Assembly: GCA_049512935.1 (NCBI GenBank)
Contig: JBEKWR010000010.1
Coordinates: 1 to 64,000 of the forward strand
Length of the DNA: 64,000 bases
Reading direction: 5' to 3'
Source of the DNA: Candidatus Bathyarchaeia archaeon
GTDB taxonomy: Archaea; Thermoproteota; Bathyarchaeia; Bathyarchaeales; Bathycorpusculaceae
Part shown: positions 1 through 64,000 of the stretch, piece by piece
Numbering within the stretch: the first letter of the stretch is position 1
Layout of the letters: the number at the start of each line of letters is the position of its first letter
Translations under genes and position numbers: made by a program
The notes under the pieces: model-generated
The model's input: only the letters and a program-made list of their open reading frames with translations
Database searches by the model: none
Told to the model about the DNA's origin: nothing

Positions 1-2
1 CA

Positions 3-2807
3 TATGCTTATGTTACAAATTATGGCAGCGGTACCGTCTCAGTGATAAGCGCGCCTGAGGACTGGATAATGTTCCGCTCAAATCCGTCTCACCTTGGTAT
101 AGGAACAGGCAACCTAACGCTTACTCCCTCGTTACTCTGGAATTACCACACCGGCGGTCCTGTTTATTCGTCTCCTGCTGTTGTCGGCGGCGTCGTCTAT
201 GTAGGCTCCTATGACGACCACGTTTATGCTTTGAACGCTACAAGCGGCGTTCAACTCTGGAACTACGCTACCGGTAGCTATGTTGTTTCGTCTCCTGCTG
301 TTGTCGGCGGCGTCGTCTACATAGGTTCAGATGACGACCACGTTTATGCTTTGAACGCTACCAACGGCAACCAACTCTGGAATTACACTACCGGCGACTA
401 TGTTACCTCTTCTCCTGCAGTCGTTGGTGGTGTCGTCTACATAGGCTCCGAAGACAAAAACGTTTATGCTTTGAACGCTACCAACGGCAACCAACTCTGG
501 AGTTACCCTACTGGCGGCGCGGTTGAGTCATCTCCAGCTGTCGTCAACGGCGTCGTCTACATAGGTTCATTTGACAAAAACGTTTATGCTTTGAACGCTA
601 CCAACGGCAACCAACTCTGGAGCTACACTACTGGTTACTTTGTTGTTTCGTCTCCTGCTGTTGTTGGCGGTGCCGTCTACGTAGGCTCCGATGACGACAA
701 CGTTTATGCTTTGAACGCTGCCACCGGCAACCAACTCTGGAACTACACTACCGGCGGCTATGTTGAGTCGTCTCCTGCTGTTGTTGGTGGTGTCGTTTAC
801 GTGGGCTCATGGGATTGGAAAATCTACGCCTTAAACGCCACAAACGGCAACTACATTTGGAGCTACGCAACCAACGCCAAAATCGAGTCGTCTCCTGCTG
901 TTGTAGACGGTGTCGTCTACGTAGGCTCCTATGACAGCTACATTTATGCTTTGAACGCTACCAATGGCTACCAACTCTGGAACTATCAAACCAGTAGCTT
1001 TGTTTATTCATCTCCTGCTGTTGCCAACGGCCTAGTCTACGTCGGTTCGTTATACGGTTCAGCGTACGGCTATAACGTTTATGCTTTGGGTGGTTCTCCA
1101 ACTCTCACGGTGTCTATTTCGCCTTCGCCGGTTACTTTGGATGTTGGTCAGTCTACAACGTTCACTGCTACTGCTAGTGGCGGTTCAAGTACTTACACAT
1201 CTTACCAGTGGTATGTGAATGGCACACTTGATGCAAGCCAAACTGGTGCAAGCTACACTTTTGCTCATGCTTCCGCGGGTTCTTACTCTATTACTGCAAC
1301 GGTTACTGACAGTTCAAGCACGACTTCAGCTCCATCTAATGCTGCAGCAGTTACGGTGAATTCCGCTTTGGCTGCTCCTACTGCTTCTGCTCCCAAGAAT
1401 ACGGTTGATCAGGGTCAAAATAGCACATTGATTTCTACTGCTGTCTCGACTGGCACGAGTCCTTACACTTATCAGTGGATGGAGATGGTTCCTGGCGGAA
1501 GCTATGTTGCTGCGGGCTTGAATTCAACGAGTTTCAGCTTTGTTACTACGGGTTCCACGGCTACGGGCGTCTGGAACTTTAAGCTCCAGGTCACTGACAA
1601 CACAGGTGCAGTGGTCACTTCAAGCTCTGTGGTGGTCATGGTGAATGTTGCTCCAACCGTCAGTATCTCGCCTGCTTCGTGGACTTTGGATGTTGGGCAG
1701 TCTCAACTGTTTAGTGCTATCGCTAGTGGCGGTTCAGAAAATTACACGGTTTACCAGTGGTACGCGAATGGGCAATTAGCTCAGTCTGGGGTCGCTTCAG
1801 GGATGACTTGGGGGTCTCCAAACACAGGCACTTTCTCGATTACTGTGACGGTAGAAGACAATTTGAGTGCGACTTCGGTTCCATCCGCTGCCGCGTCGGT
1901 TACGGTGAACACTTCGCCGACCGTGAGCATCTCGCCTGCTGGACCGCTTTCTTTAACTGCTGGTCAGGTTCAAGCGTTTACAGCTACGGCCAGCGGCGGT
2001 TCAGGCACAGTTAGTTATCAGTGGTACTTGGATGGTAATGCGGCTGGCTCTAACAGTGCAAGCTATTCTTATACTGCTGCGGCGGGTTCGCATTCGGTTA
2101 CCTGCAAGGTGACTGACAGCGCCTCCACTCCAGTTACGTCTCCTGCTTCTAACGCTGTTTCAGTCACGGTGAATCCAGCTTCAACACCAACGCCCACTCC
2201 AGTTCCCACAGCAGCTCCAACGCTCACTCCAACTCCAACGCCAACGCCCTCACCGACAGCTACTCCATCATCCGCGCCGAGCGCCAGCTCAACAGCTGTG
2301 GTTAATGATAATTCTGCGACGGCTGACCAGTCAGCAACTACGGGAGTCGATGTTACAGTCAGTGGCTCTTCGTTGCAGGACGGAGCAAAACTAAACATCA
2401 CCTCAACTAATTATGGCGACAGCCAGCCGTCAGGAACAGGCAGCATATCTATCGGCGGAGCAGCCTTCTACGACGTCAAAGTTGCTTCAACCAGCGGAGC
2501 CTTAGGGTCAGACGTCTCCGTAACTATAAGCATATCAAACTCAATCTTTACCAGCGCCAGCGTCATGGAGTACTGGAACGGGAACAGCTGGGTTTCGGTT
2601 ACCACCAAGTTCACTGCACCCGACACTATTTCAGGCACTGTTCCCGCGTCAGCATTGACTGGAACCCCCATCGTAGTGGGCACACCTAAATCAAGCGGCA
2701 TTTCTCTGTCAATAATAATCATAATTGTAGTTGCGGTGGCAATCGTAGCAATCTTGAGCGTACTCTTCGTTTACATGAAGAAACAAAAACAAAAGAACAC
2801 AGCATAG
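3..2807 (+). CDS. 5'-truncated surface protein: YVTN propeller end + 8-blade PQQ-like propeller + PKD/Ig repeats + Pro/Thr linker + C-terminal TM anchor
   Basis: Frame open from base 3 (YAYVTNYGSGTVSVI, a YVTN repeat); eight 40-aa SSPAVxxGVVYxGSxDxxVYALNA repeats; YQWY Ig-like units; hydrophobic helix followed by KKQKQK. Confidence 0.9.
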   Translation, partial: YAYVTNYGSGTVSVISAPEDWIMFRSNPSHLGIGTGNLTLTPSLLWNYHTGGPVYSSPAVVGGVVYVGSYDDHVYALNATSGVQLWNYATGSYVVSSPAVVGGVVYIGSDDDHVYALNATNGNQLWNYTTGDYVTSSPAVVGGVVYIGSEDKNVYALNATNGNQLWSYPTGGAVESSPAVVNGVVYIGSFDKNVYALNATNGNQLWSYTTGYFVVSSPAVVGGAVYVGSDDDNVYALNAATGNQLWNYTTGGYVESSPAVVGGVVYVGSWDWKIYALNATNGNYIWSYATNAKIESSPAVVDGVVYVGSYDSYIYALNATNGYQLWNYQTSSFVYSSPAVANGLVYVGSLYGSAYGYNVYALGGSPTLTVSISPSPVTLDVGQSTTFTATASGGSSTYTSYQWYVNGTLDASQTGASYTFAHASAGSYSITATVTDSSSTTSAPSNAAAVTVNSALAAPTASAPKNTVDQGQNSTLISTAVSTGTSPYTYQWMEMVPGGSYVAAGLNSTSFSFVTTGSTATGVWNFKLQVTDNTGAVVTSSSVVVMVNVAPTVSISPASWTLDVGQSQLFSAIASGGSENYTVYQWYANGQLAQSGVASGMTWGSPNTGTFSITVTVEDNLSATSVPSAAASVTVNTSPTVSISPAGPLSLTAGQVQAFTATASGGSGTVSYQWYLDGNAAGSNSASYSYTAAAGSHSVTCKVTDSASTPVTSPASNAVSVTVNPASTPTPTPVPTAAPTLTPTPTPTPSPTATPSSAPSASSTAVVNDNSATADQSATTGVDVTVSGSSLQDGAKLNITSTNYGDSQPSGTGSISIGGAAFYDVKVASTSGALGSDVSVTISISNSIFTSASVMEYWNGNSWVSVTTKFTAPDTISGTVPASALTGTPIVVGTPKSSGISLSIIIIIVVAVAIVAILSVLFVYMKKQKQKNTA
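136..1090 (+). repeat. Eight intragenic tandem repeats of about 120 bp (PQQ-like blades)
   Basis: Exact 120-nt period; 40-nt block cgtttatgctttgaacgctaccaacggcaaccaactctgg identical at 341, 461 and 581. Confidence 0.9.
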
Positions 2808-2999
2808 TCAACTCTAGCGTCTGTTGGCTGAAGCAGAAAGCCCAAGTGATTTCAAGGCGAACCCTGAATTCCCGTCGAAATGCGCGGGCATAGATTCATC
2901 GCAAATGACGGCAGTTACTGCAAAAGATAGATTAGAGCTGGGGCAGAATGATGCAAATCTTATATATAATTCATTATAGTAAATTATAGGCGATATATA

Positions 3000-3227
3000 A
3001 TGAAGGACGCCACTACAATCCAGCTTAAGAAGTCAGTAGTCAGGGAGCTAAAAAGCATTAAAAAGTATCCAAGGGAAACTTACAACGAAATCATTTCTGA
3101 TTTAATAAAGACATCGAAAGATTCCAAAAAAAGAAGGCAATACGACGAGTTCCTCCACACAATCCAGCAGGCAAAAATGAAGGAATTATGGGACAACGTG
3201 GAAGATGAGGCTTGGGAAGATGCTTGA
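3000..3227 (+). CDS. Antitoxin partner of MazF-type toxin
   Basis: TTIQLKKSV...YPRETYNEII archaeal RHH-like N-terminus; acidic ELWDNVEDEAW tail; overlaps toxin start. Confidence 0.75.
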   Translation: MKDATTIQLKKSVVRELKSIKKYPRETYNEIISDLIKTSKDSKKRRQYDEFLHTIQQAKMKELWDNVEDEAWEDA

Positions 3228-3531
3228 AGCTGGAGATGTCGTTGTTGCAAGCGTGCAGTTTACGGACACCAATGAAGTGAAGACTAGGCCCGCGGTAGTC
3301 CTTTTTGAAGAGTCTGGAAACGTTGTGATAGCTGGGATAACTAGTAATCTTAAGATGAAGGGAATACCGCTAACTAAGAGCGAAGGCGCCGTAAAAGACA
3401 GCGTCATAAAATTAAACTACATCTTCACCATCTCGGAAGAAATGGTTTCTAAGGTTGTTTTTCATTTGAGCAAAGAAAAAAAAGGCCTAATATTTGATGA
3501 ACTCACCAAAAAACTTGGCGAACTCAAATAA
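3220..3531 (+). CDS. PemK/MazF family toxin
   Basis: GDVVVASVQFTD...KTRPAVVL...IAGITS motif; start refined to ATG 3220. Confidence 0.85.
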   Translation: MLEAGDVVVASVQFTDTNEVKTRPAVVLFEESGNVVIAGITSNLKMKGIPLTKSEGAVKDSVIKLNYIFTISEEMVSKVVFHLSKEKKGLIFDELTKKLGELK

Positions 3532-3576
3532 TTATCGACAATCAACTTCGACCAAGCGCACTTCAGTATCAATTCG

Positions 3577-4821
3577 CTATTTTTCCTTGATGCTTGGCTC
3601 GTAGACTCTCCAGAACACGAAGATGGAGAGGGGTATCGCCGAAGCCGCCAGCAAGATGAAGGGCAGTTGAGGAGAAACAAACGCGTACAGCACTCCGACT
3701 GTGACTTGGAAGGCGGCTTGCATTATGTACATGAAGAATTGCAGGCAGCCCTGCGCTGTGCCTCTTAGGTTCCTGGGAACCATGTCGCCCAACAAGACTT
3801 GGTAGGTGTTTTGCTGGAGCAGGTTGCCGAGTCCGAAGAAGAAGAACGCCAGCAACAGCGTGAGGAAGTTTGCGTGCAAAAACAGGAGCATGCCTGGAAC
3901 ATACAGCAGATAGCCAAGTATCAAGAAGCGTTTCCTACCCGTCACGTCCATACGTAACCCCGCGACTATGCCTGGAACAGCGATGCTAAGGTACATGAAA
4001 GCCATGACAATGGCCCATTGACCCAATGAAACCTTAAGCACGGAAACAGCGTAAACAACAAAGTAAGCCTGGCAACCAACCACTAACCCGTTTATGATTA
4101 TGATGGCTAAGAAAAGGTTGAAAGCTGACTTCGAAACCTTCCCCCAAACAGCAAGACCTTCCTTAACCGACTCAGGATAGCCTTTCATGGCGTCGATCAG
4201 GCTTGGTCTTTCTTTCGCGTCTTTATCAAGCAAGGTTTCTTTAAGTCGAAGTCTCAGAACTGCAACTCCAAAATACGTCAGCGCCACAATCGCGTAGGCA
4301 ATACGCATGCCTAAATCAAAGTGGAAAGTGACAACCAAGTACTGCGCGATGAGTGGAGCGGGCAGAATAACAACCGTTGAAATCACTGCCTGAAAACTGT
4401 AGCCCGCGCCTCTGTTTTCCGGCGCCAAAGAATCCATATCCATAGCAATCAACGCTGGACCGTAAATAGAGCACAAGTTCTCTATCAGCAGACCCAGCAA
4501 CAGGAAAGGCCAGGACGGCGCAAAAATGAAAAACAATGTTCCTGCGCCCAACCCGAAAGTCATGCTGACGATAAGCCAGCGTCTGCCATGTTTATCTGCC
4601 AAGTAGCCGCCTGGAAACTGAACGAATGCAATGGCGATGGACCCCGCGAAACCCATGATGGAAATCAAGAACACGCTAGCGCCCAAGTGCAGGTAAAAGA
4701 GGCTCGCATAGGTGGCGGGGATAGACTGCGCGGAAAACATGATAATCCAACTTATGGTTATGAGCAGAAAGTTGCCTCGCAGGATTGCTTGGTCTCCGCG
4801 GAAAAGCGCTGACAGCTTCAT
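3577..4821 (-). CDS. MFS transporter
   Basis: About 12 hydrophobic segments; motif A GYLADKHGRRW. Confidence 0.9.
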   Translation of the reverse strand: MKLSALFRGDQAILRGNFLLITISWIIMFSAQSIPATYASLFYLHLGASVFLISIMGFAGSIAIAFVQFPGGYLADKHGRRWLIVSMTFGLGAGTLFFIFAPSWPFLLLGLLIENLCSIYGPALIAMDMDSLAPENRGAGYSFQAVISTVVILPAPLIAQYLVVTFHFDLGMRIAYAIVALTYFGVAVLRLRLKETLLDKDAKERPSLIDAMKGYPESVKEGLAVWGKVSKSAFNLFLAIIIINGLVVGCQAYFVVYAVSVLKVSLGQWAIVMAFMYLSIAVPGIVAGLRMDVTGRKRFLILGYLLYVPGMLLFLHANFLTLLLAFFFFGLGNLLQQNTYQVLLGDMVPRNLRGTAQGCLQFFMYIMQAAFQVTVGVLYAFVSPQLPFILLAASAIPLSIFVFWRVYEPSIKEK

Positions 4822-4953
4822 TTGGCTAATCCAATCCGCTTAAGAATATTTAAATTAAGACTCATGCGTGAGCGTTTTCAAAATGGGTTTCAGTGATTTG
4901 TACCCCACAATTCTTAAATCGCCCTCTTTGCGACCTTACTTTAGATTAGGGTA

Positions 4954-6330
4954 ATGCAAGAAACTGCGGATGGCAAGTATAAACTTAGGGCACTTAGAAT
5001 TGCAGTCGCCGCGATTTTCAGCGTCGTCGTAGTTGAACTTTCCATCGGCTTATTTGTAAACAGCTTAGCCATACTCAGCGACGGCTTACACGCCCTGCTA
5101 GACGCCCTATCAACAGTCATGCTGTTCTTCGCCGTTCGCGCCTCAATTAAGCCCCCAGATGAAGAGCACACCTACGGTCACGAAAAGTTTGAAACCATAG
5201 GCGGACTCATCGGGGGAATAGTATTGATTGCAGTGGCATTCTTGATTTTTTATGAAGCAGCTTTAAGACTGACAGGGTTAGCGAACGCCCAGATCAATCA
5301 AGGTGCGGCGTTTTCGGGTTTCATTGCGATAGGCTACGCTATTTTTATTGCTGCTTTAAGGGTCACTGTTTTTAGGAAAGGACAACACATCGAAAGCCCC
5401 TCAATGAAGGTTGGCTTCTACGATGCCGTTTCAGATTTAAGCTCAACTTTGCTGGCTTTGCTGGGGTTCGGCTTAGCCACCTTAGGTTTTCTCTACGGCG
5501 ACGCTATAGCATCAATATTTCTCGGCGTCATGCTCAGTTACTTGAGCGTTAAGCTTGTGAAGGCCAGCGTGATGGAGCTCAGCGACACCGCGTCAAAGGA
5601 GCTTGTGCAGAAAACACGAAAACTGATTGCTACGCATGATGGCGTCGTGAAGACTGAAAACCTTAAAGTGCGCAAGGTAAGCTCAAAAATCTTCATAGAC
5701 GCTTCGGTATGTGTTCCAAGCCACATGCCCCTTGAAGAGGCACATTCATTGGCTTCAAAGATTGAGGCTGACTTAAAACAGGCTCTCGGCAACGTAGACG
5801 CCACCATCCACATCGAGCCTTCAGAAAAGGAAACCAAGTTGGACCAGTTGGTTGAAAGGTTAGCAACCGTGGAAGGCGTGAAAGAAGTTCATGAAATCAG
5901 CACCATCTACACTGGCGGCAAATACTACATTATACTGCACGCCTACGTTAACCCCGAACTTTCCGTTGAAGAAGCACACAAAATCGCGGAAACCATCGAG
6001 AGAAGAGTCCGAAACGAAATCAAGCCTCTTGAAAACGTAACGGTCCACTTGGAACCTGCAGGCATAGCTATTCCAGCCTCCCAGGTTGAAGAGTCGCAGC
6101 TCAATAAAGTCGTCGGCGAAGTCGTCAACTCCGTCGGGGCAAACCTGCGCGTAAAACGAATAGTAACTTACGGCGCGGAGGGTAAACGCTACATAAACAT
6201 CGACTGCTGCTTCACCAAGCAAATTCAAATAAAAGAAGCCCACAAGATAGCATCACAGGTTGAGAAAGAAACTAAAGAGCGCTTCGCAAACGCCGTTGTC
6301 ACAGTACACATCGAACCAGAATGCGCCTAA
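4954..6330 (+). CDS. Cation diffusion facilitator with three C-terminal metal-binding domains
   Basis: SLAILSDGLH, PPDEEHTYGHEKFE; three EAH...IE...H(I/L)EP units. Confidence 0.9.
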   Translation: MQETADGKYKLRALRIAVAAIFSVVVVELSIGLFVNSLAILSDGLHALLDALSTVMLFFAVRASIKPPDEEHTYGHEKFETIGGLIGGIVLIAVAFLIFYEAALRLTGLANAQINQGAAFSGFIAIGYAIFIAALRVTVFRKGQHIESPSMKVGFYDAVSDLSSTLLALLGFGLATLGFLYGDAIASIFLGVMLSYLSVKLVKASVMELSDTASKELVQKTRKLIATHDGVVKTENLKVRKVSSKIFIDASVCVPSHMPLEEAHSLASKIEADLKQALGNVDATIHIEPSEKETKLDQLVERLATVEGVKEVHEISTIYTGGKYYIILHAYVNPELSVEEAHKIAETIERRVRNEIKPLENVTVHLEPAGIAIPASQVEESQLNKVVGEVVNSVGANLRVKRIVTYGAEGKRYINIDCCFTKQIQIKEAHKIASQVEKETKERFANAVVTVHIEPECA

Positions 6331-6461
6331 ACTGCAGAAAAAAACTGCGTTGTTTCTTGAATTCCTTGCGCAACAGAAAAACCCATTTCAGCTTTAAAAA
6401 GCAAAAGACTTTAACACAGACGACATATAAACTATAACGCGCATGGGAGTACAGGGCAAAG

Positions 6462-8708
6462 ATGTTTTCACGTAAGGCATCAGTTAAATTAAAAGCAATA
6501 CTCATTATTGACCTACTAATCATCAGCAGCGCCGCGGGAGCTTATTTTTACCTTCAAAATCGAGGCGTCATAGGAAGCGTAACCACACCGGCAAAGTTTA
6601 CGCTGAAAGACTTAACCATCAGCCCGTCTAACGCGACTTTAGGCGACGCCGTGCAGATTTCGGTAAACGCAACCAACATCGGCGACTTGATAGGCAACGT
6701 AACCGTGAATTTTGAAATCAACAGCGTCGTCGAAGACTCACAGAACGTAACTTTGGCTGGTGCGGAATCGGAGAACGTGACTTACACGGACATTGAAACT
6801 ACGCTGGGCACCTACAACGTTCAAGTCGGCGACTTAACAGGGTCCTTCACAATCAACCCTCCGCCCCCGGGCTCAAGCAGCATAATCTTGTCTAACATCA
6901 ACCTTAACCCGATGGAGGTGTGGGCAAACCAGACGGTCACCGTGACGGCTTCAGCCAAGAATCCCACATCAAAAACGGATAGCCTCTTCGTCATCTTAAC
7001 CGTTAACAAGGTTCCCGTGGAATCAAAGATGATTCAGGTGAACGCAAGCTCCACCGCGACCGAGCTGTTTACGTTTAACGCTACAACAGTGGGTCAATAC
7101 ACCGTTAAATTGAACACTTTGAGCGCAGCCTTGTCAGTCGTCCCGACTGGTTACCACACGCTCTGGATCAACAGAAGCGGCGGCGGTTCCATACCCTTAC
7201 CTTTCAAGCTGGACGGGGTCAGCGAAAATACGCCTTTTCAGCAACTTATGCCCGATGGATCATACACCATAACAGTGCCCAGCCCCTTCACGCTTTCCAC
7301 AGGCGTGTTAGCCTTCAGTTCTTGGCAGGACGGCGATACCAACCCGACCAAAACTATCGACCTGAACCAATGGACACTGATGGTTGCCACCTACACCATC
7401 ATCAGCGGGTACGCTTCCTGCCCATCCCTCTTCGTCTGGAACGGCACAGGCTACTCTTACGTCACTGACGTTTCAAATTCAGGGTGGCTCGGCTACATGG
7501 GCACCATGAGCAGCACAGGCACCATCACGTACAACGGCGGAACCCCATGGGACTACGTGAAATTGAACCCGAACCTGCTAGCCGCCAAAAACGGGTATTA
7601 CGACATGACTCTTGCCCAGCAGTGGGATGAAATATTCTATCTGGACACCGCCTACATGGTGGTAGTTGACCATCCCATTGGAACTGACGTTTACACGACC
7701 ATGAGCAACTATGCCAGCCAAGGCTTCAACGGACAAATCTATACGGTTGACACGAATGCCATTCAGGCGCCGCTTAGCGCAACCTACGTTTGGGGACCAG
7801 CAGGAACCACCGCTAAGGGAGAAAACGTTCTGCCTCAGATTTCCAAGATTGACGGAGTCTTCACGCCTGGCAACAACGGAGACCAAAGTCCATCGTACAG
7901 CAGCACTAACCTCAACCAGCTCACACTTGACCTGGGCAACTTAGCCAACGCAAAAGACATCAAACTTGTAATAAACGGCATAGTGAACTGGGGCAGCTAC
8001 CAAGACTACTACAGCTGGATAAACCAGTTCAAAGGTGCAGCTTCAGCGGGGCTGCTGACCAACGGGACAACGATTTATCCCGGTCCCTACATGCAGATTA
8101 AAGATGCAAACGGCAACTGGGTAACAGTCCCGGCGGACAAGGAAATCCCGATGCCGTCTGATTCGAACGCAAGAACCTTCGTCGTTGACTTAACAGGCGA
8201 CTTTCCAAAGGGCGTAACCGACTACCAAGTTAAGATCTGCAATTGGTGGAACGTAACCTACGACTACATCGGAGTAGACACGTCAACCCAGCAAAACATA
8301 ACAGTCCAAAAAATCATGCCGACCGCCACGTTAGACGCGTGGGGACCCACCCAGTCAACTTCATCTGGAAACTTCACGAGATACGGCGACGTGACAGCGC
8401 TGCTGCAAGCCGCCGACAACATGTACGTGATTGGGCGGCAAGGCGACGAGGTTAACCTCCAGTTTCCAGTCGGCAACCTGACGAAGGTTGCGCCAGGCAT
8501 GGAAAGAGACTACTTCCTCTTCGTAGCCTGCTGGTTCAAGGATCCGCCTGGACAATGGGGATACGGATTCGCCTTCACTGTCGCACCTCTTCCCTACATC
8601 GGCATGAGCGGGTTCCCGTACACGGCGACGGAAAGCTACCCCTACGACGCGGCGCACTTGGCGTACATTAAAGAGTACAACACGCGGTACATCCCTCCGC
8701 CTTCATAA
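6462..8708 (+). CDS. Membrane-anchored extracellular protein with CARDB-like Ig domains and a large SCP-motif C-terminal domain
   Basis: N-terminal TM helix; ISVNATNIGD CARDB-like units; SCPSLFVWNG...VDHP...FTRYGDV...YNTR domain. Confidence 0.7.
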   Translation: MFSRKASVKLKAILIIDLLIISSAAGAYFYLQNRGVIGSVTTPAKFTLKDLTISPSNATLGDAVQISVNATNIGDLIGNVTVNFEINSVVEDSQNVTLAGAESENVTYTDIETTLGTYNVQVGDLTGSFTINPPPPGSSSIILSNINLNPMEVWANQTVTVTASAKNPTSKTDSLFVILTVNKVPVESKMIQVNASSTATELFTFNATTVGQYTVKLNTLSAALSVVPTGYHTLWINRSGGGSIPLPFKLDGVSENTPFQQLMPDGSYTITVPSPFTLSTGVLAFSSWQDGDTNPTKTIDLNQWTLMVATYTIISGYASCPSLFVWNGTGYSYVTDVSNSGWLGYMGTMSSTGTITYNGGTPWDYVKLNPNLLAAKNGYYDMTLAQQWDEIFYLDTAYMVVVDHPIGTDVYTTMSNYASQGFNGQIYTVDTNAIQAPLSATYVWGPAGTTAKGENVLPQISKIDGVFTPGNNGDQSPSYSSTNLNQLTLDLGNLANAKDIKLVINGIVNWGSYQDYYSWINQFKGAASAGLLTNGTTIYPGPYMQIKDANGNWVTVPADKEIPMPSDSNARTFVVDLTGDFPKGVTDYQVKICNWWNVTYDYIGVDTSTQQNITVQKIMPTATLDAWGPTQSTSSGNFTRYGDVTALLQAADNMYVIGRQGDEVNLQFPVGNLTKVAPGMERDYFLFVACWFKDPPGQWGYGFAFTVAPLPYIGMSGFPYTATESYPYDAAHLAYIKEYNTRYIPPPS

Positions 8709-8974
8709 CCCATCTTTTTCCTCGTTAACTTGGAACAATGAAACTGGGCGGGGAAGCATGCAAGATTTAAAAGGTGAACCCTGTACTTTCATTAGTTAAA
8801 ACCTCAACGAGACCATGCGCATGCCGTTTACAAACGAAACCAAAAAATCCGAATCTTCAGGTGCTACCCCTTTTTTCATGCTGATAAATTTTGTGGGCTG
8901 CAGGTTTTTCCATGGATTTTTGCGAAATGATTAAGTGAATAATCGTGTCACGGTAACAAGATGGGAAGAAAAAA

Positions 8975-9958
8975 ATGGCTTGGCAGTACATAGGGGACAT
9001 ACTGAGGTTAATCGTGCTAGGCGGACTCGGCGCCGCGGGGATACTTACAGTTTTGATTTGGAAAAAGAACCTCGCCACCAAAGTGACCTTCATAAGGCTC
9101 GTTGTCCAGGCGATGGCTTTCGCAGCGTTCTTCTACGTTTTCACGCTCACCATCCCGCTTCTCTACTTCCTCATAGCCATCTTCGCAGTCACCATCGTTT
9201 TCGGTCGGCTTTACTGTGGCTGGTTCTGCCCCTTCGGCTTCATCATGGACCTGGAAGTCATGCTGAGAAAAGCTTTTGGCGTGCGCTACCGAAACCTGCC
9301 GGAAAGGCTCAATGTTGCGCTGCACAAGTCAAGGTACGCGTTAGTCGTGGTTTTCCTTGCCTTGCCTATCGCGGCGTGGATTCTGAATCCGCCTCAAAAC
9401 CTCAGCTTCGCCGCGGCGATGGTGCCGCTTTTGGCTGGTCCCTTCCGACCGTGGACGGTTCTTATCGACCCTTTGATTCCCGTGGTTGTTCCGTGGACCA
9501 CGAGCGCCGTTAAGGTTTTCCAAGTCAACTTTAGCTACCCGTACGTTCAAGATGTCCTTTTCTGGGTGGGTAAAAACGTCGGTCTAGCAGTTGCCGTCGC
9601 CTTTGTCGCCTTAACCTTGGTGGGCTCCTTCTTTTTCAGGCGGCTCTGGTGCCGCTTCTGCCCGACAGGCGCTTCTTTGGCGGTTGTCAATAGGTTTAAG
9701 GGTTTCAAGTGGTCACCTCTACTGCATATTGAAAAAGACGAGGAAAAATGCACGAAGTGCGGCGTCTGCAAAAGGGTCTGCCAGACGCAGGTGACCGAGG
9801 TGTACGAGAAGAAGGGCGGCAAAATCGACACTTCAATGTGCATGCTTTGCCTGCGATGCGCCGAAATGTGCCCCTACGCAGACACTCTTAAGGTAAAACT
9901 CGGTAACAAAACCGTGTTCAAATCAAGAAACTGGCTTGAACCGCCAACAGTTGAGTGA
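8975..9958 (+). CDS. NapH/MauN-type membrane polyferredoxin
   Basis: TM helices; CGWFCP and CRFCP motifs; CTKCGVCKRVC and CMLCLRCAEMCP. Confidence 0.85.
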   Translation: MAWQYIGDILRLIVLGGLGAAGILTVLIWKKNLATKVTFIRLVVQAMAFAAFFYVFTLTIPLLYFLIAIFAVTIVFGRLYCGWFCPFGFIMDLEVMLRKAFGVRYRNLPERLNVALHKSRYALVVVFLALPIAAWILNPPQNLSFAAAMVPLLAGPFRPWTVLIDPLIPVVVPWTTSAVKVFQVNFSYPYVQDVLFWVGKNVGLAVAVAFVALTLVGSFFFRRLWCRFCPTGASLAVVNRFKGFKWSPLLHIEKDEEKCTKCGVCKRVCQTQVTEVYEKKGGKIDTSMCMLCLRCAEMCPYADTLKVKLGNKTVFKSRNWLEPPTVE

Positions 9959-9965
9959 AAAACCA

Positions 9966-11297
9966 ATGAACAGCGAAAAAATAGAAAAGAAATACACGCC
10001 TGAAATTCCAGCGAAAGAAATCGAGGAACTTAGAAGCAGCATCAAAACGTCTTCTGAAAAGATAATGGCTGAAAACATCGAACGCATGAAAAAAGCTGAT
10101 CCTAACAGACCCCAAGCCATGAAGTACTTCGATGAAATCTCAAACCTGTTCGGAAAGCGGCAGCAGGAGCTTTCAGCTGAAAAAGAAAAAGGCAAGAAAG
10201 TCATCGGTTACATGTGCCTCTTCGCGCCGACCGAGCTGATTTTGGCAGCCGACGCCATCCCCGTCCGCGTCAGCAGCGGCTGGTACGACACCAGCAAAAT
10301 CGGCGACCGCGTCGTGCCCGTTGAGGTTTGCCCCGTTATCCGCTCGACCATAGGCGCAAAAATGATTGGGCTCTCACCCTTCCTTGAGCAAAGCGACGCG
10401 TTGATCAGCGTTTTGACGTGTGACGGCATGACTAAGCTGGGCGAAATCCTCAGCGACTACAAGCCCATCTGGGAAATGAACGTTCCAAGAGTCAAAGACG
10501 CAGCGCATAGCCTCCGCTTCTGGGATGACGAAATAATCAACATGAAAAAACAGCTTGAAGCCTTCACGGGCAACAAGATCACGAGGAAAAAACTGAAAGA
10601 AGCCATCGAAGAAACGCAGAAAGCCACGCGGGTTTTTCGGCGTCTGCAAGACCTGCGTAAAGGCAACCCCGTGATTATGGGCAGAGACGCCATGCTTGTT
10701 AACCAAGCGTACCTGTGGGATGACAAAGCGCGTTGGACTGAGAAAGCGTCGGCACTATGCGATGAGCTTGAGAAGCGTGCAGAGCGGAAAGACTGGGTTT
10801 GCCCGATTGACACGCCAAGGGTTTTGGTGACCGGCACGCCGATGTTTTGGCCTGACAGCTGGAAGGTGCCGAACTTGGTTGAGGAAGCAAACCCGAAAGG
10901 CATCATCGTCGCGGACGAGCTTTGCAGCGGCGAGCGAATCCTCAACGACCCTGTCGGCGTGGACGAATGGACCATGGATGACATGCTCAACGCCATCGGA
11001 GAACGCTACCTCATGGCTTCAACCTGTCCCTGCTTCACTTCCAACGACGGAAACGAAGACAGAATCAACTGGCTTCTGAACAAGGTTAAGGAAAGCAATG
11101 TTCAAGGCGTCATCTACTACGTGACAAGGGGCTGCATGCTCTACGCTATGGAGTACACTCGAGTAAAGAAGGCTCTTGACAAAATCAACATCCCAATGTA
11201 CTACCTTGACACCGAGTACACGAGGGAAGACGTGGGGCAGATGAAGACGCGCGTTGAAGCATTCCTCGAAATGCTGACTGCAAGAGTGGACATTTAG
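9966..11297 (+). CDS. 2-hydroxyacyl-CoA dehydratase/benzoyl-CoA reductase family subunit, double-cubane-protein-like
   Basis: GYMC, EVCPVIRS, TCDG, ELCSG, TCPCF, GCMLY cysteines; GQMKTRVEAFLEM terminus; start could be TTG 9951. Confidence 0.85.
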   Translation: MNSEKIEKKYTPEIPAKEIEELRSSIKTSSEKIMAENIERMKKADPNRPQAMKYFDEISNLFGKRQQELSAEKEKGKKVIGYMCLFAPTELILAADAIPVRVSSGWYDTSKIGDRVVPVEVCPVIRSTIGAKMIGLSPFLEQSDALISVLTCDGMTKLGEILSDYKPIWEMNVPRVKDAAHSLRFWDDEIINMKKQLEAFTGNKITRKKLKEAIEETQKATRVFRRLQDLRKGNPVIMGRDAMLVNQAYLWDDKARWTEKASALCDELEKRAERKDWVCPIDTPRVLVTGTPMFWPDSWKVPNLVEEANPKGIIVADELCSGERILNDPVGVDEWTMDDMLNAIGERYLMASTCPCFTSNDGNEDRINWLLNKVKESNVQGVIYYVTRGCMLYAMEYTRVKKALDKINIPMYYLDTEYTREDVGQMKTRVEAFLEMLTARVDI

Positions 11298-11307
11298 GGG
11301 TTAATCG

Positions 11308-12093
11308 ATGATAACGTTGGGAATTGACCTTGGCACGCAAAGAGTAAAAGCCGTAGTCCTCAGAGACAACGCTGTCGTTTCAAGGGGGCAAGCTTTCTCA
11401 GGTTTCGACGCTGCAAAAGCGGCTGAAGAAGCAGTCGCCCAGGCGTTGAAAGACGCGAACCTGACGCGGCAAGACATTGCTTATTCAGTAATCACGGGTT
11501 CATCCATGGAGAATGCGCCGCAGGCAGACAGCTCGATCAGCATGATGGGCGCCGACGCCAAAGCAGGAGTCTACTTGTTCCCTAAAGCCCGAACCATAAT
11601 TGACATCGGCGCAGAAGAAGCCCGCGCGATTAAATGCGACGACAAAGCCGTGATGGTTGACTTCGTCATTAACGAACGCTGCGCTGCGGGCGCTGGAACG
11701 TTCATCGAGGCGATGGCACGAGCCTTGGAAGTCAAGTTGGAGGATATGGGTCCCCTCTCCCTTAAAGCGGAGCGTGCAAGCCCCATAAACGCGTCCTGCG
11801 TCATCTTCGGCGAATCCGACGTTGTCTCGCTAATCCACCGCCAAGAATCTAAACCTGAAATCGCCCGCGCAGTCTTCGACGCGATGGCAGACCGAATCTC
11901 AAGCATGGTTCACAGGATAGGCGTAAACCCCGACGTGGTGCTCCTAGGCGGCGTAGCCAAAGACGTCGGCTTCATCGCGGCGCTGAAAAGGAAGCTGGGA
12001 GTGGAAATTCTTATTCCCGAGTTTCCCGATTACGCAGGCGCCCTTGGCGCAGCGCTGTCTGCGGCAACTCGAGGTCGGGAGGCGCAAAAATGA
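11308..12093 (+). CDS. ASKHA ATPase activator, BcrD/BzdP-like
   Basis: GIDLGT, DIGAEE, NERCAAGAG, NASCVIFGESD. Confidence 0.85.
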   Translation: MITLGIDLGTQRVKAVVLRDNAVVSRGQAFSGFDAAKAAEEAVAQALKDANLTRQDIAYSVITGSSMENAPQADSSISMMGADAKAGVYLFPKARTIIDIGAEEARAIKCDDKAVMVDFVINERCAAGAGTFIEAMARALEVKLEDMGPLSLKAERASPINASCVIFGESDVVSLIHRQESKPEIARAVFDAMADRISSMVHRIGVNPDVVLLGGVAKDVGFIAALKRKLGVEILIPEFPDYAGALGAALSAATRGREAQK

Positions 12094-13001
12094 AGGAGCC
12101 AAGCAGCGTGAAAGACGAGCTTGAGTTTTGGCGTTGGCGGGAATACAACCGCATCGTCGAAGGCAAGAAGTGGAAAAGCAAAGACGTTATTACGGCTGGC
12201 GTCGACGTCGGCTCCGTCGGCTCCAAAGCCGCTATCATGGTCAACGGCGAAGCGTATTCTTGGAGCATAGCGCGAACGGGCTCTAACAGTCCCGAGAGCG
12301 CAAGCAAAGCTTTGAGCTTGGCGCTGCAAGGAACCGGCCTCAAACACAGCGACCTCAAATACATCGTTGGCACGGGGTACGGGCGAGTTAACGTTCCCAT
12401 GGCGAACAAAGCCATCACGGAAATCGCCTGTCACGCGAAAGGTGCGAACTACATTTGGGGGCCGACCGTGCGAACCGTGCTTGACGTGGGCGGGCAAGAC
12501 ATCAAAGCCATCCGCAGCGACGAAACAGGCAGAGTAGTCTCGTTCCTCATGAACGACAAGTGCGCGGCTGGCACGGGCAGAGGCATGGAAGTCTTCGCTG
12601 ATCTGATGCAGATTCCCATCGAAGAAATCGGCGCCATCTCACTGCAGGTTGACAAGGAGCCTGAGCCAGTAAGCTGCACGTGTGTGGCTTTCGCAAAAAC
12701 CGAAGCCATCGGGCTGCTGCGAAAAGGCTGGACAAAAGAAAAAGTGCTTGCCGCATACACGCGGGCTATGGCGGTGCGCATGGCGAATTTGATCAACAGG
12801 GTAGGCTTAGAAAAAGAACTCGTCATCACGGGCGGGCAATGCAAAAATATCGGAATCGTGAGCCGAATCGAGGTTATCCTCGGCGTTAAGTGTCTGCCTA
12901 TGCCTGACTGGCGAGAAAACGGCTTAGACCCGATGGTTGCGGGCGCTTTCGGCGCGGCGCTTTTCGGAAAGGCGCTCTACGAGAAGGCGCAGAAAACCTA
13001 G
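12090..13001 (+). CDS. ASKHA ATPase activator, BcrA/BzdQ-like
   Basis: EFWRWRE N-terminal extension; GVDVGS, TGYGR, DVGGQD, NDKCAAGTG; ATGA overlap with previous gene. Confidence 0.85.
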   Translation: MKEPSSVKDELEFWRWREYNRIVEGKKWKSKDVITAGVDVGSVGSKAAIMVNGEAYSWSIARTGSNSPESASKALSLALQGTGLKHSDLKYIVGTGYGRVNVPMANKAITEIACHAKGANYIWGPTVRTVLDVGGQDIKAIRSDETGRVVSFLMNDKCAAGTGRGMEVFADLMQIPIEEIGAISLQVDKEPEPVSCTCVAFAKTEAIGLLRKGWTKEKVLAAYTRAMAVRMANLINRVGLEKELVITGGQCKNIGIVSRIEVILGVKCLPMPDWRENGLDPMVAGAFGAALFGKALYEKAQKT

Positions 13002-13011
13002 AAGGAGGCGA

Positions 13012-13305
13012 ATGGCTGTTATCACGAATTACGGCTACATCGATGGGTCAGGCGAATACTTCATAACCATCGACACCGACAAATGCACAGGCTGCGGCAA
13101 ATGCGTCAAAGCATGCCCAGAATCAGCACTTCAGCTTGAAGCGATGTTCATAGACCTCGAAGACAAAACCGTAGCCTCAGTGACGGAGGAGCACCGCAAA
13201 AAAGTAAAATACACCTGTGAACCCTGCAAACCCGAAACCAACAACACCCCCTGCACTATGGCATGCGAGGGCAAAGCAATAAAATGCACATGGAAACCCC
13301 AATAA
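13012..13305 (+). CDS. 2x[4Fe-4S] ferredoxin of the type linked to benzoyl-CoA reductases
   Basis: SD AGGAGG before ATG 13012; NYGYIDGSGEYFITIDTDKCTGCGKCVKACP and CEPC...CTMAC. Confidence 0.85.
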   Translation: MAVITNYGYIDGSGEYFITIDTDKCTGCGKCVKACPESALQLEAMFIDLEDKTVASVTEEHRKKVKYTCEPCKPETNNTPCTMACEGKAIKCTWKPQ

Positions 13306-13311
13306 GCGCAA

Positions 13312-14718
13312 CTACCCAACGTTTTGCATCAGCGACTCAAAGTCGGCTAAGTCAAAAGCAAAGCAGCCGTGGCGAGTCAAAAGGTTTTTTTCAGCGATTT
13401 TCTTTGCGATTATCCCGTAGCTTTCCCTTTTCCGATCCCATCTAAAGTCTACCGTTTTAGCCTTCAGGTTTTCCACGATTCTTGCGCAGTCGATTTTGCT
13501 TAGGTTGCTCCATTTTGTTTCTATGAATGCCGCTGCCTGTTTTTCTTCGTCAAGTGCCACAATGTCTATTTCCTTGTTTTTGTACCACCATTTTCCGATT
13601 GCTGTGAACGTGAAGGGCAGTTTGCCTTGGTTTTTCATCTCCGTGAGAAATTCAGCTGCGACCTGTTCAAAAGCGTAGCCTAAGTAGGTGTTGTAGTCGA
13701 GTTTTATTTTGTTAAGAACCCCTTGAGTGTTTCCCGCTTCAAGTTCGGTTCTGTTTGGGAAGACGTATTTGAACCAGAAGTTCAGATAGTTGTCCGCAAT
13801 TGTGTATAGTCCTTTTCTCGGCTTAGGCGCAATGCCCATAGGGTAAGTTCTTTCTATAAAGCCGAGGTCTTCGAGCACGCTCGTGTACTTTGAAATTATG
13901 CTTTTATCCAGGCCTGTTCGGTTAAGGATTTCACCGTAGGCTCTCGCGCCCTGAGCTATTGTCTGAAGAATCAGGGCGTAGTTTCGTGGTTCCCGCAGTT
14001 CCTCGCGCAGAAGGAACTCAGCTTCTTCATATAGGAACTCGCCTTTCGTTAAGATTTTTTGCTCGACGTTTTCCCAAAAGTTTAGGTCTGGGTTGAATTT
14101 TTGAAGGTACGCTGGGATCCCGCCGAGGCAGGCGTAAACATGTATCAAAGTTTCTAAACTGTAGTTTGGGTAGAACGGTTTTAGGTAAAATACTTTGAGC
14201 GGTGTGAGTTTCCATTGTGCTGTTCTTCTGCCGTACAGAGGGCTTTTGTAGTCGAGAACTTCAGTTTCCATAGTTGAAACCGAAGAGCCGAGCAGGATTA
14301 GCTTGGTGTCGGTGTTTTTCAGGTTTTGATCCCAGATTTTCTGGAAGATTGATGGAACTGCTCGGTTGGCTTCAATCAATGCTGGGAACTCATCGATTAT
14401 AATGAGCGCGGGGAAGGTTTTATTCCATTTTGTAAACTCTTCGAAGAGTTCTATCCAATCTTTGACCGCGAGTTTTGCGAAGCTTTCATTCCCAAGGTAA
14501 AGGCTCATTTTTTGCTTGAGCTCGTTGATTAGCTCTGTTTCTGGTCGGTGGTCGCCGAGGAAGTAGATGTGGGGTTTGTTTTTTGAGAACTGAAGGGTGA
14601 GTTCTGTTTTTCCGACCCGTCTTCTTCCATAAATGATTATTAGCTCTGGGGTCTGCGTGGTGTAATGCTGTTCTAAGAATTTGGTTTCCTGTTGTCTGTC
14701 CGCGAATAGTTGAATCAT
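13312..14718 (-). CDS. Archaeal ATPase (ATPase_2 + wHTH + DUF234/PD-(D/E)XK)
   Basis: YGRRRVGKT, IIIDEFP, LLGSS, GGIPAYL, EIDIVA...IETKW. Confidence 0.9.
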   Translation of the reverse strand: MIQLFADRQQETKFLEQHYTTQTPELIIIYGRRRVGKTELTLQFSKNKPHIYFLGDHRPETELINELKQKMSLYLGNESFAKLAVKDWIELFEEFTKWNKTFPALIIIDEFPALIEANRAVPSIFQKIWDQNLKNTDTKLILLGSSVSTMETEVLDYKSPLYGRRTAQWKLTPLKVFYLKPFYPNYSLETLIHVYACLGGIPAYLQKFNPDLNFWENVEQKILTKGEFLYEEAEFLLREELREPRNYALILQTIAQGARAYGEILNRTGLDKSIISKYTSVLEDLGFIERTYPMGIAPKPRKGLYTIADNYLNFWFKYVFPNRTELEAGNTQGVLNKIKLDYNTYLGYAFEQVAAEFLTEMKNQGKLPFTFTAIGKWWYKNKEIDIVALDEEKQAAAFIETKWSNLSKIDCARIVENLKAKTVDFRWDRKRESYGIIAKKIAEKNLLTRHGCFAFDLADFESLMQNVG

Positions 14719-14746
14719 GAGTAGGATACTCGTGTTTCAACTATTT
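14712..14746 (-). promoter_or_regulatory. ATPase start/operator element, copy 1 of a 35-bp direct repeat
   Basis: gaatcatgagtaggatactcgtgtttcaactattt contains GAGTA-gga-TACTC; 34/35 identical to 32614-32648. Confidence 0.65.
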
Positions 14747-14809
14747 AACGTTGTCGCGAGGTATACAGCACTAAAAAACTAATTAGAAAAAGACGAGAAA
14801 CATACTCGG

Positions 14810-15097
14810 TTATTCCGTGAAGTTGTACCCTTGAGATTTTAGCTCATGCAGATAACCTTCAAGTGAAAGGGGACAGTTAACTAAATCCAAAAACTTCTTC
14901 CTTTCCAGCCTTAATTGTATAGACATTTTATTAATCAGATAATCGTCGATTTCTCTGTCTCCATGGCTGACTTTCGTGTAGATGGAGGTTTTCCTTTCAC
15001 TTACATAAAGAATCAGGAATGTATGGTCACCCTCAGCTTGAACGAAGCCTTTCTTTTGTAAACCGTTAACGAGCTTTCTTACCTTAATTGTAACCAA
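14810..15097 (-). CDS. HicA-like toxin
   Basis: LQKKGF...EGDH...TKVSHG HicA-like pattern; probable TTG start. Confidence 0.7.
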   Translation of the reverse strand: MVTIKVRKLVNGLQKKGFVQAEGDHTFLILYVSERKTSIYTKVSHGDREIDDYLINKMSIQLRLERKKFLDLVNCPLSLEGYLHELKSQGYNFTE

Positions 15098-15109
15098 GCA
15101 GATTGGCAC

Positions 15110-15622
15110 CTATTGCTTTATGTAACGAAGAATTTTTGCCTTCAATTCTTTAGCGTCATTCGTTAGTTTGCTGCTATCTTCTTTGCCATATTCGTTCCAG
15201 ATAAAAAGAATTTCTTTTTCAAAGTCTTTGACGCATTCTTCAAGCTTGGGCGACATGGCAACAATCCCTAACTCGCTGTTTTGGCAAGAGTAAATGTTGT
15301 TTGTTAGTGAAACATTGGCTATTATGGGTTGGATAAATGAAAGGGTCGAGTCTTCTGCTAAGACGTGGTCTAACGCTATGAAGTATGCAGCGGTTTTGTC
15401 TTTTTCTCTAAGGTCAGCCAGAAGCCTTTTGATTTCTTTGGGAGTGGACAACTGTGCATAGGGTTCGGCTTGATTTGCCATTTGTTTCTTGAGCCTAAAA
15501 AGCACGCCTTCGTTTGTCTCGACTACTTGTAGCTTTGTACCTTTTTCAATCTTAAGTTTTTTACGTAGTCGCGCAGGAATGGTGGTCTGACCTTTCTTAG
15601 TTACAATGACTTCGTTTTCCAT
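15110..15622 (-). CDS. AbrB/SpoVT DNA-binding domain fused to HicB-like domain
   Basis: VTKKGQTTIPARLRKKLKI; C-half ELGIVA...LEECVKDFEKEILFIWNEY; directly upstream of hicA-like gene. Confidence 0.7.
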   Translation of the reverse strand: MENEVIVTKKGQTTIPARLRKKLKIEKGTKLQVVETNEGVLFRLKKQMANQAEPYAQLSTPKEIKRLLADLREKDKTAAYFIALDHVLAEDSTLSFIQPIIANVSLTNNIYSCQNSELGIVAMSPKLEECVKDFEKEILFIWNEYGKEDSSKLTNDAKELKAKILRYIKQ

Positions 15623-15883
15623 CGAACCATCGGCTATTATTAGCAAGTGACTCTTCATTAAAGGCTTTTCGCCCAGTTGGGGCAACTAATGTTTAAGAAA
15701 ATTTCATCGCTGAAATCCTTACTAAAGAATAGGCTCAAAAATGTTGTTGCTCATTTAGTTCAATCTGCGCCTTCGTCCCGTTTACCATAACAATGCCAAA
15801 AAACGGTTGTTGCCGGTCTGTGCACCCTTTTTCTGAAAAAGTTTATTTTACTAGGCGGAATATGTATCTTGTCTGTGGGGCAA

Positions 15884-16195
15884 ATGGCAAAGGCCAAGAT
15901 GGATGAGAATGGCAAGGTTCAGATTCCGTTAGAAACGATAAAGAAGTTGGGATTGAAAAACGGAACGGAGTTTGAACTTAAACAGGACGATGATGTTTTG
16001 GTTTTGAAACAGATTCTTCCAAAGAAATCAAAGGTTAAGAGTCCTCCTTTATCTGCCTCTGAAAAAATGGAAATAGAAGAAAGCGAAAAAGAATTCGCCA
16101 CGCAGACTACACAGGTTTATGATAATGCATCTGACCTTCTCAACGCACTTCGTGCTGAACGAGAAAAAGCACAATCTGCTAAAAGAGCTAAGTAG
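15884..16195 (+). CDS. AbrB/MazE family antitoxin
   Basis: KMDENGKVQIPLETIKKLGLKNG; acidic C-half ending YDNASDLLNAL. Confidence 0.75.
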   Translation: MAKAKMDENGKVQIPLETIKKLGLKNGTEFELKQDDDVLVLKQILPKKSKVKSPPLSASEKMEIEESEKEFATQTTQVYDNASDLLNALRAEREKAQSAKRAK

Positions 16196-16204
16196 GCAAC
16201 CAAT

Positions 16205-16471
16205 TTGTGGAAGGCAAAGCCGTCAAACCGTTTTAAATCAAGCTACAAAAACCTAAGCGATGATATGGCTCAAAGGGTTGATTCTGCGCTCAAAAGCTTG
16301 TTGGGTGCAGATAAACCCGAACGGCTGGGTATAGCCAAAACTGCAAGCCGAAAAGGTTACTTTGCATTTGAACTGGGACGAAGTTGCAGGATAATATACC
16401 GTCCGATCTATGACCAAAAAACGATTGAGTTTTTACGAGTGTGCTCGCACAAAGAAGCCTACAATCCATAA
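16205..16471 (+). CDS. RelE/YafQ-like toxin
   Basis: SNRFKSSYKNL...CRIIY...IEFLRVCSHKEAY. Confidence 0.75.
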   Translation: MWKAKPSNRFKSSYKNLSDDMAQRVDSALKSLLGADKPERLGIAKTASRKGYFAFELGRSCRIIYRPIYDQKTIEFLRVCSHKEAYNP

Positions 16472-16490
16472 ATCTAAAAATCGAAAAGCA

Positions 16491-16530
16491 TTTACTACAC
16501 ACCCTGTAGCACTACAGACCCTGTAGTAAA
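16491..16530. repeat. Two tandem 16-bp dyad units within an outer inverted repeat
   Basis: actacacaccctgtag (16494) and actacagaccctgtag (16511); outer TTTACTACA...TGTAGTAAA. Confidence 0.7.
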
Positions 16531-16667
16531 AAACAAACTGTTCGGTTAAATTCAGCGAGTGAGTTCACTTTCAGCTACCCCTCCACTATTCACGGGTGTC
16601 TTTTCGCCGCTTTGCTTAAAAGGGATAAGCGATGCAGTAGGATTTCTCCAAGTAAACGGGGAAAACC

Positions 16668-16722
16668 GTCTATTTGGATCCTATATAGGATCCTATTTGG
16701 ATCATCTAGAAAACCTATAGGG
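16668..16722 (+). repeat. 55-bp palindromic element, copy A
   Basis: Contains perfect 18-bp palindrome ggatcctatataggatcc; 51/55 identical to reverse complement of 25625-25679. Confidence 0.9.
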
Positions 16723-16729
16723 GATACCC

Positions 16730-17044
16730 TTGGAAAAAAAAGAAAATGAAGAAAATGAGCCAACAGTCGACAAGCTGATCGCTATAGAATGGGACCTTCT
16801 AAACGACTTGAAAAAAATGTTAAGCAACGCCACAGCCCAAGGCGAAAAAATCAGGCTTTCGAACGCCGTCGCATACCACGCCATCGTACTAAACAAACTG
16901 CTCGCCCAGAAGGGCCAAGAGCAAGCGTTTAACGAAGACACCTTGGGCGATTTCGTCGGGAGACACAACGCTGAGGGGAGGATGCGTAGGGCGATAAGAA
17001 GGGACTTTAGGAATTGGAAGAAAAAGCTTTCATCGACAGAATAA
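16730..17044 (+). CDS. Putative terminase small subunit (helical hypothetical protein)
   Basis: 104 aa, overlaps terL start, basic C-terminus; assignment is positional only. Confidence 0.5.
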   Translation: MEKKENEENEPTVDKLIAIEWDLLNDLKKMLSNATAQGEKIRLSNAVAYHAIVLNKLLAQKGQEQAFNEDTLGDFVGRHNAEGRMRRAIRRDFRNWKKKLSSTE

Positions 17045-18483
17045 CAAGCGACATAGAATACGCGGCTTCAGAATGCGAGGGTTTACTGCAAAGACCAAAA
17101 GCACTAAGGCAGCTCATAGCCCACCCCGAAGTCACCCGTAAACTGGTTGAGGACCCAGTGTTTTTTGCGGTGCTAATGTGCGGCGACAAATGGCTCCCAA
17201 AAGCGCCAGAGCATCAAAAACTGCTTCGAGATTCCAGCCCCAGGCAGATAGCTGTTTGCGGTCGAGGATGGGGCAAAAGCTTGGTTTTCAGCAGAAAAAA
17301 TCTTTGGCTGCTTTACACGAAATCTAAGATAGAGAGCCTTATCATCAGCAGCACACAGCGTCAGTCAATGATAATGTTCGATTACTGCTACTTCACCATC
17401 ATGGCGAACCCGCTGATGAGAGAAATGGTTTTGAAGCCTGGAACAACCCGCACCGCGATTAGGCTGAAGCCCCCGTTGGGTGGGAAAATAGTTGCTCTCC
17501 CATGCTCGAAAGACCGGCTCAGAGGTTACCATCCCGACTATGTCTTCATCGACGAGGCGTCAATCGTTCCAGGCGAAATGATTACCAGCGAGATAATGAT
17601 GATGCTAACAAAACCCGGCGCAAGCTTAGTCATGAGTGGAACGCCTATGGGTTCTGACCATGTTTTCCGCAAGGCGTTCTTGGACACGAAACGTTACAGC
17701 GTTCATCATTACGCGAGTTATCAGAGTCCTCTGGTTAGCCCCGCCCAGTTGGACGAGTGGAAGGAGGTTATGACTCAGGAGGAGTGGGAGCGTGAGGTTG
17801 AAGGCTTATGGGTTGAAGCGACACACACGTTTTTCCCGATGGATCTGATTGTGTCCTGTGTTGACCCTGAACTAGGCAACCCTGAATCAGCCAAAGCCTA
17901 CATCGAAGACATCGAGAAAGTCAAGGAAGAAAACAAACTCATCGGACCATACTACGCGGGGCTGGACTTGGGCAAGCAGATGGACTACAGCGTGCTCGCC
18001 GTCGTTCAGAAGAGCCAAAACGGCGACATAAGACTGGTTCATAAGCGCCAGTTTCCACTAGGCACAAGCTACCCTGAAGTCATCGGCTACGTGGCAAGGG
18101 CTGAGCAAGTTTTCCGTTTTGAGAGGCTAAATGTTGACAAGGGCGGGATAGGCGACGCCGTCGTGGACGAACTCAACAACATTAACGTTCCATCCGTTGA
18201 AGGCGTCTTCTTCACCGATGCCGAGAAGGAGAACATGCTAAACAACGTCAAGTTGCTGATGGAAAAGAAGCGGCTAAAGATTGCTGGCGACGACAAGGCG
18301 TTGTTTGTGCAGATCAACGAGCAGGAGTACGCGTATCTTCAGCCTAAAACCGCGCAGGAACGGATCCACCTTAAATTCTGGCATCCGCAAGGGAAACATG
18401 ACGACCAACTAATGGCGTTGGCACTCGCGTGCAAGGCAGCTCAAACCGCGGCGCCTCCGGGCGTCGGCGCCTTCATCCTCTAA
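17014..18483 (+). CDS. Terminase large subunit (ATPase + RNase H-like nuclease)
   Basis: Walker A CGRGWGKS, LRG, Walker B VFIDEA, SGTP; nuclease AGLDLG...DYS, VDKGGIG, HDDQLMALALA. Confidence 0.9.
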   Translation: MEEKAFIDRITSDIEYAASECEGLLQRPKALRQLIAHPEVTRKLVEDPVFFAVLMCGDKWLPKAPEHQKLLRDSSPRQIAVCGRGWGKSLVFSRKNLWLLYTKSKIESLIISSTQRQSMIMFDYCYFTIMANPLMREMVLKPGTTRTAIRLKPPLGGKIVALPCSKDRLRGYHPDYVFIDEASIVPGEMITSEIMMMLTKPGASLVMSGTPMGSDHVFRKAFLDTKRYSVHHYASYQSPLVSPAQLDEWKEVMTQEEWEREVEGLWVEATHTFFPMDLIVSCVDPELGNPESAKAYIEDIEKVKEENKLIGPYYAGLDLGKQMDYSVLAVVQKSQNGDIRLVHKRQFPLGTSYPEVIGYVARAEQVFRFERLNVDKGGIGDAVVDELNNINVPSVEGVFFTDAEKENMLNNVKLLMEKKRLKIAGDDKALFVQINEQEYAYLQPKTAQERIHLKFWHPQGKHDDQLMALALACKAAQTAAPPGVGAFIL

Positions 18484-18824
18484 GTGCACTCTCGCATGGT
18501 GTAGCCGCAGTTGACGCAGCGGAAAAACTGGGTTGACGACTCGTCTGACCATCGGGTCTGCACCTGCCAGACGTTGGCGGTTTTGTTGCCGCATCTGGGG
18601 CACTCGATCTGAAGCGTCGGCAGCGTGCTGAGTTGTTCTTCCTTCCCGATAACAGCCACGAACTGCTTAGGATTGTGCTCAAACACTTTGCCGTTGGCCT
18701 TCGCTGCGGGGGTCTCCTGCTTTTTAAAGTGGCATTTGGTGCAAACAAGCATAATTAACTCTTGTTTATCTGACTTGACTTTCTTTTGGACAAGACGTGA
18801 ACCGCATTGTGCGCAAAACTCCAT
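18480..18824 (-). CDS. tfs: Transcription factor S
   Basis: MEFCAQCG...CTKC; CPRCG...QTRWSDE...FFRCVNCG. Confidence 0.9.
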   Translation of the reverse strand: MEFCAQCGSRLVQKKVKSDKQELIMLVCTKCHFKKQETPAAKANGKVFEHNPKQFVAVIGKEEQLSTLPTLQIECPRCGNKTANVWQVQTRWSDESSTQFFRCVNCGYTMRECT

Positions 18825-19053
18825 AGGTTGCATCTCCTTTAAAAAAATTTATGGCAAATGATGGTTCTTGACTTCGGCGCAAGCCAAAAAGGTGTTCTAA
18901 GGAGAGTGTGGGGAACATTACTCTACAGCTTGCACATCAGTCAACCATTCACTTGCTAAACGCCAAGGACTTACCGCATCCTCTGCGCTTGATGAACATT
19001 AATGCTCACTTCAGCAATAAAAAATAATGTGACTGTGCATACACTACAACAAG

Positions 19054-19683
19054 CTACAAGTGTTTCCTAGACTTCTTCATCACGGCAGCCTTCTTCAGAT
19101 CCAGCGGCGTCTTCACACGAAAGAAACTTCGAAAATCAGGGTCCAACTGCTCAATAACCAGTGTTGAAACATAACGCACGCCGCGCAGACAGCCAACAAT
19201 TGCATCTGCATTGAATTCCCCAGACGCCAACGCTTTCTTCGCCGCTTCCAACGCTTGCCCCGTATGATAAACCGCATGCAAAGACTCAATCTTGCAGTCA
19301 GGCCATCGGGGAACAACCGCTGACTTGCCCTCAGCCAACTCAAAAAGCAGCGACACAACCTCTTTGGAAACAAACGGCGCGTCAGAGGGCAAAACCAGCG
19401 AGTAATCACCCTGCGCAGCTTCAAAACCCGCTAAAGCGGCAGCCAAAGACCCCTGCGGCTCTTCAGCGTTGACGGCGAATTGAACGTTAGCCGACGAAAC
19501 CGTCTTGGCGTACACGTCTGCCTGCTCCTTTGAACCCGCAACCACAAGCACTTCGCCGACTACGCCCTTAACCGCGTCAACCACGTGGTTCAACAACGGT
19601 TTATTGTCTAGTTTCAAAAGCGCCTTGTCTTCACTGAACATGCATAGAAAATCGTCAGGTATGATGATTACGGATTTATCCAA
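19054..19683 (-). CDS. MobA-like nucleotidyltransferase with degenerate N-terminal motif
   Basis: DKALL, LPSDAPFV, ESLHAVY, SFFRVKTPLDL; LAGG loop absent; start uncertain. Confidence 0.7.
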   Translation of the reverse strand: MDKSVIIIPDDFLCMFSEDKALLKLDNKPLLNHVVDAVKGVVGEVLVVAGSKEQADVYAKTVSSANVQFAVNAEEPQGSLAAALAGFEAAQGDYSLVLPSDAPFVSKEVVSLLFELAEGKSAVVPRWPDCKIESLHAVYHTGQALEAAKKALASGEFNADAIVGCLRGVRYVSTLVIEQLDPDFRSFFRVKTPLDLKKAAVMKKSRKHL

Positions 19684-19791
19684 ACAGGAGGCATCTCCAC
19701 CCATTAGTTGCAAAACAAGTTAAAAAAACATGCGGAAAACATCGTTAACCCAATGAAACTCGGTGAAACCTTCGGCCTGTCTGAAAGAAAA

Positions 19792-20052
19792 TTAAGCCAT
19801 GGTTTTTCTATCACTTTTTAAAAAGCCAGGTTTGAAACTGGCGTCGTCGTCGAAGTCTAAGCGTAGGAGTCTGTGCTGGCATTTGCTTTCTTTGCAGCCG
19901 TAGAGGTACAGGTTTGGGTTGCCGAAGTTAGTTGTTAAGGCTTGGGTTCTTGCATTGCAGTTTTCGCATTGTGGCGCTCGAACTTGATTGTTTAGAACGT
20001 ACCCTTTGATGAGTCGTACGCTCCACGTTTTCTCCTTAAAAATGTGCTGCAT
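19792..20052 (-). CDS. Small zinc-ribbon hypothetical protein
   Basis: CENC and CKESKC pairs. Confidence 0.45.
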   Translation of the reverse strand: MQHIFKEKTWSVRLIKGYVLNNQVRAPQCENCNARTQALTTNFGNPNLYLYGCKESKCQHRLLRLDFDDDASFKPGFLKSDRKTMA

Positions 20053-20432
20053 AAAAAAACGCTCCGAAAAAAACATTGAGAAGGATCAGCAAAAATGGAA
20101 ATTCGCCATACACTCATCAGTGTTGAAGTTTAAATCGTTTTGTGATTGTGACGCAACAACAACTTTTCTGAAACAGCAACAAACTATAAAAATTGCATAC
20201 GGTAATTTTCCATCGGGTTTTTATCAACTACTCGACAGAACCTCAACCGCAGAACCGCCGAGCCCAAACCAAACCCCGGAAGCCCAAAAACCCAAAAACC
20301 GTAACCAGCAAATCCTGCCGCAGGGCACGCGAGGTTCGGTTTCAAGCTAAGGATTCTCGATAAGTAGGGCAATTTCATAAGTTAGTTAAACACGCCTCGC
20401 CACTCTAAGATATGAAATCTGGAGGAAAAAAC

Positions 20433-20612
20433 ATGAAACAATTCGGAGAAAAAACCCGAAAAGCACTCGAAGCCAAACTCGCGTGCGCATTCGAAGAAAA
20501 TATCACCCAATTGTCGACAGAATTGCGTGAAATATTGCTAGATGACATGGTTACAGCATTCGAAAATAGATTAAACGTGTTAAACCGCGCATCCGTAAAT
20601 GCCAAGAATTAA
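20433..20612 (+). CDS. Small helical hypothetical protein
   Basis: SD GGAGG before ATG 20433; amphipathic LSTELREILLDDMVTAFENRL. Confidence 0.6.
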   Translation: MKQFGEKTRKALEAKLACAFEENITQLSTELREILLDDMVTAFENRLNVLNRASVNAKN

Positions 20613-20699
20613 GACTAAACAATGAACCAAAATATTGATTACCAATACACAAATGATTTATATATAAAACAATGATGTGACTAAAAAGAGGAGTATAAA

Positions 20700-20993
20700 G
20701 TGCGTCGTTCAAAACTCGAAATGTATGTAGACATCCTTTCGGTTCTGGCTCACAGAGGACCACTAAAACTAACACACGTCATGTACAAAGCAAACGTCAA
20801 CTGCAGCGTACTCAAAGAGTACCTTGAATTCCTCATAAAACAAGGCCTCGTCGAAGAACGCACAATAGGCAAACGCCGCGTAGTCTACGCCGTCACACAA
20901 CGAGGCATAACAGTACTAAAATACTTCAAAGAACTAAAACAAGTCCTCCCCATAGTAGAAGAATCACGAAACCAAACACCAATCCCCTACTAA
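20700..20993 (+). CDS. Archaeal winged-HTH regulator (HTH_45-like)
   Basis: RRSKLEMYVDIL...THVMYKANVN...YLEFL...GLV...YAVTQRG; SD GAGGAG. Confidence 0.85.
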   Translation: MRRSKLEMYVDILSVLAHRGPLKLTHVMYKANVNCSVLKEYLEFLIKQGLVEERTIGKRRVVYAVTQRGITVLKYFKELKQVLPIVEESRNQTPIPY

Positions 20994-21212
20994 ACCCCAC
21001 ACCAACCCACACAACCTAATTTTAACAACAACCAAAACACCAACCAACACCCAACAACTCTCAAATTTTCAACAACCAACAGAACAGACTCCCTTCCACA
21101 ATTTTCGGTTTACCTGTTTGAAATACATACTTCTGTTTCGTAATACTTAATAAACACTTAAGGGAACTGTAGATGTGCAAAACAGTTTGGGGGTCTCGTT
21201 ATTAAGGATGAG

Positions 21213-21581
21213 TTGTTGACGAAAAAGCCGATTGTTATCCTTGAAAAGATTGAGGAGAGTCTTGAGAGGCTTAATGAGAAGATGGAAGTGATTATTGAGA
21301 TTCAGAAAAACAGTGGCGATGCTCAGAGGTCCGCGGCTGCATTGCCTGATGCTTCTTTAGATGTTATGACTCTTCTTTCCATGCCTGATCATTTGCGCAA
21401 GACGGCGATGGCGATTTGCAGGTGCGGCAGGGCGACAGCTGAGGAGATTTCTCAGCAGACTAATCGCGCGAGAGCGGTGGAGAGCGCGTACCTTAATCAG
21501 CTTGTAATCATGGGTTACCTCAAGAAGGAGCGGGATGGAAGGAAAGCCTGCTTTTTCGTGGACAGCGAAGCGCGGAGTTGA
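21213..21581 (+). CDS. Coiled-coil + wHTH DNA-binding protein
   Basis: N-terminal heptads; LSMPDHLRKTA...ATAEEISQQTNRARAVESAYLNQLVIMGYL. Confidence 0.75.
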   Translation: MLTKKPIVILEKIEESLERLNEKMEVIIEIQKNSGDAQRSAAALPDASLDVMTLLSMPDHLRKTAMAICRCGRATAEEISQQTNRARAVESAYLNQLVIMGYLKKERDGRKACFFVDSEARS

Positions 21582-21590
21582 GTGTTCGAT

Positions 21591-22370
21591 ATGAGCAAAA
21601 TAATCGCTGTACACTCCTACAAGGGCGGCACGGGAAAGACGCTTCTGTCCGTGAATTTGGCTGCTACGTTAGCGAAGGCTGGCAGGAAAGTCTGCGTTTT
21701 CGACCTTGACTTTCGAGCTCCAAGCTTATTCGCCATCTTGAAGACTGAAAACTCGGAGTTCTGGTTTAACGATTACTTAAACGACGCCGCCGACATTGGG
21801 AAGGTACTTGTGGATTTAAGCGGCAGAATTGGGGGGAACGGCAAGTTCTATGCTTCCTTGGCCAACCCAGCGACTGAGGCGATCAGGGACATGTCTTCGA
21901 AGGATAGAAAGTGGGAAATGCGCGCATTGGCAAGGCTGCTTGCTCTGAGGGAGACGCTGCTTGCCAGCCAAAAGTTTGATTACCTCTTCTTCGACACCAG
22001 CCCGGGACTGCAGTACTCGTCCATAAACGCCATCGTAGCCGCCGACTTCGTGATTGTTGCGACAACGGCCGATCGCTCCGATGTGGATGGAACAAAACGC
22101 ATGCTTCAGGAACTGTACAACCTGTTCGAGAAGAAAACGGGTCTCGTGCTGAACAAGGTGCTTGACGCGTCTGCCACGGCTAAGAAGGCTGAAATGAGCG
22201 CCAAAGTAAAAGCTTCTTACCAAGTGCCTATGCTAGGGCTTGTGCCCTGCTTCTGTGAGGTTCTAAGAGCCGAAGGCAATTTCATCTTCGCCCAGGACAA
22301 GCCAGACCACCCGTTCACCAAGATACTTGCAGAGATGGCAAGAAAAATAGAAAACAACGAGTTAGAGTAA
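21591..22370 (+). CDS. MinD/ParA family ATPase
   Basis: Deviant Walker A HSYKGGTGKT, FDLD, FFDTSPG, LVLNK. Confidence 0.9.
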   Translation: MSKIIAVHSYKGGTGKTLLSVNLAATLAKAGRKVCVFDLDFRAPSLFAILKTENSEFWFNDYLNDAADIGKVLVDLSGRIGGNGKFYASLANPATEAIRDMSSKDRKWEMRALARLLALRETLLASQKFDYLFFDTSPGLQYSSINAIVAADFVIVATTADRSDVDGTKRMLQELYNLFEKKTGLVLNKVLDASATAKKAEMSAKVKASYQVPMLGLVPCFCEVLRAEGNFIFAQDKPDHPFTKILAEMARKIENNELE

Positions 22371-22493
22371 CCGAAGAATTAAAACCCTTTTTTCCACCGT
22401 GTTCTTCCCATGTTTTTTGCCGCCGTTTGAACCATAGGGCATCCATCGGTTTCACTATTTTCTTTGTGTATCCCAGCAAAAAATCTTTTGATG

Positions 22494-22775
22494 TCAGCGT
22501 TTCTTTTGGTTTTTGTTTAGGCGGGGATTTGCTATTTCGTTTTGTCTTGATCCGTAGATCAGCAAAGATCCCTGCGATTCCTTCAACCCCAAGCCGTGCT
22601 TGTTCACAAGCGTTTTCACGTTCTGGAGTTTCATTCCGTCAAGACTCATGTTTATTTTGAGGTCAACGTCTTTCTTGGAAAGCGTGCTCGGCGACAACGA
22701 TATGCAGCTCACGAACGCGTCTGGCATACACTTACAAATCTCTTCGAAAAGTCGAATTGCCTCGCGTCTGCGCAT
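22494..22775 (-). CDS. Hypothetical protein
   Basis: Protein-like ORF MRRREAIRLFEEIC filling the gap; no family recognised. Confidence 0.45.
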   Translation of the reverse strand: MRRREAIRLFEEICKCMPDAFVSCISLSPSTLSKKDVDLKINMSLDGMKLQNVKTLVNKHGLGLKESQGSLLIYGSRQNEIANPRLNKNQKKR

Positions 22776-23243
22776 CACGCTACCTTGCAAATCACATAGT
22801 AATCCCGCGTGAACATAAGGCAATTGCGGTCAATCTTAAGTGAAAAAGGGCCTGCAAAGCTGTTTAAGCCAACATCTTTTTTGACAGATCGGCATGGCGA
22901 GTCAACTTGAAAAAACGATTAACGTTTTTCCCTGACAAAATTAATGCGTACTTGAAAAGTTTTGCAGGTTTCACAGGGCTTATTTTACACAAAAGTGTCT
23001 TACCGCGCAAACCTACTATCGAAGAATCCAGTTGCCCGAAAAAGTTGTGCCAAATAACGCGAAAGCAAGCTTAAACAGCAGCGTACTGGAAGCTATCTTG
23101 CCAAAGAAGGAGCCTGAAAAAACCAAAAAACTGAAAATTGCGTAAGCCAGAGAGTTTTTTTCCCATTTTTCCCTGAATTTTTTGATTTCGAAGTTATGTT
23201 TGGAAATTGCGGCTTTTTCGTTTCGATGCGTGCTGCTTCTGTT

Positions 23244-23549
23244 TCAGGCTTCATTGATTTGCTGCTTGACGGCCATCACTTTGTCGTTCATGGTGCGCGG
23301 TTTGTCTCTGCGGTCGTCTATTCTAAGCGTGGAGGCAACCCTTGCGGCGCCCATGGCGACGACGGCTTCGTGTGCCCTTCGGACGGCTTCAAAGATGGTG
23401 TCTAGGCTGTCTGCGGCGAGAACCGTTCCCATGGGTGTCACTTCAAACTCTAAGCCTTTCACGCTTCCAAACGTTTTAACTGCGGCCGCAACGTAGTGGC
23501 TAACGCTGGTTTCGCCGGTGCCGACGGGCACGATGCTGAACTCAGCCAT
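23244..23549 (-). CDS. MTH1187/UPF0045 thiamine-binding family protein
   Basis: AEFSIVPVG...SVSHYVA...TPMGT...RIDDRRDK. Confidence 0.9.
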   Translation of the reverse strand: MAEFSIVPVGTGETSVSHYVAAAVKTFGSVKGLEFEVTPMGTVLAADSLDTIFEAVRRAHEAVVAMGAARVASTLRIDDRRDKPRTMNDKVMAVKQQINEA

Positions 23550-23687
23550 GAAAACGTGGTTCTTAACCAAACCCTAAACGCTCCTGACTCAACTATTTTC
23601 AGTTTGGAATATTAAGCTTCTCAGTGACTCTGCTCGGCGGTGCAAACCTTGGGTTAAACTTCGAAGGGAACCTTTTTTGGCTTGGTG

Positions 23688-24362
23688 TTATGCTTGTTTG
23701 CGTTTTCTGGTTATAGCCCAAATTGCCATGAGCGAAACGATGCTTAGCAGCAGCAAAACCAGCAGGGTGTACGTCGCGCCTATCTTGCCGATTAGAACTT
23801 CAGCGGTGCCTGCTAGCCCGAACGCGATGAAAATGGATGCTGAAACCCATTTGACGACTTTTTCTGGGATGTGCTTGCCTAAAACTACTCCTACGCCGAT
23901 GCCGACGCCGTCAGCAACCAGCATGCCGAGCGTGGCGCCGATTAGCACGGCGAGGGCGCTTCTGTATTGAGCTGCTAGGCTGACGGTTGCAAGCTGGGTC
24001 TTGTCTCCGAACTCCGCGATAAAAAATGCTGCGCCTACGGTTCCGACGACGCCGAAACGTGAATTTTTCTGTTTTTCAGCCTTGGGTTTTTCTGGTCTCA
24101 GAGTCCATAAGCCGAATCCGATGAACGATAGGGAAGCCGCCAGCGAGATTGCGTCTATGGGTACGACGGCGGTGAGAAGTTGTCCGATGGCTACGGTGAT
24201 TGCGAAGTTGGCGATGGTTGCGAGGAAAACTGCGAAGAGCACTTTGCCTGGGTTGTATTTTGCGGCGAAGGTCATGGCTATGAACTGTGTTTTGTCGCCC
24301 ATTTCAGCCAGGACGATGAGGGCGAAGGAGGCGGTGAAGGCGGCTACGCTGAACTCGAACAA
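23688..24362 (-). CDS. TMEM165/GDT1 (UPF0016) Mn/Ca transporter
   Basis: Two motifs: AEMGDKTQ and AEFGDKTQ. Confidence 0.92.
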   Translation of the reverse strand: MFEFSVAAFTASFALIVLAEMGDKTQFIAMTFAAKYNPGKVLFAVFLATIANFAITVAIGQLLTAVVPIDAISLAASLSFIGFGLWTLRPEKPKAEKQKNSRFGVVGTVGAAFFIAEFGDKTQLATVSLAAQYRSALAVLIGATLGMLVADGVGIGVGVVLGKHIPEKVVKWVSASIFIAFGLAGTAEVLIGKIGATYTLLVLLLLSIVSLMAIWAITRKRKQA

Positions 24363-24422
24363 GGCATTTCATAGAAGAGTCATCTGCGCTTGTTTATTTA
24401 GTTTCCATTGGGCGTTCGCCTG

Positions 24423-25427
24423 TTACAATGGGGGTTTAGCGATGCTTCCGCTGTTGAGTGTCTTCGTCCACTGCTGGAACTCGTTTGAAGGGGGAAAGTC
24501 GCGGTAAAGTTGCTTGCGCTTGTTCTCTAAAAACGTGTTTTCGCTGCCAGTGTACTCTGCTGCAGTGACGACGCTGTGCCCCGCCGCTGTAGCCTGCTGG
24601 AAAACGCCGTTCAGCTTTTGCTTCCACTCTTCATCCCTCAAAGCATGATGCTCAACGATGACAATTGGCGTCGCCTGGACGATGCGCTCAAGATTTTGCA
24701 GGCCCTGCTCCAACTGCGTTGTGGCAACTCTGGAGCCTTCCAGATAAAGCGGCGGTCCACCCAGCATGATTACGGCGGGCTCTGCCTTCAAAATCAGCTC
24801 TAGCGTCTGCTGCGTCATAGGTCCCTGTACGTCAGGCGCAAACATGAACCGTTCATCCGCGTACTCCACCACTGCCATGATAACCCAGCCTAGCCCTGAA
24901 TCCTGTGAGCCGTGAGCGACAGGTGCTGAGAAATGCAGCTTTGTCTTGCCGAAGGTGAAGGTTTTTCCGTCGGCTGCCTCAAGCGCCTTGGCGTGTTTGC
25001 CGCCTGTCTTCTGAAACATCCATGCCCGCTGCCTCTGGCTCGCGTTGATCTGCTCTTTCGGGTTCTTGGCAAGCACGGTTTTGCCCTGGTAGATTTGCTG
25101 TGCGGTTACGGTTTGCTCTGTCCAGTTGACCAGCCAGTCCTCAAAGCTTGGTGTGTGATGGTCGAAATGGTAGTGGCTTATCGTCACGACCTCGGCTTTG
25201 TCTGCTGCCTCAGCGATTTTCCGCCTCATCAGGGCAATGGTTTGGAACTCGATGGGGTGCGGCGGCAAACCGTAGCGGTACGGGCACAATGAAACCCCAG
25301 CGTCTAAGAGCACAACCGCATCAGGTGTCTCGACCAGCGTGCACATTGAGCGGACTCCGAAGCTTTCCGCCGCCAACGGAGTAACCCTGATGCTGCTTAG
25401 AGGGCTGCTTGCTATCTTTTGAGTCAT
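24423..25427 (-). CDS. Archaeal MBL-fold hydrolase (UPF0282-like)
   Basis: AAESFGVRSM, SHYHFDHH, DVQGP, EHHALRD. Confidence 0.85.
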   Translation of the reverse strand: MTQKIASSPLSSIRVTPLAAESFGVRSMCTLVETPDAVVLLDAGVSLCPYRYGLPPHPIEFQTIALMRRKIAEAADKAEVVTISHYHFDHHTPSFEDWLVNWTEQTVTAQQIYQGKTVLAKNPKEQINASQRQRAWMFQKTGGKHAKALEAADGKTFTFGKTKLHFSAPVAHGSQDSGLGWVIMAVVEYADERFMFAPDVQGPMTQQTLELILKAEPAVIMLGGPPLYLEGSRVATTQLEQGLQNLERIVQATPIVIVEHHALRDEEWKQKLNGVFQQATAAGHSVVTAAEYTGSENTFLENKRKQLYRDFPPSNEFQQWTKTLNSGSIAKPPL

Positions 25428-25624
25428 GCTGTGTCACGCCGAAATCGCTAGTTGCTTACGCCGCGGAAGGGTAAATGGCTTTTGCACGCCTAGTATTTGT
25501 GATGGGTTTTGGTTGTAAATACTAAACCCCTCTCCGTCTCCCTCTCAAAGAGCCCGTTCTGCCGGCTGCTCAGTCGAAAATAGCGAGGACGCATGGTAGG
25601 GTTTTTCTTTTTTCGTCCCGTCTA

Positions 25625-25679
25625 CCCTATAGGTTTTCTAGATGATCCAAATAGGCGCCTATAGAGGAGCCAAATAGAC
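25625..25679 (-). repeat. 55-bp palindromic element, copy B (inverted relative to copy A)
   Basis: Reverse complement gtctatttggctcctctataggcgcctatttggatcatctagaaaacctataggg; 4 mismatches to 16668-16722. Confidence 0.9.
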
Positions 25680-26033
25680 AAAAAACGCTGCGCCACAACA
25701 GCTAACACGGAAAAAAAACGACAGAAATATCCCACGAAACTTAACGGAGAAATCAATCCCCTAAGAACTAAACAGGACCCTTTTTTTTGTTTTGGCTTGA
25801 ATGCTTTTAGATGAATGGGCGCTGAAAGAGAGGGGTGACCAGTGTTTTTTGAGTGGTTTTTTTGGAATATTCCAAAAGTTCAAGAAATAATGCATTAGGA
25901 AAGGCGGCTCTTCTTTTGGTTTTGTTTTGGGTTGTTTTTTGATTTAGGGCTAGAAACGTGCTTTAGCAAGCAAGGGTTCCTGTGGCAATTGCATCGGAAA
26001 GCCCCCGAAAAGGCGCATCACCCGAATCGGTTG

Positions 26034-27308
26034 CTAACGGCTGATTTTTTCAGAAAGTTCCTTAACGGGAACGATTGCTTGTTCTCTCTTCGTCAAGTTC
26101 CTAACCATTACAGCGCCTTCTTTGAGTTCCCGTTCCCCAACGATAACGGCATAATCTACTTTGCGTTTGTCCGCGTCCTCTAAAGCCTTTCCCATCTTGC
26201 GACCCATAACCTCAAACTCAACAGCAATTCCAGCTTGCCTGAATTGCCGGGCGATTTTTAGGGCTTCGACTTTGATGGCGTCATTGACGGCGAGCACAAG
26301 AACCCGCTTTCCACGTTCCTTTCCAACAGAAGTTTTCTGCGTTTGAAGCGCCAGTGCGATGCGGTCTATCCCGTGTGCGCAGCCAACGGCTGGGGTCGGT
26401 TCGCCGCCGAACAGTTCGATTAGCCTGTCGTATCTGCCTCCGCCGCCGAGCGCAATGTCGAGCTCGGGAACGTACACTTCAAAAATCATCCCTGTGTAGT
26501 ACTCCAGCCCCCGCGCAAACGCAGGCTCCACCTCCCTAACGGGGCAACCGCTTTCAACAACGAGTTTGAGGATGTCGCCGAGGTTTTCCGCCGCAGCCTT
26601 CGCCTTCTCGCAGCCTGCGACGTAGCTCTTGACTTTTTCAACCGTTTCGAAACAGTCGCCGCCCTTCAGCTGCAGCAGTCCTTCAAGCATGCTGCGGCAC
26701 TGATCTGTTGGCGCTAGCTTGAGCGCTTCTTCATACTCTTTCTTGTCCATGCGCTGCAGGATGGCGTTCTGGGTTTTTTCGTCAACGCCTTCTTGGCTGA
26801 GAATCCCCCGAACAACACCGATGTTCCCGATTTTGAAGGCGTAACCGCTCAACCCCAAGGACTTCATGAAGCTGTCCGTTAGCAGGACGATTTCTGCATC
26901 GGCTTCGGGTCGGCTGGAACCCATCAGCTCGAAGTTTGACTGGTAGAACTCGCGGTACCGCCCTTTCTGCGGCTCGTCGTAGCGGTAGACGCTGCCCGCG
27001 GAGAAAAGCCTTAGCGGTTTAGGCTCGTTCTTCAACGCTGTCGTGGCTAGCCGAGCGATTGAAGCGGTGAATTCTGGGCGTAGCGCCACTTGACGCTCAC
27101 CCAAGTCCTTGAAGATGAACATGCGCTGGCGAATTTCCTCACCCGACTTCGCACTCAACAACTCGAAAGACTCCACAACAGGCGTGATGACCTCTCTGTA
27201 ACCGTAAAGAAGGGCTGTTTCCCTAGCTTTGCCGATTATGCCTGTGAAGGCTTGGGCTTCTTCGCCGAGTAAATCGCGCATTCCGCGAACAGTTTGGAAA
27301 TTAGGCAT
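26034..27308 (-). CDS. hisS: Histidine--tRNA ligase
   Basis: VRGMRD, LRPEFTA, YRYDEPQKGRYREF, RGLEYYTG, GGGRYD. Confidence 0.97.
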   Translation of the reverse strand: MPNFQTVRGMRDLLGEEAQAFTGIIGKARETALLYGYREVITPVVESFELLSAKSGEEIRQRMFIFKDLGERQVALRPEFTASIARLATTALKNEPKPLRLFSAGSVYRYDEPQKGRYREFYQSNFELMGSSRPEADAEIVLLTDSFMKSLGLSGYAFKIGNIGVVRGILSQEGVDEKTQNAILQRMDKKEYEEALKLAPTDQCRSMLEGLLQLKGGDCFETVEKVKSYVAGCEKAKAAAENLGDILKLVVESGCPVREVEPAFARGLEYYTGMIFEVYVPELDIALGGGGRYDRLIELFGGEPTPAVGCAHGIDRIALALQTQKTSVGKERGKRVLVLAVNDAIKVEALKIARQFRQAGIAVEFEVMGRKMGKALEDADKRKVDYAVIVGERELKEGAVMVRNLTKREQAIVPVKELSEKISR

Positions 27309-27469
27309 GACCGTTTTTTCTCCGTTGCTTTAAAAGGTACAATTATTCTTTTAAACTCTCGCTTAGGGCTTAAATGCTCAAGTTCAACGGACTTAATTAA
27401 TTTTGAAGGATGACTTTGCAAGAAGACTTTACTGATAGTTTTTCCATTTCTCTACTGTCTGGTGATAGA

Positions 27470-27733
27470 GTGAAATTCGGCGTAGTGATTGAAAAAGATG
27501 AGGATGGCTACTATGTTGCTTCTGTTCCAGAATTACCTGGCTGTCACACTCAGGCAAAAACTCTTGATGAAGTGAAGGAAAGAATCGAGGAAGCCATTCA
27601 AGTTTATCTGGATGCTGACGAGACAAAGGATCACGAGCTAAAACCCGAGTTTATTAAAGAAATAGAAGAAACTTGTAAGCATGGCAAATTTATAAAGGTG
27701 AAAAACTTTGCTGAAGAGTACGGTTTAAAGTGA
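27470..27733 (+). CDS. HicB family antitoxin, orphan
   Basis: GGTGA SD then GTG; VVIEKDEDGYYVASVPELPGCHTQAKTLDE. Confidence 0.85.
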   Translation: MKFGVVIEKDEDGYYVASVPELPGCHTQAKTLDEVKERIEEAIQVYLDADETKDHELKPEFIKEIEETCKHGKFIKVKNFAEEYGLK

Positions 27734-27746
27734 TTTTGTTTGCAGC

Positions 27747-28571
27747 TCAGCGGCTCTCTTTAATTCTTTCCATGGGTTTGTGTGCTTCTGCTTCTATGCG
27801 CATCATGCCAACGTGAACTATGCCCTCGGCATCAGCAGGGTGTGTTTCGAGGTAGCGGTCAATAATTTCTTGGACGAATTTTGCCCTGAGCTCAACGGGA
27901 AGCCTGTCGGTGAAGGGCAGCCATGTTGTCCGTACCCACCCAGCTAAGCCTTCTGCGCCGTTGTGCTTCATGTCTTTGGGAAAGAGTTCAACCCGCTCAG
28001 CCACCAAACCCGCTTCCTGCAGAAAACCTCTGTACTCTTCCTCGTCGTAAAAGCCGTAGGGAAACGGCATTTTGTGGAAGTAGCCTTTCCAAGGTTCAAC
28101 ATGCGCCAGCTCTTTTATTATGTTTAACACGTCTTTGGCGTTGCCTTTACCAGCCATCTGAAACAGCAGCCTGCCGCCTGGCTTAAGGGCTCTTTTTACG
28201 CCTTCGAGCACGGCTTTTTGGTCAACAATCCAGTGCAGCGCCGCGTTAGAGAACGCCACGTCAAACTCCGATTGGAACGTCAGCTTCCTCGCATCCATCA
28301 CTTGAAAACACAAGTTCGGGTAACCTTCCTGTGTGAAACTGCTTTGTGCCAGATTTATCATTTTTTCTGAGCTGTCAACTCCGACCGCCCTTCCGCTGGG
28401 TAGGCACCGTGCGAGTTCCGTCGTGATTTTGCCGTCGCCGCAGCCGATGTCAAGCAAAGCCTCGTTTCCCCGCAGTTTTAGCTTCGGGATAAGTTCCTTT
28501 GCCCATTGGAACTGGTTTGCGGAGTTTTTGGCGTAGTCTTGAGCGTTCCAGTTATATGGTGAGGTTGCCAT
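27747..28571 (-). CDS. Class I SAM methyltransferase (Tam-like)
   Basis: LLDIGCGDG, FSNAALHWI, LKPGGR. Confidence 0.9.
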   Translation of the reverse strand: MATSPYNWNAQDYAKNSANQFQWAKELIPKLKLRGNEALLDIGCGDGKITTELARCLPSGRAVGVDSSEKMINLAQSSFTQEGYPNLCFQVMDARKLTFQSEFDVAFSNAALHWIVDQKAVLEGVKRALKPGGRLLFQMAGKGNAKDVLNIIKELAHVEPWKGYFHKMPFPYGFYDEEEYRGFLQEAGLVAERVELFPKDMKHNGAEGLAGWVRTTWLPFTDRLPVELRAKFVQEIIDRYLETHPADAEGIVHVGMMRIEAEAHKPMERIKESR

Positions 28572-28584
28572 GTTTTTCGCCTGC

Positions 28585-29136
28585 TTATTTGAAGGTCATT
28601 TGTGAGACGGAGTAGTAGACGATTTCGCCTCGGCGATTCATGACTGCGAGAACCATCTCTTTCTTTCGGCTTTGGCACTGCCGCAGCGCATCCGCCATCT
28701 GATCTATTCCCATGGGTTTGCCTTCTTGAATGCTGAGCACCAGGTAAGGCGCGGTGTCTTTGCCGTAGGTGCCGCGTTCGTAAACTCGAAAGTCGATGCC
28801 GCCGCCGAAGCCTTCCCGCGCGACGTAACCTCGGCTTCTCAGGTCGCGGTAAACGATGTAGCTGACCCAAGCGTTCTCGTTGACGGCTTCGTAGCAGCGA
28901 AGAAGACCCTGAAAATCCACCGAGTTGCCCTTGCCGTCTTTAACTTCAAGCATGCCCTTGTCCGCAAGGTACAATGCCTCAAAGAACGTAAGCGTGAAAA
29001 CCTTGTCTTCCAGCGTGCCGTAGCCCCGTGAAGTGAGCGCGTCAATGCTGCTTTGCTCAGCTACCCTGACGCCTTTCTCTGCGAGGGTGCCGCTGGTTCT
29101 GAATTCTGGAGGCTGCGATTTTTTTGTTTCGGTCAT
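28585..29136 (-). CDS. endA: tRNA splicing endonuclease, probable structural (beta) subunit
   Basis: EALYL, VYRDLRSRGY, DFRVYERG; catalytic His position reads DTAPY. Confidence 0.8.
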   Translation of the reverse strand: MTETKKSQPPEFRTSGTLAEKGVRVAEQSSIDALTSRGYGTLEDKVFTLTFFEALYLADKGMLEVKDGKGNSVDFQGLLRCYEAVNENAWVSYIVYRDLRSRGYVAREGFGGGIDFRVYERGTYGKDTAPYLVLSIQEGKPMGIDQMADALRQCQSRKKEMVLAVMNRRGEIVYYSVSQMTFK

Positions 29137-30164
29137 TTTGCTCTTTTTCCTTCAAGTTTGAATTTGCCGTAGTCTTTGGGGTAGTAGACTTGGGTTTCGC
29201 ATATTATGGCTGACACGTACTTTAAGGGTGTGATGTCGAAGGCTGGGTTCATGACTTTGACGCCGTTTGGCGCGATTTGCACGGAGCCAATGCAAGTGAC
29301 TTCTTCGGGTTTGCGTTCCTCAATAATCACGTCTGACGCCTTGTGTGCCAGGTCGAAGGTGGATTTTGGCGCTGCAACGTAGAACGGGATGCCGTGCTCA
29401 TGCGCCAGAACTGCGACCGAGTAAGTGCCGATTTTGTTGACTACTGCGTCCTGAACGATGCGGTCTGACCCCACAATAACCTTGTTGACCAACCCCTTGC
29501 TCATGACGTAGCCCGCCATGTTATCCGTAATCAACGTCACAGGTATCCCATCCCGCATAAGCTCGTAAGCCGTGAGCCGCGCACCCTGCAAGAGCGGTCG
29601 GGTTTCGTCGGCGATGACTCGGATTTTTTTGCCCTGCTCCCAAGCCGCGCGGATAACGCCCAAGGCGGTGCCGTACTCCACGGTCGCCAGCTCGCCAGCG
29701 TTGCAGTGGGTCAGGATGGTGTCGCCGTCCGCTATGAGCACGGAGCCGTTTTTGCCGATTGCGTGGTTCTGCGCGGCGTCTTCGTCAGCGATTTTCTGTG
29801 CTTCAGAAATAACCGCCGCTTTGACCGCTTCAACGCTGCCCTCTGCGCTTCGGGCTTTGGCTAGGACGCGGTCGACGCCCCAAAAAAGGTTCACCGCGGT
29901 GGGACGCTGACGCTTGATCGTGGCGCCCGCATCTTCAAGCTCGGAAAGCAGTTTTTCTCTGTTCTGCGCTTTTGAATGGTAAGCTGCCAACGCGATGCCG
30001 AAGCCTGCCGCTGCACCAAGAAGCGGGGCGCCTCTGACGCGCAGAGTTTTTATGGCTTCCGCCATCTGCTCAACCGTTGTGATTTCCAACGTGACCTCTT
30101 GAAGGGGAAGTCGTGTTTGGTCAGGAGTGATAACCGTTCCGTTTCGCCACTGAATCATCCGCAT
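29133..30164 (-). CDS. mtnA: S-methyl-5-thioribose-1-phosphate isomerase
   Basis: VRGAP, RPTAVNL, THCNAG, ETRPLLQGARLT, NKIGTY, NPAFDITP. Confidence 0.93.
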   Translation of the reverse strand: MRMIQWRNGTVITPDQTRLPLQEVTLEITTVEQMAEAIKTLRVRGAPLLGAAAGFGIALAAYHSKAQNREKLLSELEDAGATIKRQRPTAVNLFWGVDRVLAKARSAEGSVEAVKAAVISEAQKIADEDAAQNHAIGKNGSVLIADGDTILTHCNAGELATVEYGTALGVIRAAWEQGKKIRVIADETRPLLQGARLTAYELMRDGIPVTLITDNMAGYVMSKGLVNKVIVGSDRIVQDAVVNKIGTYSVAVLAHEHGIPFYVAAPKSTFDLAHKASDVIIEERKPEEVTCIGSVQIAPNGVKVMNPAFDITPLKYVSAIICETQVYYPKDYGKFKLEGKRAK

Positions 30165-30236
30165 TTTCTCTTTGCCTCGAATTTGCCTGTGTCTCTGCCT
30201 AGTTGGGTTGTGGCTCCCGTTAAAGATTTTCTGTGC

Positions 30237-30626
30237 CTAAGCCTTGTTCCGTTGAACCAAGTCAATGAGGTTGCCGTACAGGTCCTCGAAAACGACTTCG
30301 ACGCCCCAAGCTTGCTCCGCGGGCTCGCCGTAGAACTTCACGCCCTTTGCCTTCATGGCTTCGTAATCCCTTAGGCAATCGTCCGTTTCCAAAGTCATGA
30401 ACACGTGGTCGCCCGCCTGCTTCCCAAGCGCCTTCCGCTTCGCCGCCGTATCCGCCAGCACAAACGTCAACTCAAAGTCAGGCTGGTCCCTCGGCGAAAC
30501 CGTGACCCAACGCATGTCCCCCCAGAACTTCGTGTCCTGCCGCTTCACAAAACCAAGTTTTTTAACGTAAAAAGCGGCGGCTTCATCAAAATCCTTGGCT
30601 AACAACGTGACATGACCAATCTTCAT
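30237..30626 (-). CDS. VOC/glyoxalase family protein
   Basis: IGHVTL...FYVKKLGF; WG...FEDLYGNLIDLVQ. Confidence 0.9.
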   Translation of the reverse strand: MKIGHVTLLAKDFDEAAAFYVKKLGFVKRQDTKFWGDMRWVTVSPRDQPDFELTFVLADTAAKRKALGKQAGDHVFMTLETDDCLRDYEAMKAKGVKFYGEPAEQAWGVEVVFEDLYGNLIDLVQRNKA

Positions 30627-30701
30627 CCAGACCGCTCCCTAAACAAGTGAAACTGAAAAAGAATTGTGTGCCTAACCTAAAAAAGCTTAAGCTCCCAGAT
30701 T

Positions 30702-31454
30702 TTATGCTGCGTTGTCAAAGGGGGATTTTAGGTAGGTGACGACTTCTACGGGTGATTCTTCGCCTGACTTCAGCCGCTTCCTCCATTCTTCCCCGACCGC
30801 AATCAACGAGAAGATGCCTGAAACCTCGGCTTTGGACTTCTTCACAAGCGTCACCAGCGCCTCTTGGGTTTCGCCGCTCTTAATCATGTCGTCAACAATC
30901 AGCACGCTGTCCCGTTTCTTGATGGCTTCCTTAGGAATGTAGAGGGTTACGGTTACGCCTGAATCCTTCCCGAGAATGTAAGTTTCGTCAATGAAAGCTT
31001 TAACGCCGACTTCCTTGTTCCGCTTCGCAACGATAAGGTTCACGCCAAGCGCGTTGGCAACCATGGTGGCAAGCGGGATGCCGTCAACGGCGGCAGTTAA
31101 AACTTTGGTGACCCGTTTCCCAGCGAAGTTTGCAAGGGCGTGGTTGGCGGCTTGCTGCAGTATGTTGTAGTCGCCGACGATTTCCGTGTTGTCGAAGTAG
31201 CCTGCTTCGTCGAATTTTATTCTGTTGCGCAACTCAGCTTCTAACCCGACCATCTTGTTTAGGACTCGCCAAAGCTGTTTGGCTCTTGCAGTGTTAGGCA
31301 GCACGTGTCCTTTCGCGTAGCGGCTAAGCACGGTGACGGGCAAATCGGTTTTTGACGCTAGCTCTCGGTAGGTGATGTTGCGTTTGTACTTTGCCGTCCT
31401 AAGAAGTTCAATCGTCATTAAACGTAGTTTCAAATCTTCTGCGTGAGTGCTCAA
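30702..31454 (-). CDS. HTH-phosphoribosyltransferase (PurR/Apt-like)
   Basis: TYRELA...VLSRYAKGHVLP HTH; VLIVDDMIKSGET PRPP loop. Confidence 0.85.
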   Translation of the reverse strand: MSTHAEDLKLRLMTIELLRTAKYKRNITYRELASKTDLPVTVLSRYAKGHVLPNTARAKQLWRVLNKMVGLEAELRNRIKFDEAGYFDNTEIVGDYNILQQAANHALANFAGKRVTKVLTAAVDGIPLATMVANALGVNLIVAKRNKEVGVKAFIDETYILGKDSGVTVTLYIPKEAIKKRDSVLIVDDMIKSGETQEALVTLVKKSKAEVSGIFSLIAVGEEWRKRLKSGEESPVEVVTYLKSPFDNAA

Positions 31455-31730
31455 CTTTTACCCAACCCCGTTTTTACATTTATAAGTATAATATCTTATG
31501 TCTAATAGCTATTGTAACGATTCAATTTATAACTTTCTGTCTATGATTTTCAAGCGTAGTTTTCTACCCTTCTCTCGAGCCGTCACACGCTTTCGACCCC
31601 GCCAAGTCACGCGCCCATCAAAAGTGTCAAAGCTCATCCATTCCGGGCCTGCCCGCATATTTTGCCCTTGTTGCATTACATTTTTTAGACGGAGACGCGA
31701 AGTCCTACGTGTCAAGAAGGGGATGGTGGG

Positions 31731-32282
31731 ACGCAGAGGCTTAACAGACTGTTCATAACCGCGCTTTTCGGTTCCATAATCTTCGTCATCAACGCCTTCC
31801 TTCCGCCGCCCATAAACTACGTGCTAATCGTCGTCCAAGCCGTCGTCCTCGCGTTAAGCGGTTTATTCGTCAAAAGACTTGGCGCAACATACGTCGGCGC
31901 CGTCGGCGGACTCCTAACCGCGCTTGGAAGCCCAGCTTTGGGACCCTTCACTTTCCTGTTTTCCTTCCTCTACGGCGCATTAACCGACGGCTCCCTGATC
32001 CTGTTCAGAATCAACGCCACCAACGCGGGCGTGAACCGCAACAGGCTGATGATTGCGATGGCGGTTGCCACGATGCTTATCGGGTTGATCAGTTACTCGG
32101 CGTTTGCGCTTTTCCCCCAGTTTGTTCCTTTGGCAAGGGAGTTTTCAAGCGTCGGCTTGTTCATTCAGAGAAGCACCATGCTTGACGTGCTTGTGCTGTT
32201 TATGGGTCCAGCTACGGGGGTGGTGGCGGGTTACGCTGCAGCTTACCTGTGGAACAAGTACCTGCGGCACATCCGCGTTTAA
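31731..32282 (+). CDS. ECF S-component-like membrane protein, start uncertain
   Basis: Multi-TM protein with GATYVGAVGGLL; an extra in-frame TM helix lies upstream of the GTG at 31821. Confidence 0.55.
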   Translation, partial: TQRLNRLFITALFGSIIFVINAFLPPPINYVLIVVQAVVLALSGLFVKRLGATYVGAVGGLLTALGSPALGPFTFLFSFLYGALTDGSLILFRINATNAGVNRNRLMIAMAVATMLIGLISYSAFALFPQFVPLAREFSSVGLFIQRSTMLDVLVLFMGPATGVVAGYAAAYLWNKYLRHIRV

Positions 32283-32548
32283 AGGCAGCGCTGCCTGATT
32301 TTCTCGTCAACCAACTTTGCAACCATCAAGTTGGAGATGAACACGCATTTGACGCCCAGCAACTCGGCAAGTTCAGCGGGCTTCTGGTCCTGAGTTACCA
32401 AGAGCAGGTTGTTCTTGCCCGCGTACTCGACGACTGTGCGGTCCTTGGCGCTTTTTAAACCCGCTTCCTGAGCAGTCAGCACTTCGTAACCTAAAGTTTC
32501 GAGGTATTCCTTCAAGCCAGCGTACATTTCATCGAGCAGAATCTTCAT
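32279..32548 (-). CDS. DUF5615 PIN-like protein
   Basis: MKILLDEM...LGYEV...GL...KD...LLVTQD. Confidence 0.8.
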   Translation of the reverse strand: MKILLDEMYAGLKEYLETLGYEVLTAQEAGLKSAKDRTVVEYAGKNNLLLVTQDQKPAELAELLGVKCVFISNLMVAKLVDEKIRQRCL

Positions 32549-32613
32549 GCGTCATCGCTTTCTGTTTCCGCGTCAAAGTTATTTAGCTTTTACCTTCCTT
32601 TAGAGAAACTGGA

Positions 32614-32648
32614 GAATCATAAGTAGGATACTCGTGTTTCAACTATTT
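32614..32648 (-). repeat. Copy 2 of ATPase start/operator element, followed by MILQFL-stop
   Basis: 34/35 identical to 14712-14746. Confidence 0.75.
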
Positions 32649-32747
32649 GATTAACCAGGAAAAGACGCCGCAGTGCGTCTGCGCCCAGCAAACAAAAGCT
32701 GGACGGCTGCCAATCTCGGGTGAAGAACGACCCAAAAAAGAAGCTGC

Positions 32748-33386
32748 TTAGTCTATGAGCAGCAGCGCGAACGATTCAGGTTGCTTCGCGAATGGGAAGG
32801 ACACTTCGATTCCCGCGTTAGCCGCGGTTTTTTTCACGTTAACTCCCACCGCGTCCTCTGACCACCGCGCCAGCTCAGGGTGAACGCAGATCCTCGTCTG
32901 GGTGTTGCATTTCTCGCAGAGCTGGCATGTTCCCGAAGCGAAAGCCAACGCCAAACTGTAGCCTTCCTTCATGGCTGCCTTCTCGAGGTCAACGACGCTT
33001 TGCAGCATCGCCTTCTTGTCTTCCCGCCAGACAGCCCAAAACTTCGCCGCTTTTTCCTTAACGTCTTTAGGCACGGATGGGTCGGTTTCAGCCACTGACA
33101 GCTTGCTGAGCACTTCTGGGTCGGCTTGGGCTTTGGATTTAAACTTCATGAACATGGCGTAGCTGTACTCGCCGACGATTTTTCGGAATTCCTCAGCCGA
33201 AGGCGTGTAGGGTGGGCAAGCCAGTGTTTTCCCGTAGTTGCTGCAGCCTACTTTGCACTTGAGAACCACTCGGTCTTCCACGACGACTTTGCTCGCGGGT
33301 ATGATTTGGGCGTCAGCGGCACCCTTCTCCAACGCTAACTTGGCGAGAAACTGGAATTTTTCGGCTTCGCTATGAGCTGGCATCAT
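32748..33386 (-). CDS. DUF2284 predicted metal-binding protein
   Basis: VEDRVVLKCKVGC...YGK...CPP; GTCQLCEKC...C.HP. Confidence 0.85.
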   Translation of the reverse strand: MMPAHSEAEKFQFLAKLALEKGAADAQIIPASKVVVEDRVVLKCKVGCSNYGKTLACPPYTPSAEEFRKIVGEYSYAMFMKFKSKAQADPEVLSKLSVAETDPSVPKDVKEKAAKFWAVWREDKKAMLQSVVDLEKAAMKEGYSLALAFASGTCQLCEKCNTQTRICVHPELARWSEDAVGVNVKKTAANAGIEVSFPFAKQPESFALLLID

Positions 33387-33550
33387 TTTTCCCTAAGTTC
33401 TTTGTCAGAACGGGCTCTTTTGATATAAACTTTTAGCGCAGCCGTTCGGGAAAAACCTCGTGGAAAAAGGCGGTGAAGTTTGGCATTGAATGGGATATGT
33501 GGCTGTTTTACATGCTGGTGAGCGCAAGAATAATATAGTGAATCTGTTAA

Positions 33551-34735
33551 ATGATGTTTCTGCGCGGGGGTGCGGTTGGTATCAAGAGCAAAATCAGCAG
33601 CATAGGTTACGTCAACAAAATCCAAGAAAACATCCTAAGCATCAAGCATCGTGAGCTTGCACCTCTTTTTAATGAGCTTAAAGCTGCTGACTGCGTTATC
33701 TGCGGCGGGTCAGGCAGGTCACTTTACTCACTGAACGCTGCCCTGAGCCAGATTGCACTTAGTCAAGCAGGCTGGAGGAACAAGGTTGTCTTGACCCCCG
33801 ACGACCCAGGTTTTCCAGGCAAAAGCATGTACGACGCGGCAGCTGACCTTGCGAGGCGCTACAAGAAAACCCTGCTTCTCATTAACAGCGGAAGCGGCTA
33901 CTCTGACGATCCCTTGGTGATGGCGCAGGATTTAGCACAGTTCATTGAAGAAAAGAAGACTAACAGGTTCTCCATGGGTCTTTTCACGTCTGCTCCCGAG
34001 TCGCCTCTAGGCGAGATTGTCGGCAAGTACGGTCACGTGGTTGAGCTTAAGGGGCGCGGCAAATCTAAGCCTGGCACCGAGTACAGCGAGACAGGCATGA
34101 TGGGCGACATCTTCGAGCTGGGCACGCTAGAGCTTTTGAACAGCATGGTTGAAGCCGTATTTCGGAACCTTGAGGTTCAAGATGTTTTCACGATATGCGT
34201 TGAGGAACTGGAAAAAATCGGCGACATCATCGATTCCAACGTTAACTCCGAAACTTACACGCAGCTTGTCGACCTGCTTGAGAAGAGGACAAACGTGTTC
34301 TTCGGCGGGAAAGGCACGGGAAACGAAATCGCCAAAATGACGGCAGTGCGGCTTTTCCACATCAAGAGTTTCCTAGGCGACAACGTTTACATCACGCGAG
34401 GCGTCAACACTCCTCACCCAAGGGCGGGAGACCTGGAAATCCTGATTTCCTACTCTGGCGAGACGAGACCCGTGATTATCTGGGCTGACGTCATCAAGAA
34501 ATTCGCGGGAACCGTGTTCGCGATAACAAGCGCCAAAGAATCAACCTTGGCGAAGAAGGCAGACCTGAAGCTGATTTTGCCTGAAGAGGTCAAGCCGCTT
34601 ACGCCGAGGCGCTTCTACACCCGAACAGCCTTCGCGCTGAGCCCAGTGCCAGTTAAGCTTGCTGAACGGCTCGGTCAAAGAGGCTTGAACCTGCCTGAAT
34701 ACATCATCAGCTGGTACCACTCAGTGACCCAGTGA
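33551..34735 (+). CDS. Tandem SIS-domain protein (hexulose-6-P isomerase-like)
   Basis: GGSGRS...INSGSG and GGKG...ISYSGET halves; GDIFE. Confidence 0.75.
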   Translation: MMFLRGGAVGIKSKISSIGYVNKIQENILSIKHRELAPLFNELKAADCVICGGSGRSLYSLNAALSQIALSQAGWRNKVVLTPDDPGFPGKSMYDAAADLARRYKKTLLLINSGSGYSDDPLVMAQDLAQFIEEKKTNRFSMGLFTSAPESPLGEIVGKYGHVVELKGRGKSKPGTEYSETGMMGDIFELGTLELLNSMVEAVFRNLEVQDVFTICVEELEKIGDIIDSNVNSETYTQLVDLLEKRTNVFFGGKGTGNEIAKMTAVRLFHIKSFLGDNVYITRGVNTPHPRAGDLEILISYSGETRPVIIWADVIKKFAGTVFAITSAKESTLAKKADLKLILPEEVKPLTPRRFYTRTAFALSPVPVKLAERLGQRGLNLPEYIISWYHSVTQ

Positions 34736-34880
34736 ACATAGCTCAAACTAGAGATTCATGCTACACAGACTTTTTAGCAAGAAAGGGTGTAACGAGTAAC
34801 AAGTGACAAATCGGGAAAAGTGAATACACGTACGGAAGACTCAGACATAGATTATGAACGTTATGATTCGCCTGTGAGTA

Positions 34881-36158
34881 TCAAGAATAGTTATTGAAAA
34901 ATTCCCAAGCAATGTTGAAACGCCAGGGGTCACCCTTTTGTGTGAGCTGTATTTTTCCATCTTTAGTTTCAATTAAGCCCTTTTCCTGTAATCGGTGGAT
35001 TGCCTCGGGAAATACATCTTCAGGTAACTTGCCAAACCTAGACTGAAAAACGTGGCGATCCACGGGAACACGAATGTAAATTAGCATCATCTCTTTTCTC
35101 ATCTCATCTTCAACCGAAAGCTTAGTAACCCGCTCAATAGGAAACGCACCGCTTCCCACCGCTTCAATATAAGCCTGGATATTCTCAATATCAGAATACA
35201 GAAAACTTCCAATGTGGCCCATAAAAAAGCCTGCTCCAGAACCCACCACTTCGGAAGAAGGCCTGTTAAAATCCTCTTTAACACGAGAAAATCTGTTGTG
35301 ACAAGTAGGATAATATCCATTCTTCCGGAAAATATTGGAAGCCTCAAGATACATTTCGATTTCGACCTTATCATCGCCAGTCGGAGGCAACTCGCCAGAT
35401 TCAATTTTCTTTGCAAGAAAAGTATCAGGATACAAATCCAAAGGATAACAATCTACGCTTTCAAGTTCAAGTTCCAATGCCTGCTCTATATCCGCCTTCC
35501 ATTGGCTCAGCGTTTGACCTGGTAAATTATAAATCAAATCAACGCTTACGCCAAGTCCCTGCTTTCTAGCACTTCTCAGTTTTGTCGCAACTTCACGTTT
35601 GCTGTCACGAAGCATCAGAATTTTGCGGAACGAATCGTCAAATGTTTGAACCCCGATATCTAACTGGTTCACCTTCTGCGAAGAAAGCAGGCGTATTTTA
35701 CTTTCGGAAAGATTGGTAGTGCAAGCGGCAACTTTGGTCTGATGGTCTTTCTCAAAGTTGAAGTTTTCTCGGCAGAAATCCAAGATGTCTACTATTTGGT
35801 CATTTGCAAGAACGGTAGGGCTTCCACCGCCAATGTAGAGTTCACTAAAAAGGCTGGAGCTGACATATTTGTTTTGGGCATAGAGACATAGGGCTTTCTT
35901 CATAGCAGCTAGATACGGGGGAATGCTTTGTTTATCGCAACTAACAGGAAAATAGCAGAATGCGCACTTTCCTTCGCAGAAAGGAATCCAGGGCTGCAAC
36001 TCTCTTGTTTGTCCAATTGTACTGCCCGTTTTCAGAAACTCAGCAAAATCTGACATGACACTAGAAGTGGAAAGAGCCCTATCTCTGTAAGTCATTGGAG
36101 GCCAATGTTGAATGGTCTTGTATGGCCAACCATTATTCGCATCTTGCAATAACGGCAC
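34881..36158 (-). CDS. HemN-like radical SAM protein
   Basis: IPFCEGKCAFC, YIGGGSP, IGVQTF, DLIYNLPGQT, GSGAG. Confidence 0.88.
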   Translation of the reverse strand: MPLLQDANNGWPYKTIQHWPPMTYRDRALSTSSVMSDFAEFLKTGSTIGQTRELQPWIPFCEGKCAFCYFPVSCDKQSIPPYLAAMKKALCLYAQNKYVSSSLFSELYIGGGSPTVLANDQIVDILDFCRENFNFEKDHQTKVAACTTNLSESKIRLLSSQKVNQLDIGVQTFDDSFRKILMLRDSKREVATKLRSARKQGLGVSVDLIYNLPGQTLSQWKADIEQALELELESVDCYPLDLYPDTFLAKKIESGELPPTGDDKVEIEMYLEASNIFRKNGYYPTCHNRFSRVKEDFNRPSSEVVGSGAGFFMGHIGSFLYSDIENIQAYIEAVGSGAFPIERVTKLSVEDEMRKEMMLIYIRVPVDRHVFQSRFGKLPEDVFPEAIHRLQEKGLIETKDGKIQLTQKGDPWRFNIAWEFFNNYS

Positions 36159-36430
36159 CTTTCAAGTAAAACGGGCTATTTTGTCTTTTAAAGCTACCCA
36201 TACATCAAAAGCTTTTTCGCTGGAATATGAACCCACTGGAACGAATGTTTACTTTCCACCATTTTCTGGAACTATTTTCCTCGTGAACGAATAGCACGCG
36301 CTACCATTGGAGCGCAACCATTCGAAAAATGGATGTGTCTTCAAACAACTTGCATAGACATGGCTCCTTAGTGGTTTAACATGTAAAAAGCTAAGCAAGA
36401 AAATAGTTTAAAATATGTTACACTTATGAA

Positions 36431-36458
36431 TGTTGGGTTACCACTCAGTAACCCAATA
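36431..36458. other. 11-6-11 inverted repeat (dif-like site or hairpin)
   Basis: TGTTGGGTTAC-CACTCA-GTAACCCAATA; arms 10/11 complementary. Confidence 0.45.
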
Positions 36459-36498
36459 AACCAGCTTCTTCGTTTCTACTCTAAAAAAGGGATGAGCG

Positions 36499-37602
36499 CT
36501 AACTGTTTTTCTGCAGTCCGAACAGCCTGTTTCTAAACGCAAAGACGACGATAATGCACGATGCAGCCGCAATGGCTAAAGCAGCAAAAAGAGCCGTTTC
36601 CATCATGCTGCCTCTTGGGTTTGGCGAAGGCTCAGTTAATGACGATGCAGCTTTTGAGATGTTGGCAGGTGCCGTTGCGGAAACGTTTTGGATTTTGGCG
36701 GGCGCCATTAGTGGGTAGCGGTCAATGATTGTTGGGTTTTGGCGGATTAGGTATGGTGTGTCGCCGACGCCTGACGTGCCTATTTCGGTTGCGTTCGGGT
36801 ATTTCGCGGCGTAGTCGCTCCAGCAGTTGCCTACGGAGCCGTTATCCCACGCGGGCAGTGTTCCCTGATCGGCGGGTCCCAGGGCGTCCGAGCTTGTTTC
36901 GGCGATTCTTGTGTTTGCGTCGACTGCGAAGTTGTTCTCGTAGATTTCGTAGCTGATTTCGCCGTAGGTGCCGATGTTGAGGTCAACCGTGTTGTTTGCG
37001 AAGTTGTTCTCGGTTATTGTCGCCCCAAGGCTTGGATAGATCATTACGCCGCCGTAATTGTTAACTATCTGGTTTTGCGAGACAAGATTATTGTTGCCTT
37101 TTATGGTGACGGCGTAAATGCTGCTTGCTAAATAGTTGCCGCTGACATGGTAGCCGTCGGCGTAGATGGCTACGGCGTTCTCGGTTCTGGTGATGTTGTT
37201 GTCGATGACGCTGTTGCCGTTGAAGGCACCCGAGACGCCTGCTTCCCAGCCTGTGATGCTGAAGTTTTGGACTGTTATGTTGCTGCCTCTTAGGTCTATC
37301 GCGGCGGTGTCTTCTGCCCCTGCGACTCCAGGCGTTCCCCAGCCGCCCGCGCCCTGAAGCGCGAAGCCTTCGCCGTCAAGAACGATGTTGTTGCATGCCA
37401 CCATGATGGGTACGTCGTAGATGCTTGCCGTGAAACGGTAAATGTTGCCCTGCCGCTGAATCAGCGTGGTTCCTGGCACTGAACCGTCAGGGTTAATGAC
37501 GATGGTTCCCGCTGGCTGCGCTTTTACGCCGAAACACCCGATTGTTAAAGTCATCAGGCTTATGAAAACGCAAGCAACCATTATCTTCCCGATCGATTTC
37601 AT
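36499..37602 (-). CDS. NosD-like parallel beta-helix surface protein
   Basis: Signal peptide, NIVLDGEG, Asn-rich repeats, GNCWSDY...GDTPY...DRYPL, C-terminal TM. Confidence 0.85.
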   Translation of the reverse strand: MKSIGKIMVACVFISLMTLTIGCFGVKAQPAGTIVINPDGSVPGTTLIQRQGNIYRFTASIYDVPIMVACNNIVLDGEGFALQGAGGWGTPGVAGAEDTAAIDLRGSNITVQNFSITGWEAGVSGAFNGNSVIDNNITRTENAVAIYADGYHVSGNYLASSIYAVTIKGNNNLVSQNQIVNNYGGVMIYPSLGATITENNFANNTVDLNIGTYGEISYEIYENNFAVDANTRIAETSSDALGPADQGTLPAWDNGSVGNCWSDYAAKYPNATEIGTSGVGDTPYLIRQNPTIIDRYPLMAPAKIQNVSATAPANISKAASSLTEPSPNPRGSMMETALFAALAIAAASCIIVVFAFRNRLFGLQKNS

Positions 37603-37719
37603 GTTTATCGCTCTTTTTGCATCTGCATAAAGCAGCATTCGTTCTAATAGCTCTCCTCAAGGAACAAGCCGTTCTTTCAGAAGAACAGCGCTATGGAACC
37701 CGTCTACCCTTCGGCAAAA

Positions 37720-39141
37720 TCAAGGAGGTTTAAGCCAGAATGGTTTGCCACGTAAAAACTCGGTTAGGAACATGGCGAAATCGCCGTTTTTAGCGTAAAC
37801 TTCGCTTATTTTGCTGTCAACGATGACCTTGATGTTTTTGCGGATTGATTCCGCAATGAGGTCCGCCACGCCAGCGTTTTTGCCTCCGTCCACGAGCTTC
37901 TCTTTTAAGAGGGCGACAGCATCGGTTGTTTTCCGCGGCAACATAACCATCCAGCGTCCGTCCTCAACGAAGGGTCCCGAGATAACCTGTGGGTTGCCTG
38001 CGTATTTAGTCAGGAAAGATTCGCATTCGGGTTCCCGTTCAAGGGGCGGACCGAAGTGCTTTTTGATGTTCGGCAAAACCCGCTGTTCAAGCTCGAAGAC
38101 GAAGACGCTGAGGGTTTTTTCGTTGCTCCAAACCGTGTCGTTAAGGATTCTGTAATCGTTGAGCTCGATCATTCTGTGCAGGGCGCGTTTGGTCCTGTAA
38201 AGTTGACCCCACATGACGTCTGGGACAGCTGGCGCTTGGTCAACCATGAGAAACAGGGTTGATGACCCGCGACTTTCCAGCTGGCTTTTCAGTTTTTTAA
38301 GGGGCAGGGCTTTGGTTTTTGGCGGGTAAAAGAAGGATGTGTCTGGCGTTTTCAGGAACGCTCTTGCCGCGGCGACAAAACTGTAAAGTTTCTCAGGTTG
38401 CACTGCGGAGGCAACGTTTCTTCCCTTGTCCACGGGGTCAACGATGACCAGCGGCTCGGGGAAAAGAAGCGCGAGCTCGTGTTGCCGTTCAGCGTAGTGG
38501 TTTCTAATGTCGACTGTTACCCGTTTGCTGTAGCGGGCAAAAGCCTGCAGGGTTTCGGCGAACGACCCGTAATTCATGATGAGGAGTTCGCAGAGGTACC
38601 CGCTGAAGCCGCCGACTTTTATTTCGGCGCCGTAAACGCCTGTGCCCTGCATGAACTTTTTAAGAAGCCTCACCTCGCCGCGCAGCTCCGTGGTCAAGTG
38701 CTGCTTTATGTAGTCAGTGTGATAGGGCGTTCGGTCAGTGGCGCTTTGCCACTCGCCTAGCTTGGCATCGTAGCAGGGAACGATGTCTACGCGGTAGCCC
38801 CCGACCATGACTTCAAGGTAAGGGTGCTCGGCGAACCGTTCAAGCTGCTCGTAACCCACCGCCGCTTTCTTCGCAATTTTTAAGCCTACGTCGCCGAGGT
38901 TTTTCCGCGGTAACTCGGTTGGCAGGCGCATGAAAATGTCGATGTCAGGGTTCTCGCGTAGCCACGTGTCTTTGGCGACTGAGCCTTCGACACGCACAAC
39001 CGCTGAGACCCCCTCTTCATTGCAGGCTAAGGTTACTTTCTGCGTTATCTCTTGGGTGATAGCCTCTACTCTGGCGCGGTCATCTTCTTTCGGCGAAATT
39101 TTCCTGAGAATTCGCTTTGTAATTTCCTGCATAGTCATCAT
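37720..39141 (-). CDS. cca: Archaeal CCA-adding enzyme
   Basis: EGSVAKDTWL...DIDIF, AEHPY, DRTPYH, GFSGYLCELL, DPVDKGRNVASA. Confidence 0.95.
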   Translation of the reverse strand: MMTMQEITKRILRKISPKEDDRARVEAITQEITQKVTLACNEEGVSAVVRVEGSVAKDTWLRENPDIDIFMRLPTELPRKNLGDVGLKIAKKAAVGYEQLERFAEHPYLEVMVGGYRVDIVPCYDAKLGEWQSATDRTPYHTDYIKQHLTTELRGEVRLLKKFMQGTGVYGAEIKVGGFSGYLCELLIMNYGSFAETLQAFARYSKRVTVDIRNHYAERQHELALLFPEPLVIVDPVDKGRNVASAVQPEKLYSFVAAARAFLKTPDTSFFYPPKTKALPLKKLKSQLESRGSSTLFLMVDQAPAVPDVMWGQLYRTKRALHRMIELNDYRILNDTVWSNEKTLSVFVFELEQRVLPNIKKHFGPPLEREPECESFLTKYAGNPQVISGPFVEDGRWMVMLPRKTTDAVALLKEKLVDGGKNAGVADLIAESIRKNIKVIVDSKISEVYAKNGDFAMFLTEFLRGKPFWLKPP

Positions 39142-39716
39142 TTTTGTTCCTGCGCTGGGCAAAACTCTCTAAGCGTTGAGTAAGTTGGACCTTTAGGCGA
39201 AAGCTGGCTCCGCTTAAGGCGAAGGCAATCCGCTTTTATTGTGCCGAACTCGTAATCAGCCTTCTTCGTGACTAGTTCGGCGAGGCGCTGCTTGTTGGCA
39301 GCTGACCTTACCCGCGCGATGGTTAAGTGGGGGCTGAAGCCATGGTCATCCACTGCGAAGCCCAACGCGCGAATCTGCGGCTCCAACTGGGCGTAGATGC
39401 TTTTTAGTTGCTCGGCGCCCTCGGTCATTCCCGCCCAGACAACACGGGGATAGTTGAGGCTGGGAAAGACGCCTAAGCCTTGGAGCTTGATGGTGAACGG
39501 GGTGAACTTAACGTTCTTCATTGCCTCGTGGATTTTGTCCACCATGCCTGGGCTGATGTCGCCGAGGAAACGCATGGTCACGTGGATGTTTTGGGGCTCG
39601 ACAAGTTTGAGGTCGGCGCCTGTTTCCCTGAGAAGTTTCTGCGCCGCGGCGAGCCTGCTAAGAACCTGCTCGTTTTCCATGTCAAACGCGATGAAGCTTC
39701 GGATTTGCTCGGACAT
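39138..39716 (-). CDS. thpR: RNA 2',3'-cyclic phosphodiesterase
   Basis: Two HxT motifs HVTMRFLG and PHLTIAR; GPTY. Confidence 0.93.
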   Translation of the reverse strand: MSEQIRSFIAFDMENEQVLSRLAAAQKLLRETGADLKLVEPQNIHVTMRFLGDISPGMVDKIHEAMKNVKFTPFTIKLQGLGVFPSLNYPRVVWAGMTEGAEQLKSIYAQLEPQIRALGFAVDDHGFSPHLTIARVRSAANKQRLAELVTKKADYEFGTIKADCLRLKRSQLSPKGPTYSTLREFCPAQEQK

Positions 39717-39930
39717 TTCTGTTCCCTCTGAATACTTAGCGAACAAGACTCATAAATGCTTTAAGCATTCGCAAGGCGCCTCATGGGCGGTTTGTCCATG
39801 CATTTTCCGTTCGGGTTAACTAATCTCTTTCTTTTCTGCCACAGCAAGCTTTTAGGTGTTCAACGCTTGGTTTGTGCTTCAGATACTTTTTAATGTTAGT
39901 TACCGCCATAGAAGCAAAAAAGGGTTCGCT

Positions 39931-40497
39931 ATGAACGCTGACAAAATAGTGGTTGGACTTGCGGGGATGCCTGGGTCAGGCAAATCCTTGGCGGTTGACG
40001 CCGCGCGCGAACTGGGCTACGCAATCGTGGTTATGGGCGACGTTGTCAGAGAGGAAACGCTTAAGCGCGGCTTAGAGTTGACCCCCCAGAACGTGGGCAA
40101 AGTCATGCTGCAGCTTCGCGCGGAAGGCGGAAACACCGTGGTCGCCCAGAAATGCATTCCCAAAATCGAGGAGCAAGCGGGCAGCAAGGTTCTAGTCGAC
40201 GGGTTGCGCAGCCTCTATGAGGTTGACGCTTTCAAAGAGCACTTCGCCAAGTTCACGGTTGCAGCTGTGCATGCTTCGCCTGAGACAAGGTTTAACCGCC
40301 TGTTTAGCCGCCGCCGAAGCGACGACCCCGACGGCTGGGAAGTTTTCCGTGAACGTGACATGCGGGAGCTGAGCGTGGGGTTGGGTAACGTTATAGCGAT
40401 GGCTGAGCAGTTGATAGTTAACGATAATAGTGTTGAAGACGCTAAGGGTGCATTCAAGGAAGCACTCGGGAGGATTGAGGCGAAATGGAGCAAGTGA
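39931..40497 (+). CDS. UPF0200 / dephospho-CoA-kinase-like P-loop protein
   Basis: GMPGSGKS, MGDVVR, DGLRS, RDMRELSVG. Confidence 0.85.
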   Translation: MNADKIVVGLAGMPGSGKSLAVDAARELGYAIVVMGDVVREETLKRGLELTPQNVGKVMLQLRAEGGNTVVAQKCIPKIEEQAGSKVLVDGLRSLYEVDAFKEHFAKFTVAAVHASPETRFNRLFSRRRSDDPDGWEVFRERDMRELSVGLGNVIAMAEQLIVNDNSVEDAKGAFKEALGRIEAKWSK

Positions 40498-40886
40498 CCG
40501 TTCACGCTGAGGCGGAAATTAACCCGACGGAGGACGAGGAAAAAGTCAAGGCTGCCGTCTGCAACATGCTGGGGAACCCATCCGTAACCATCGCGTCAGA
40601 AGGCAAAGGCAGCGTGTTGACGGCTGAAGCCTCAGGGCAAGATTCTCTGTTTAAATTTCGAAATCTGCTGCGTAATGACAGGATTCGTGACGCCGCCAGA
40701 AAAGCCCTGTTTCACAGTATGCGAGGAAACACCATCAGCTTCTGCCTAAACAAGCAGGTCGCCTATGCTGGGCACATCAGCTTTTCAGAAGAAACAGCGG
40801 AGTCGCCCCTAGGACCCATAAGAGTAACTATCACCAGTGACAATCCAAGGCACCTAATCGAGTGGCTAGCTGAAAAAACCGCGTAG
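40485..40886 (+). CDS. UPF0201 (DUF54) RNA-binding protein
   Basis: NPTEDEEKV, IRDAAR, LNKQVA, SPLGPI. Confidence 0.88.
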   Translation: MEQVTVHAEAEINPTEDEEKVKAAVCNMLGNPSVTIASEGKGSVLTAEASGQDSLFKFRNLLRNDRIRDAARKALFHSMRGNTISFCLNKQVAYAGHISFSEETAESPLGPIRVTITSDNPRHLIEWLAEKTA

Positions 40887-40902
40887 GCGAGAAGGGCACG
40901 GG

Positions 40903-41919
40903 ATGGCTGCAAGGGCGCAGGTGGCGAAGAACGGTGCGGTTCTGCTAGGTGACAGCGTCGCATGTGACGCCTTCGACGAGCATCGACCCTTGCGGATTGT
41001 GACTCACGCGCACGCAGACCACCTTGGCGGCTTGCGGAAAAGCATCAAGTGCTGCCAAAAAGTTCTGATGACACCAGCCACAAGGGACCTTGCCGAGAAG
41101 CTTGATTACACGCTTAAACTGCGGGGCAACCCGATTGAAACCTTAGAGTACGGCAAAGGCATCGTGTTCGGCGACGAAAAAATCACGCTTTTGAAAGCCG
41201 ACCACATCTTGGGCGCGGCGCAGGTGCTGCTTGAGGATGCGGGCGGGATACGAGTTGCCTACAGCGGCGACTTCCGCATTGACGGCACCCCCGTGGTGGA
41301 ATGTGACGTGCTTGTGGTTGAGGCAACTTATGGAAGCCCGTCGTGCAGGCGCAGGTTCAAAGTGGATGTGCGCGAACTCTTCGTTTCCATGGTTGAGAAG
41401 CGCCTGCGCGGCGGCGCGGTATACGTTTTCGGGTACCACGGGAAACTTCAGGAAGCCATGCAGCTTCTAAGAGACGCGGACGTGTCTGTGCCGTTTGTGA
41501 TGCCTGACCGTGTTTACGAAATCGCGCAGGTTTGTGAGCGGCATGGGATGCGGTTGGGCGGCATGTCGCTTTCCACGGATGCGGATGGGCGGGAACTTTT
41601 GGAGGGCAACCTTCCCTGCGTCGCCTTCTACCACATGAACGCCCGTGGCAATGTGGGCTTGCGGAACGCGAGGATTTGTCTCAGCGGCTGGGAATTCAGT
41701 GCCGCAAGCAGGCAAATCGGCGAGCGGGAATATTTAGTGGCTTTGAGCGACCACTCGGATTTTGACGGGTTAATCGAGTACGTTAAGCGTTCGAAGGCAA
41801 AGCAGGTTATCACCGACAACTACCGAAGCCAAGGCGCGGTCTTAGCCAAGGAAATCCGCAAGCGCTTAGGCGTCTCCGCGGTGCCGATGCCCCGAACGCC
41901 CGGGCAAACCACACTGTAA
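40903..41919 (+). CDS. MBL/beta-CASP nuclease
   Basis: THAHADH, HILGA, YSGDF, VEATYG, LSDHSDF. Confidence 0.88.
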   Translation: MAARAQVAKNGAVLLGDSVACDAFDEHRPLRIVTHAHADHLGGLRKSIKCCQKVLMTPATRDLAEKLDYTLKLRGNPIETLEYGKGIVFGDEKITLLKADHILGAAQVLLEDAGGIRVAYSGDFRIDGTPVVECDVLVVEATYGSPSCRRRFKVDVRELFVSMVEKRLRGGAVYVFGYHGKLQEAMQLLRDADVSVPFVMPDRVYEIAQVCERHGMRLGGMSLSTDADGRELLEGNLPCVAFYHMNARGNVGLRNARICLSGWEFSAASRQIGEREYLVALSDHSDFDGLIEYVKRSKAKQVITDNYRSQGAVLAKEIRKRLGVSAVPMPRTPGQTTL

Positions 41920-41950
41920 AACTGCATTCTGCCCCAGTTCTGAGCTTCGT

Positions 41951-43390
41951 TCAGAAAAGCAGTAGGAAAAACCAGAGAGGAATGTACGCGATCTTGTCTT
42001 TGAAGTCAAGTTTGTCCTTGGTTACGATGATGCTGAACGGGCTTGAATTTTTTTCCGCGAATTCCCGACAGCCTTCTGCGTCTTCAGCCCTTATTTCGCT
42101 TTGGTACTTGACTTCGATGGGCACTGGTTTTTTCCCGTACACTACGACGTTATCCACTTCGCGGTTGTTCTTCCAGTAGTAACAAGTCGGGCGGTAAGAG
42201 GGAAACCGAACCGACAGAATTTGAAGATGGCTATGCACAACGGTTTCAGCGATTAAACCTACATCGCTGGTGTCCAAAAGCGCCTTGGGCGAGTATGTGC
42301 CATTAAGGACGTTTCTTACGCCCGTGTCTGAAATGTATGTTTTCGTGGGGTTTCGAAGTTGCTTGGCTCTATTTTTGGAGTAAATCATGCAGGTGCTGAT
42401 CAGGAAGACTTCCTCAAGGTACTCTATGTATTCGCCGATGGTTTCCTGCTTCATCTTCAGTTTAGGCGACACGCTTGTCTCGGAAAAAAGTTCAGCCGAG
42501 TGGTTGGCTAAGTAAAGCAGCAGGTCTTCCATGTTCTTCGGGTTCCTGATGCCGAAGACTCGCACGATGTCCTTGTAGATTACCAGCTGCAGCAAATCCT
42601 TGATGTATTGACCGCATTTCTGGTAGTCTTCCATCGGGATGAGCTCTATATAGCCGCCTTTGATCATGAATTCGGAAAGCAAATTCTCTATCTGCCTCTG
42701 ACAAGAACCCAGTTTGGCGTATGACTCTTTAAGGTTCTTTGACAGCGGACCTATGTCGTTGTTTTCCAACGCTGCCTTCAAGCTTTCCTGCAGCGCCGAG
42801 CTTAGCTTGACCAGTTCGCCGTTTACGTTCTTGAAGTTAAGATAGTCCGCGAAAGTGAGGGTTGAAATCAGATTCAACGATATTCTCCCAGCGAGAGACT
42901 CGGAACTGCCCCGCGTGACTCCCGCCGCAGACGAGCCGCTTATGATGAATTTGACGTTGTATCCTTTGTCATAGAAGGATTTGAGGGTCTCACTCCATCT
43001 GTCTACGTGCTGGATTTCGTCAAGAAAGATGTAGGTTTTTCCTTCAAGGTTTGCCAAGTCTTTGCCCAAAATGTGCTTGCTGTAGACGTCGATTAATCGG
43101 TATATGAGCGGGGGATTTTGCGTTTCAGCTTCAAACAGCGGTTCGTCAAGCTGCGCAAAGAGGATGTTCTTCGGGTTGGTTCTTTCGTCCAGTAACTGCT
43201 TTATCAACTGCTTCATCAGCACGGACTTGCCGACTCGTCTGGGACCGATTATCGCCGTTATCTGTTTGTCCTTCAGGGCGGTCCAAAGGGACAAGAATTC
43301 CCTTCGCTTTTTGGAGGGCACCGTTAACCTTTTTTCTTCCCACCAAGGGTTGAGGCTGTAGAGGATTTTCAGTGTCTCTAAATCATCCAT
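41951..43390 (-). CDS. AAA_14/DUF4143 ATP-binding protein
   Basis: NPWW, GPRRVGKS, FLDEIQ, SGSS, ESLAGR, EVD...PIEVKY. Confidence 0.9.
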   Translation of the reverse strand: MDDLETLKILYSLNPWWEEKRLTVPSKKRREFLSLWTALKDKQITAIIGPRRVGKSVLMKQLIKQLLDERTNPKNILFAQLDEPLFEAETQNPPLIYRLIDVYSKHILGKDLANLEGKTYIFLDEIQHVDRWSETLKSFYDKGYNVKFIISGSSAAGVTRGSSESLAGRISLNLISTLTFADYLNFKNVNGELVKLSSALQESLKAALENNDIGPLSKNLKESYAKLGSCQRQIENLLSEFMIKGGYIELIPMEDYQKCGQYIKDLLQLVIYKDIVRVFGIRNPKNMEDLLLYLANHSAELFSETSVSPKLKMKQETIGEYIEYLEEVFLISTCMIYSKNRAKQLRNPTKTYISDTGVRNVLNGTYSPKALLDTSDVGLIAETVVHSHLQILSVRFPSYRPTCYYWKNNREVDNVVVYGKKPVPIEVKYQSEIRAEDAEGCREFAEKNSSPFSIIVTKDKLDFKDKIAYIPLWFFLLLF

Positions 43391-43422
43391 GGTTCACTGA
43401 GTGTTAAAACAACCTTTTAAAA

Positions 43423-43481
43423 TTTGCCCCTTCATGAAGGGGTGAAAATGGCAGATTTTGCCCCTTTACGGAGGGGTGAAA
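43423..43481. promoter_or_regulatory. Two 25-bp palindromic operator-like boxes
   Basis: tttgccccttcatgaaggggtgaaa (perfect 16-bp core) and tttgcccctttacggaggggtgaaa, starts 34 bp apart. Confidence 0.65.
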
Positions 43482-43595
43482 TACGGCGTTTTCTGGGGAG
43501 CCACGCCTTTGCTGGCTGCCGAAGATTTATTTGCCTAAAGTTTAAAAGTGAAAAACGGAACTATCTCAAGCTACGAGAAGACGGAGCAACAGAAA

Positions 43596-44867
43596 ATGAC
43601 TAAGACATCCGTGATTTCAGGATTCTACAAGTTTCCGCTTAAAGAGCGGCTGAGCATCGTTAAGGACTTCGCGGGCTTAACCGACGACGAAGTCGCTTTG
43701 CTGGAGAACACGGGCGCAGTTGCGTTCGACACCGTGAACCACATGGTGGAAAACGCTATCGGCGTCTTCCCTGAACCGCTTGGTTTGGCGGTGAACTTCC
43801 AGATTAACGGCAAAGACTACCTTATCCCGATGGCGACTGAGGAGCCCAGCGTGATTGCCGCCGCCTGCTACGCCGCGAAAATGGTCCGTGACGGAGGAGG
43901 CTTCCACACCAGCAGCACCGCACCCGTGATGATTGGACAGGTGCAAGTGGTTGGCTTAAAAGACGCTGAGGAAGCGAAAAACCAAGTTCTAGCCGCCAAA
44001 GCAGAGATTCTGAAGAAAGCCAACGATCAAGACCCAGTGTTGAACTCTTTCGGTGGCGGAGCAAAAGACTTAGGCGCCAAAGTCATCGACACAACCTTGG
44101 GGCAAATGCTGATTGTCGAGTTGTACGTTGACTGCCGTGATGCAATGGGCGGAAACGCCGTTAACACCATGGCTGAAGCAGTGGCGCCCCAAATCGAGCA
44201 GTTAACTGGCGGTCACGTTTACCTGCGCATCATCTCCAACCTCGCAACTAAGCGGATGGCAAAGGCATGGTGCACCGTTCCCAAAGAGGCGCTGGGCGGA
44301 GAAGCGGTGGTTGACGGAATCGCCTATGCCTCTGCCTTCGCCGCTGCTGACCCTTACCGTGCAGCTACACACAATAAGGGTGCAATGAACGGCATCATCG
44401 CGGTGGTTCTTGCAACAGGCAACGATCACAGAGCCATTGAAGCTGGAGCCCACGCCTACGCCGCGTTGAAGGGACCCTACACGAGCATTTCGAAATGGAC
44501 GAAAAACGCGGACGGCAACTTGGAAGGCGTGATCGAGTTGCCTATGGCTGTCGGCTTGATAGGCGGCGCAGTGAAAACGCATCCCGTAGCTCGGGTAGCC
44601 ATGAAGATACTGGGCGTTAAGACAGCCAACGAGTTCGCGGAGGTCTTAGCTGCGGTAGGCTTAGCCCAGAACCTTGGTGCATTGCGTGCTTTGGCGAGCG
44701 AGGGAATCCAGCGTGGGCACATGTCGCTTCACGCGAGAAACATCGCTATAACGGCTGGCGCGAAGGATGAAATGGTTGATTTGGTGGCTGAACGCATGGT
44801 TAAGGAACGCAAGGTCCGAGTTGACCGGGCAAAAGAAATCATTGACGAACTAAGCGGCAAGAAGTAA
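43596..44867 (+). CDS. mvaA: Class II HMG-CoA reductase
   Basis: ENAIG, ATEEPSVIAA, DAMGGN, RAATHNKG, EGIQRGHMSLH. Confidence 0.93.
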   Translation: MTKTSVISGFYKFPLKERLSIVKDFAGLTDDEVALLENTGAVAFDTVNHMVENAIGVFPEPLGLAVNFQINGKDYLIPMATEEPSVIAAACYAAKMVRDGGGFHTSSTAPVMIGQVQVVGLKDAEEAKNQVLAAKAEILKKANDQDPVLNSFGGGAKDLGAKVIDTTLGQMLIVELYVDCRDAMGGNAVNTMAEAVAPQIEQLTGGHVYLRIISNLATKRMAKAWCTVPKEALGGEAVVDGIAYASAFAAADPYRAATHNKGAMNGIIAVVLATGNDHRAIEAGAHAYAALKGPYTSISKWTKNADGNLEGVIELPMAVGLIGGAVKTHPVARVAMKILGVKTANEFAEVLAAVGLAQNLGALRALASEGIQRGHMSLHARNIAITAGAKDEMVDLVAERMVKERKVRVDRAKEIIDELSGKK

Positions 44868-44906
44868 CCGCAGTCATTTGGCGCAGCGAATGCTGATCCG
44901 TAAAGG

Positions 44907-46667
44907 TTAGAAGTTTAGGGTCACCTGTGTGCCCGAGGGTGCTCCTGTGACAGTGACTTCTCCCATTGACGTTTCACCCCAGCCTGTAGTCGTGATCATG
45001 GTGGCTGAGTAAGTCCAGTTTGTGGGCGCGGCTGGTGACCCGTTGAATTGTACCGATTTTGGCGCGGAGGCTGCTGAGAACATTTGGTATCCGCCGGTTC
45101 CGAGGACCGTGTATTTAATCTGGGTGGCGTTGATGCTGTTTATCACGATGTTTGAGCCGACTGAGGTCACAGTAAAGTTCGATGTGACGCCGTTCATGAT
45201 TAAACCGTTAAATGTAAGCGTGTCGCCGTACTGGCTGAAACCTTGCAGCGTCGCAGCGGATCCAAAGCCCACGCTGTAACCGCTTGACCCTAGAAAACTG
45301 TTACTGGTTGGTACGGTGGCGTTGGAAGGCGAGTAAGCGTTGAGGGCGGGGTAGAAAGTGAATTGGTCCTGAGGGTCGGTCAGGAAGTGAGGTGATCCAT
45401 AGTCTTGATAGGTGTGAATGTACACGATCGGGTTTGCTGTATCGTTGAAGTTGAAAGTGTAGATTCGCGCGGTCGCGGCGCCCATCTGGTTATCCACTTC
45501 TTGACGGTTGAAGAAAATCTCTTCTCTGTTCCCAACTCTGAGGTTGTCTGCTGTGCCTCCTTCCCCGTAGTCGTGCCCGTTTAAGGTCATGAACACGTTC
45601 GGGTAGTTGTTTAGTATCTTTTCAAAGTTTGTCGCCCAAGTTACATCGTAAGCATCAAGGGTGCCGTAAGTCCCGTTTCCGTTAAGGTAATTGTGCGTTG
45701 CCACGATCACGTTGACGTTCGGGTTCGCCGCCAACAAGCCTTGCATCCAGTTCAGGACAGTCTGGTTAGCGTCGTACTCAACGTTGATTATCATGAAACG
45801 GTAGCTGCCGAAGCTGAACTGTACCGCCGTGCTTGCGCCGTTGAAGATGTCTCCGACCCAGTATGGGTTTTGGCGCATGAGTGTTACGTTGAAGGCAGGG
45901 TAGTTTCCGCCTATGTACGTGCCGTTGACGTTTCCGTCGCTGTAGCCGTCGTTGCCTATTTGGTCATGGTTTCCCGCGTCCCAACAGTAAGGAATTTCAT
46001 TGTAGTACAGAGTCATCATGGCGGCATTGGCGTTTTGCCAGTCAGTTAAATTGTTTGGTGTCTCCACGATGTCTCCTGTGTGAACAACCATTGCCAGATT
46101 TAGCGCCTCGCTGTTATTCACTATCCAACTGGTTAAGCCGCTGTATGCGGCTGGATAAGAGTCGCTCAAGTATTGGGTGTCTGTGATTTGAACTATGCTA
46201 AATGAGACACCGATTGGATTCTCCGTGGGCAGGTCACTTTGAGCTTGCATGCTTGCTACATTCCCGTTCAAAGTTGCTATTTCCGTGTTGTCTGCTGCCG
46301 CTATCGACTGCTCTGATTGCAACGCCGATGTGGTAGACGCTAACGAATCCTGAGCTGCCGCCAGTTCATACTGCGTCTTTAACAATGTGGTTGATGTCAC
46401 TGTTTCCGTGGCTTTCAGAGAATTGTATTTTTCGACTTCAGAGTTGAGTTTGTTCTGAAGATCTGTGTTATTGGCCTTCATTGATGACACTTGCGCTGTA
46501 AGGTCAGCTATTTGGGCGTTCAAAGAATCGATGGTCTTGTTTTGGGAAGACGCGCGGGTTTGGCTCACACTTAGATTTTGCAGCAAGCCGCCCACAGCGA
46601 TTACGGTAACGATGCATAAAACTGCGATGCCCAATACAAGTTTTCTACTAACAGACTTTTTGCTCAT
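44907..46667 (-). CDS. Membrane-anchored metallophosphoesterase with coiled-coil stalk
   Basis: N-terminal TM; heptad region; TDTQY, HTGDIV, GNHD, TH, NGH motifs. Confidence 0.85.
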   Translation of the reverse strand: MSKKSVSRKLVLGIAVLCIVTVIAVGGLLQNLSVSQTRASSQNKTIDSLNAQIADLTAQVSSMKANNTDLQNKLNSEVEKYNSLKATETVTSTTLLKTQYELAAAQDSLASTTSALQSEQSIAAADNTEIATLNGNVASMQAQSDLPTENPIGVSFSIVQITDTQYLSDSYPAAYSGLTSWIVNNSEALNLAMVVHTGDIVETPNNLTDWQNANAAMMTLYYNEIPYCWDAGNHDQIGNDGYSDGNVNGTYIGGNYPAFNVTLMRQNPYWVGDIFNGASTAVQFSFGSYRFMIINVEYDANQTVLNWMQGLLAANPNVNVIVATHNYLNGNGTYGTLDAYDVTWATNFEKILNNYPNVFMTLNGHDYGEGGTADNLRVGNREEIFFNRQEVDNQMGAATARIYTFNFNDTANPIVYIHTYQDYGSPHFLTDPQDQFTFYPALNAYSPSNATVPTSNSFLGSSGYSVGFGSAATLQGFSQYGDTLTFNGLIMNGVTSNFTVTSVGSNIVINSINATQIKYTVLGTGGYQMFSAASAPKSVQFNGSPAAPTNWTYSATMITTTGWGETSMGEVTVTGAPSGTQVTLNF

Positions 46668-47096
46668 AATCTTCCCCGCTTCGAAGCCCTTTTACTCCGA
46701 TGAAACAATGGAACGATGTCTTTTTATATTTTGCTTAAAAAAAAACTATTGGAAAAATATTATCGTATGCAATGATTCTTACGTTTTATTCTTGCAGTCG
46801 CAATTTGGGTCAACTGCATCGCCCTGCCCTCATTGGTAGGGCTTTAAATTGTTGACGACCACCTTTAGAATGGAAATAAGCCGCCAAGTACGACGTGTTG
46901 GGTTAAGACGCCCCCTCACAGTCCGCGTCGTTGTTTGCTGCTTGCGGCATAGCTCTAAACACCTTTGCTGATGGCAAGCTACCGTTTGAACGCTTTAACC
47001 GTGGCTCTGCACAGAGAGCGTGAAAAAAGACGAGGCACCCTGTTTTTGCAGTTTTGATAGCGACGTGTTTTTAGGCGGTTGGAAAGCGGTGAAGCT

Positions 47097-48077
47097 TTAG
47101 CGTGTAGTGTGTTTCTTGACTTTTCTAGCTTCTTTTACTGTCTTGTGAGATCTGTTTCTTTTTAGCATCAGCATGGCTGCGGTGGCTGCTATTGCAAGAA
47201 CCACTACCACGATTACCACGATGGCAATCGTCGTGACGATTGAGGAGCTTTTCTGGTTTCCCGGTGACTGCGTAGATGACGAGGCTGTGCTGGTTGGGGA
47301 CGTGGTGGAAGTTGCATTGCCCACGTTGGAGGTGCTATTGGGTGGGGTTCCTGTAAGAATAGGCGCTTGAGTTTGAACTAGCAGTTGGTAACTGTATATT
47401 TTCATGCTTGCTGGTACCTGTGACTGGTTTAGGTCAAACGCGGCGACTTGGAATGTGGTTGATTGTGAGGGTTCAAGAACGGTAGGGGTCAGGTAATTCG
47501 TGTATCCTACGGCAACTACGCCTCCGGTGGAGTTATAGAATGTTCCAACGATGTACACGTTTGTCGCTGCCTGGTTACCTGTGTTTTTCACTTCGCCGTT
47601 AACCAGATAGACACCGGTGAAGTTGCCGAATGTGCCGATTGATCCCGTGTGGCTTGTGATGGTTAAGCCTTGGTATTGGTAGCTGTTTGTCGCGTTGGCC
47701 TGAGCGACGTTTAGGTATATGGTGTAATGGTATGATGGGTCCCAGTAATCGGAAGTGCCGCCCTGTGGCTCGTAGAATTCTATATAGAAGGGCGCTGACT
47801 GCCCAGGGATTAGGTCTGACACGTAAGCTTGACAGGCAGAGTCGTCAAGATCTGTTGTGCCAGCGTATACTGATCCAGTCAAATACACCTGTGAAAGTGT
47901 GGTGTTACCCACATTTCGGATTTCGCCAACCACGTCAAGAATGCCTTCTTGGTCAACGTACCAGCTGTGGCTTAGAATCTTGACGTTTTGGGTTTGGCTG
48001 TGCGCCTTAGGAACTGAGATTAACCCTACAGATAGCATTAACAAAGCGACCAAGAAATAAACCGTTTTCTTTCTCAT
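47097..48077 (-). CDS. FxLYD-domain surface protein (paralog 1)
   Basis: Signal peptide; VVGEIRNVG and GEVKNTG...GTFYN units; Ser/Thr linker, TM, basic tail. Confidence 0.8.
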   Translation of the reverse strand: MRKKTVYFLVALLMLSVGLISVPKAHSQTQNVKILSHSWYVDQEGILDVVGEIRNVGNTTLSQVYLTGSVYAGTTDLDDSACQAYVSDLIPGQSAPFYIEFYEPQGGTSDYWDPSYHYTIYLNVAQANATNSYQYQGLTITSHTGSIGTFGNFTGVYLVNGEVKNTGNQAATNVYIVGTFYNSTGGVVAVGYTNYLTPTVLEPSQSTTFQVAAFDLNQSQVPASMKIYSYQLLVQTQAPILTGTPPNSTSNVGNATSTTSPTSTASSSTQSPGNQKSSSIVTTIAIVVIVVVVLAIAATAAMLMLKRNRSHKTVKEARKVKKHTTR

Positions 48078-48292
48078 GAAATTTCCTCTCTCATCCATGC
48101 GGAATTCTAAAGCGAACCAATGACGCATGCATAACAACTTTGCAGTATAAAATGCTTTTTCCAAATGTCAAATTTGGCGTAATCGCAGATTTTTTTCAGG
48201 ATAAGTGCTTATCTAACGGGTTTTGGTTCACATCTTCGTTTTCTACGATGTGTTAAGACGAGGTTGAAAATGAGTCTTTGCCGTGGGAGGTC

Positions 48293-49282
48293 TTAGCGCG
48301 CATTTTGTTTTCTGACTTTTTTCACTTCTTTCACTGACATTTTACGCGTTTTGTCTCTTCTCAACATCAGCAAAGCTCCAGCAACTACTACGGCAAGGAT
48401 TACCACGGCGATTACAACCACGGCGATTTTCACGTTGATCGATGTATCTTTGGGGCTGCCAGGTTGCGTCGAAGAGGCTGAGGAAGAACTTGTTTTAGAG
48501 ATTTTACCAGAGCCTTGAGCGTTGTCAGCTGCAGGTGGGATTCCCTGGAGAAATGGTCCAGTGGACTGAACTATTAGCGAGTAGGTTGAGATCTTTTCCC
48601 ATGAAGGGATGGTTGTCGCGTTTAAGTCGTACGCGTAAACTTGAAATGGTACTGTTGCGGAAGGCGCCAGACTAGGCGTTATCCATGGATTGCCAAGTTG
48701 ATAAGTGGTTCCTACGGCGACTACGGTGCCCGTCGCGTTGTAGAAGGTTGCAGCCAACGTTATGTTGTAGGCTGTCTGGGTTCCAGTGTTTTGAATGACT
48801 CCGTTGACGACATAGAGGTCGTTTGCGTCTCCCGTGCCGATTGTAAGTGAAGAACTTGGAACGCTAAAGTCTGAGTATTCATAGCTGCCCGTAGCGTTTC
48901 CCTGAGAAGGCGTCAAAGTGATGTTGCCGATGCCTGAAAGCTGCCATCCCGAAATGCCCGGAGGAGCCTGAAATTGCATGTAAAAGGGCGCTTTCTGCTG
49001 TGGAGCCAGATAGCTCTGCCACACTTGACAAAACGACGAGCTAATTTCCTCCCCTTTTGGCGTCGAAACTTGGACTGAACCCGTCAAATATGGTTGTTGT
49101 ATGGTGGTGGAGCCGATGTTCTGAACTTCTCCGACCACGTCAAGAAACCCTGTGCTGTCGATGTAGTAGGTGTAGGGTAAGATTTTGATGTTTTGTGTTT
49201 GACTTGACGCGTTTGGGATCAGCGCAACACTCAACGATAACATCGACAACGCGACAAACAAGTAAACGGCGCTCTTTTTCAT
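48293..49282 (-). CDS. FxLYD-domain surface protein (paralog 2)
   Basis: SQTQNIKIL, VVGEVQN, ATFYNATG; same architecture as neighbour. Confidence 0.8.
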   Translation of the reverse strand: MKKSAVYLFVALSMLSLSVALIPNASSQTQNIKILPYTYYIDSTGFLDVVGEVQNIGSTTIQQPYLTGSVQVSTPKGEEISSSFCQVWQSYLAPQQKAPFYMQFQAPPGISGWQLSGIGNITLTPSQGNATGSYEYSDFSVPSSSLTIGTGDANDLYVVNGVIQNTGTQTAYNITLAATFYNATGTVVAVGTTYQLGNPWITPSLAPSATVPFQVYAYDLNATTIPSWEKISTYSLIVQSTGPFLQGIPPAADNAQGSGKISKTSSSSASSTQPGSPKDTSINVKIAVVVIAVVILAVVVAGALLMLRRDKTRKMSVKEVKKVRKQNAR

Positions 49283-49538
49283 GAAACTCTTTCCCCGATA
49301 ATCCCTCCAATACGAGCTTGTAGTATAAAATATTTTTTCAAAAACCTCAAATCAACTTGCTCCACGGTTTTTGCAGGATTACTCTTTAAGGCTTTAGTGT
49401 TAGTTGAACGTGGTCAACTGTGTCGCCGAACCGAGGAAAGGAAGTGCGGAACGCTTTTAAGAATGGCGAGTTAAATGCAAAATGCAAGAGTTGAATAGTC
49501 GAAGTCTTGCAGTTAGGCTTTCAGCCGAGGCGCAAAAA

Positions 49539-50747
49539 ATGCAGTACAGAGTTGTTCCTAAAAACGGCGATAGATTGTCAGTTTTAGGTTTTGGAGCCAT
49601 GCGTTTGCCCTTAAAGGGACAGGAAATCGATGAGGAACGCGCAATTGCGCAGATTCGCTATGCCATCGACAACGGCGTAAACTACGTTGACTCCGCCCCG
49701 CCATACCATAACGGCGAAAGCGAAAGAGTGGTTGGGAAAGCTCTTTTAGACGGCTACCGCGAAAAAGTGAAGGTAGCCACTAAACTTACGTCTTTTCTGC
49801 TAAGTAAGCCTGAAGACATGGAGAAAATGCTGAATACGCAACTGCGAAAGCTGCAGACAGACCATATCGACTATTACCTGTTGCACGGGTTGGAAGAAGA
49901 ATCTTGGAAGAAACTGCAGGGCTTCCACGTTTTGGAGTTCTTGGGAAAAGCGAAGGCTGACGGAAAAATCGTCAATGCGGGCTTCTCGTTTCACGGGTCA
50001 CTTAAAACTTTCAAAGAGATCATCGGCGCCAACGATTGGGCGATGTGCCAGATACTTTACAATTTTTTGGACGAAAAATTGCAGGCTGGAACCCGCGGTC
50101 TAAGGTATGCTGCGTCAAAGGGTCTGGCGGTTATGGTCATGGAGCCGCTTAGAGGCGGAGCGTTGGCTGGCAACCTTCCAAACGAGGTCAAACAGCTTTA
50201 CGAGAACGCGAAGCCTCAGCGGTCCGCCGCCGAGTGGGCTCTCCGATGGGTCTGGAATCACCCCGAAGTAACAGTTGCCCTTTCGGGAATGAACGAGGAA
50301 AGCCAAGTTGTCGAAAACATCAGAGTCGCCGAAACCGCGCTGCCCTGCTCGATGAAGCGTAAAGAGTTGGCTGTTGTCCAAAGCGCAGCGGATTCTTACA
50401 GGCGCCTCATGAAGGTTCCATGCACTGGCTGCCAATACTGCATGCCTTGCCCCTACGGAGTGAACATCCCCAGCAACTTCCGCATCTACAACGACTATCA
50501 CATGTTCGGCGACGAGGAAAAATCACGCGCAATCTACGCCAGAATGCTTCTTGGCATGCTGACTGGCAAACGCGCCGACGCCTCGCTATGCAAAGAATGC
50601 AAAAAATGCATGGAACGCTGCCCACAGCACATCGCAATCCCAGAGCAGCTTAAATCAGTGTCAAAAGAACTCGGCGGACCCAAAACAGAAGCGATGCTTG
50701 CCCCTCAAAAAAACGTCCAGTTACAAAACCCAGCGAAACCCACGTAA
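49539..50747 (+). CDS. Aldo/keto reductase with C-terminal Fe-S domain
   Basis: LGFGAMRLP, DYYLLH, MEPLRGG, CTGCQYCMPCP, CKECKKCMERCP. Confidence 0.92.
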   Translation: MQYRVVPKNGDRLSVLGFGAMRLPLKGQEIDEERAIAQIRYAIDNGVNYVDSAPPYHNGESERVVGKALLDGYREKVKVATKLTSFLLSKPEDMEKMLNTQLRKLQTDHIDYYLLHGLEEESWKKLQGFHVLEFLGKAKADGKIVNAGFSFHGSLKTFKEIIGANDWAMCQILYNFLDEKLQAGTRGLRYAASKGLAVMVMEPLRGGALAGNLPNEVKQLYENAKPQRSAAEWALRWVWNHPEVTVALSGMNEESQVVENIRVAETALPCSMKRKELAVVQSAADSYRRLMKVPCTGCQYCMPCPYGVNIPSNFRIYNDYHMFGDEEKSRAIYARMLLGMLTGKRADASLCKECKKCMERCPQHIAIPEQLKSVSKELGGPKTEAMLAPQKNVQLQNPAKPT

Positions 50748-50850
50748 ACCGTCTGATCCTTTTAAACATTAATTGCCAACTGTCCATTTAGGCTTCTAGC
50801 TGCCGCCTTTTTGACCTCAGGCTTTATCGCGGCAAAAATTTAAGGAAACT

Positions 50851-52800
50851 TTAGGCTTCAGGCGGTGGCGGAGGTGGAGGAGGCGGGGGTGGCGGCGGTG
50901 AAGTTGACGCTTGACGTCTCCAAAGCAACATCAAAACTGCGACCACCGCTATAATGACCACAATTGCAGCCACTATCATCGTGGTTGAAATTGTCAAAGG
51001 CGCTGGCGTCGGAGATGGTGAAGCGGTGCTTGTGGCGGTCGGTGTCGGCGTGGGCGTAGGACTAACAGGTGTGGTGACAGTTATCTGTGCGACAGAAGAG
51101 TTAGCTGAGGCTCCTGCGTCGTCGATTACGTCAACCATGAACGACCAGGCTCCCAACGTCGCAGTGCTCGCAAATGTGTACTGGTAGCTTGATGAATCTG
51201 CGCCGCCAATTTGCGTGAATGAAGTGCCGCTTGGCGGCTCAATGAACCACTGGAAACTGTAGGGAGAAGTGCCCCCTGTAACCCCAGAAACGGACAAATC
51301 TGTCGTCTGCCCCTGACTCACCGTGGTCGGCGAAGCAGATGCCGTAGGAACAGCCAATGGGGAGTTAACCGTTACTGTGACTCCTGTAGAGTTCAATTGG
51401 CTATCAACGCTGTCAGTTACCTGAGTCATGAAGGTCCAGTTGCCAGCAGCAGTGGAAGTTGAGGTTACGAAGGCGTAGCTTGTAGAGGTTGCGCCGCTGA
51501 TTAAGCTGAAAGAAGATGCGCCAGGCGACAAGCTGAACCATTTGTAAGTGTAAGGAGGAGAGCCTGTTGCGGGTGACGAAAGGGTCAAAGTTGTACTCTG
51601 ACCCTGATCAACTGCTGCGGCAGACGCGGTTGCAGACAAAAATGAACCGAAAGCGTACAATTCATGGTTCCATGAGCCCACGTAGACTATGCCGTTGGCT
51701 ACGGCGGGAGATGATTCGATGCCGCCACCGACGCCTGCTGCGTAACTCCACATGCTGCTGCCGTTTGTCGCGTTCAACGCATACAAGCTGCCACTGTTCG
51801 AGCCAACGTAGACCACGCCGCCAGCGACAGCGGGAGAGGACCACAGGTAACCTCCTACGGTGCTTTTCCAATTTAGGGTGCCATTTGCAGCGTTCAAAGC
51901 GTACACGTTGCCGTCTTCTGAGCCTACGTAAACTGCGCCGCCGACTGCAGCGGGAGACGACCATACGCTGCTACCTGTCGTGTAGTTCCACATAGAGGCG
52001 CCTGTTGCGGCGTTGAGAGCATACACTTTGTCGTCGATTGAGCCTACGTAGACTATGTCGCCTAAAACAGCTGGCGACGACCAAACGCTGCTGCCTGTTG
52101 CAAAACTCCACACAAACGACCCAGTTGTAGCGTTTAGTGCATACAGGCTGTCGTCATAAGAGCCGAAGTAAACTATGCCGTTTGAAACGGCAGCGGATGA
52201 GTTGACAGAGTTTCCTGTGATGTAATTCCACAGAATGGTTCCAGTTGTCGCGTTCAAAGCGTACAGGTTCCCATCCTGTGAGCCAACGTATACTATGCCG
52301 TTTGCAACGGCGGGAGACGATTCGACAGCGCCACCTGTTTTGTAACTCCAAACCTTGATGCCAGTCGCCGCGTTCAAAGCGTACACGCTATCGTCGTATG
52401 ACCCGACATAGACTACGCCGCCTGCCACAGCGGGAGAAGAACCCACAACGTTACCCGTCGTGTAATTCCACAGTTTGCCGCCCGTCAAAGCGTTCAGTGC
52501 ATAGACGTTATCGTCGTACGAACCGACGTAGACCACGCCGCCGACAACTGTCGGCGAGGAAGTCACGTTGCCGCCTGTTGTGAAGTTCCACAAAAGCTTG
52601 CTTGTAACGGGCGCAAGCGACAACGAACTGCCGGAGTGGCTTAAATTATCATGAAACATTGACCATACGCTGGGGTTCCCATTGGAATCGCTGCTCTGAT
52701 TGTTCGAGCTAGCCAACGTAAACGTTCCAAGCAAGACCGAACTCACGATGCTTACTAAAAGAATGACTGTTAGCACGGTTAACAATGCTTTCTTGTTCAC
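50851..52800 (-). CDS. PQQ-like beta-propeller surface protein with Ig domains, TM and poly-Pro tail
   Basis: Signal peptide, eight SSPAV repeats, Ig units, TM then 13 Pro. Confidence 0.9.
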   Translation of the reverse strand: MNKKALLTVLTVILLVSIVSSVLLGTFTLASSNNQSSDSNGNPSVWSMFHDNLSHSGSSLSLAPVTSKLLWNFTTGGNVTSSPTVVGGVVYVGSYDDNVYALNALTGGKLWNYTTGNVVGSSPAVAGGVVYVGSYDDSVYALNAATGIKVWSYKTGGAVESSPAVANGIVYVGSQDGNLYALNATTGTILWNYITGNSVNSSAAVSNGIVYFGSYDDSLYALNATTGSFVWSFATGSSVWSSPAVLGDIVYVGSIDDKVYALNAATGASMWNYTTGSSVWSSPAAVGGAVYVGSEDGNVYALNAANGTLNWKSTVGGYLWSSPAVAGGVVYVGSNSGSLYALNATNGSSMWSYAAGVGGGIESSPAVANGIVYVGSWNHELYAFGSFLSATASAAAVDQGQSTTLTLSSPATGSPPYTYKWFSLSPGASSFSLISGATSTSYAFVTSTSTAAGNWTFMTQVTDSVDSQLNSTGVTVTVNSPLAVPTASASPTTVSQGQTTDLSVSGVTGGTSPYSFQWFIEPPSGTSFTQIGGADSSSYQYTFASTATLGAWSFMVDVIDDAGASANSSVAQITVTTPVSPTPTPTPTATSTASPSPTPAPLTISTTMIVAAIVVIIAVVAVLMLLWRRQASTSPPPPPPPPPPPPPEA

Positions 52801-52973
52801 GATTTCCCGCCTCATTTCTCTTTCACGCTTGCGCACAATAAAAGGTTTCAGCTAACACATGTCTCTTTGTTTTTTGCTTGCTCGTTGCAAGTGCTGGAAA
52901 AACGTTTGGAACCGTGGTTTCGTCAGGTCTGCGGCGGTTTTGGTGAATTCTTTGGTTTGGTTGAGCAAGATTA

Positions 52974-53006
52974 AATAGTTAGCACTAATAGTTAGCATTT
53001 CTAATC
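52974..53006 (+). promoter_or_regulatory. Putative MarR operator overlapping promoter
   Basis: aatagttagca twice (52974, 52987); TTAG-N5-CTAA dyad just before marR-family gene. Confidence 0.4.
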
Positions 53007-53025
53007 ATTCGAGTGTGCAATTAAT

Positions 53026-53487
53026 ATGTTAGGAACCCCAGAAGAAGCTGCAAGCGAGCTGCTTGAAGTAGTTCCCGTAATAATGAGAGAAATACGATCC
53101 GAGATGCGCAACCAAACCTCGCCCGACTTAACTGTTCCCCAGTTTCGAGCCTTAGCCTTCGTCGACCGCAACAAAGGCGCTTCGCTCTCAGCGGTCGCAA
53201 ACCACATGGGACTGACCTTGCCCTCAACATCCAGGCTCGTCGACGTTCTCATTGCCCGGCGACTGTTGACTCGGGAGGACAATCCAGCTGACAGGCGACG
53301 AATAAAGTTAGGCGTGACAAATCGCGGATCAACAATTTTAGCCAACTCGCGTCGCGGCACTTTGAAATATCTGGCGGAGAAGCTGAGCGGCATCTCTTCG
53401 AACGACAGGAAAGTTATCATTGAAGGCATGGCGGCGATTCGCTCCGTCTTCATGAGCGGCGCTGAAATAAGCGCGTTGGTGAAGTAA
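53026..53487 (+). CDS. MarR family regulator
   Basis: LTVPQFRAL...SRLVDVL...DRR. Confidence 0.9.
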   Translation: MLGTPEEAASELLEVVPVIMREIRSEMRNQTSPDLTVPQFRALAFVDRNKGASLSAVANHMGLTLPSTSRLVDVLIARRLLTREDNPADRRRIKLGVTNRGSTILANSRRGTLKYLAEKLSGISSNDRKVIIEGMAAIRSVFMSGAEISALVK

Positions 53488-53488
53488 A

Positions 53489-54286
53489 ACGCCAATTCTT
53501 TCAACAGACCACTTAACCCGCCGTTTCGGGGAACTAACAGCCGTCGACAACTTGACAATATCCGTCGATGAAGGCGAAATCTTCGGGCTTCTAGGCCCAA
53601 ACGGCGCAGGCAAATCCACCGCCATCAAAATGATCATCACAATTCTCCCTCCCACGTCAGGGCACGCCACTGTGGGCGGCTTCGACTTAACGCGTAACGC
53701 TAACAAGATAAGAAGACTGATCGGCTACGTACCTCAAATCCTCTCAGCGGACGGCACCCTCACGGGACGCGAGAACCTAATGATATTCAGCAAGTTGTAC
53801 GATATCCCCAAGGGTGAACGCGCCAGAAGAATCGACGAGTCACTTGAATTCATGGGTCTCACGGACGCTTCCAATAAGCTTGTGAGAGACTATTCAGGGG
53901 GCATGATTAGACGCTTGGAGATAGCGCAATCCATGCTGCATCGACCCAAAATCCTGTTCTTAGACGAACCCACCATCGGTCTCGACCCAGTGGGGCGCAA
54001 AGCAGTGTGGGATCACATCCAAAAGTTGCAAAAAGACTTTGGAACAACCATCTTTCTAACCACGCACTACATGGAAGAAGCCGACAAACTGTGCGGCAGA
54101 GTAGCAATCATGAACTTGGGAAAACTGGCAGTGATAGGCTCCCCAGCCTTTTTGAAGGCATCACTGGGAACCGACGACGCCACGCTCGACGACGTGTTTG
54201 TCCAATACACTGGAGGAACCCTTGAAAGAGGCGAAGGCTACCGGGAAGCTTCAAGAACAAGACAGACCGCGCGGAGGCTCAGTTAA
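53489..54286 (+). CDS. DrrA-like ABC exporter ATPase, start uncertain
   Basis: GPNGAGKS, YSGGM, LFLDEP, TTHYMEEA; conserved ILSTDHLTRRFG lies in frame upstream of TTG 53552. Confidence 0.88.
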   Translation, partial: TPILSTDHLTRRFGELTAVDNLTISVDEGEIFGLLGPNGAGKSTAIKMIITILPPTSGHATVGGFDLTRNANKIRRLIGYVPQILSADGTLTGRENLMIFSKLYDIPKGERARRIDESLEFMGLTDASNKLVRDYSGGMIRRLEIAQSMLHRPKILFLDEPTIGLDPVGRKAVWDHIQKLQKDFGTTIFLTTHYMEEADKLCGRVAIMNLGKLAVIGSPAFLKASLGTDDATLDDVFVQYTGGTLERGEGYREASRTRQTARRLS

Positions 54287-54288
54287 GA

Positions 54289-55095
54289 ATGACCTCGGAA
54301 CAGTTGAAAGGCGCAGCCAACTCGATCGTCAGCTTCTTCAGCAAAACATTTAGCATCGCTGAAATGGAGGTTCGCAAGCTCCGCCACGACCCGACTGAAT
54401 TGATTACGCGCGCCGTGCAGCCTGCAATTTGGCTGTTGATTTTCGGCGAAGTCTTCACGAGAATACATCTTATCCCAACAGGAAACCTTTCCTACCTGTC
54501 CTTCCTGGCGCCGGGAATTCTAGCGCAAAGCGTGCTTTTCATAGCAATATTCTACGGCATCGCAGTAATCTGGGAACGCGACCTGGGCATTCTCCACAAG
54601 TTCCTTGTCAGCCCAACTCCGCGGGCAGCGCTGGTTTCGGGCAAGGCTCTGTCAGCAGGCGTTCGCGCGCTCTCCCAAGTTGCCATCATCTACATTCTTG
54701 CCCTACTGATCGGCGTAGGCATCAACTGGAACCCCATAAACCTGTCACTGGTTCTGGTCGTCGCGTTGTTAGCTTCGGCGCTGTTCTCAACGTTCTCGCT
54801 CATCATCGCCTCGCTGGTCAAGACGCGAGAACGCTTCATGGGCGTCGGACAAATACTGACCATGCCCCTGTTCTTCGCAAGCAACGCCATTTACCCGCTG
54901 TCCATGATGCCTGGTTGGCTGCAGGCGGTCGCTCGGTTTAACCCGCTCACCTACGCCGTGGACGCCATGCGTGGACTCATGATCGTGGGCGGAGTTAGCG
55001 TCTACGGGATCGGCATAGACATTCTTGTGCTCTTCGCCGTCATGGTTGCACTGGTGCTAATCGGAGCCAAAGTCTACCCCAGAGTCGTTATCTAA
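54289..55095 (+). CDS. ABC-2 permease (DrrB-like)
   Basis: Six TM; FLAPGI, WERDLG, NPLTYAVDAMR. Confidence 0.9.
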   Translation: MTSEQLKGAANSIVSFFSKTFSIAEMEVRKLRHDPTELITRAVQPAIWLLIFGEVFTRIHLIPTGNLSYLSFLAPGILAQSVLFIAIFYGIAVIWERDLGILHKFLVSPTPRAALVSGKALSAGVRALSQVAIIYILALLIGVGINWNPINLSLVLVVALLASALFSTFSLIIASLVKTRERFMGVGQILTMPLFFASNAIYPLSMMPGWLQAVARFNPLTYAVDAMRGLMIVGGVSVYGIGIDILVLFAVMVALVLIGAKVYPRVVI

Positions 55096-55154
55096 AACGG
55101 GCAAAATGACTTCGATAACCCTGCCGACCCTCCGATGAGTCAATCAAGCCTCGT

Positions 55155-56186
55155 CTAACTGCAGAATGTTGCGGCTATTTCGTAGAGCTTCGGATCAACC
55201 GTTTTTCGCTTCCCAACAACATCCTTCAACGCAACCGAAACCATCTTGTTCCCTTTGATCGCGACCATAAAGCCGAATTTGCCCTCTTTCACTAGGTCTA
55301 TCGCGGCGATTCCGAATCGGGTAGCAAGAACCCGGTCAAAAGCGATGGGCGAGCCTCCGCGCTGAAGATGACCAAGAACCACCACCCTAGCATCCATGTT
55401 TCCGAACCGTTTCTCTATCTCCTTTCCCAAGTAGTAGCCGATGCCTCCCAGCCTCGCGTGTCCAAACTCGTCCACTCCGCTGCTGTAAACAACCTCTTCA
55501 CCGCCTTTCGGCTTCGCGCCCTCGGCAACAATGATCAAGCTGAAGTTTCTACCCCGGTTCTGCCTCTTCGTGATACACTCGTACACTTCTTCAATGTCAA
55601 AGGGCTTCTCAGGAATCAAAACAGCGTCAGCTCCCCCCGCAATCCCAGCCTCTAACGCAATCCAACCCGTATAGCGACCCATAACCTCAAGAATAATCAC
55701 CCTGTGATGCGCCTCAGCCGTCGTGTGCAGCCTATCAAGCGCTTCACAAGCAATCGACACCGCCGTTTCAAAACCGAAAGAGTAGTCAGTCCCGACCAAG
55801 TCGTTGTCAATCGTTTTTGGGACACCAACAACCTTGAGCCCCAACTCGCTAAGCTTGCAGGCTACGCCAAGCGTGTCCTCCCCGCCGATGGCGATGACCG
55901 CTTCAATCCCGTTTTTGGAAACGTTTCTTAGGATGCACTCGGCGCCGTCGTCGCTTTTAAACGGGTTAGTCCTTGACGTGCCCAGAATCGACCCTCCCCT
56001 GGGCAGAAGACCAGAAATGTTATCTAAATCCAAAGGCACAAACTCGCCAGTCAACAGCCCACGCCACCCATCTTTGGCACCGACAACCTCGTACCCGTAC
56101 TCCTGGATGGCTTTTCTAACGACTGCTCGTATCACGGCGTTGATTCCCGGCGCGTCTCCGCCGCCAGTCAATACACAGACCTTCAT
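55155..56186 (-). CDS. pfkA: PfkA-family 6-phosphofructokinase, likely PPi-dependent
   Basis: TGGGDAPG, GGEDT, PKTIDND, EVMGR, GHLQRGG. Confidence 0.92.
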   Translation of the reverse strand: MKVCVLTGGGDAPGINAVIRAVVRKAIQEYGYEVVGAKDGWRGLLTGEFVPLDLDNISGLLPRGGSILGTSRTNPFKSDDGAECILRNVSKNGIEAVIAIGGEDTLGVACKLSELGLKVVGVPKTIDNDLVGTDYSFGFETAVSIACEALDRLHTTAEAHHRVIILEVMGRYTGWIALEAGIAGGADAVLIPEKPFDIEEVYECITKRQNRGRNFSLIIVAEGAKPKGGEEVVYSSGVDEFGHARLGGIGYYLGKEIEKRFGNMDARVVVLGHLQRGGSPIAFDRVLATRFGIAAIDLVKEGKFGFMVAIKGNKMVSVALKDVVGKRKTVDPKLYEIAATFCS

Positions 56187-56599
56187 GTCACATTCATCTC
56201 GCTCTGAAACATAAGAAAACAGCATTACTACTTATGACAGCGCTTATATTAATGCAACTAGACTAAGACGCACAAGAGACTGCCTTGCCAACCGCCTAGC
56301 TGAACGCTGGAAAAACGCGCGAAAAGTCTCCTTTCCAACAGCATACAAGATTTCTTCAGCAAGATTAAAAACTTCGAAGAACTAAGAATTACAGATGCGT
56401 CAAAAATGGCTAAAGGCAACTCTTTCAGGTTTGAAAACGGGAAGGCGCGCATCCACGTCAGGCAAAGAAACGCCAGCGAAAACGCCCACAGGGGAAAATA
56501 AAATGGCGAGTTCTGAACGTTTTTTAACTCAACTTATTCAGCCTTGCCTATTCTGCTCAGCCGCCGAACCAGAAGGCAGCCGCACCTGGAGCTGATAGC

Positions 56600-57658
56600 T
56601 TGCAAGAAAAAGCAGTTGTCAAAGTTCTGGCGGCGTTGCTCATCGTGATTGCCGTCGCCGACGCCTTGGGCGCGTATGCCGTGTACCAATCGGCAACAGC
56701 TAGAACCAGCGAAAAACCTGTGCCAACGCCCTCAGTCACCCCGATGAAGCCTTCGCCCACTTTACTCACCCCAAGCATAGTCGGGTCACCTTCACCAACA
56801 CAGTCTCCCAGCCCTACAGTAGCCCCTACCCCTTCCCCGATTGCTACACCCATACCGACTCCTATTCCTACGGCAATTCAAACGCCGACGGCAACGTCGA
56901 CTCCCACGTCAACGCCGACGCCTGCGCCCACCTCAGTTCCAACGCCGACTCCAGTCCCCACTCCAACTCCAGCGCCCATATTGCTTCAAACAGTCAACTG
57001 GGCTGGCTACTCCGTAGCATCTGACTTTACAAACCCGCAGCCCGAGGTCACGAACGTTAGCGCCTCATGGATTGTCCCGACAGTTACAGCCAATTTAACC
57101 GGCAGTTACTACTCCGCCGTATGGATCGGCATAGGCGGCCAGTTCAGTAACGATTCCACACTGATCCAATGCGGCACCGAGCAGGATTCAATTCGCGGAC
57201 GAGCCGAGTATTCCGCTTGGTACGAGCTTTTACCCAGCTCCACAACAACCATCAATATGACAATTTCGCCCGGTGACCAGATGGAGGCTTGGATCCAGCT
57301 TCAAGACGCAACCGCTCATCTATGGACCATAAACGTGACTGACACGACAACGGCTCAAACGTTTCAGACAAACGTTACATACGCTTCCAGCCAGTTATCA
57401 GCCGAATGGATAGTTGAAAGACCATCAACAACGGGCTTTGGAGGGTCTCGGGTAACAAGTCTAGCTGACTTCGGAAACGCAACTTTTACCGACTGCGCCG
57501 CGTCGGTTGACGCCGTTACTGGAGCAGTCAACAGTTTTCCAGTGGAGGAGCTTGTCATGTATTCCACGGTTGGAAACCCGCCTGCTCAACTTACCGACGT
57601 CTCTGACCTTACCCCTGACGGCACATCCTTCACGGTAACGTACTTGGCTTCTGGATAA
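56600..57658 (+). CDS. G1 family glutamic peptidase on a Pro/Thr stalk
   Basis: N-terminal TM, PT repeats, NWAGY, WIGIGG, LIQCGT, AWYE, SAEWIVERP. Confidence 0.88.
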   Translation: MQEKAVVKVLAALLIVIAVADALGAYAVYQSATARTSEKPVPTPSVTPMKPSPTLLTPSIVGSPSPTQSPSPTVAPTPSPIATPIPTPIPTAIQTPTATSTPTSTPTPAPTSVPTPTPVPTPTPAPILLQTVNWAGYSVASDFTNPQPEVTNVSASWIVPTVTANLTGSYYSAVWIGIGGQFSNDSTLIQCGTEQDSIRGRAEYSAWYELLPSSTTTINMTISPGDQMEAWIQLQDATAHLWTINVTDTTTAQTFQTNVTYASSQLSAEWIVERPSTTGFGGSRVTSLADFGNATFTDCAASVDAVTGAVNSFPVEELVMYSTVGNPPAQLTDVSDLTPDGTSFTVTYLASG

Positions 57659-57784
57659 AGTAACCCTTCAACCCGCAAGGGTGATGAAAAAAAGGGTTGC
57701 AGCCTCGTAAATCTGAAACGAAAAGGCTTCATGACAAAAAGCAAAGAAGTGAAAGAATGGGGTTGGAGCAAAAGCTCCTGTTTT

Positions 57785-58720
57785 CTAAAATATCCTCTTG
57801 CCGCAGAATGGACACATGGTTTGGTCGCTTCGGACGGATCTTCTGCAGTTAGGACAAGTCTTCGAGTAAACTGACGAGCCTCTGTAACTTGACGGCGTTG
57901 ACCTGGGGCTGGAAGTTGAAGATTGCCCGTACCGCGAGTAACTTGACGACCTAGCGCCGCTTGAAGGCTGATTGAAACGTGCGTACACCGAAGAGCTTGA
58001 CGACTCCTGCCTGTAGCTGGGGCTTGGAGCCTGATTGAAAGCGGGTCCGACTTCGGGTCTGGACGGCGCAGGAGCAGGCTCTGGTCCGTAACGTGGACGT
58101 TCCTCATCAAGCAACGTTTTCCGCTTGCCTCGTCCCCTGTAAAGGAGCGCGGCTGGAATTGCGCAGGCAACCACAACCACGGCGATTATGCCGATTAATA
58201 GCGATGACCCGATTCCGCTTCCGCTCGCGGTTGGAGCCAAAGTGGGCTGATACGTGACCCATGGTGTTGGCGTCGGGGCGGCTGAAGGCTGTTGTGTTGG
58301 CGCGGGAGTAGTAGTTGTGGTTGATGAAGAACTTGCGGCGCCTGAGGTTACAGTGAACAGCCCAGTTGCAGTATAAGGGGGCACAGCATTATCCTGAGCC
58401 GAAATGGAGGAGGCGCCTAAACTTGCGTCGCCGGGTATTTCAGCCTTTACGTTCAAGTTTCCAGAATTATCAGCTGTTGCTGAAGTCATAGTCTCTGTTC
58501 CACCAAAAACGATGTACACCGAACCGCCTGGAATAAATCCTGATGCCGTCACAGTGACCATTTGACCCGGTGGGCCTTCATCGGGAGTGATTGTCAAAGG
58601 CGCATCGGCTTTAGCTACGGGCGCCACAGACGCCGCTGAAGCTAAAACAGTAAGAACCAATAACACAAGTATTAATGCGCCTGATTTTCTCTTCAAACCT
58701 GTAAAGGCTTTTCCCAGCAT
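57785..58720 (-). CDS. Ig-like ectodomain + TM + cytoplasmic zinc-ribbon protein
   Basis: Signal peptide, GPPGQMVTVTASGF, TM, Ser/Pro-rich tail, CPNC...CPFCG. Confidence 0.75.
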   Translation of the reverse strand: MLGKAFTGLKRKSGALILVLLVLTVLASAASVAPVAKADAPLTITPDEGPPGQMVTVTASGFIPGGSVYIVFGGTETMTSATADNSGNLNVKAEIPGDASLGASSISAQDNAVPPYTATGLFTVTSGAASSSSTTTTTPAPTQQPSAAPTPTPWVTYQPTLAPTASGSGIGSSLLIGIIAVVVVACAIPAALLYRGRGKRKTLLDEERPRYGPEPAPAPSRPEVGPAFNQAPSPSYRQESSSSSVYARFNQPSSGARSSSYSRYGQSSTSSPRSTPSSYRGSSVYSKTCPNCRRSVRSDQTMCPFCGKRIF

Positions 58721-58937
58721 GAACTCTCCCCGATTGGTAAGGGTTCACTTGCTTATTTAACACTTTGCAAAAAACACGTTGAAAAAAAGCACGGTATCCA
58801 CGAGTGCAAAACCGCAAATTCGCCATTTTCGCGTCTCTGCCCACCGCTGGGGAACACTTAACAGTCGAGCTTGCAACGCCAGCTCCCATAGGCAACTCTT
58901 CAAGTCTTAAAGCTCGTTTACTCAAAGAAGAGCGTCG

Positions 58938-59936
58938 TTAAGAGAGCTGCTCCAAGGTTTGAGAGTCTTCCTTCAAGATTGGGCGTCCATCCTGGTAGGA
59001 ACACTTAAGCCCGAATTTCTTAACGCAGTCAAGGCAGAGAACGGGGTCGCAAAGCGTCGTGCTCAAGTACTTTTCGCCGCCGTCAGGAGCAATCGCAACG
59101 ATAACCCCTTTCTCCAGCTCCCTTGCTTTCTTAGCCGCAACAGAGAAAATGGCGCCTGAACTTGAACCCACAAAGATTCCCTCCTGCAAAGCAAGCAGCC
59201 GCGCCGCTTCGTCGGCTTGCCTCGGGTGAACATAATGAATCTCGTCTACAAGCTCTTGCCTCCAGATGGCGGGAACATGCTGGCTGGTCAAATCCTTCAA
59301 TCCTTGAATCGCCGTTTTCGGCTCAGGCTGAACAGCAATCACCTTCACGTCTGGATTGTACTCTTTAAGCCGTTTCGAAACACCCATCAACGTGCCGCCT
59401 GTCCCGATGCCTGCCACGAAATGCGTTACCTGCCCTTCCGTGTCACGCCATATTTCCTCGCCAGTCGTCTGATAATGCGCCAAAACGTTAGCGTCGTTAG
59501 CGAACTGGTTAGGCATGAAATACTTGTCGCCGCCGCGGTTCACGATTTCATGAGCCAAATCCTCCGCGCCATCCATCCCTTTCGCGCCGTCGCTGAGAAG
59601 AATCTGGGCGCCCAACGCGATTAAGATTTGGCGTCTCTCCAAGCTCATGATTTCAGGCATCACCAAAACCAAGTTGTACCCCTTCGCGCGGCAAACCAAG
59701 GCTAACCCTATTCCAGTGTTACCGCTTGTGGGTTCAATAACCGTTTTCTCCCGCGTCAGCTTCCCCGACTTCTCCGCCTCCTCAATCATGTACTTGGCGA
59801 TTCTGTCTTTAACTGAACCGCCTGGATTGTGCTTCTCAAGCTTAACGTACATCTCCACGTTGGGGTTAAGGTTAAGCTGATTGATTTTCACCATCGGAGT
59901 GTCCCCGATGAGATCAAGGATACTTGCTACTTTCAT
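58938..59936 (-). CDS. cysM: Cysteine synthase (PLP-dependent)
   Basis: NPGGSVKDR, PTSGNTG, GIGTGGT, GSSSG; Cys-rich C-terminal extension. Confidence 0.88.
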   Translation of the reverse strand: MKVASILDLIGDTPMVKINQLNLNPNVEMYVKLEKHNPGGSVKDRIAKYMIEEAEKSGKLTREKTVIEPTSGNTGIGLALVCRAKGYNLVLVMPEIMSLERRQILIALGAQILLSDGAKGMDGAEDLAHEIVNRGGDKYFMPNQFANDANVLAHYQTTGEEIWRDTEGQVTHFVAGIGTGGTLMGVSKRLKEYNPDVKVIAVQPEPKTAIQGLKDLTSQHVPAIWRQELVDEIHYVHPRQADEAARLLALQEGIFVGSSSGAIFSVAAKKARELEKGVIVAIAPDGGEKYLSTTLCDPVLCLDCVKKFGLKCSYQDGRPILKEDSQTLEQLS

Positions 59937-60076
59937 CAAAAGCGCCGCCTAAATACAACATAATACCTATGCCTAAATCGCCTTAAAACCTTACGCACGC
60001 CCAGTTTAGCCATCAATAAACACAACTCGCTAAAGCGAAATAAAGGTTAAGGCAAGAATCTGCATCAAGCGTGCGC

Positions 60077-60514
60077 TCATCGGCTGTTGTCGGCTAATGG
60101 ATATCTGCTCATAGCTGCGAGCATTACTTCACTGAATGATTTTTTGCTGAGGTGCCTGGCAAAATCTGAAGTGGCTATTATACCAACCAAAACGTTTTTC
60201 TTCGTAACTGGGAGTCGCCTGATTTTGTACTTGACCATTTTCCTCGCGGCATCTCTGAGTGAGGCGTCCTCCTCGATTGTTATGAGCGGATTAGACATTA
60301 CTTCAGATACTTTAGTATCAAGCGATTTTTTCTGCGCCAGTACCCTTCTAACTAAGTCTCTTTCAGTAACTATGCCCTTAGCCACAACGCCATCCATTAC
60401 CACAAGGTCACCGACGTCTTGTTGATGCATTAGTTTTGCAGCTTGAAGCACCGTTCCTTGAACTTCGATTGTGATGACATTCGTTGTCATAAAATCTTTT
60501 ACTGCTGGCATCAT
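60077..60514 (-). CDS. CBS-pair protein
   Basis: VKDFMT, GIVTERD, VSEVMS, IRRLPV, GIIATSD. Confidence 0.9.
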   Translation of the reverse strand: MMPAVKDFMTTNVITIEVQGTVLQAAKLMHQQDVGDLVVMDGVVAKGIVTERDLVRRVLAQKKSLDTKVSEVMSNPLITIEEDASLRDAARKMVKYKIRRLPVTKKNVLVGIIATSDFARHLSKKSFSEVMLAAMSRYPLADNSR

Positions 60515-60703
60515 TTACAAAGTCTGTAGCCAATAGTATAAAAGTGTTGTGACGTGAACTTGTAGGTAGAAAACTCATAAAGTTACTACTCAGTACAATG
60601 CAGTCGAAACTGCCAAAGATTCTTTTATGAACCGATTTCGTTCCGAAAATACTCGTAATCTGTGATCAATATGCCAAAGTAAACTCAATTTCGTGTTAAT
60701 GTG

Positions 60704-60856
60704 TGGTGCTGAGGGCAGGATTCGAACCTGCGAACCCCTGCGGGAAAGGATTTCCCATCTGGAGCCCATTACAGGCCAAATGTTAGATCTTGAGTCCTTA
60801 GTGGAACACGCACAGCGCGCATTCTTTCACCTTTGACCTGGCTTGGTTACCTCAGC
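60704..60856 (-). tRNA. tRNA-Leu(CAA) with two introns (60825-60798 at 28/29; 60788-60752 at 37/38)
   Basis: Acceptor GCTGAGG/CCTCAGC-A-CCA, T-arm GCAGG-TTCGAAT-CCTGC, long variable arm; removing both introns gives an 88-nt cloverleaf with AAGGA-CTCAAGA-TCCTT. Confidence 0.93.
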
Positions 60857-60919
60857 CCGATGCAAGCCTAAAATGTCTGGGTTCTGTCTTATTAATCATT
60901 TCCATCCGCAGCTAGCGTG

Positions 60920-62704
60920 TTAGATAACTTTTTCTAAGTCAGCGATGAAGCGTTCGAACACTTTTAAGCCGCCGTTCCAGAAGCTTGGGTCAGCCACGTT
61001 TAAGCCCACGATTTTGCCGATTTCCATGGGTGACACGCTGCTGCCCGCCGACAACGCCGCTTCCAGCTTTGGCACAAACGCCTTGCCCTCCTCTAGGTGC
61101 CGCTCGTACAGCGAGTAGACGAACATTTGGGCGTAGACGTAGGGGTAGTTGTAGAATCGGTAATTCGCCATGTAATAGTGCGGCTTCATCGCCCATTCTG
61201 CCTCCATTTCGGGGAACCATGTGACTGCGTCGCCGAAGATGCGGTCCCGCGCCGCCGTCCAATGCCTGCAAATGGTCGGGTAATCCACGTATTCGCCTTT
61301 CTGAATGCTGCTGTAGAGCGCCTGCTCGAACCAGACGCGCGCGGTGACCTGGAACGTTGTCATGCCTGCCTCGTCGAGAACTTGGCACAAAATAGCTTTT
61401 TGTTCTTGGTCAGATTTTGTTTCGCTCAGAAGCAGGTCGGTTAGAAGCAACTCGCCGAATATGGATGCGGTCTCCGCCACGGTGGACGGAACAGCTGTGT
61501 TCATGAGAGTTTGACTCCGAGACATGTAATAGTCATGGGTCGCATGTCCCAACTCGTGAGCTAACGTGTAAACGTCGTCTATGGCACCGTTGAAACTGTC
61601 CAGAACAAACGCGGATTTGCCTCGGTACCAGCTTGCACAGAACGCGCCGTTGCGTTTGCCAAATCGCGGCGTGGCGTCAATGCGGCGTTTCGCAAACATC
61701 TCTTTGACTGCGGCGGCGTATTCTTCGTCAAAGTGGCTATAGGCACGTATAACGAGGCTTCGGGCTTCTTCAAACGCGAACTTTAGCTCAGGCGCATCGG
61801 GCAGGGGCGCAACGATGTCGTGGTTTCCGAGGACGGGCAGGTTCATGAGTTTAGCTTTCAGTTTCAGGTAACGACGGTATGTGCCCGCGTTTTCCTCTAT
61901 TGCCCGAAGCAGATTCTCCACAATTGCCTGTTCGACGTCATTATTCATGAGGCTGGACTCCATCGGCGTCGCGTATTTTCTACGCTGCGAAACCGTGACC
62001 CAGTCGTTGCAGATGCTGCGCAGGGCTGAAGCGAAGATTTCGCCGTCTCTGCCAAGCAACCCGTAAATCGAGCGGTTCGCGGATTCCCGTGTTGCTCTGT
62101 CAGGGTGAGACAGCAGCCCGTTGGCTTCGCCGTAGCTGAGCTTTTTCTTCTCGCCTGCCACGACAATGTCGAACATGCGGGTGTTTAGCCATTTGCTTTG
62201 CAGTTCTTCCCACGCTTGCACGCCGAACTGGTCCTTTTCGATGATAAGCTGCTCCTCCACCTCGCTCAACTGGTGAGCTACGCGGCGCTGGACGCGCTCC
62301 AGCATGTGGCGGTACCCAGCCAAAACTGGGTCGGCAACGATTTCGGGCTTATCTTTCACGAGCGCGCCGAGTTCCAGCGAAAAGAACGCCAGCTGCTTGC
62401 CCAGCTGCGCCTCAAACTTGCTCACTTTGTCGTAGAGCGCCTGCACATCTGGCAACGTCATGTTAGCTGAAAAAGACAAGCCCGCAAAAAGCGAGACGTC
62501 ACCCAGCTTAACATCGAAAGCCTCCAGTTCATGAATGCACCGGAGCAGGCTGGCTGAGTCAAGAGAGGCTATTTTTCCGCGGTATGACTTCTCGAAAGCA
62601 TCCGCAAACGTTTTGGCTTCGTTAAGTGCTTTTTCAACGGATGGGTCGTTGACGCTTGGGAAAAGCTCCGTTAGATCCCATGTTACTTCTTGCTTGCTGG
62701 TCAT
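60920..62704 (-). CDS. pepF: M3B oligoendopeptidase F
   Basis: WDLTELF, KRNGAFC, TLAHELGHATH, AETASIFGE, FYNYPY. Confidence 0.92.
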   Translation of the reverse strand: MTSKQEVTWDLTELFPSVNDPSVEKALNEAKTFADAFEKSYRGKIASLDSASLLRCIHELEAFDVKLGDVSLFAGLSFSANMTLPDVQALYDKVSKFEAQLGKQLAFFSLELGALVKDKPEIVADPVLAGYRHMLERVQRRVAHQLSEVEEQLIIEKDQFGVQAWEELQSKWLNTRMFDIVVAGEKKKLSYGEANGLLSHPDRATRESANRSIYGLLGRDGEIFASALRSICNDWVTVSQRRKYATPMESSLMNNDVEQAIVENLLRAIEENAGTYRRYLKLKAKLMNLPVLGNHDIVAPLPDAPELKFAFEEARSLVIRAYSHFDEEYAAAVKEMFAKRRIDATPRFGKRNGAFCASWYRGKSAFVLDSFNGAIDDVYTLAHELGHATHDYYMSRSQTLMNTAVPSTVAETASIFGELLLTDLLLSETKSDQEQKAILCQVLDEAGMTTFQVTARVWFEQALYSSIQKGEYVDYPTICRHWTAARDRIFGDAVTWFPEMEAEWAMKPHYYMANYRFYNYPYVYAQMFVYSLYERHLEEGKAFVPKLEAALSAGSSVSPMEIGKIVGLNVADPSFWNGGLKVFERFIADLEKVI

Positions 62705-62839
62705 TTTGATTCACTTTATAATAAGATTAAATTCCACGGGGCTATTTTGGGGTTTCCTGTCTCTTAATTCCTCGCATTAATCATTTCCTGCTACCGCAAA
62801 AGTAAAAGCGTTGCACCAACGATACAATAGGGAACACGC

Positions 62840-63721
62840 ATGCACACAGGACACAAAATAATCCTCGGCAACAGCCAGCAAATGCCTGAACTAGCCGACG
62901 GCAGCGTCCACTTGATGGTTACTTCTCCGCCTTACCCCATGATAAAAATGTGGGACAACCTCTTCATTGACGCAGACCCAAGGATTGGGGCGCTGTGGCG
63001 GAAACTGGAGGCGGACGGCGAAGACGATGCGGTCACGCAAATTTACGACGCGATGCACCTTTACCTAGGGGAGGTTTGGCGTGAAACATTTCGCGTTCTT
63101 TGCGACGGTGGAATCGCATGCATAAACATCGGCGACGCGACCCGCACAGTCAACGGGAAATTCAAGCTTTTTCCCAACCACGCCCGAATCTTGGAGATTT
63201 GCGAGAAAATCGGCTTCACCACGCTGCCTTACATCCTGTGGAAGAAGCCCACGACGAAACCGACGTACAAGGGCAAAGGCGCTTTCCTCGGCTCAGGCTT
63301 CCTGCCGCCGAATGCTTATGTCACGCTTGACTGCGAATTCATCCTGCTTTTCCGCAAGGGCAACCTGCGCAAATTCCCTCCACATGACCCGATACGGTAC
63401 GGCAGCGTCTTCACCAAGCCCCAGCGGGACGAGTGGTTCAGCCAAATCTGGGCTTTGAAAGGAACGCGGCAGACGTCAAGCGAGTTGGAAAGAAGGACCG
63501 CGGCTTACCCCGACGAAATCGCCGACCGCCTCATCAAAATGTTCAGCATCAAAGGCGACACAGTACTTGACCCGTTTCTGGGCTCAGGCACTACGACAAA
63601 GGCAGCAATGCAGAACGAACGCGACAGCATTGGGTATGAGGCAGATCAAAATCTGCTTCCAATCATAAGTAAAAAAATAGGCGAAAGCAACACTGCAGGC
63701 ATGAAGATAATCAAACGCTAA
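62840..63721 (+). CDS. Beta-class N4-C/N6-A DNA methyltransferase, no cognate REase seen
   Basis: TSPPY precedes DPFLGSGTT. Confidence 0.9.
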   Translation: MHTGHKIILGNSQQMPELADGSVHLMVTSPPYPMIKMWDNLFIDADPRIGALWRKLEADGEDDAVTQIYDAMHLYLGEVWRETFRVLCDGGIACINIGDATRTVNGKFKLFPNHARILEICEKIGFTTLPYILWKKPTTKPTYKGKGAFLGSGFLPPNAYVTLDCEFILLFRKGNLRKFPPHDPIRYGSVFTKPQRDEWFSQIWALKGTRQTSSELERRTAAYPDEIADRLIKMFSIKGDTVLDPFLGSGTTTKAAMQNERDSIGYEADQNLLPIISKKIGESNTAGMKIIKR

Positions 63722-63790
63722 GCCAGAAAAATGAAGCATAATTTATAATATGTCGGTTAGTATAGGTTATCGGAAGTTTCATTGGTGTGA

Positions 63791-64000
<210 letters not shown>

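What the first reader, a model, noticed from the sequence alone, without database searches (positions are those of the whole stretch)
16730..18483. Orphan, catalytically intact terminase module with no virus around it
Seen: TerL keeps all ATPase and nuclease motifs with no frameshift. Its stop overlaps the stop of the convergent core gene tfs, leaving no room for a portal gene. Upstream are only TA pairs and an ATPase-nuclease. No portal, capsid, tail or integrase was recognised in 64 kb. Inference: a domesticated packaging motor (dispersed gene-transfer agent, helper-virus hijacking or lateral transduction using the 55-bp sites) or an antiviral decoy in a TA/defence island, rather than a decaying provirus.
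Basis: partly seen in the sequence, partly recalled or inferred. Interest (0 to 1): 0.8.

Follow-up and report, generated by a model that had tools for sequence, protein, structure and literature searches.

The report
Stand-alone viral DNA-packaging gene pair
An archaeon from the Bathyarchaeia keeps an intact pair of virus DNA-packaging genes with no virus around them, and dozens of related species have conserved the same pair, so it looks like a retained tool rather than viral debris.

Summary
Window 17014-18483 encodes an intact 489-aa large terminase (TerL). A 104-aa gene (16730-17044) overlaps its start, and its stop overlaps the stop of a convergent tfs gene. No portal, capsid or integrase was detected on this contig.

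The pair is a sharply bounded two-gene cassette found in 47 loci of Bathyarchaeia species genomes. Of these, 37 are intact, 7 disrupted and 3 cut by contig ends. Selection is purifying (median dN/dS 0.11 for terL, 0.24 for the small gene). TerL diverges about as slowly as SecY and largely co-diverges with the hosts, but the cassette is patchy (14 of 61 genus genomes), sometimes relocated, exchanged or lost.

Neighbours are host genes and toxin-antitoxin pairs. The tfs adjacency is specific to this genome. Only two environmental "viral" contigs carry the cassette inside a compact head-tail gene cluster, which points to its origin.

- The "55-bp sites" are a dispersed ~80-nt repeat that also occurs in a genome without the cassette.
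- A dispersed gene-transfer agent is not supported.

My reading: a virus-derived packaging enzyme kept by selection as an accessory module, probably acting in trans on capsids of co-resident head-tail viruses. That mechanism is inferred, not shown.

The parts
16668..16745 (+). Copy of a dispersed ~80-nt intergenic repeat. It has two 23-nt half-repeats (CTATTTGGnTCnTCTA) followed by a GGGGTAG-type ribosome-binding-like stretch, and it forms the promoter/5' region of the small gene.
   Evidence: Inverted partner at 25602-25679, 83% complementary. There are 7 copies by the motif scan and 7 BLAST matches with one weak extra. The core TATTTGGATCAT lies 65-105 nt upstream of the small gene in 13 of 43 loci. 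No Rfam match.
16730..17044 (+). o104: a 104-aa all-helical protein, the conserved upstream partner of TerL. It is small-terminase-like by position only.
   Evidence: The same family lies immediately upstream in 38 of 39 full-length loci by clustering. The 39th (L052) has an extended ORF ending at the same base. The overlap with terL is 31, 34, 22 or 58 nt in 38 loci. dN/dS is 0.24. The AlphaFold2 model has four helices, pLDDT 83.5. No Pfam, PHROG, PDB or BFVD relative.
17014..18483 (+). TerL: large terminase with an N-terminal ATPase and a C-terminal RNase H-like nuclease, intact.
   Evidence: dN/dS is 0.107. More than 120 protein clusters at 71-100% identity, nearly all 485-502 aa with a few shorter.
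18480..18833 (-). tfs (transcription factor S paralogue). This is a neighbouring host gene, not part of the module. Its stop overlaps the terL stop.
   Evidence: Pfam Zn_ribbon_TFIIS 5e-14. Paralogues on C4 (65%) and C26 (49%). In relatives tfs sits between o108 and mobA, away from terL.
13312..16471 (.). Variable islet upstream of the cassette. It holds a DUF234 ATPase (13312-14718, minus strand), a 99-aa gene with a MazE-like 191-aa gene (14810-15685, minus strand), and an AbrB-like 108-aa gene with a ParE-like 88-aa gene (15869-16471, plus strand).
   Evidence: Pfam and PADLOC. The content of this islet differs among the syntenic relatives.
25602..25679 (-). Second, inverted copy of the ~80-nt dispersed repeat, between the metallo-beta-lactamase-fold gene and hisS.

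Best explanation
**Shown**
- The locus is a two-gene cassette of viral origin: a catalytically intact large terminase (ATPase plus nuclease) and a translationally overlapping 104-aa helical partner.
- The cassette stands alone in the chromosome.
- It has been kept by purifying selection in many Bathyarchaeia species as an accessory module. It is patchy, mostly inherited vertically, and occasionally relocated, exchanged or lost.
- It derives from the packaging slot of compact head-tail elements of these archaea, where the same cassette still sits in two environmental contigs.

**Inferred.** The pair works as a packaging enzyme in trans.
1. When a head-tail virus or element of the same kind replicates in the cell, the host-encoded enzyme cuts DNA and docks on that element's empty capsids.
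2. This diverts capsids from the virus (interference), fills them with host DNA (transduction), or both.

The partner protein's role as DNA-recognition subunit is inferred from its position alone. I give about 0.85 to the shown part and about 0.4 to the trans-packaging mechanism.
For: **An enzyme kept for activity**
- Intact motifs and 146 invariant columns in 39 orthologues.
- dN/dS is 0.107 for terL over 75 pairs, range 0.05-0.26. It is 0.24 for o104 over 105 pairs.

**Conserved pairing.** The partner gene lies upstream in 38 of 39 full-length loci, plus one extended ORF, with a conserved 22-58 nt overlap.

**Long residence in the host**
- TerL identity falls from 88% to 64% while SecY falls from 93% to 62% across the same genomes.
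- The trees are largely congruent: Pearson r = 0.42 between the tree distances, and 0 of 2000 Mantel permutations reached it, over 26 genomes.
- Six species share the neighbourhood.

**Stand-alone state**
- DNA similarity between orthologous loci starts inside o104 and stops at the terL stop.
- Related species G047 and G048 have an empty site, against a 2.2-kb insertion in L068.
- Among 145 immediate neighbours of 37 loci, no phage structural family is in the 25 families listed. The most frequent are ParA-type (6), PIN (6) and MazE (4).
- 0 of 47 genome loci hold head-tail cluster genes within 10 kb.

**Viral origin**
- IMG/VR contigs L035 and L119 carry the cassette in the order tube, tail, fam4, small gene, [o104-TerL], ABC-ATPase.
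- The sister branch is a 43%-identical TerL on a 32-kb IMG/VR contig.

**Potential capsid donors**
- This genome has a head-tail provirus with its own TerL at 33% identity, plus portal, scaffold, head protein and tape measure on C24.
- The ABC-ATPase marker of such elements is present in 28 of 37 cassette genomes.
Against: - No experiment or structure links this TerL to any portal. Terminase-portal docking is usually specific, and the resident provirus TerL is only 33% identical.
- The partner shows no similarity to any known small terminase.
- 21 of 37 cassette genomes show no portal or capsid by PF04860, PF05133 or PF05065. These models do miss the C24 head protein.
- 7 of 44 informative loci are disrupted and only 14 of 61 genus genomes carry the cassette, so it is dispensable.
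- No conserved packaging-site candidate was found. The upstream repeat is not specific to the cassette.
- PADLOC does not list the pair.
- Element-borne copies are interspersed in the tree, so repeated orphaning from viruses is not excluded.
Confidence: 0.45

Rival explanations
1. Capsid-independent role. The ATPase-nuclease and its partner act directly on DNA as an abortive-infection, defence or DNA-processing enzyme, without packaging anything.
For: - The cassette sits beside toxin-antitoxin pairs and a PADLOC candidate ATPase in the window.
- PIN, MazE and HicA families recur among neighbours.
- A TIR-domain gene is adjacent in L063.
- A ribbon-helix-helix-like regulator gene is linked in 26 of 49 loci.
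- The distribution is patchy and accessory.
- Many cassette genomes lack detectable portal or capsid genes.
Against: - No known defence family matches.
- Most neighbours are ordinary host genes.
- Retaining the whole two-domain terminase and its overlapping partner, unchanged in length, is what a packaging function needs. I know of no precedent for a terminase acting as a free defence nuclease (from my own knowledge; searches found none).
Confidence: 0.2
2. Inert remnant of a decayed provirus. terS-terL is simply the last part left and has no function for the host.
For: - 7 of 44 informative loci are truncated, frameshifted or reduced to a C-terminal stub. One genus genome carries 8 in-frame stops.
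- Element-borne copies exist.
- These genomes do contain decaying provirus fragments: portal pieces with stops in G045 and G075.
Against: - dN/dS is about 0.1.
- 37 loci are intact, with invariant catalytic residues.
- The same two genes and nothing else of the element survive in every chromosomal locus.
- The position is conserved across species whose SecY differs by up to about 15%.
- Some frameshifts may be long-read errors, because SecY is also frameshifted in two of these assemblies.
Confidence: 0.1
3. Self-mobilising selfish cassette. The terminase nuclease/ATPase and its partner move or home the two-gene unit between chromosomal sites.
For: - The cassette has sharp boundaries.
- Sites are occupied or empty in close relatives.
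- The cassette is relocated in G041 although its TerL is sister to the window's.
- G004 holds two divergent copies.
- G047, G048 and G045 are discordant with the host tree.
- No integrase lies nearby.
Against: - No terminal inverted or direct repeats with any consensus flank the cassette in the 37 loci examined.
- There is at most one full copy per genome apart from G004 (2 copies), which is 71% complete.
- Inheritance is mostly vertical.
Confidence: 0.1
4. Packaging component of a dispersed gene-transfer agent whose head and tail genes lie elsewhere in the genome.
For: - The pair evolves at a host-like rate and is inherited vertically.
- Structural genes do exist elsewhere in this genome (C24).
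- At listing and abstract level, PMC6854486 describes the small terminase of the Rhodobacter capsulatus gene-transfer agent. That its genes are dispersed over several loci is from my own knowledge.
Against: - The C24 cluster has its own TerL next to its portal.
- No second portal or head protein was found in this genome.
- Portal or capsid models hit only 16 of 37 cassette genomes, never near the cassette.
- The cassette is present in only 14 of 61 genus genomes.
Confidence: 0.08

Closest known systems
Large terminase (TerL) of tailed viruses; Pfam Terminase_6N/6C, PHROG_2. The nearest solved structures are PDB entries 5m1f, 5tge and 4zni, titled 'Phage terminase large subunit'; assigning them to Thermus phages G20c and P74-26 is from my own memory.
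   Same: Two-domain ATPase plus RNase H-like nuclease, with all catalytic motifs, and a small gene overlapping its start.
   Different: There is no portal, capsid or tail next to it in 47 chromosomal loci. It evolves at the pace of a housekeeping gene and is inherited with the host.
Compact head-tail gene clusters of Bathyarchaeia, seen in loci L028-L031 and IMG/VR contigs L035 and L119.
   Same: L035 and L119 carry the same o104-TerL cassette at 68-75% identity, in the slot between a 130-aa gene plus a small gene and an ABC-ATPase/acetyltransferase gene.
   Different: The window has none of the tube, tail, neck or ABC-ATPase genes beside the cassette.
Phage satellites that carry packaging genes: PICIs, and the minimalist PICMIs (PMC10803314, listing and abstract seen).
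   Same: Small chromosomal units that rely on a helper's capsids and redirect packaging.
   Different: Satellites have an integrase, attachment sites and replication or regulation genes, and they excise. Here there is no integrase on the contig, no flanking repeats, and a full TerL rather than only a small terminase. That PICIs usually carry only a small terminase is from my own knowledge.
Lateral transduction from prophage packaging sites (PMC8575950, PMC8575938, PMC12829572; listings and abstracts seen).
   Same: In-situ packaging that starts at a chromosomal terminase site would mobilise flanking genes, including defence genes.
   Different: Lateral transduction is driven by a complete prophage. 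Here only the enzyme genes remain, and no packaging site was identified.
Gene-transfer agents (for example RcGTA; PMC6854486, listing and abstract seen).
   Same: Virus-derived genes kept by the host and inherited vertically.
   Different: No consistent structural gene set accompanies the cassette, and its distribution is patchy.

Membership tests
Large terminase (TerL) | Profile match to the N-terminal packaging ATPase domain | tested here: met
   Pfam Terminase_6N 25.1 bits against a cut-off of 22. PHROG_2 4e-35. 4zni ATPase domain 4e-3.
Large terminase (TerL) | C-terminal RNase H-like nuclease domain | tested here: met
   Terminase_6C scores 20.7 bits, just below its 22.6 cut-off. The solved nuclease domains 5m1f and 5tge match at 2e-8 over residues 312-473.
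Large terminase (TerL) | Walker A, Walker B with catalytic Glu, and nuclease acidic residues present | tested here: met
   G83-S89, D180-E181, D318, D375, D381, D463 and D464 are invariant in 39 sequences. They align to the D...D...DD positions of the solved nuclease. Which residues are catalytic in the solved enzymes is from my own memory.
Large terminase (TerL) | DNA packaging into procapsids through a portal | not testable with these tools
   No portal lies next to the gene. This needs biochemistry.
Small terminase (TerS) | Gene immediately upstream of terL, small, co-translated | tested here: met
   It overlaps terL by 22-58 nt in 38 loci.
Small terminase (TerS) | Sequence or fold similarity to a known TerS family (DNA-binding domain plus oligomerisation core) | tested here: inconclusive
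   No Pfam or PHROG hit. Foldseek against PDB and BFVD, and VIA-align, give only generic helical matches. hhalign to the small ORF upstream of another TerL clade gives probability 17%.
Intact or decaying provirus | Portal, capsid, tail or integrase genes in the neighbourhood | tested here: not met
   None on contig C10. None within 10 kb in 47 orthologous loci.
Gene-transfer agent | Structural head-tail gene set co-occurring with the packaging genes in the same genomes | tested here: inconclusive
   PF04860 hits 11 of 37 genomes, PF05133 1 of 37, PF05065 8 of 37, and 21 of 37 show none. The models are insensitive for archaeal viruses.
Phage satellite (PICI/PICMI type) | Integrase and attachment-site repeats bounding the element | tested here: not met
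   No PF00589 hit on C10. No flanking direct or inverted repeats with a consensus.
Known anti-phage defence systems (PADLOC-DB v2) | Match of TerL or its partner to a system model | tested here: not met
   0 families for TerL, o104 and the linked ribbon-helix-helix gene.
Transposon or insertion sequence | Terminal inverted repeats or target-site duplications; multiple identical copies | tested here: not met
   Only chance-level 10-13 nt matches with no consensus. One full copy per genome except G004.

The most novel reading that the evidence does not exclude
A terminase holoenzyme has been exapted by an archaeal lineage as a free-standing chromosomal module. It either forms a new kind of anti-virus system that steals or jams the capsids of infecting head-tail viruses, or a minimal 'transduction platform' that loads host DNA (including the adjacent variable toxin-antitoxin/defence islet) into foreign capsids. 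In either case it has been kept for a time span comparable to genus- or family-level divergence without any structural genes of its own.
Probability: 0.3. Interest if true: 0.85.

Novelty: new variant of a known kind. Interest (0 to 1): 0.62.

Why it matters
Virus genes kept by cells usually come as whole machines (gene-transfer agents, tailocins) or as satellites that still excise. A packaging enzyme alone is different.

- **What is unusual.** The pair has been conserved for a long time, under strong constraint, in dozens of uncultured Bathyarchaeia species.
- **What it would show.** The motor-nuclease itself can be a selectable host asset. This bears on how archaea fight or exploit their viruses and on how chromosomal genes move in sediments and peat.
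- **A practical marker.** This TerL family triggers 'viral contig' calls, although most copies are chromosomal orphans.

Tried and rejected
- **Complex prediction.** The o104 plus TerL job gave no verdict: scores 0.00, 0.33 and 0.01 against a mark of 0.32. It is not used either way.
- **Fold searches for o104.** PDB, BFVD and VIA-align wide gave only generic helical bundles. The ESM Atlas gave only Bathyarchaeota hypotheticals and a sub-threshold DUF8136 lead.
- **Fold of the linked ~120-aa gene.** Only a weak Arc-repressor-like N-terminus, probability 0.6-0.7 over 39 residues.
- **Rfam on 16300-26000.** No match.
- **Bacterial promoter and terminator scan.** Uninformative for an archaeon.
- **Expression.** One metatranscriptome run holds a single 215-nt contig identical to 17259-17473. 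It covers nothing else, and DNA carry-over cannot be excluded. This is not evidence of transcription, and it does not cover the terL-tfs junction.
- **A first search that misled me.** blastn-short suggested the 55-bp motif was absent from orthologous loci. A looser motif search corrected this.
- **A wrong early idea.** I suspected a 117-127-aa gene after terL in relatives was a tfs paralogue. The alignment shows it is unrelated.
- **Contig C42.** I considered that C42, which has the 130-aa gene, the small gene and the ABC-ATPase with no terminase between them, marks an element that depends on the window's TerL. It more likely continues the C24 provirus, as in G041. This is an inference.
- **Transposon-like ends.** None found.
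- **Earlier findings of this scan.** Nothing on this genome, sequence or topic.
- **Literature.**
  - The searches 'Bathyarchaeia + terminase', 'terminase large subunit + archaea + domesticated', 'orphan terminase', and a six-term defence-island search found no description of a stand-alone terminase in archaea.
  - In the two Bathyarchaeia papers I read only the passages that mention terminase.
  - Supplementary tables of those papers were not seen and could list such genes.
Full report
**1. What is in the window**

The window is contig C10 of a 2.3-Mb, 93%-complete genome. Its close protein relatives are labelled Bathyarchaeia/Bathyarchaeota in public records.

- ORF 17014-18483 (+, 489 aa) is a large terminase. 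Pfam Terminase_6N scores above its cut-off and Terminase_6C just below. PHROG_2 matches at 4e-35.
- Its nearest solved relatives are the nuclease domain (5m1f/5tge, 2e-8) and ATPase domain (4zni, 4e-3) of entries titled 'Phage terminase large subunit'.
- Walker A (G83-S89), Walker B (D180-E181), the G209-T-P211 motif and the acidic residues D318, D375, D381, D463 and D464 are present. All are invariant in 39 orthologues.
- A 104-aa ORF (16730-17044) overlaps the terL start by 31 nt.
- The terL stop (TAA, 18481-18483) overlaps the stop of the convergent tfs gene (18480-18482).
- Upstream lie a ParE/AbrB-like pair, a MazE-like gene with a 99-aa gene, and a DUF234 ATPase that matches the PADLOC candidate PDC-S27.
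- Downstream lie tfs, a MobA-like nucleotidyltransferase, small winged-helix genes, a ParA-type ATPase, a thiamine-binding protein, a GDT1 antiporter, a metallo-beta-lactamase-fold protein and histidyl-tRNA synthetase.
- No portal (PF04860), HK97 capsid (PF05065) or tyrosine integrase (PF00589) maps to this contig.

One nuance: tfs has two paralogues elsewhere in the genome.

**2. The same genome shows what a real provirus looks like**

- Contig C24 carries a second TerL (33% identical) at 32111-33508.
- A portal follows it directly (PF04860 3.7e-16; PHROG portal 2e-30). Further on come a scaffold protein, a major head protein, a neck protein and a tape-measure protein.
- No further copy of these structural genes exists in the genome.

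The window's TerL is thus not the packaging gene of the only recognisable virus here.

**3. The pair is a conserved cassette**

- A protein search found more than 120 clusters at 71-100% identity, nearly all 485-502 aa with a few shorter, many on contigs of 0.1-2.3 Mb.
- At 50% clustering, one representative (68%) stands for all of them. The next relative is at 44%.
- A scan of one genome per species returned 47 loci, all in Bathyarchaeia or unclassified archaeal MAGs.
- By my ORF calling and clustering, the 104-aa family sits immediately upstream in 38 of 39 loci with a full-length TerL. The 39th has an N-terminally extended ORF ending at the same base.
- The overlap with terL is 31 nt in 25 loci, 34 in 8, 22 in 4 and 58 in 1.
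- A third gene of about 115-166 aa occurs in 26 of the 49 loci examined. It has a ribbon-helix-helix-like N-terminus (weak Arc-like fold match).
- That third gene is the next, convergent gene after terL in 11 of 38 full-length loci. It is absent from the window.
- All other neighbours vary. Among 145 flanking proteins from 37 loci, the most frequent Pfam families are ParA-type (6), PIN (6) and MazE (4). No phage structural family is among the 25 listed.
- The few long same-strand genes after terL are, for example, a GH57 glycosidase and a TIR-domain protein, not portals.
- DNA similarity between orthologous loci begins inside the small gene and ends at the terL stop.

**4. Selection and integrity**

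| Gene | Median dN/dS | Range | Pairs used (0.05 < dS < 1.5) |
|---|---|---|---|
| terL | 0.107 | 0.05-0.26 | 75 |
| o104 (104-aa gene) | 0.24 | 0.06-0.79 | 105 |
| third gene (~120 aa) | 0.26 | 0.12-0.55 | 111 |

These are Nei-Gojobori estimates.

Of the 47 genome loci, 37 are intact, 3 are cut by contig ends and 7 are disrupted:
- one has a single frameshift;
- three have several frameshifts;
- two have lost the N-terminus;
- one is an 88-residue C-terminal stub.

Some frameshifts may be assembly errors, because SecY is also frameshifted in two of these assemblies. One genus genome has 8 in-frame stops, which is a real pseudogene.

**5. History**

- In a sample of 61 genomes of the genus, 14 carry the cassette: 11 intact, counting this genome, and 3 truncated or broken.
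- Across cassette-bearing genomes, identity to the window's TerL falls from 88% to 64% while SecY identity falls from 93% to 62%.
- TerL and SecY trees for 26 genomes share most groupings. Pearson r = 0.42 between the tree distances, and 0 of 2000 Mantel permutations reached it. G047, G048 and G045 are discordant.
- Six species (the window, L071, L037, L038, L068, L075) share one neighbourhood. The order is MBL-fold gene, GDT1, thiamine-binding gene, tfs, mobA, a variable toxin-antitoxin islet, o104-TerL, then the ParA block.
- In the window this region is rearranged, so that tfs abuts terL. In the other five species, tfs where detected (four of them) lies on the far side of mobA. The terL-tfs junction therefore has no conserved meaning.
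- G016 has tfs through ParA in the same order as the window. This shows that the block itself is natural.
- G047 and G048, nested among these species by SecY, have an empty site of about 200 bp between mobA and the next gene. L068 has a 2.2-kb insertion there that holds only the repeat, o104 and terL.
- G047 and G048 carry a different cassette lineage elsewhere.
- G041 has the window's sister lineage at another chromosomal place.
- No conserved terminal repeats flank the cassette.

The pattern is long vertical residence with occasional relocation, replacement and loss.

**6. Origin**

- A profile-based scan of IMG/VR found 13 related loci, only two of them at cassette-level identity (L035 at 75%, L119 at 68%; both contig names share one metagenome number).
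- In both, the cassette lies in a compact head-tail cluster. The full order, seen in L119, is: tail-tube-like protein, HK97-gp10-like neck protein, tail protein, a 130-aa gene, a small gene, [o104-TerL], and an ABC-ATPase/acetyltransferase gene. L035 is cut at both ends: the ABC-ATPase end is missing and no neck-gene match was found.
- The same architecture occurs in other Bathyarchaeia genomes (L028-L031), with a different small gene (helix-turn-helix type) and a TerL only 27-32% identical.
- In a rooted tree the cassette TerLs form one clade on a long stem. The sister is a 43%-identical TerL on a 32-kb IMG/VR contig. L119 branches near the base, and L035 is next to a chromosomal orphan.

The cassette is therefore the packaging module of this kind of element, and it has become free-standing. 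Whether that happened once or several times is not settled. Two facts argue against many independent decays:
- exactly the same two genes, and nothing else of the element, remain in all 47 chromosomal loci;
- the conserved synteny in section 5.

**7. The '55-bp sites'**

- The sequence upstream of o104 (16668-16745) and its inverted copy at 25602-25679 belong to an ~80-nt repeat. This genome has 7 copies by the motif scan, and 7 BLAST matches with one weak extra.
- G068 has at least 24 copies, G071 at least 25, and G088 has 10. G088 has no cassette, though it is only 82% complete.
- The repeat has no Rfam match.
- Its core, TATTTGGATCAT, lies 65-105 nt upstream of the small gene's conserved part in 13 of 43 loci, including distant lineages. 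A GGGGTAG stretch and the start codon follow it. It looks like the gene's promoter and ribosome-binding region.
- Because the repeat family also lives in a genome without the cassette, it is not good evidence for terminase recognition sites.

**8. The partner protein**

- With 42 homologues, AlphaFold2 gives a four-helix protein: pLDDT 83.5, helices 13-33, 37-60, 69-80 and 83-102.
- Neither sequence profiles nor fold searches connect it to any known family.
- Similarity to the small ORF upstream of another TerL clade is weak: hhalign probability 17%.
- It is small-terminase-like only by position, size and coupling.
- The complex prediction gave no verdict.

**9. Mechanism**

Shown:
- a catalytically intact, constrained terminase with a constant partner;
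- no structural genes of its own;
- descent from head-tail elements that are common in these genomes. The ABC-ATPase marker is present in 28 of 37 cassette genomes, and most genus genomes have several other TerL homologues.

Inferred: the enzyme is kept because it acts on capsids supplied by such elements. It either starves the virus of capsids, or loads host DNA into them, or both.

Known analogies are satellites that redirect helper packaging (PMC10803314) and lateral transduction, including transduction of defence genes (PMC8575950, PMC8575938, PMC12829572). I saw only the listings and abstracts of these papers.

Against this reading:
- no portal partner is identified;
- three Pfam models find portal or capsid genes in only 16 of 37 cassette genomes, though these models miss the C24 head protein;
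- the cassette is dispensable in most of the genus.

A capsid-independent nuclease or defence role is the main rival. An inert remnant, a self-mobilising cassette and a dispersed gene-transfer agent are less likely, for the reasons given under each rival.

**10. Novelty**

I found no description of a stand-alone terminase cassette in archaea in four full-text searches. The two Bathyarchaeia papers mention terminase only as part of complete (pro)viruses, in the passages I read. Their supplements were not available.

I class this as a new variant of a known kind: virus-derived genes retained by the host. It is unusual in that only the packaging enzyme is retained.

Noticed in passing
G000 contig C24, about 32100-53715 (loci L084, L085, L118); probably continued on C42 (L086): A head-tail provirus with TerL, portal, scaffold, head, neck, tape-measure and a long tail-fibre-like gene lies about 5 kb downstream of secY. 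G041 has a portal about 7 kb from secY on the same contig, with the ABC-ATPase marker 22 kb further on. G043 and G075 have only portal fragments there, those of G075 with stops. This suggests an old provirus inherited at one locus.
   Followed up: partly
window 16668-16745 and 25602-25679; also C10:89278-89356, C4:88282-88359, C6:131265-131344, C16:4313-4385, C11:22903: An ~80-nt dispersed intergenic repeat made of two 23-nt half-repeats and a conserved tail. It has 7-8 copies here and at least 24-25 in two close relatives. There is no Rfam match. It may be a miniature mobile element or a shared regulatory site, and it may drive the local inversions.
   Followed up: partly
L028 and L029 (both in G014), L030, L031: Compact clusters of about 12 kb hold a 460-aa gene, a 340-aa gene, a tube-like gene, a gp10-like gene, a tail gene, terS-TerL and an ABC-ATPase/acetyltransferase gene. 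The two copies in one genome are 81-83% identical over about 9 kb. They could be small viruses, satellites or gene-transfer-agent-like units.
   Followed up: partly
G000 contig C3, 3671-6414 (L087): A second orphan-looking packaging cluster in this genome. It has a split ABC-ATPase/acetyltransferase gene, a 152-aa gene and a 421-aa TerL-like gene (24-29% identical to the window's by two searches), and it is flanked by sugar-nucleotide enzyme genes (identified by eye from the N-terminal sequences; no family search was run on them). Similar TerL-like genes of 421-437 aa occur in G013, G016, G020 and G021.
   Followed up: no
window 18480-18833; C4:37348-37689; C26:25331-25663: The genome has three transcription factor S paralogues, at 100%, 65% and 49% identity to the window's copy.
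   Followed up: no
window 19700-25700 compared with L161, L162, L164, L068, L071: The block of small winged-helix genes plus ParA, and the tfs-mobA pair, occur in at least four different orders and orientations among closely related species. This is a local hotspot of inversions.
   Followed up: partly
window 14712-14746 and 32614-32648: A 35-nt direct repeat (97% identical) spans the start of the DUF234 ATPase gene and a second site 17.9 kb away.
   Followed up: no
window 134-1033 and 51649-52595: Two genes hold 120-nt periodic repeats in opposite orientation. They encode repeat proteins that match PQQ/beta-propeller-like proteins found many times in the genome.
   Followed up: no
L063:11632-12390: A TIR-domain protein sits directly after the cassette in one species.
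   Followed up: no
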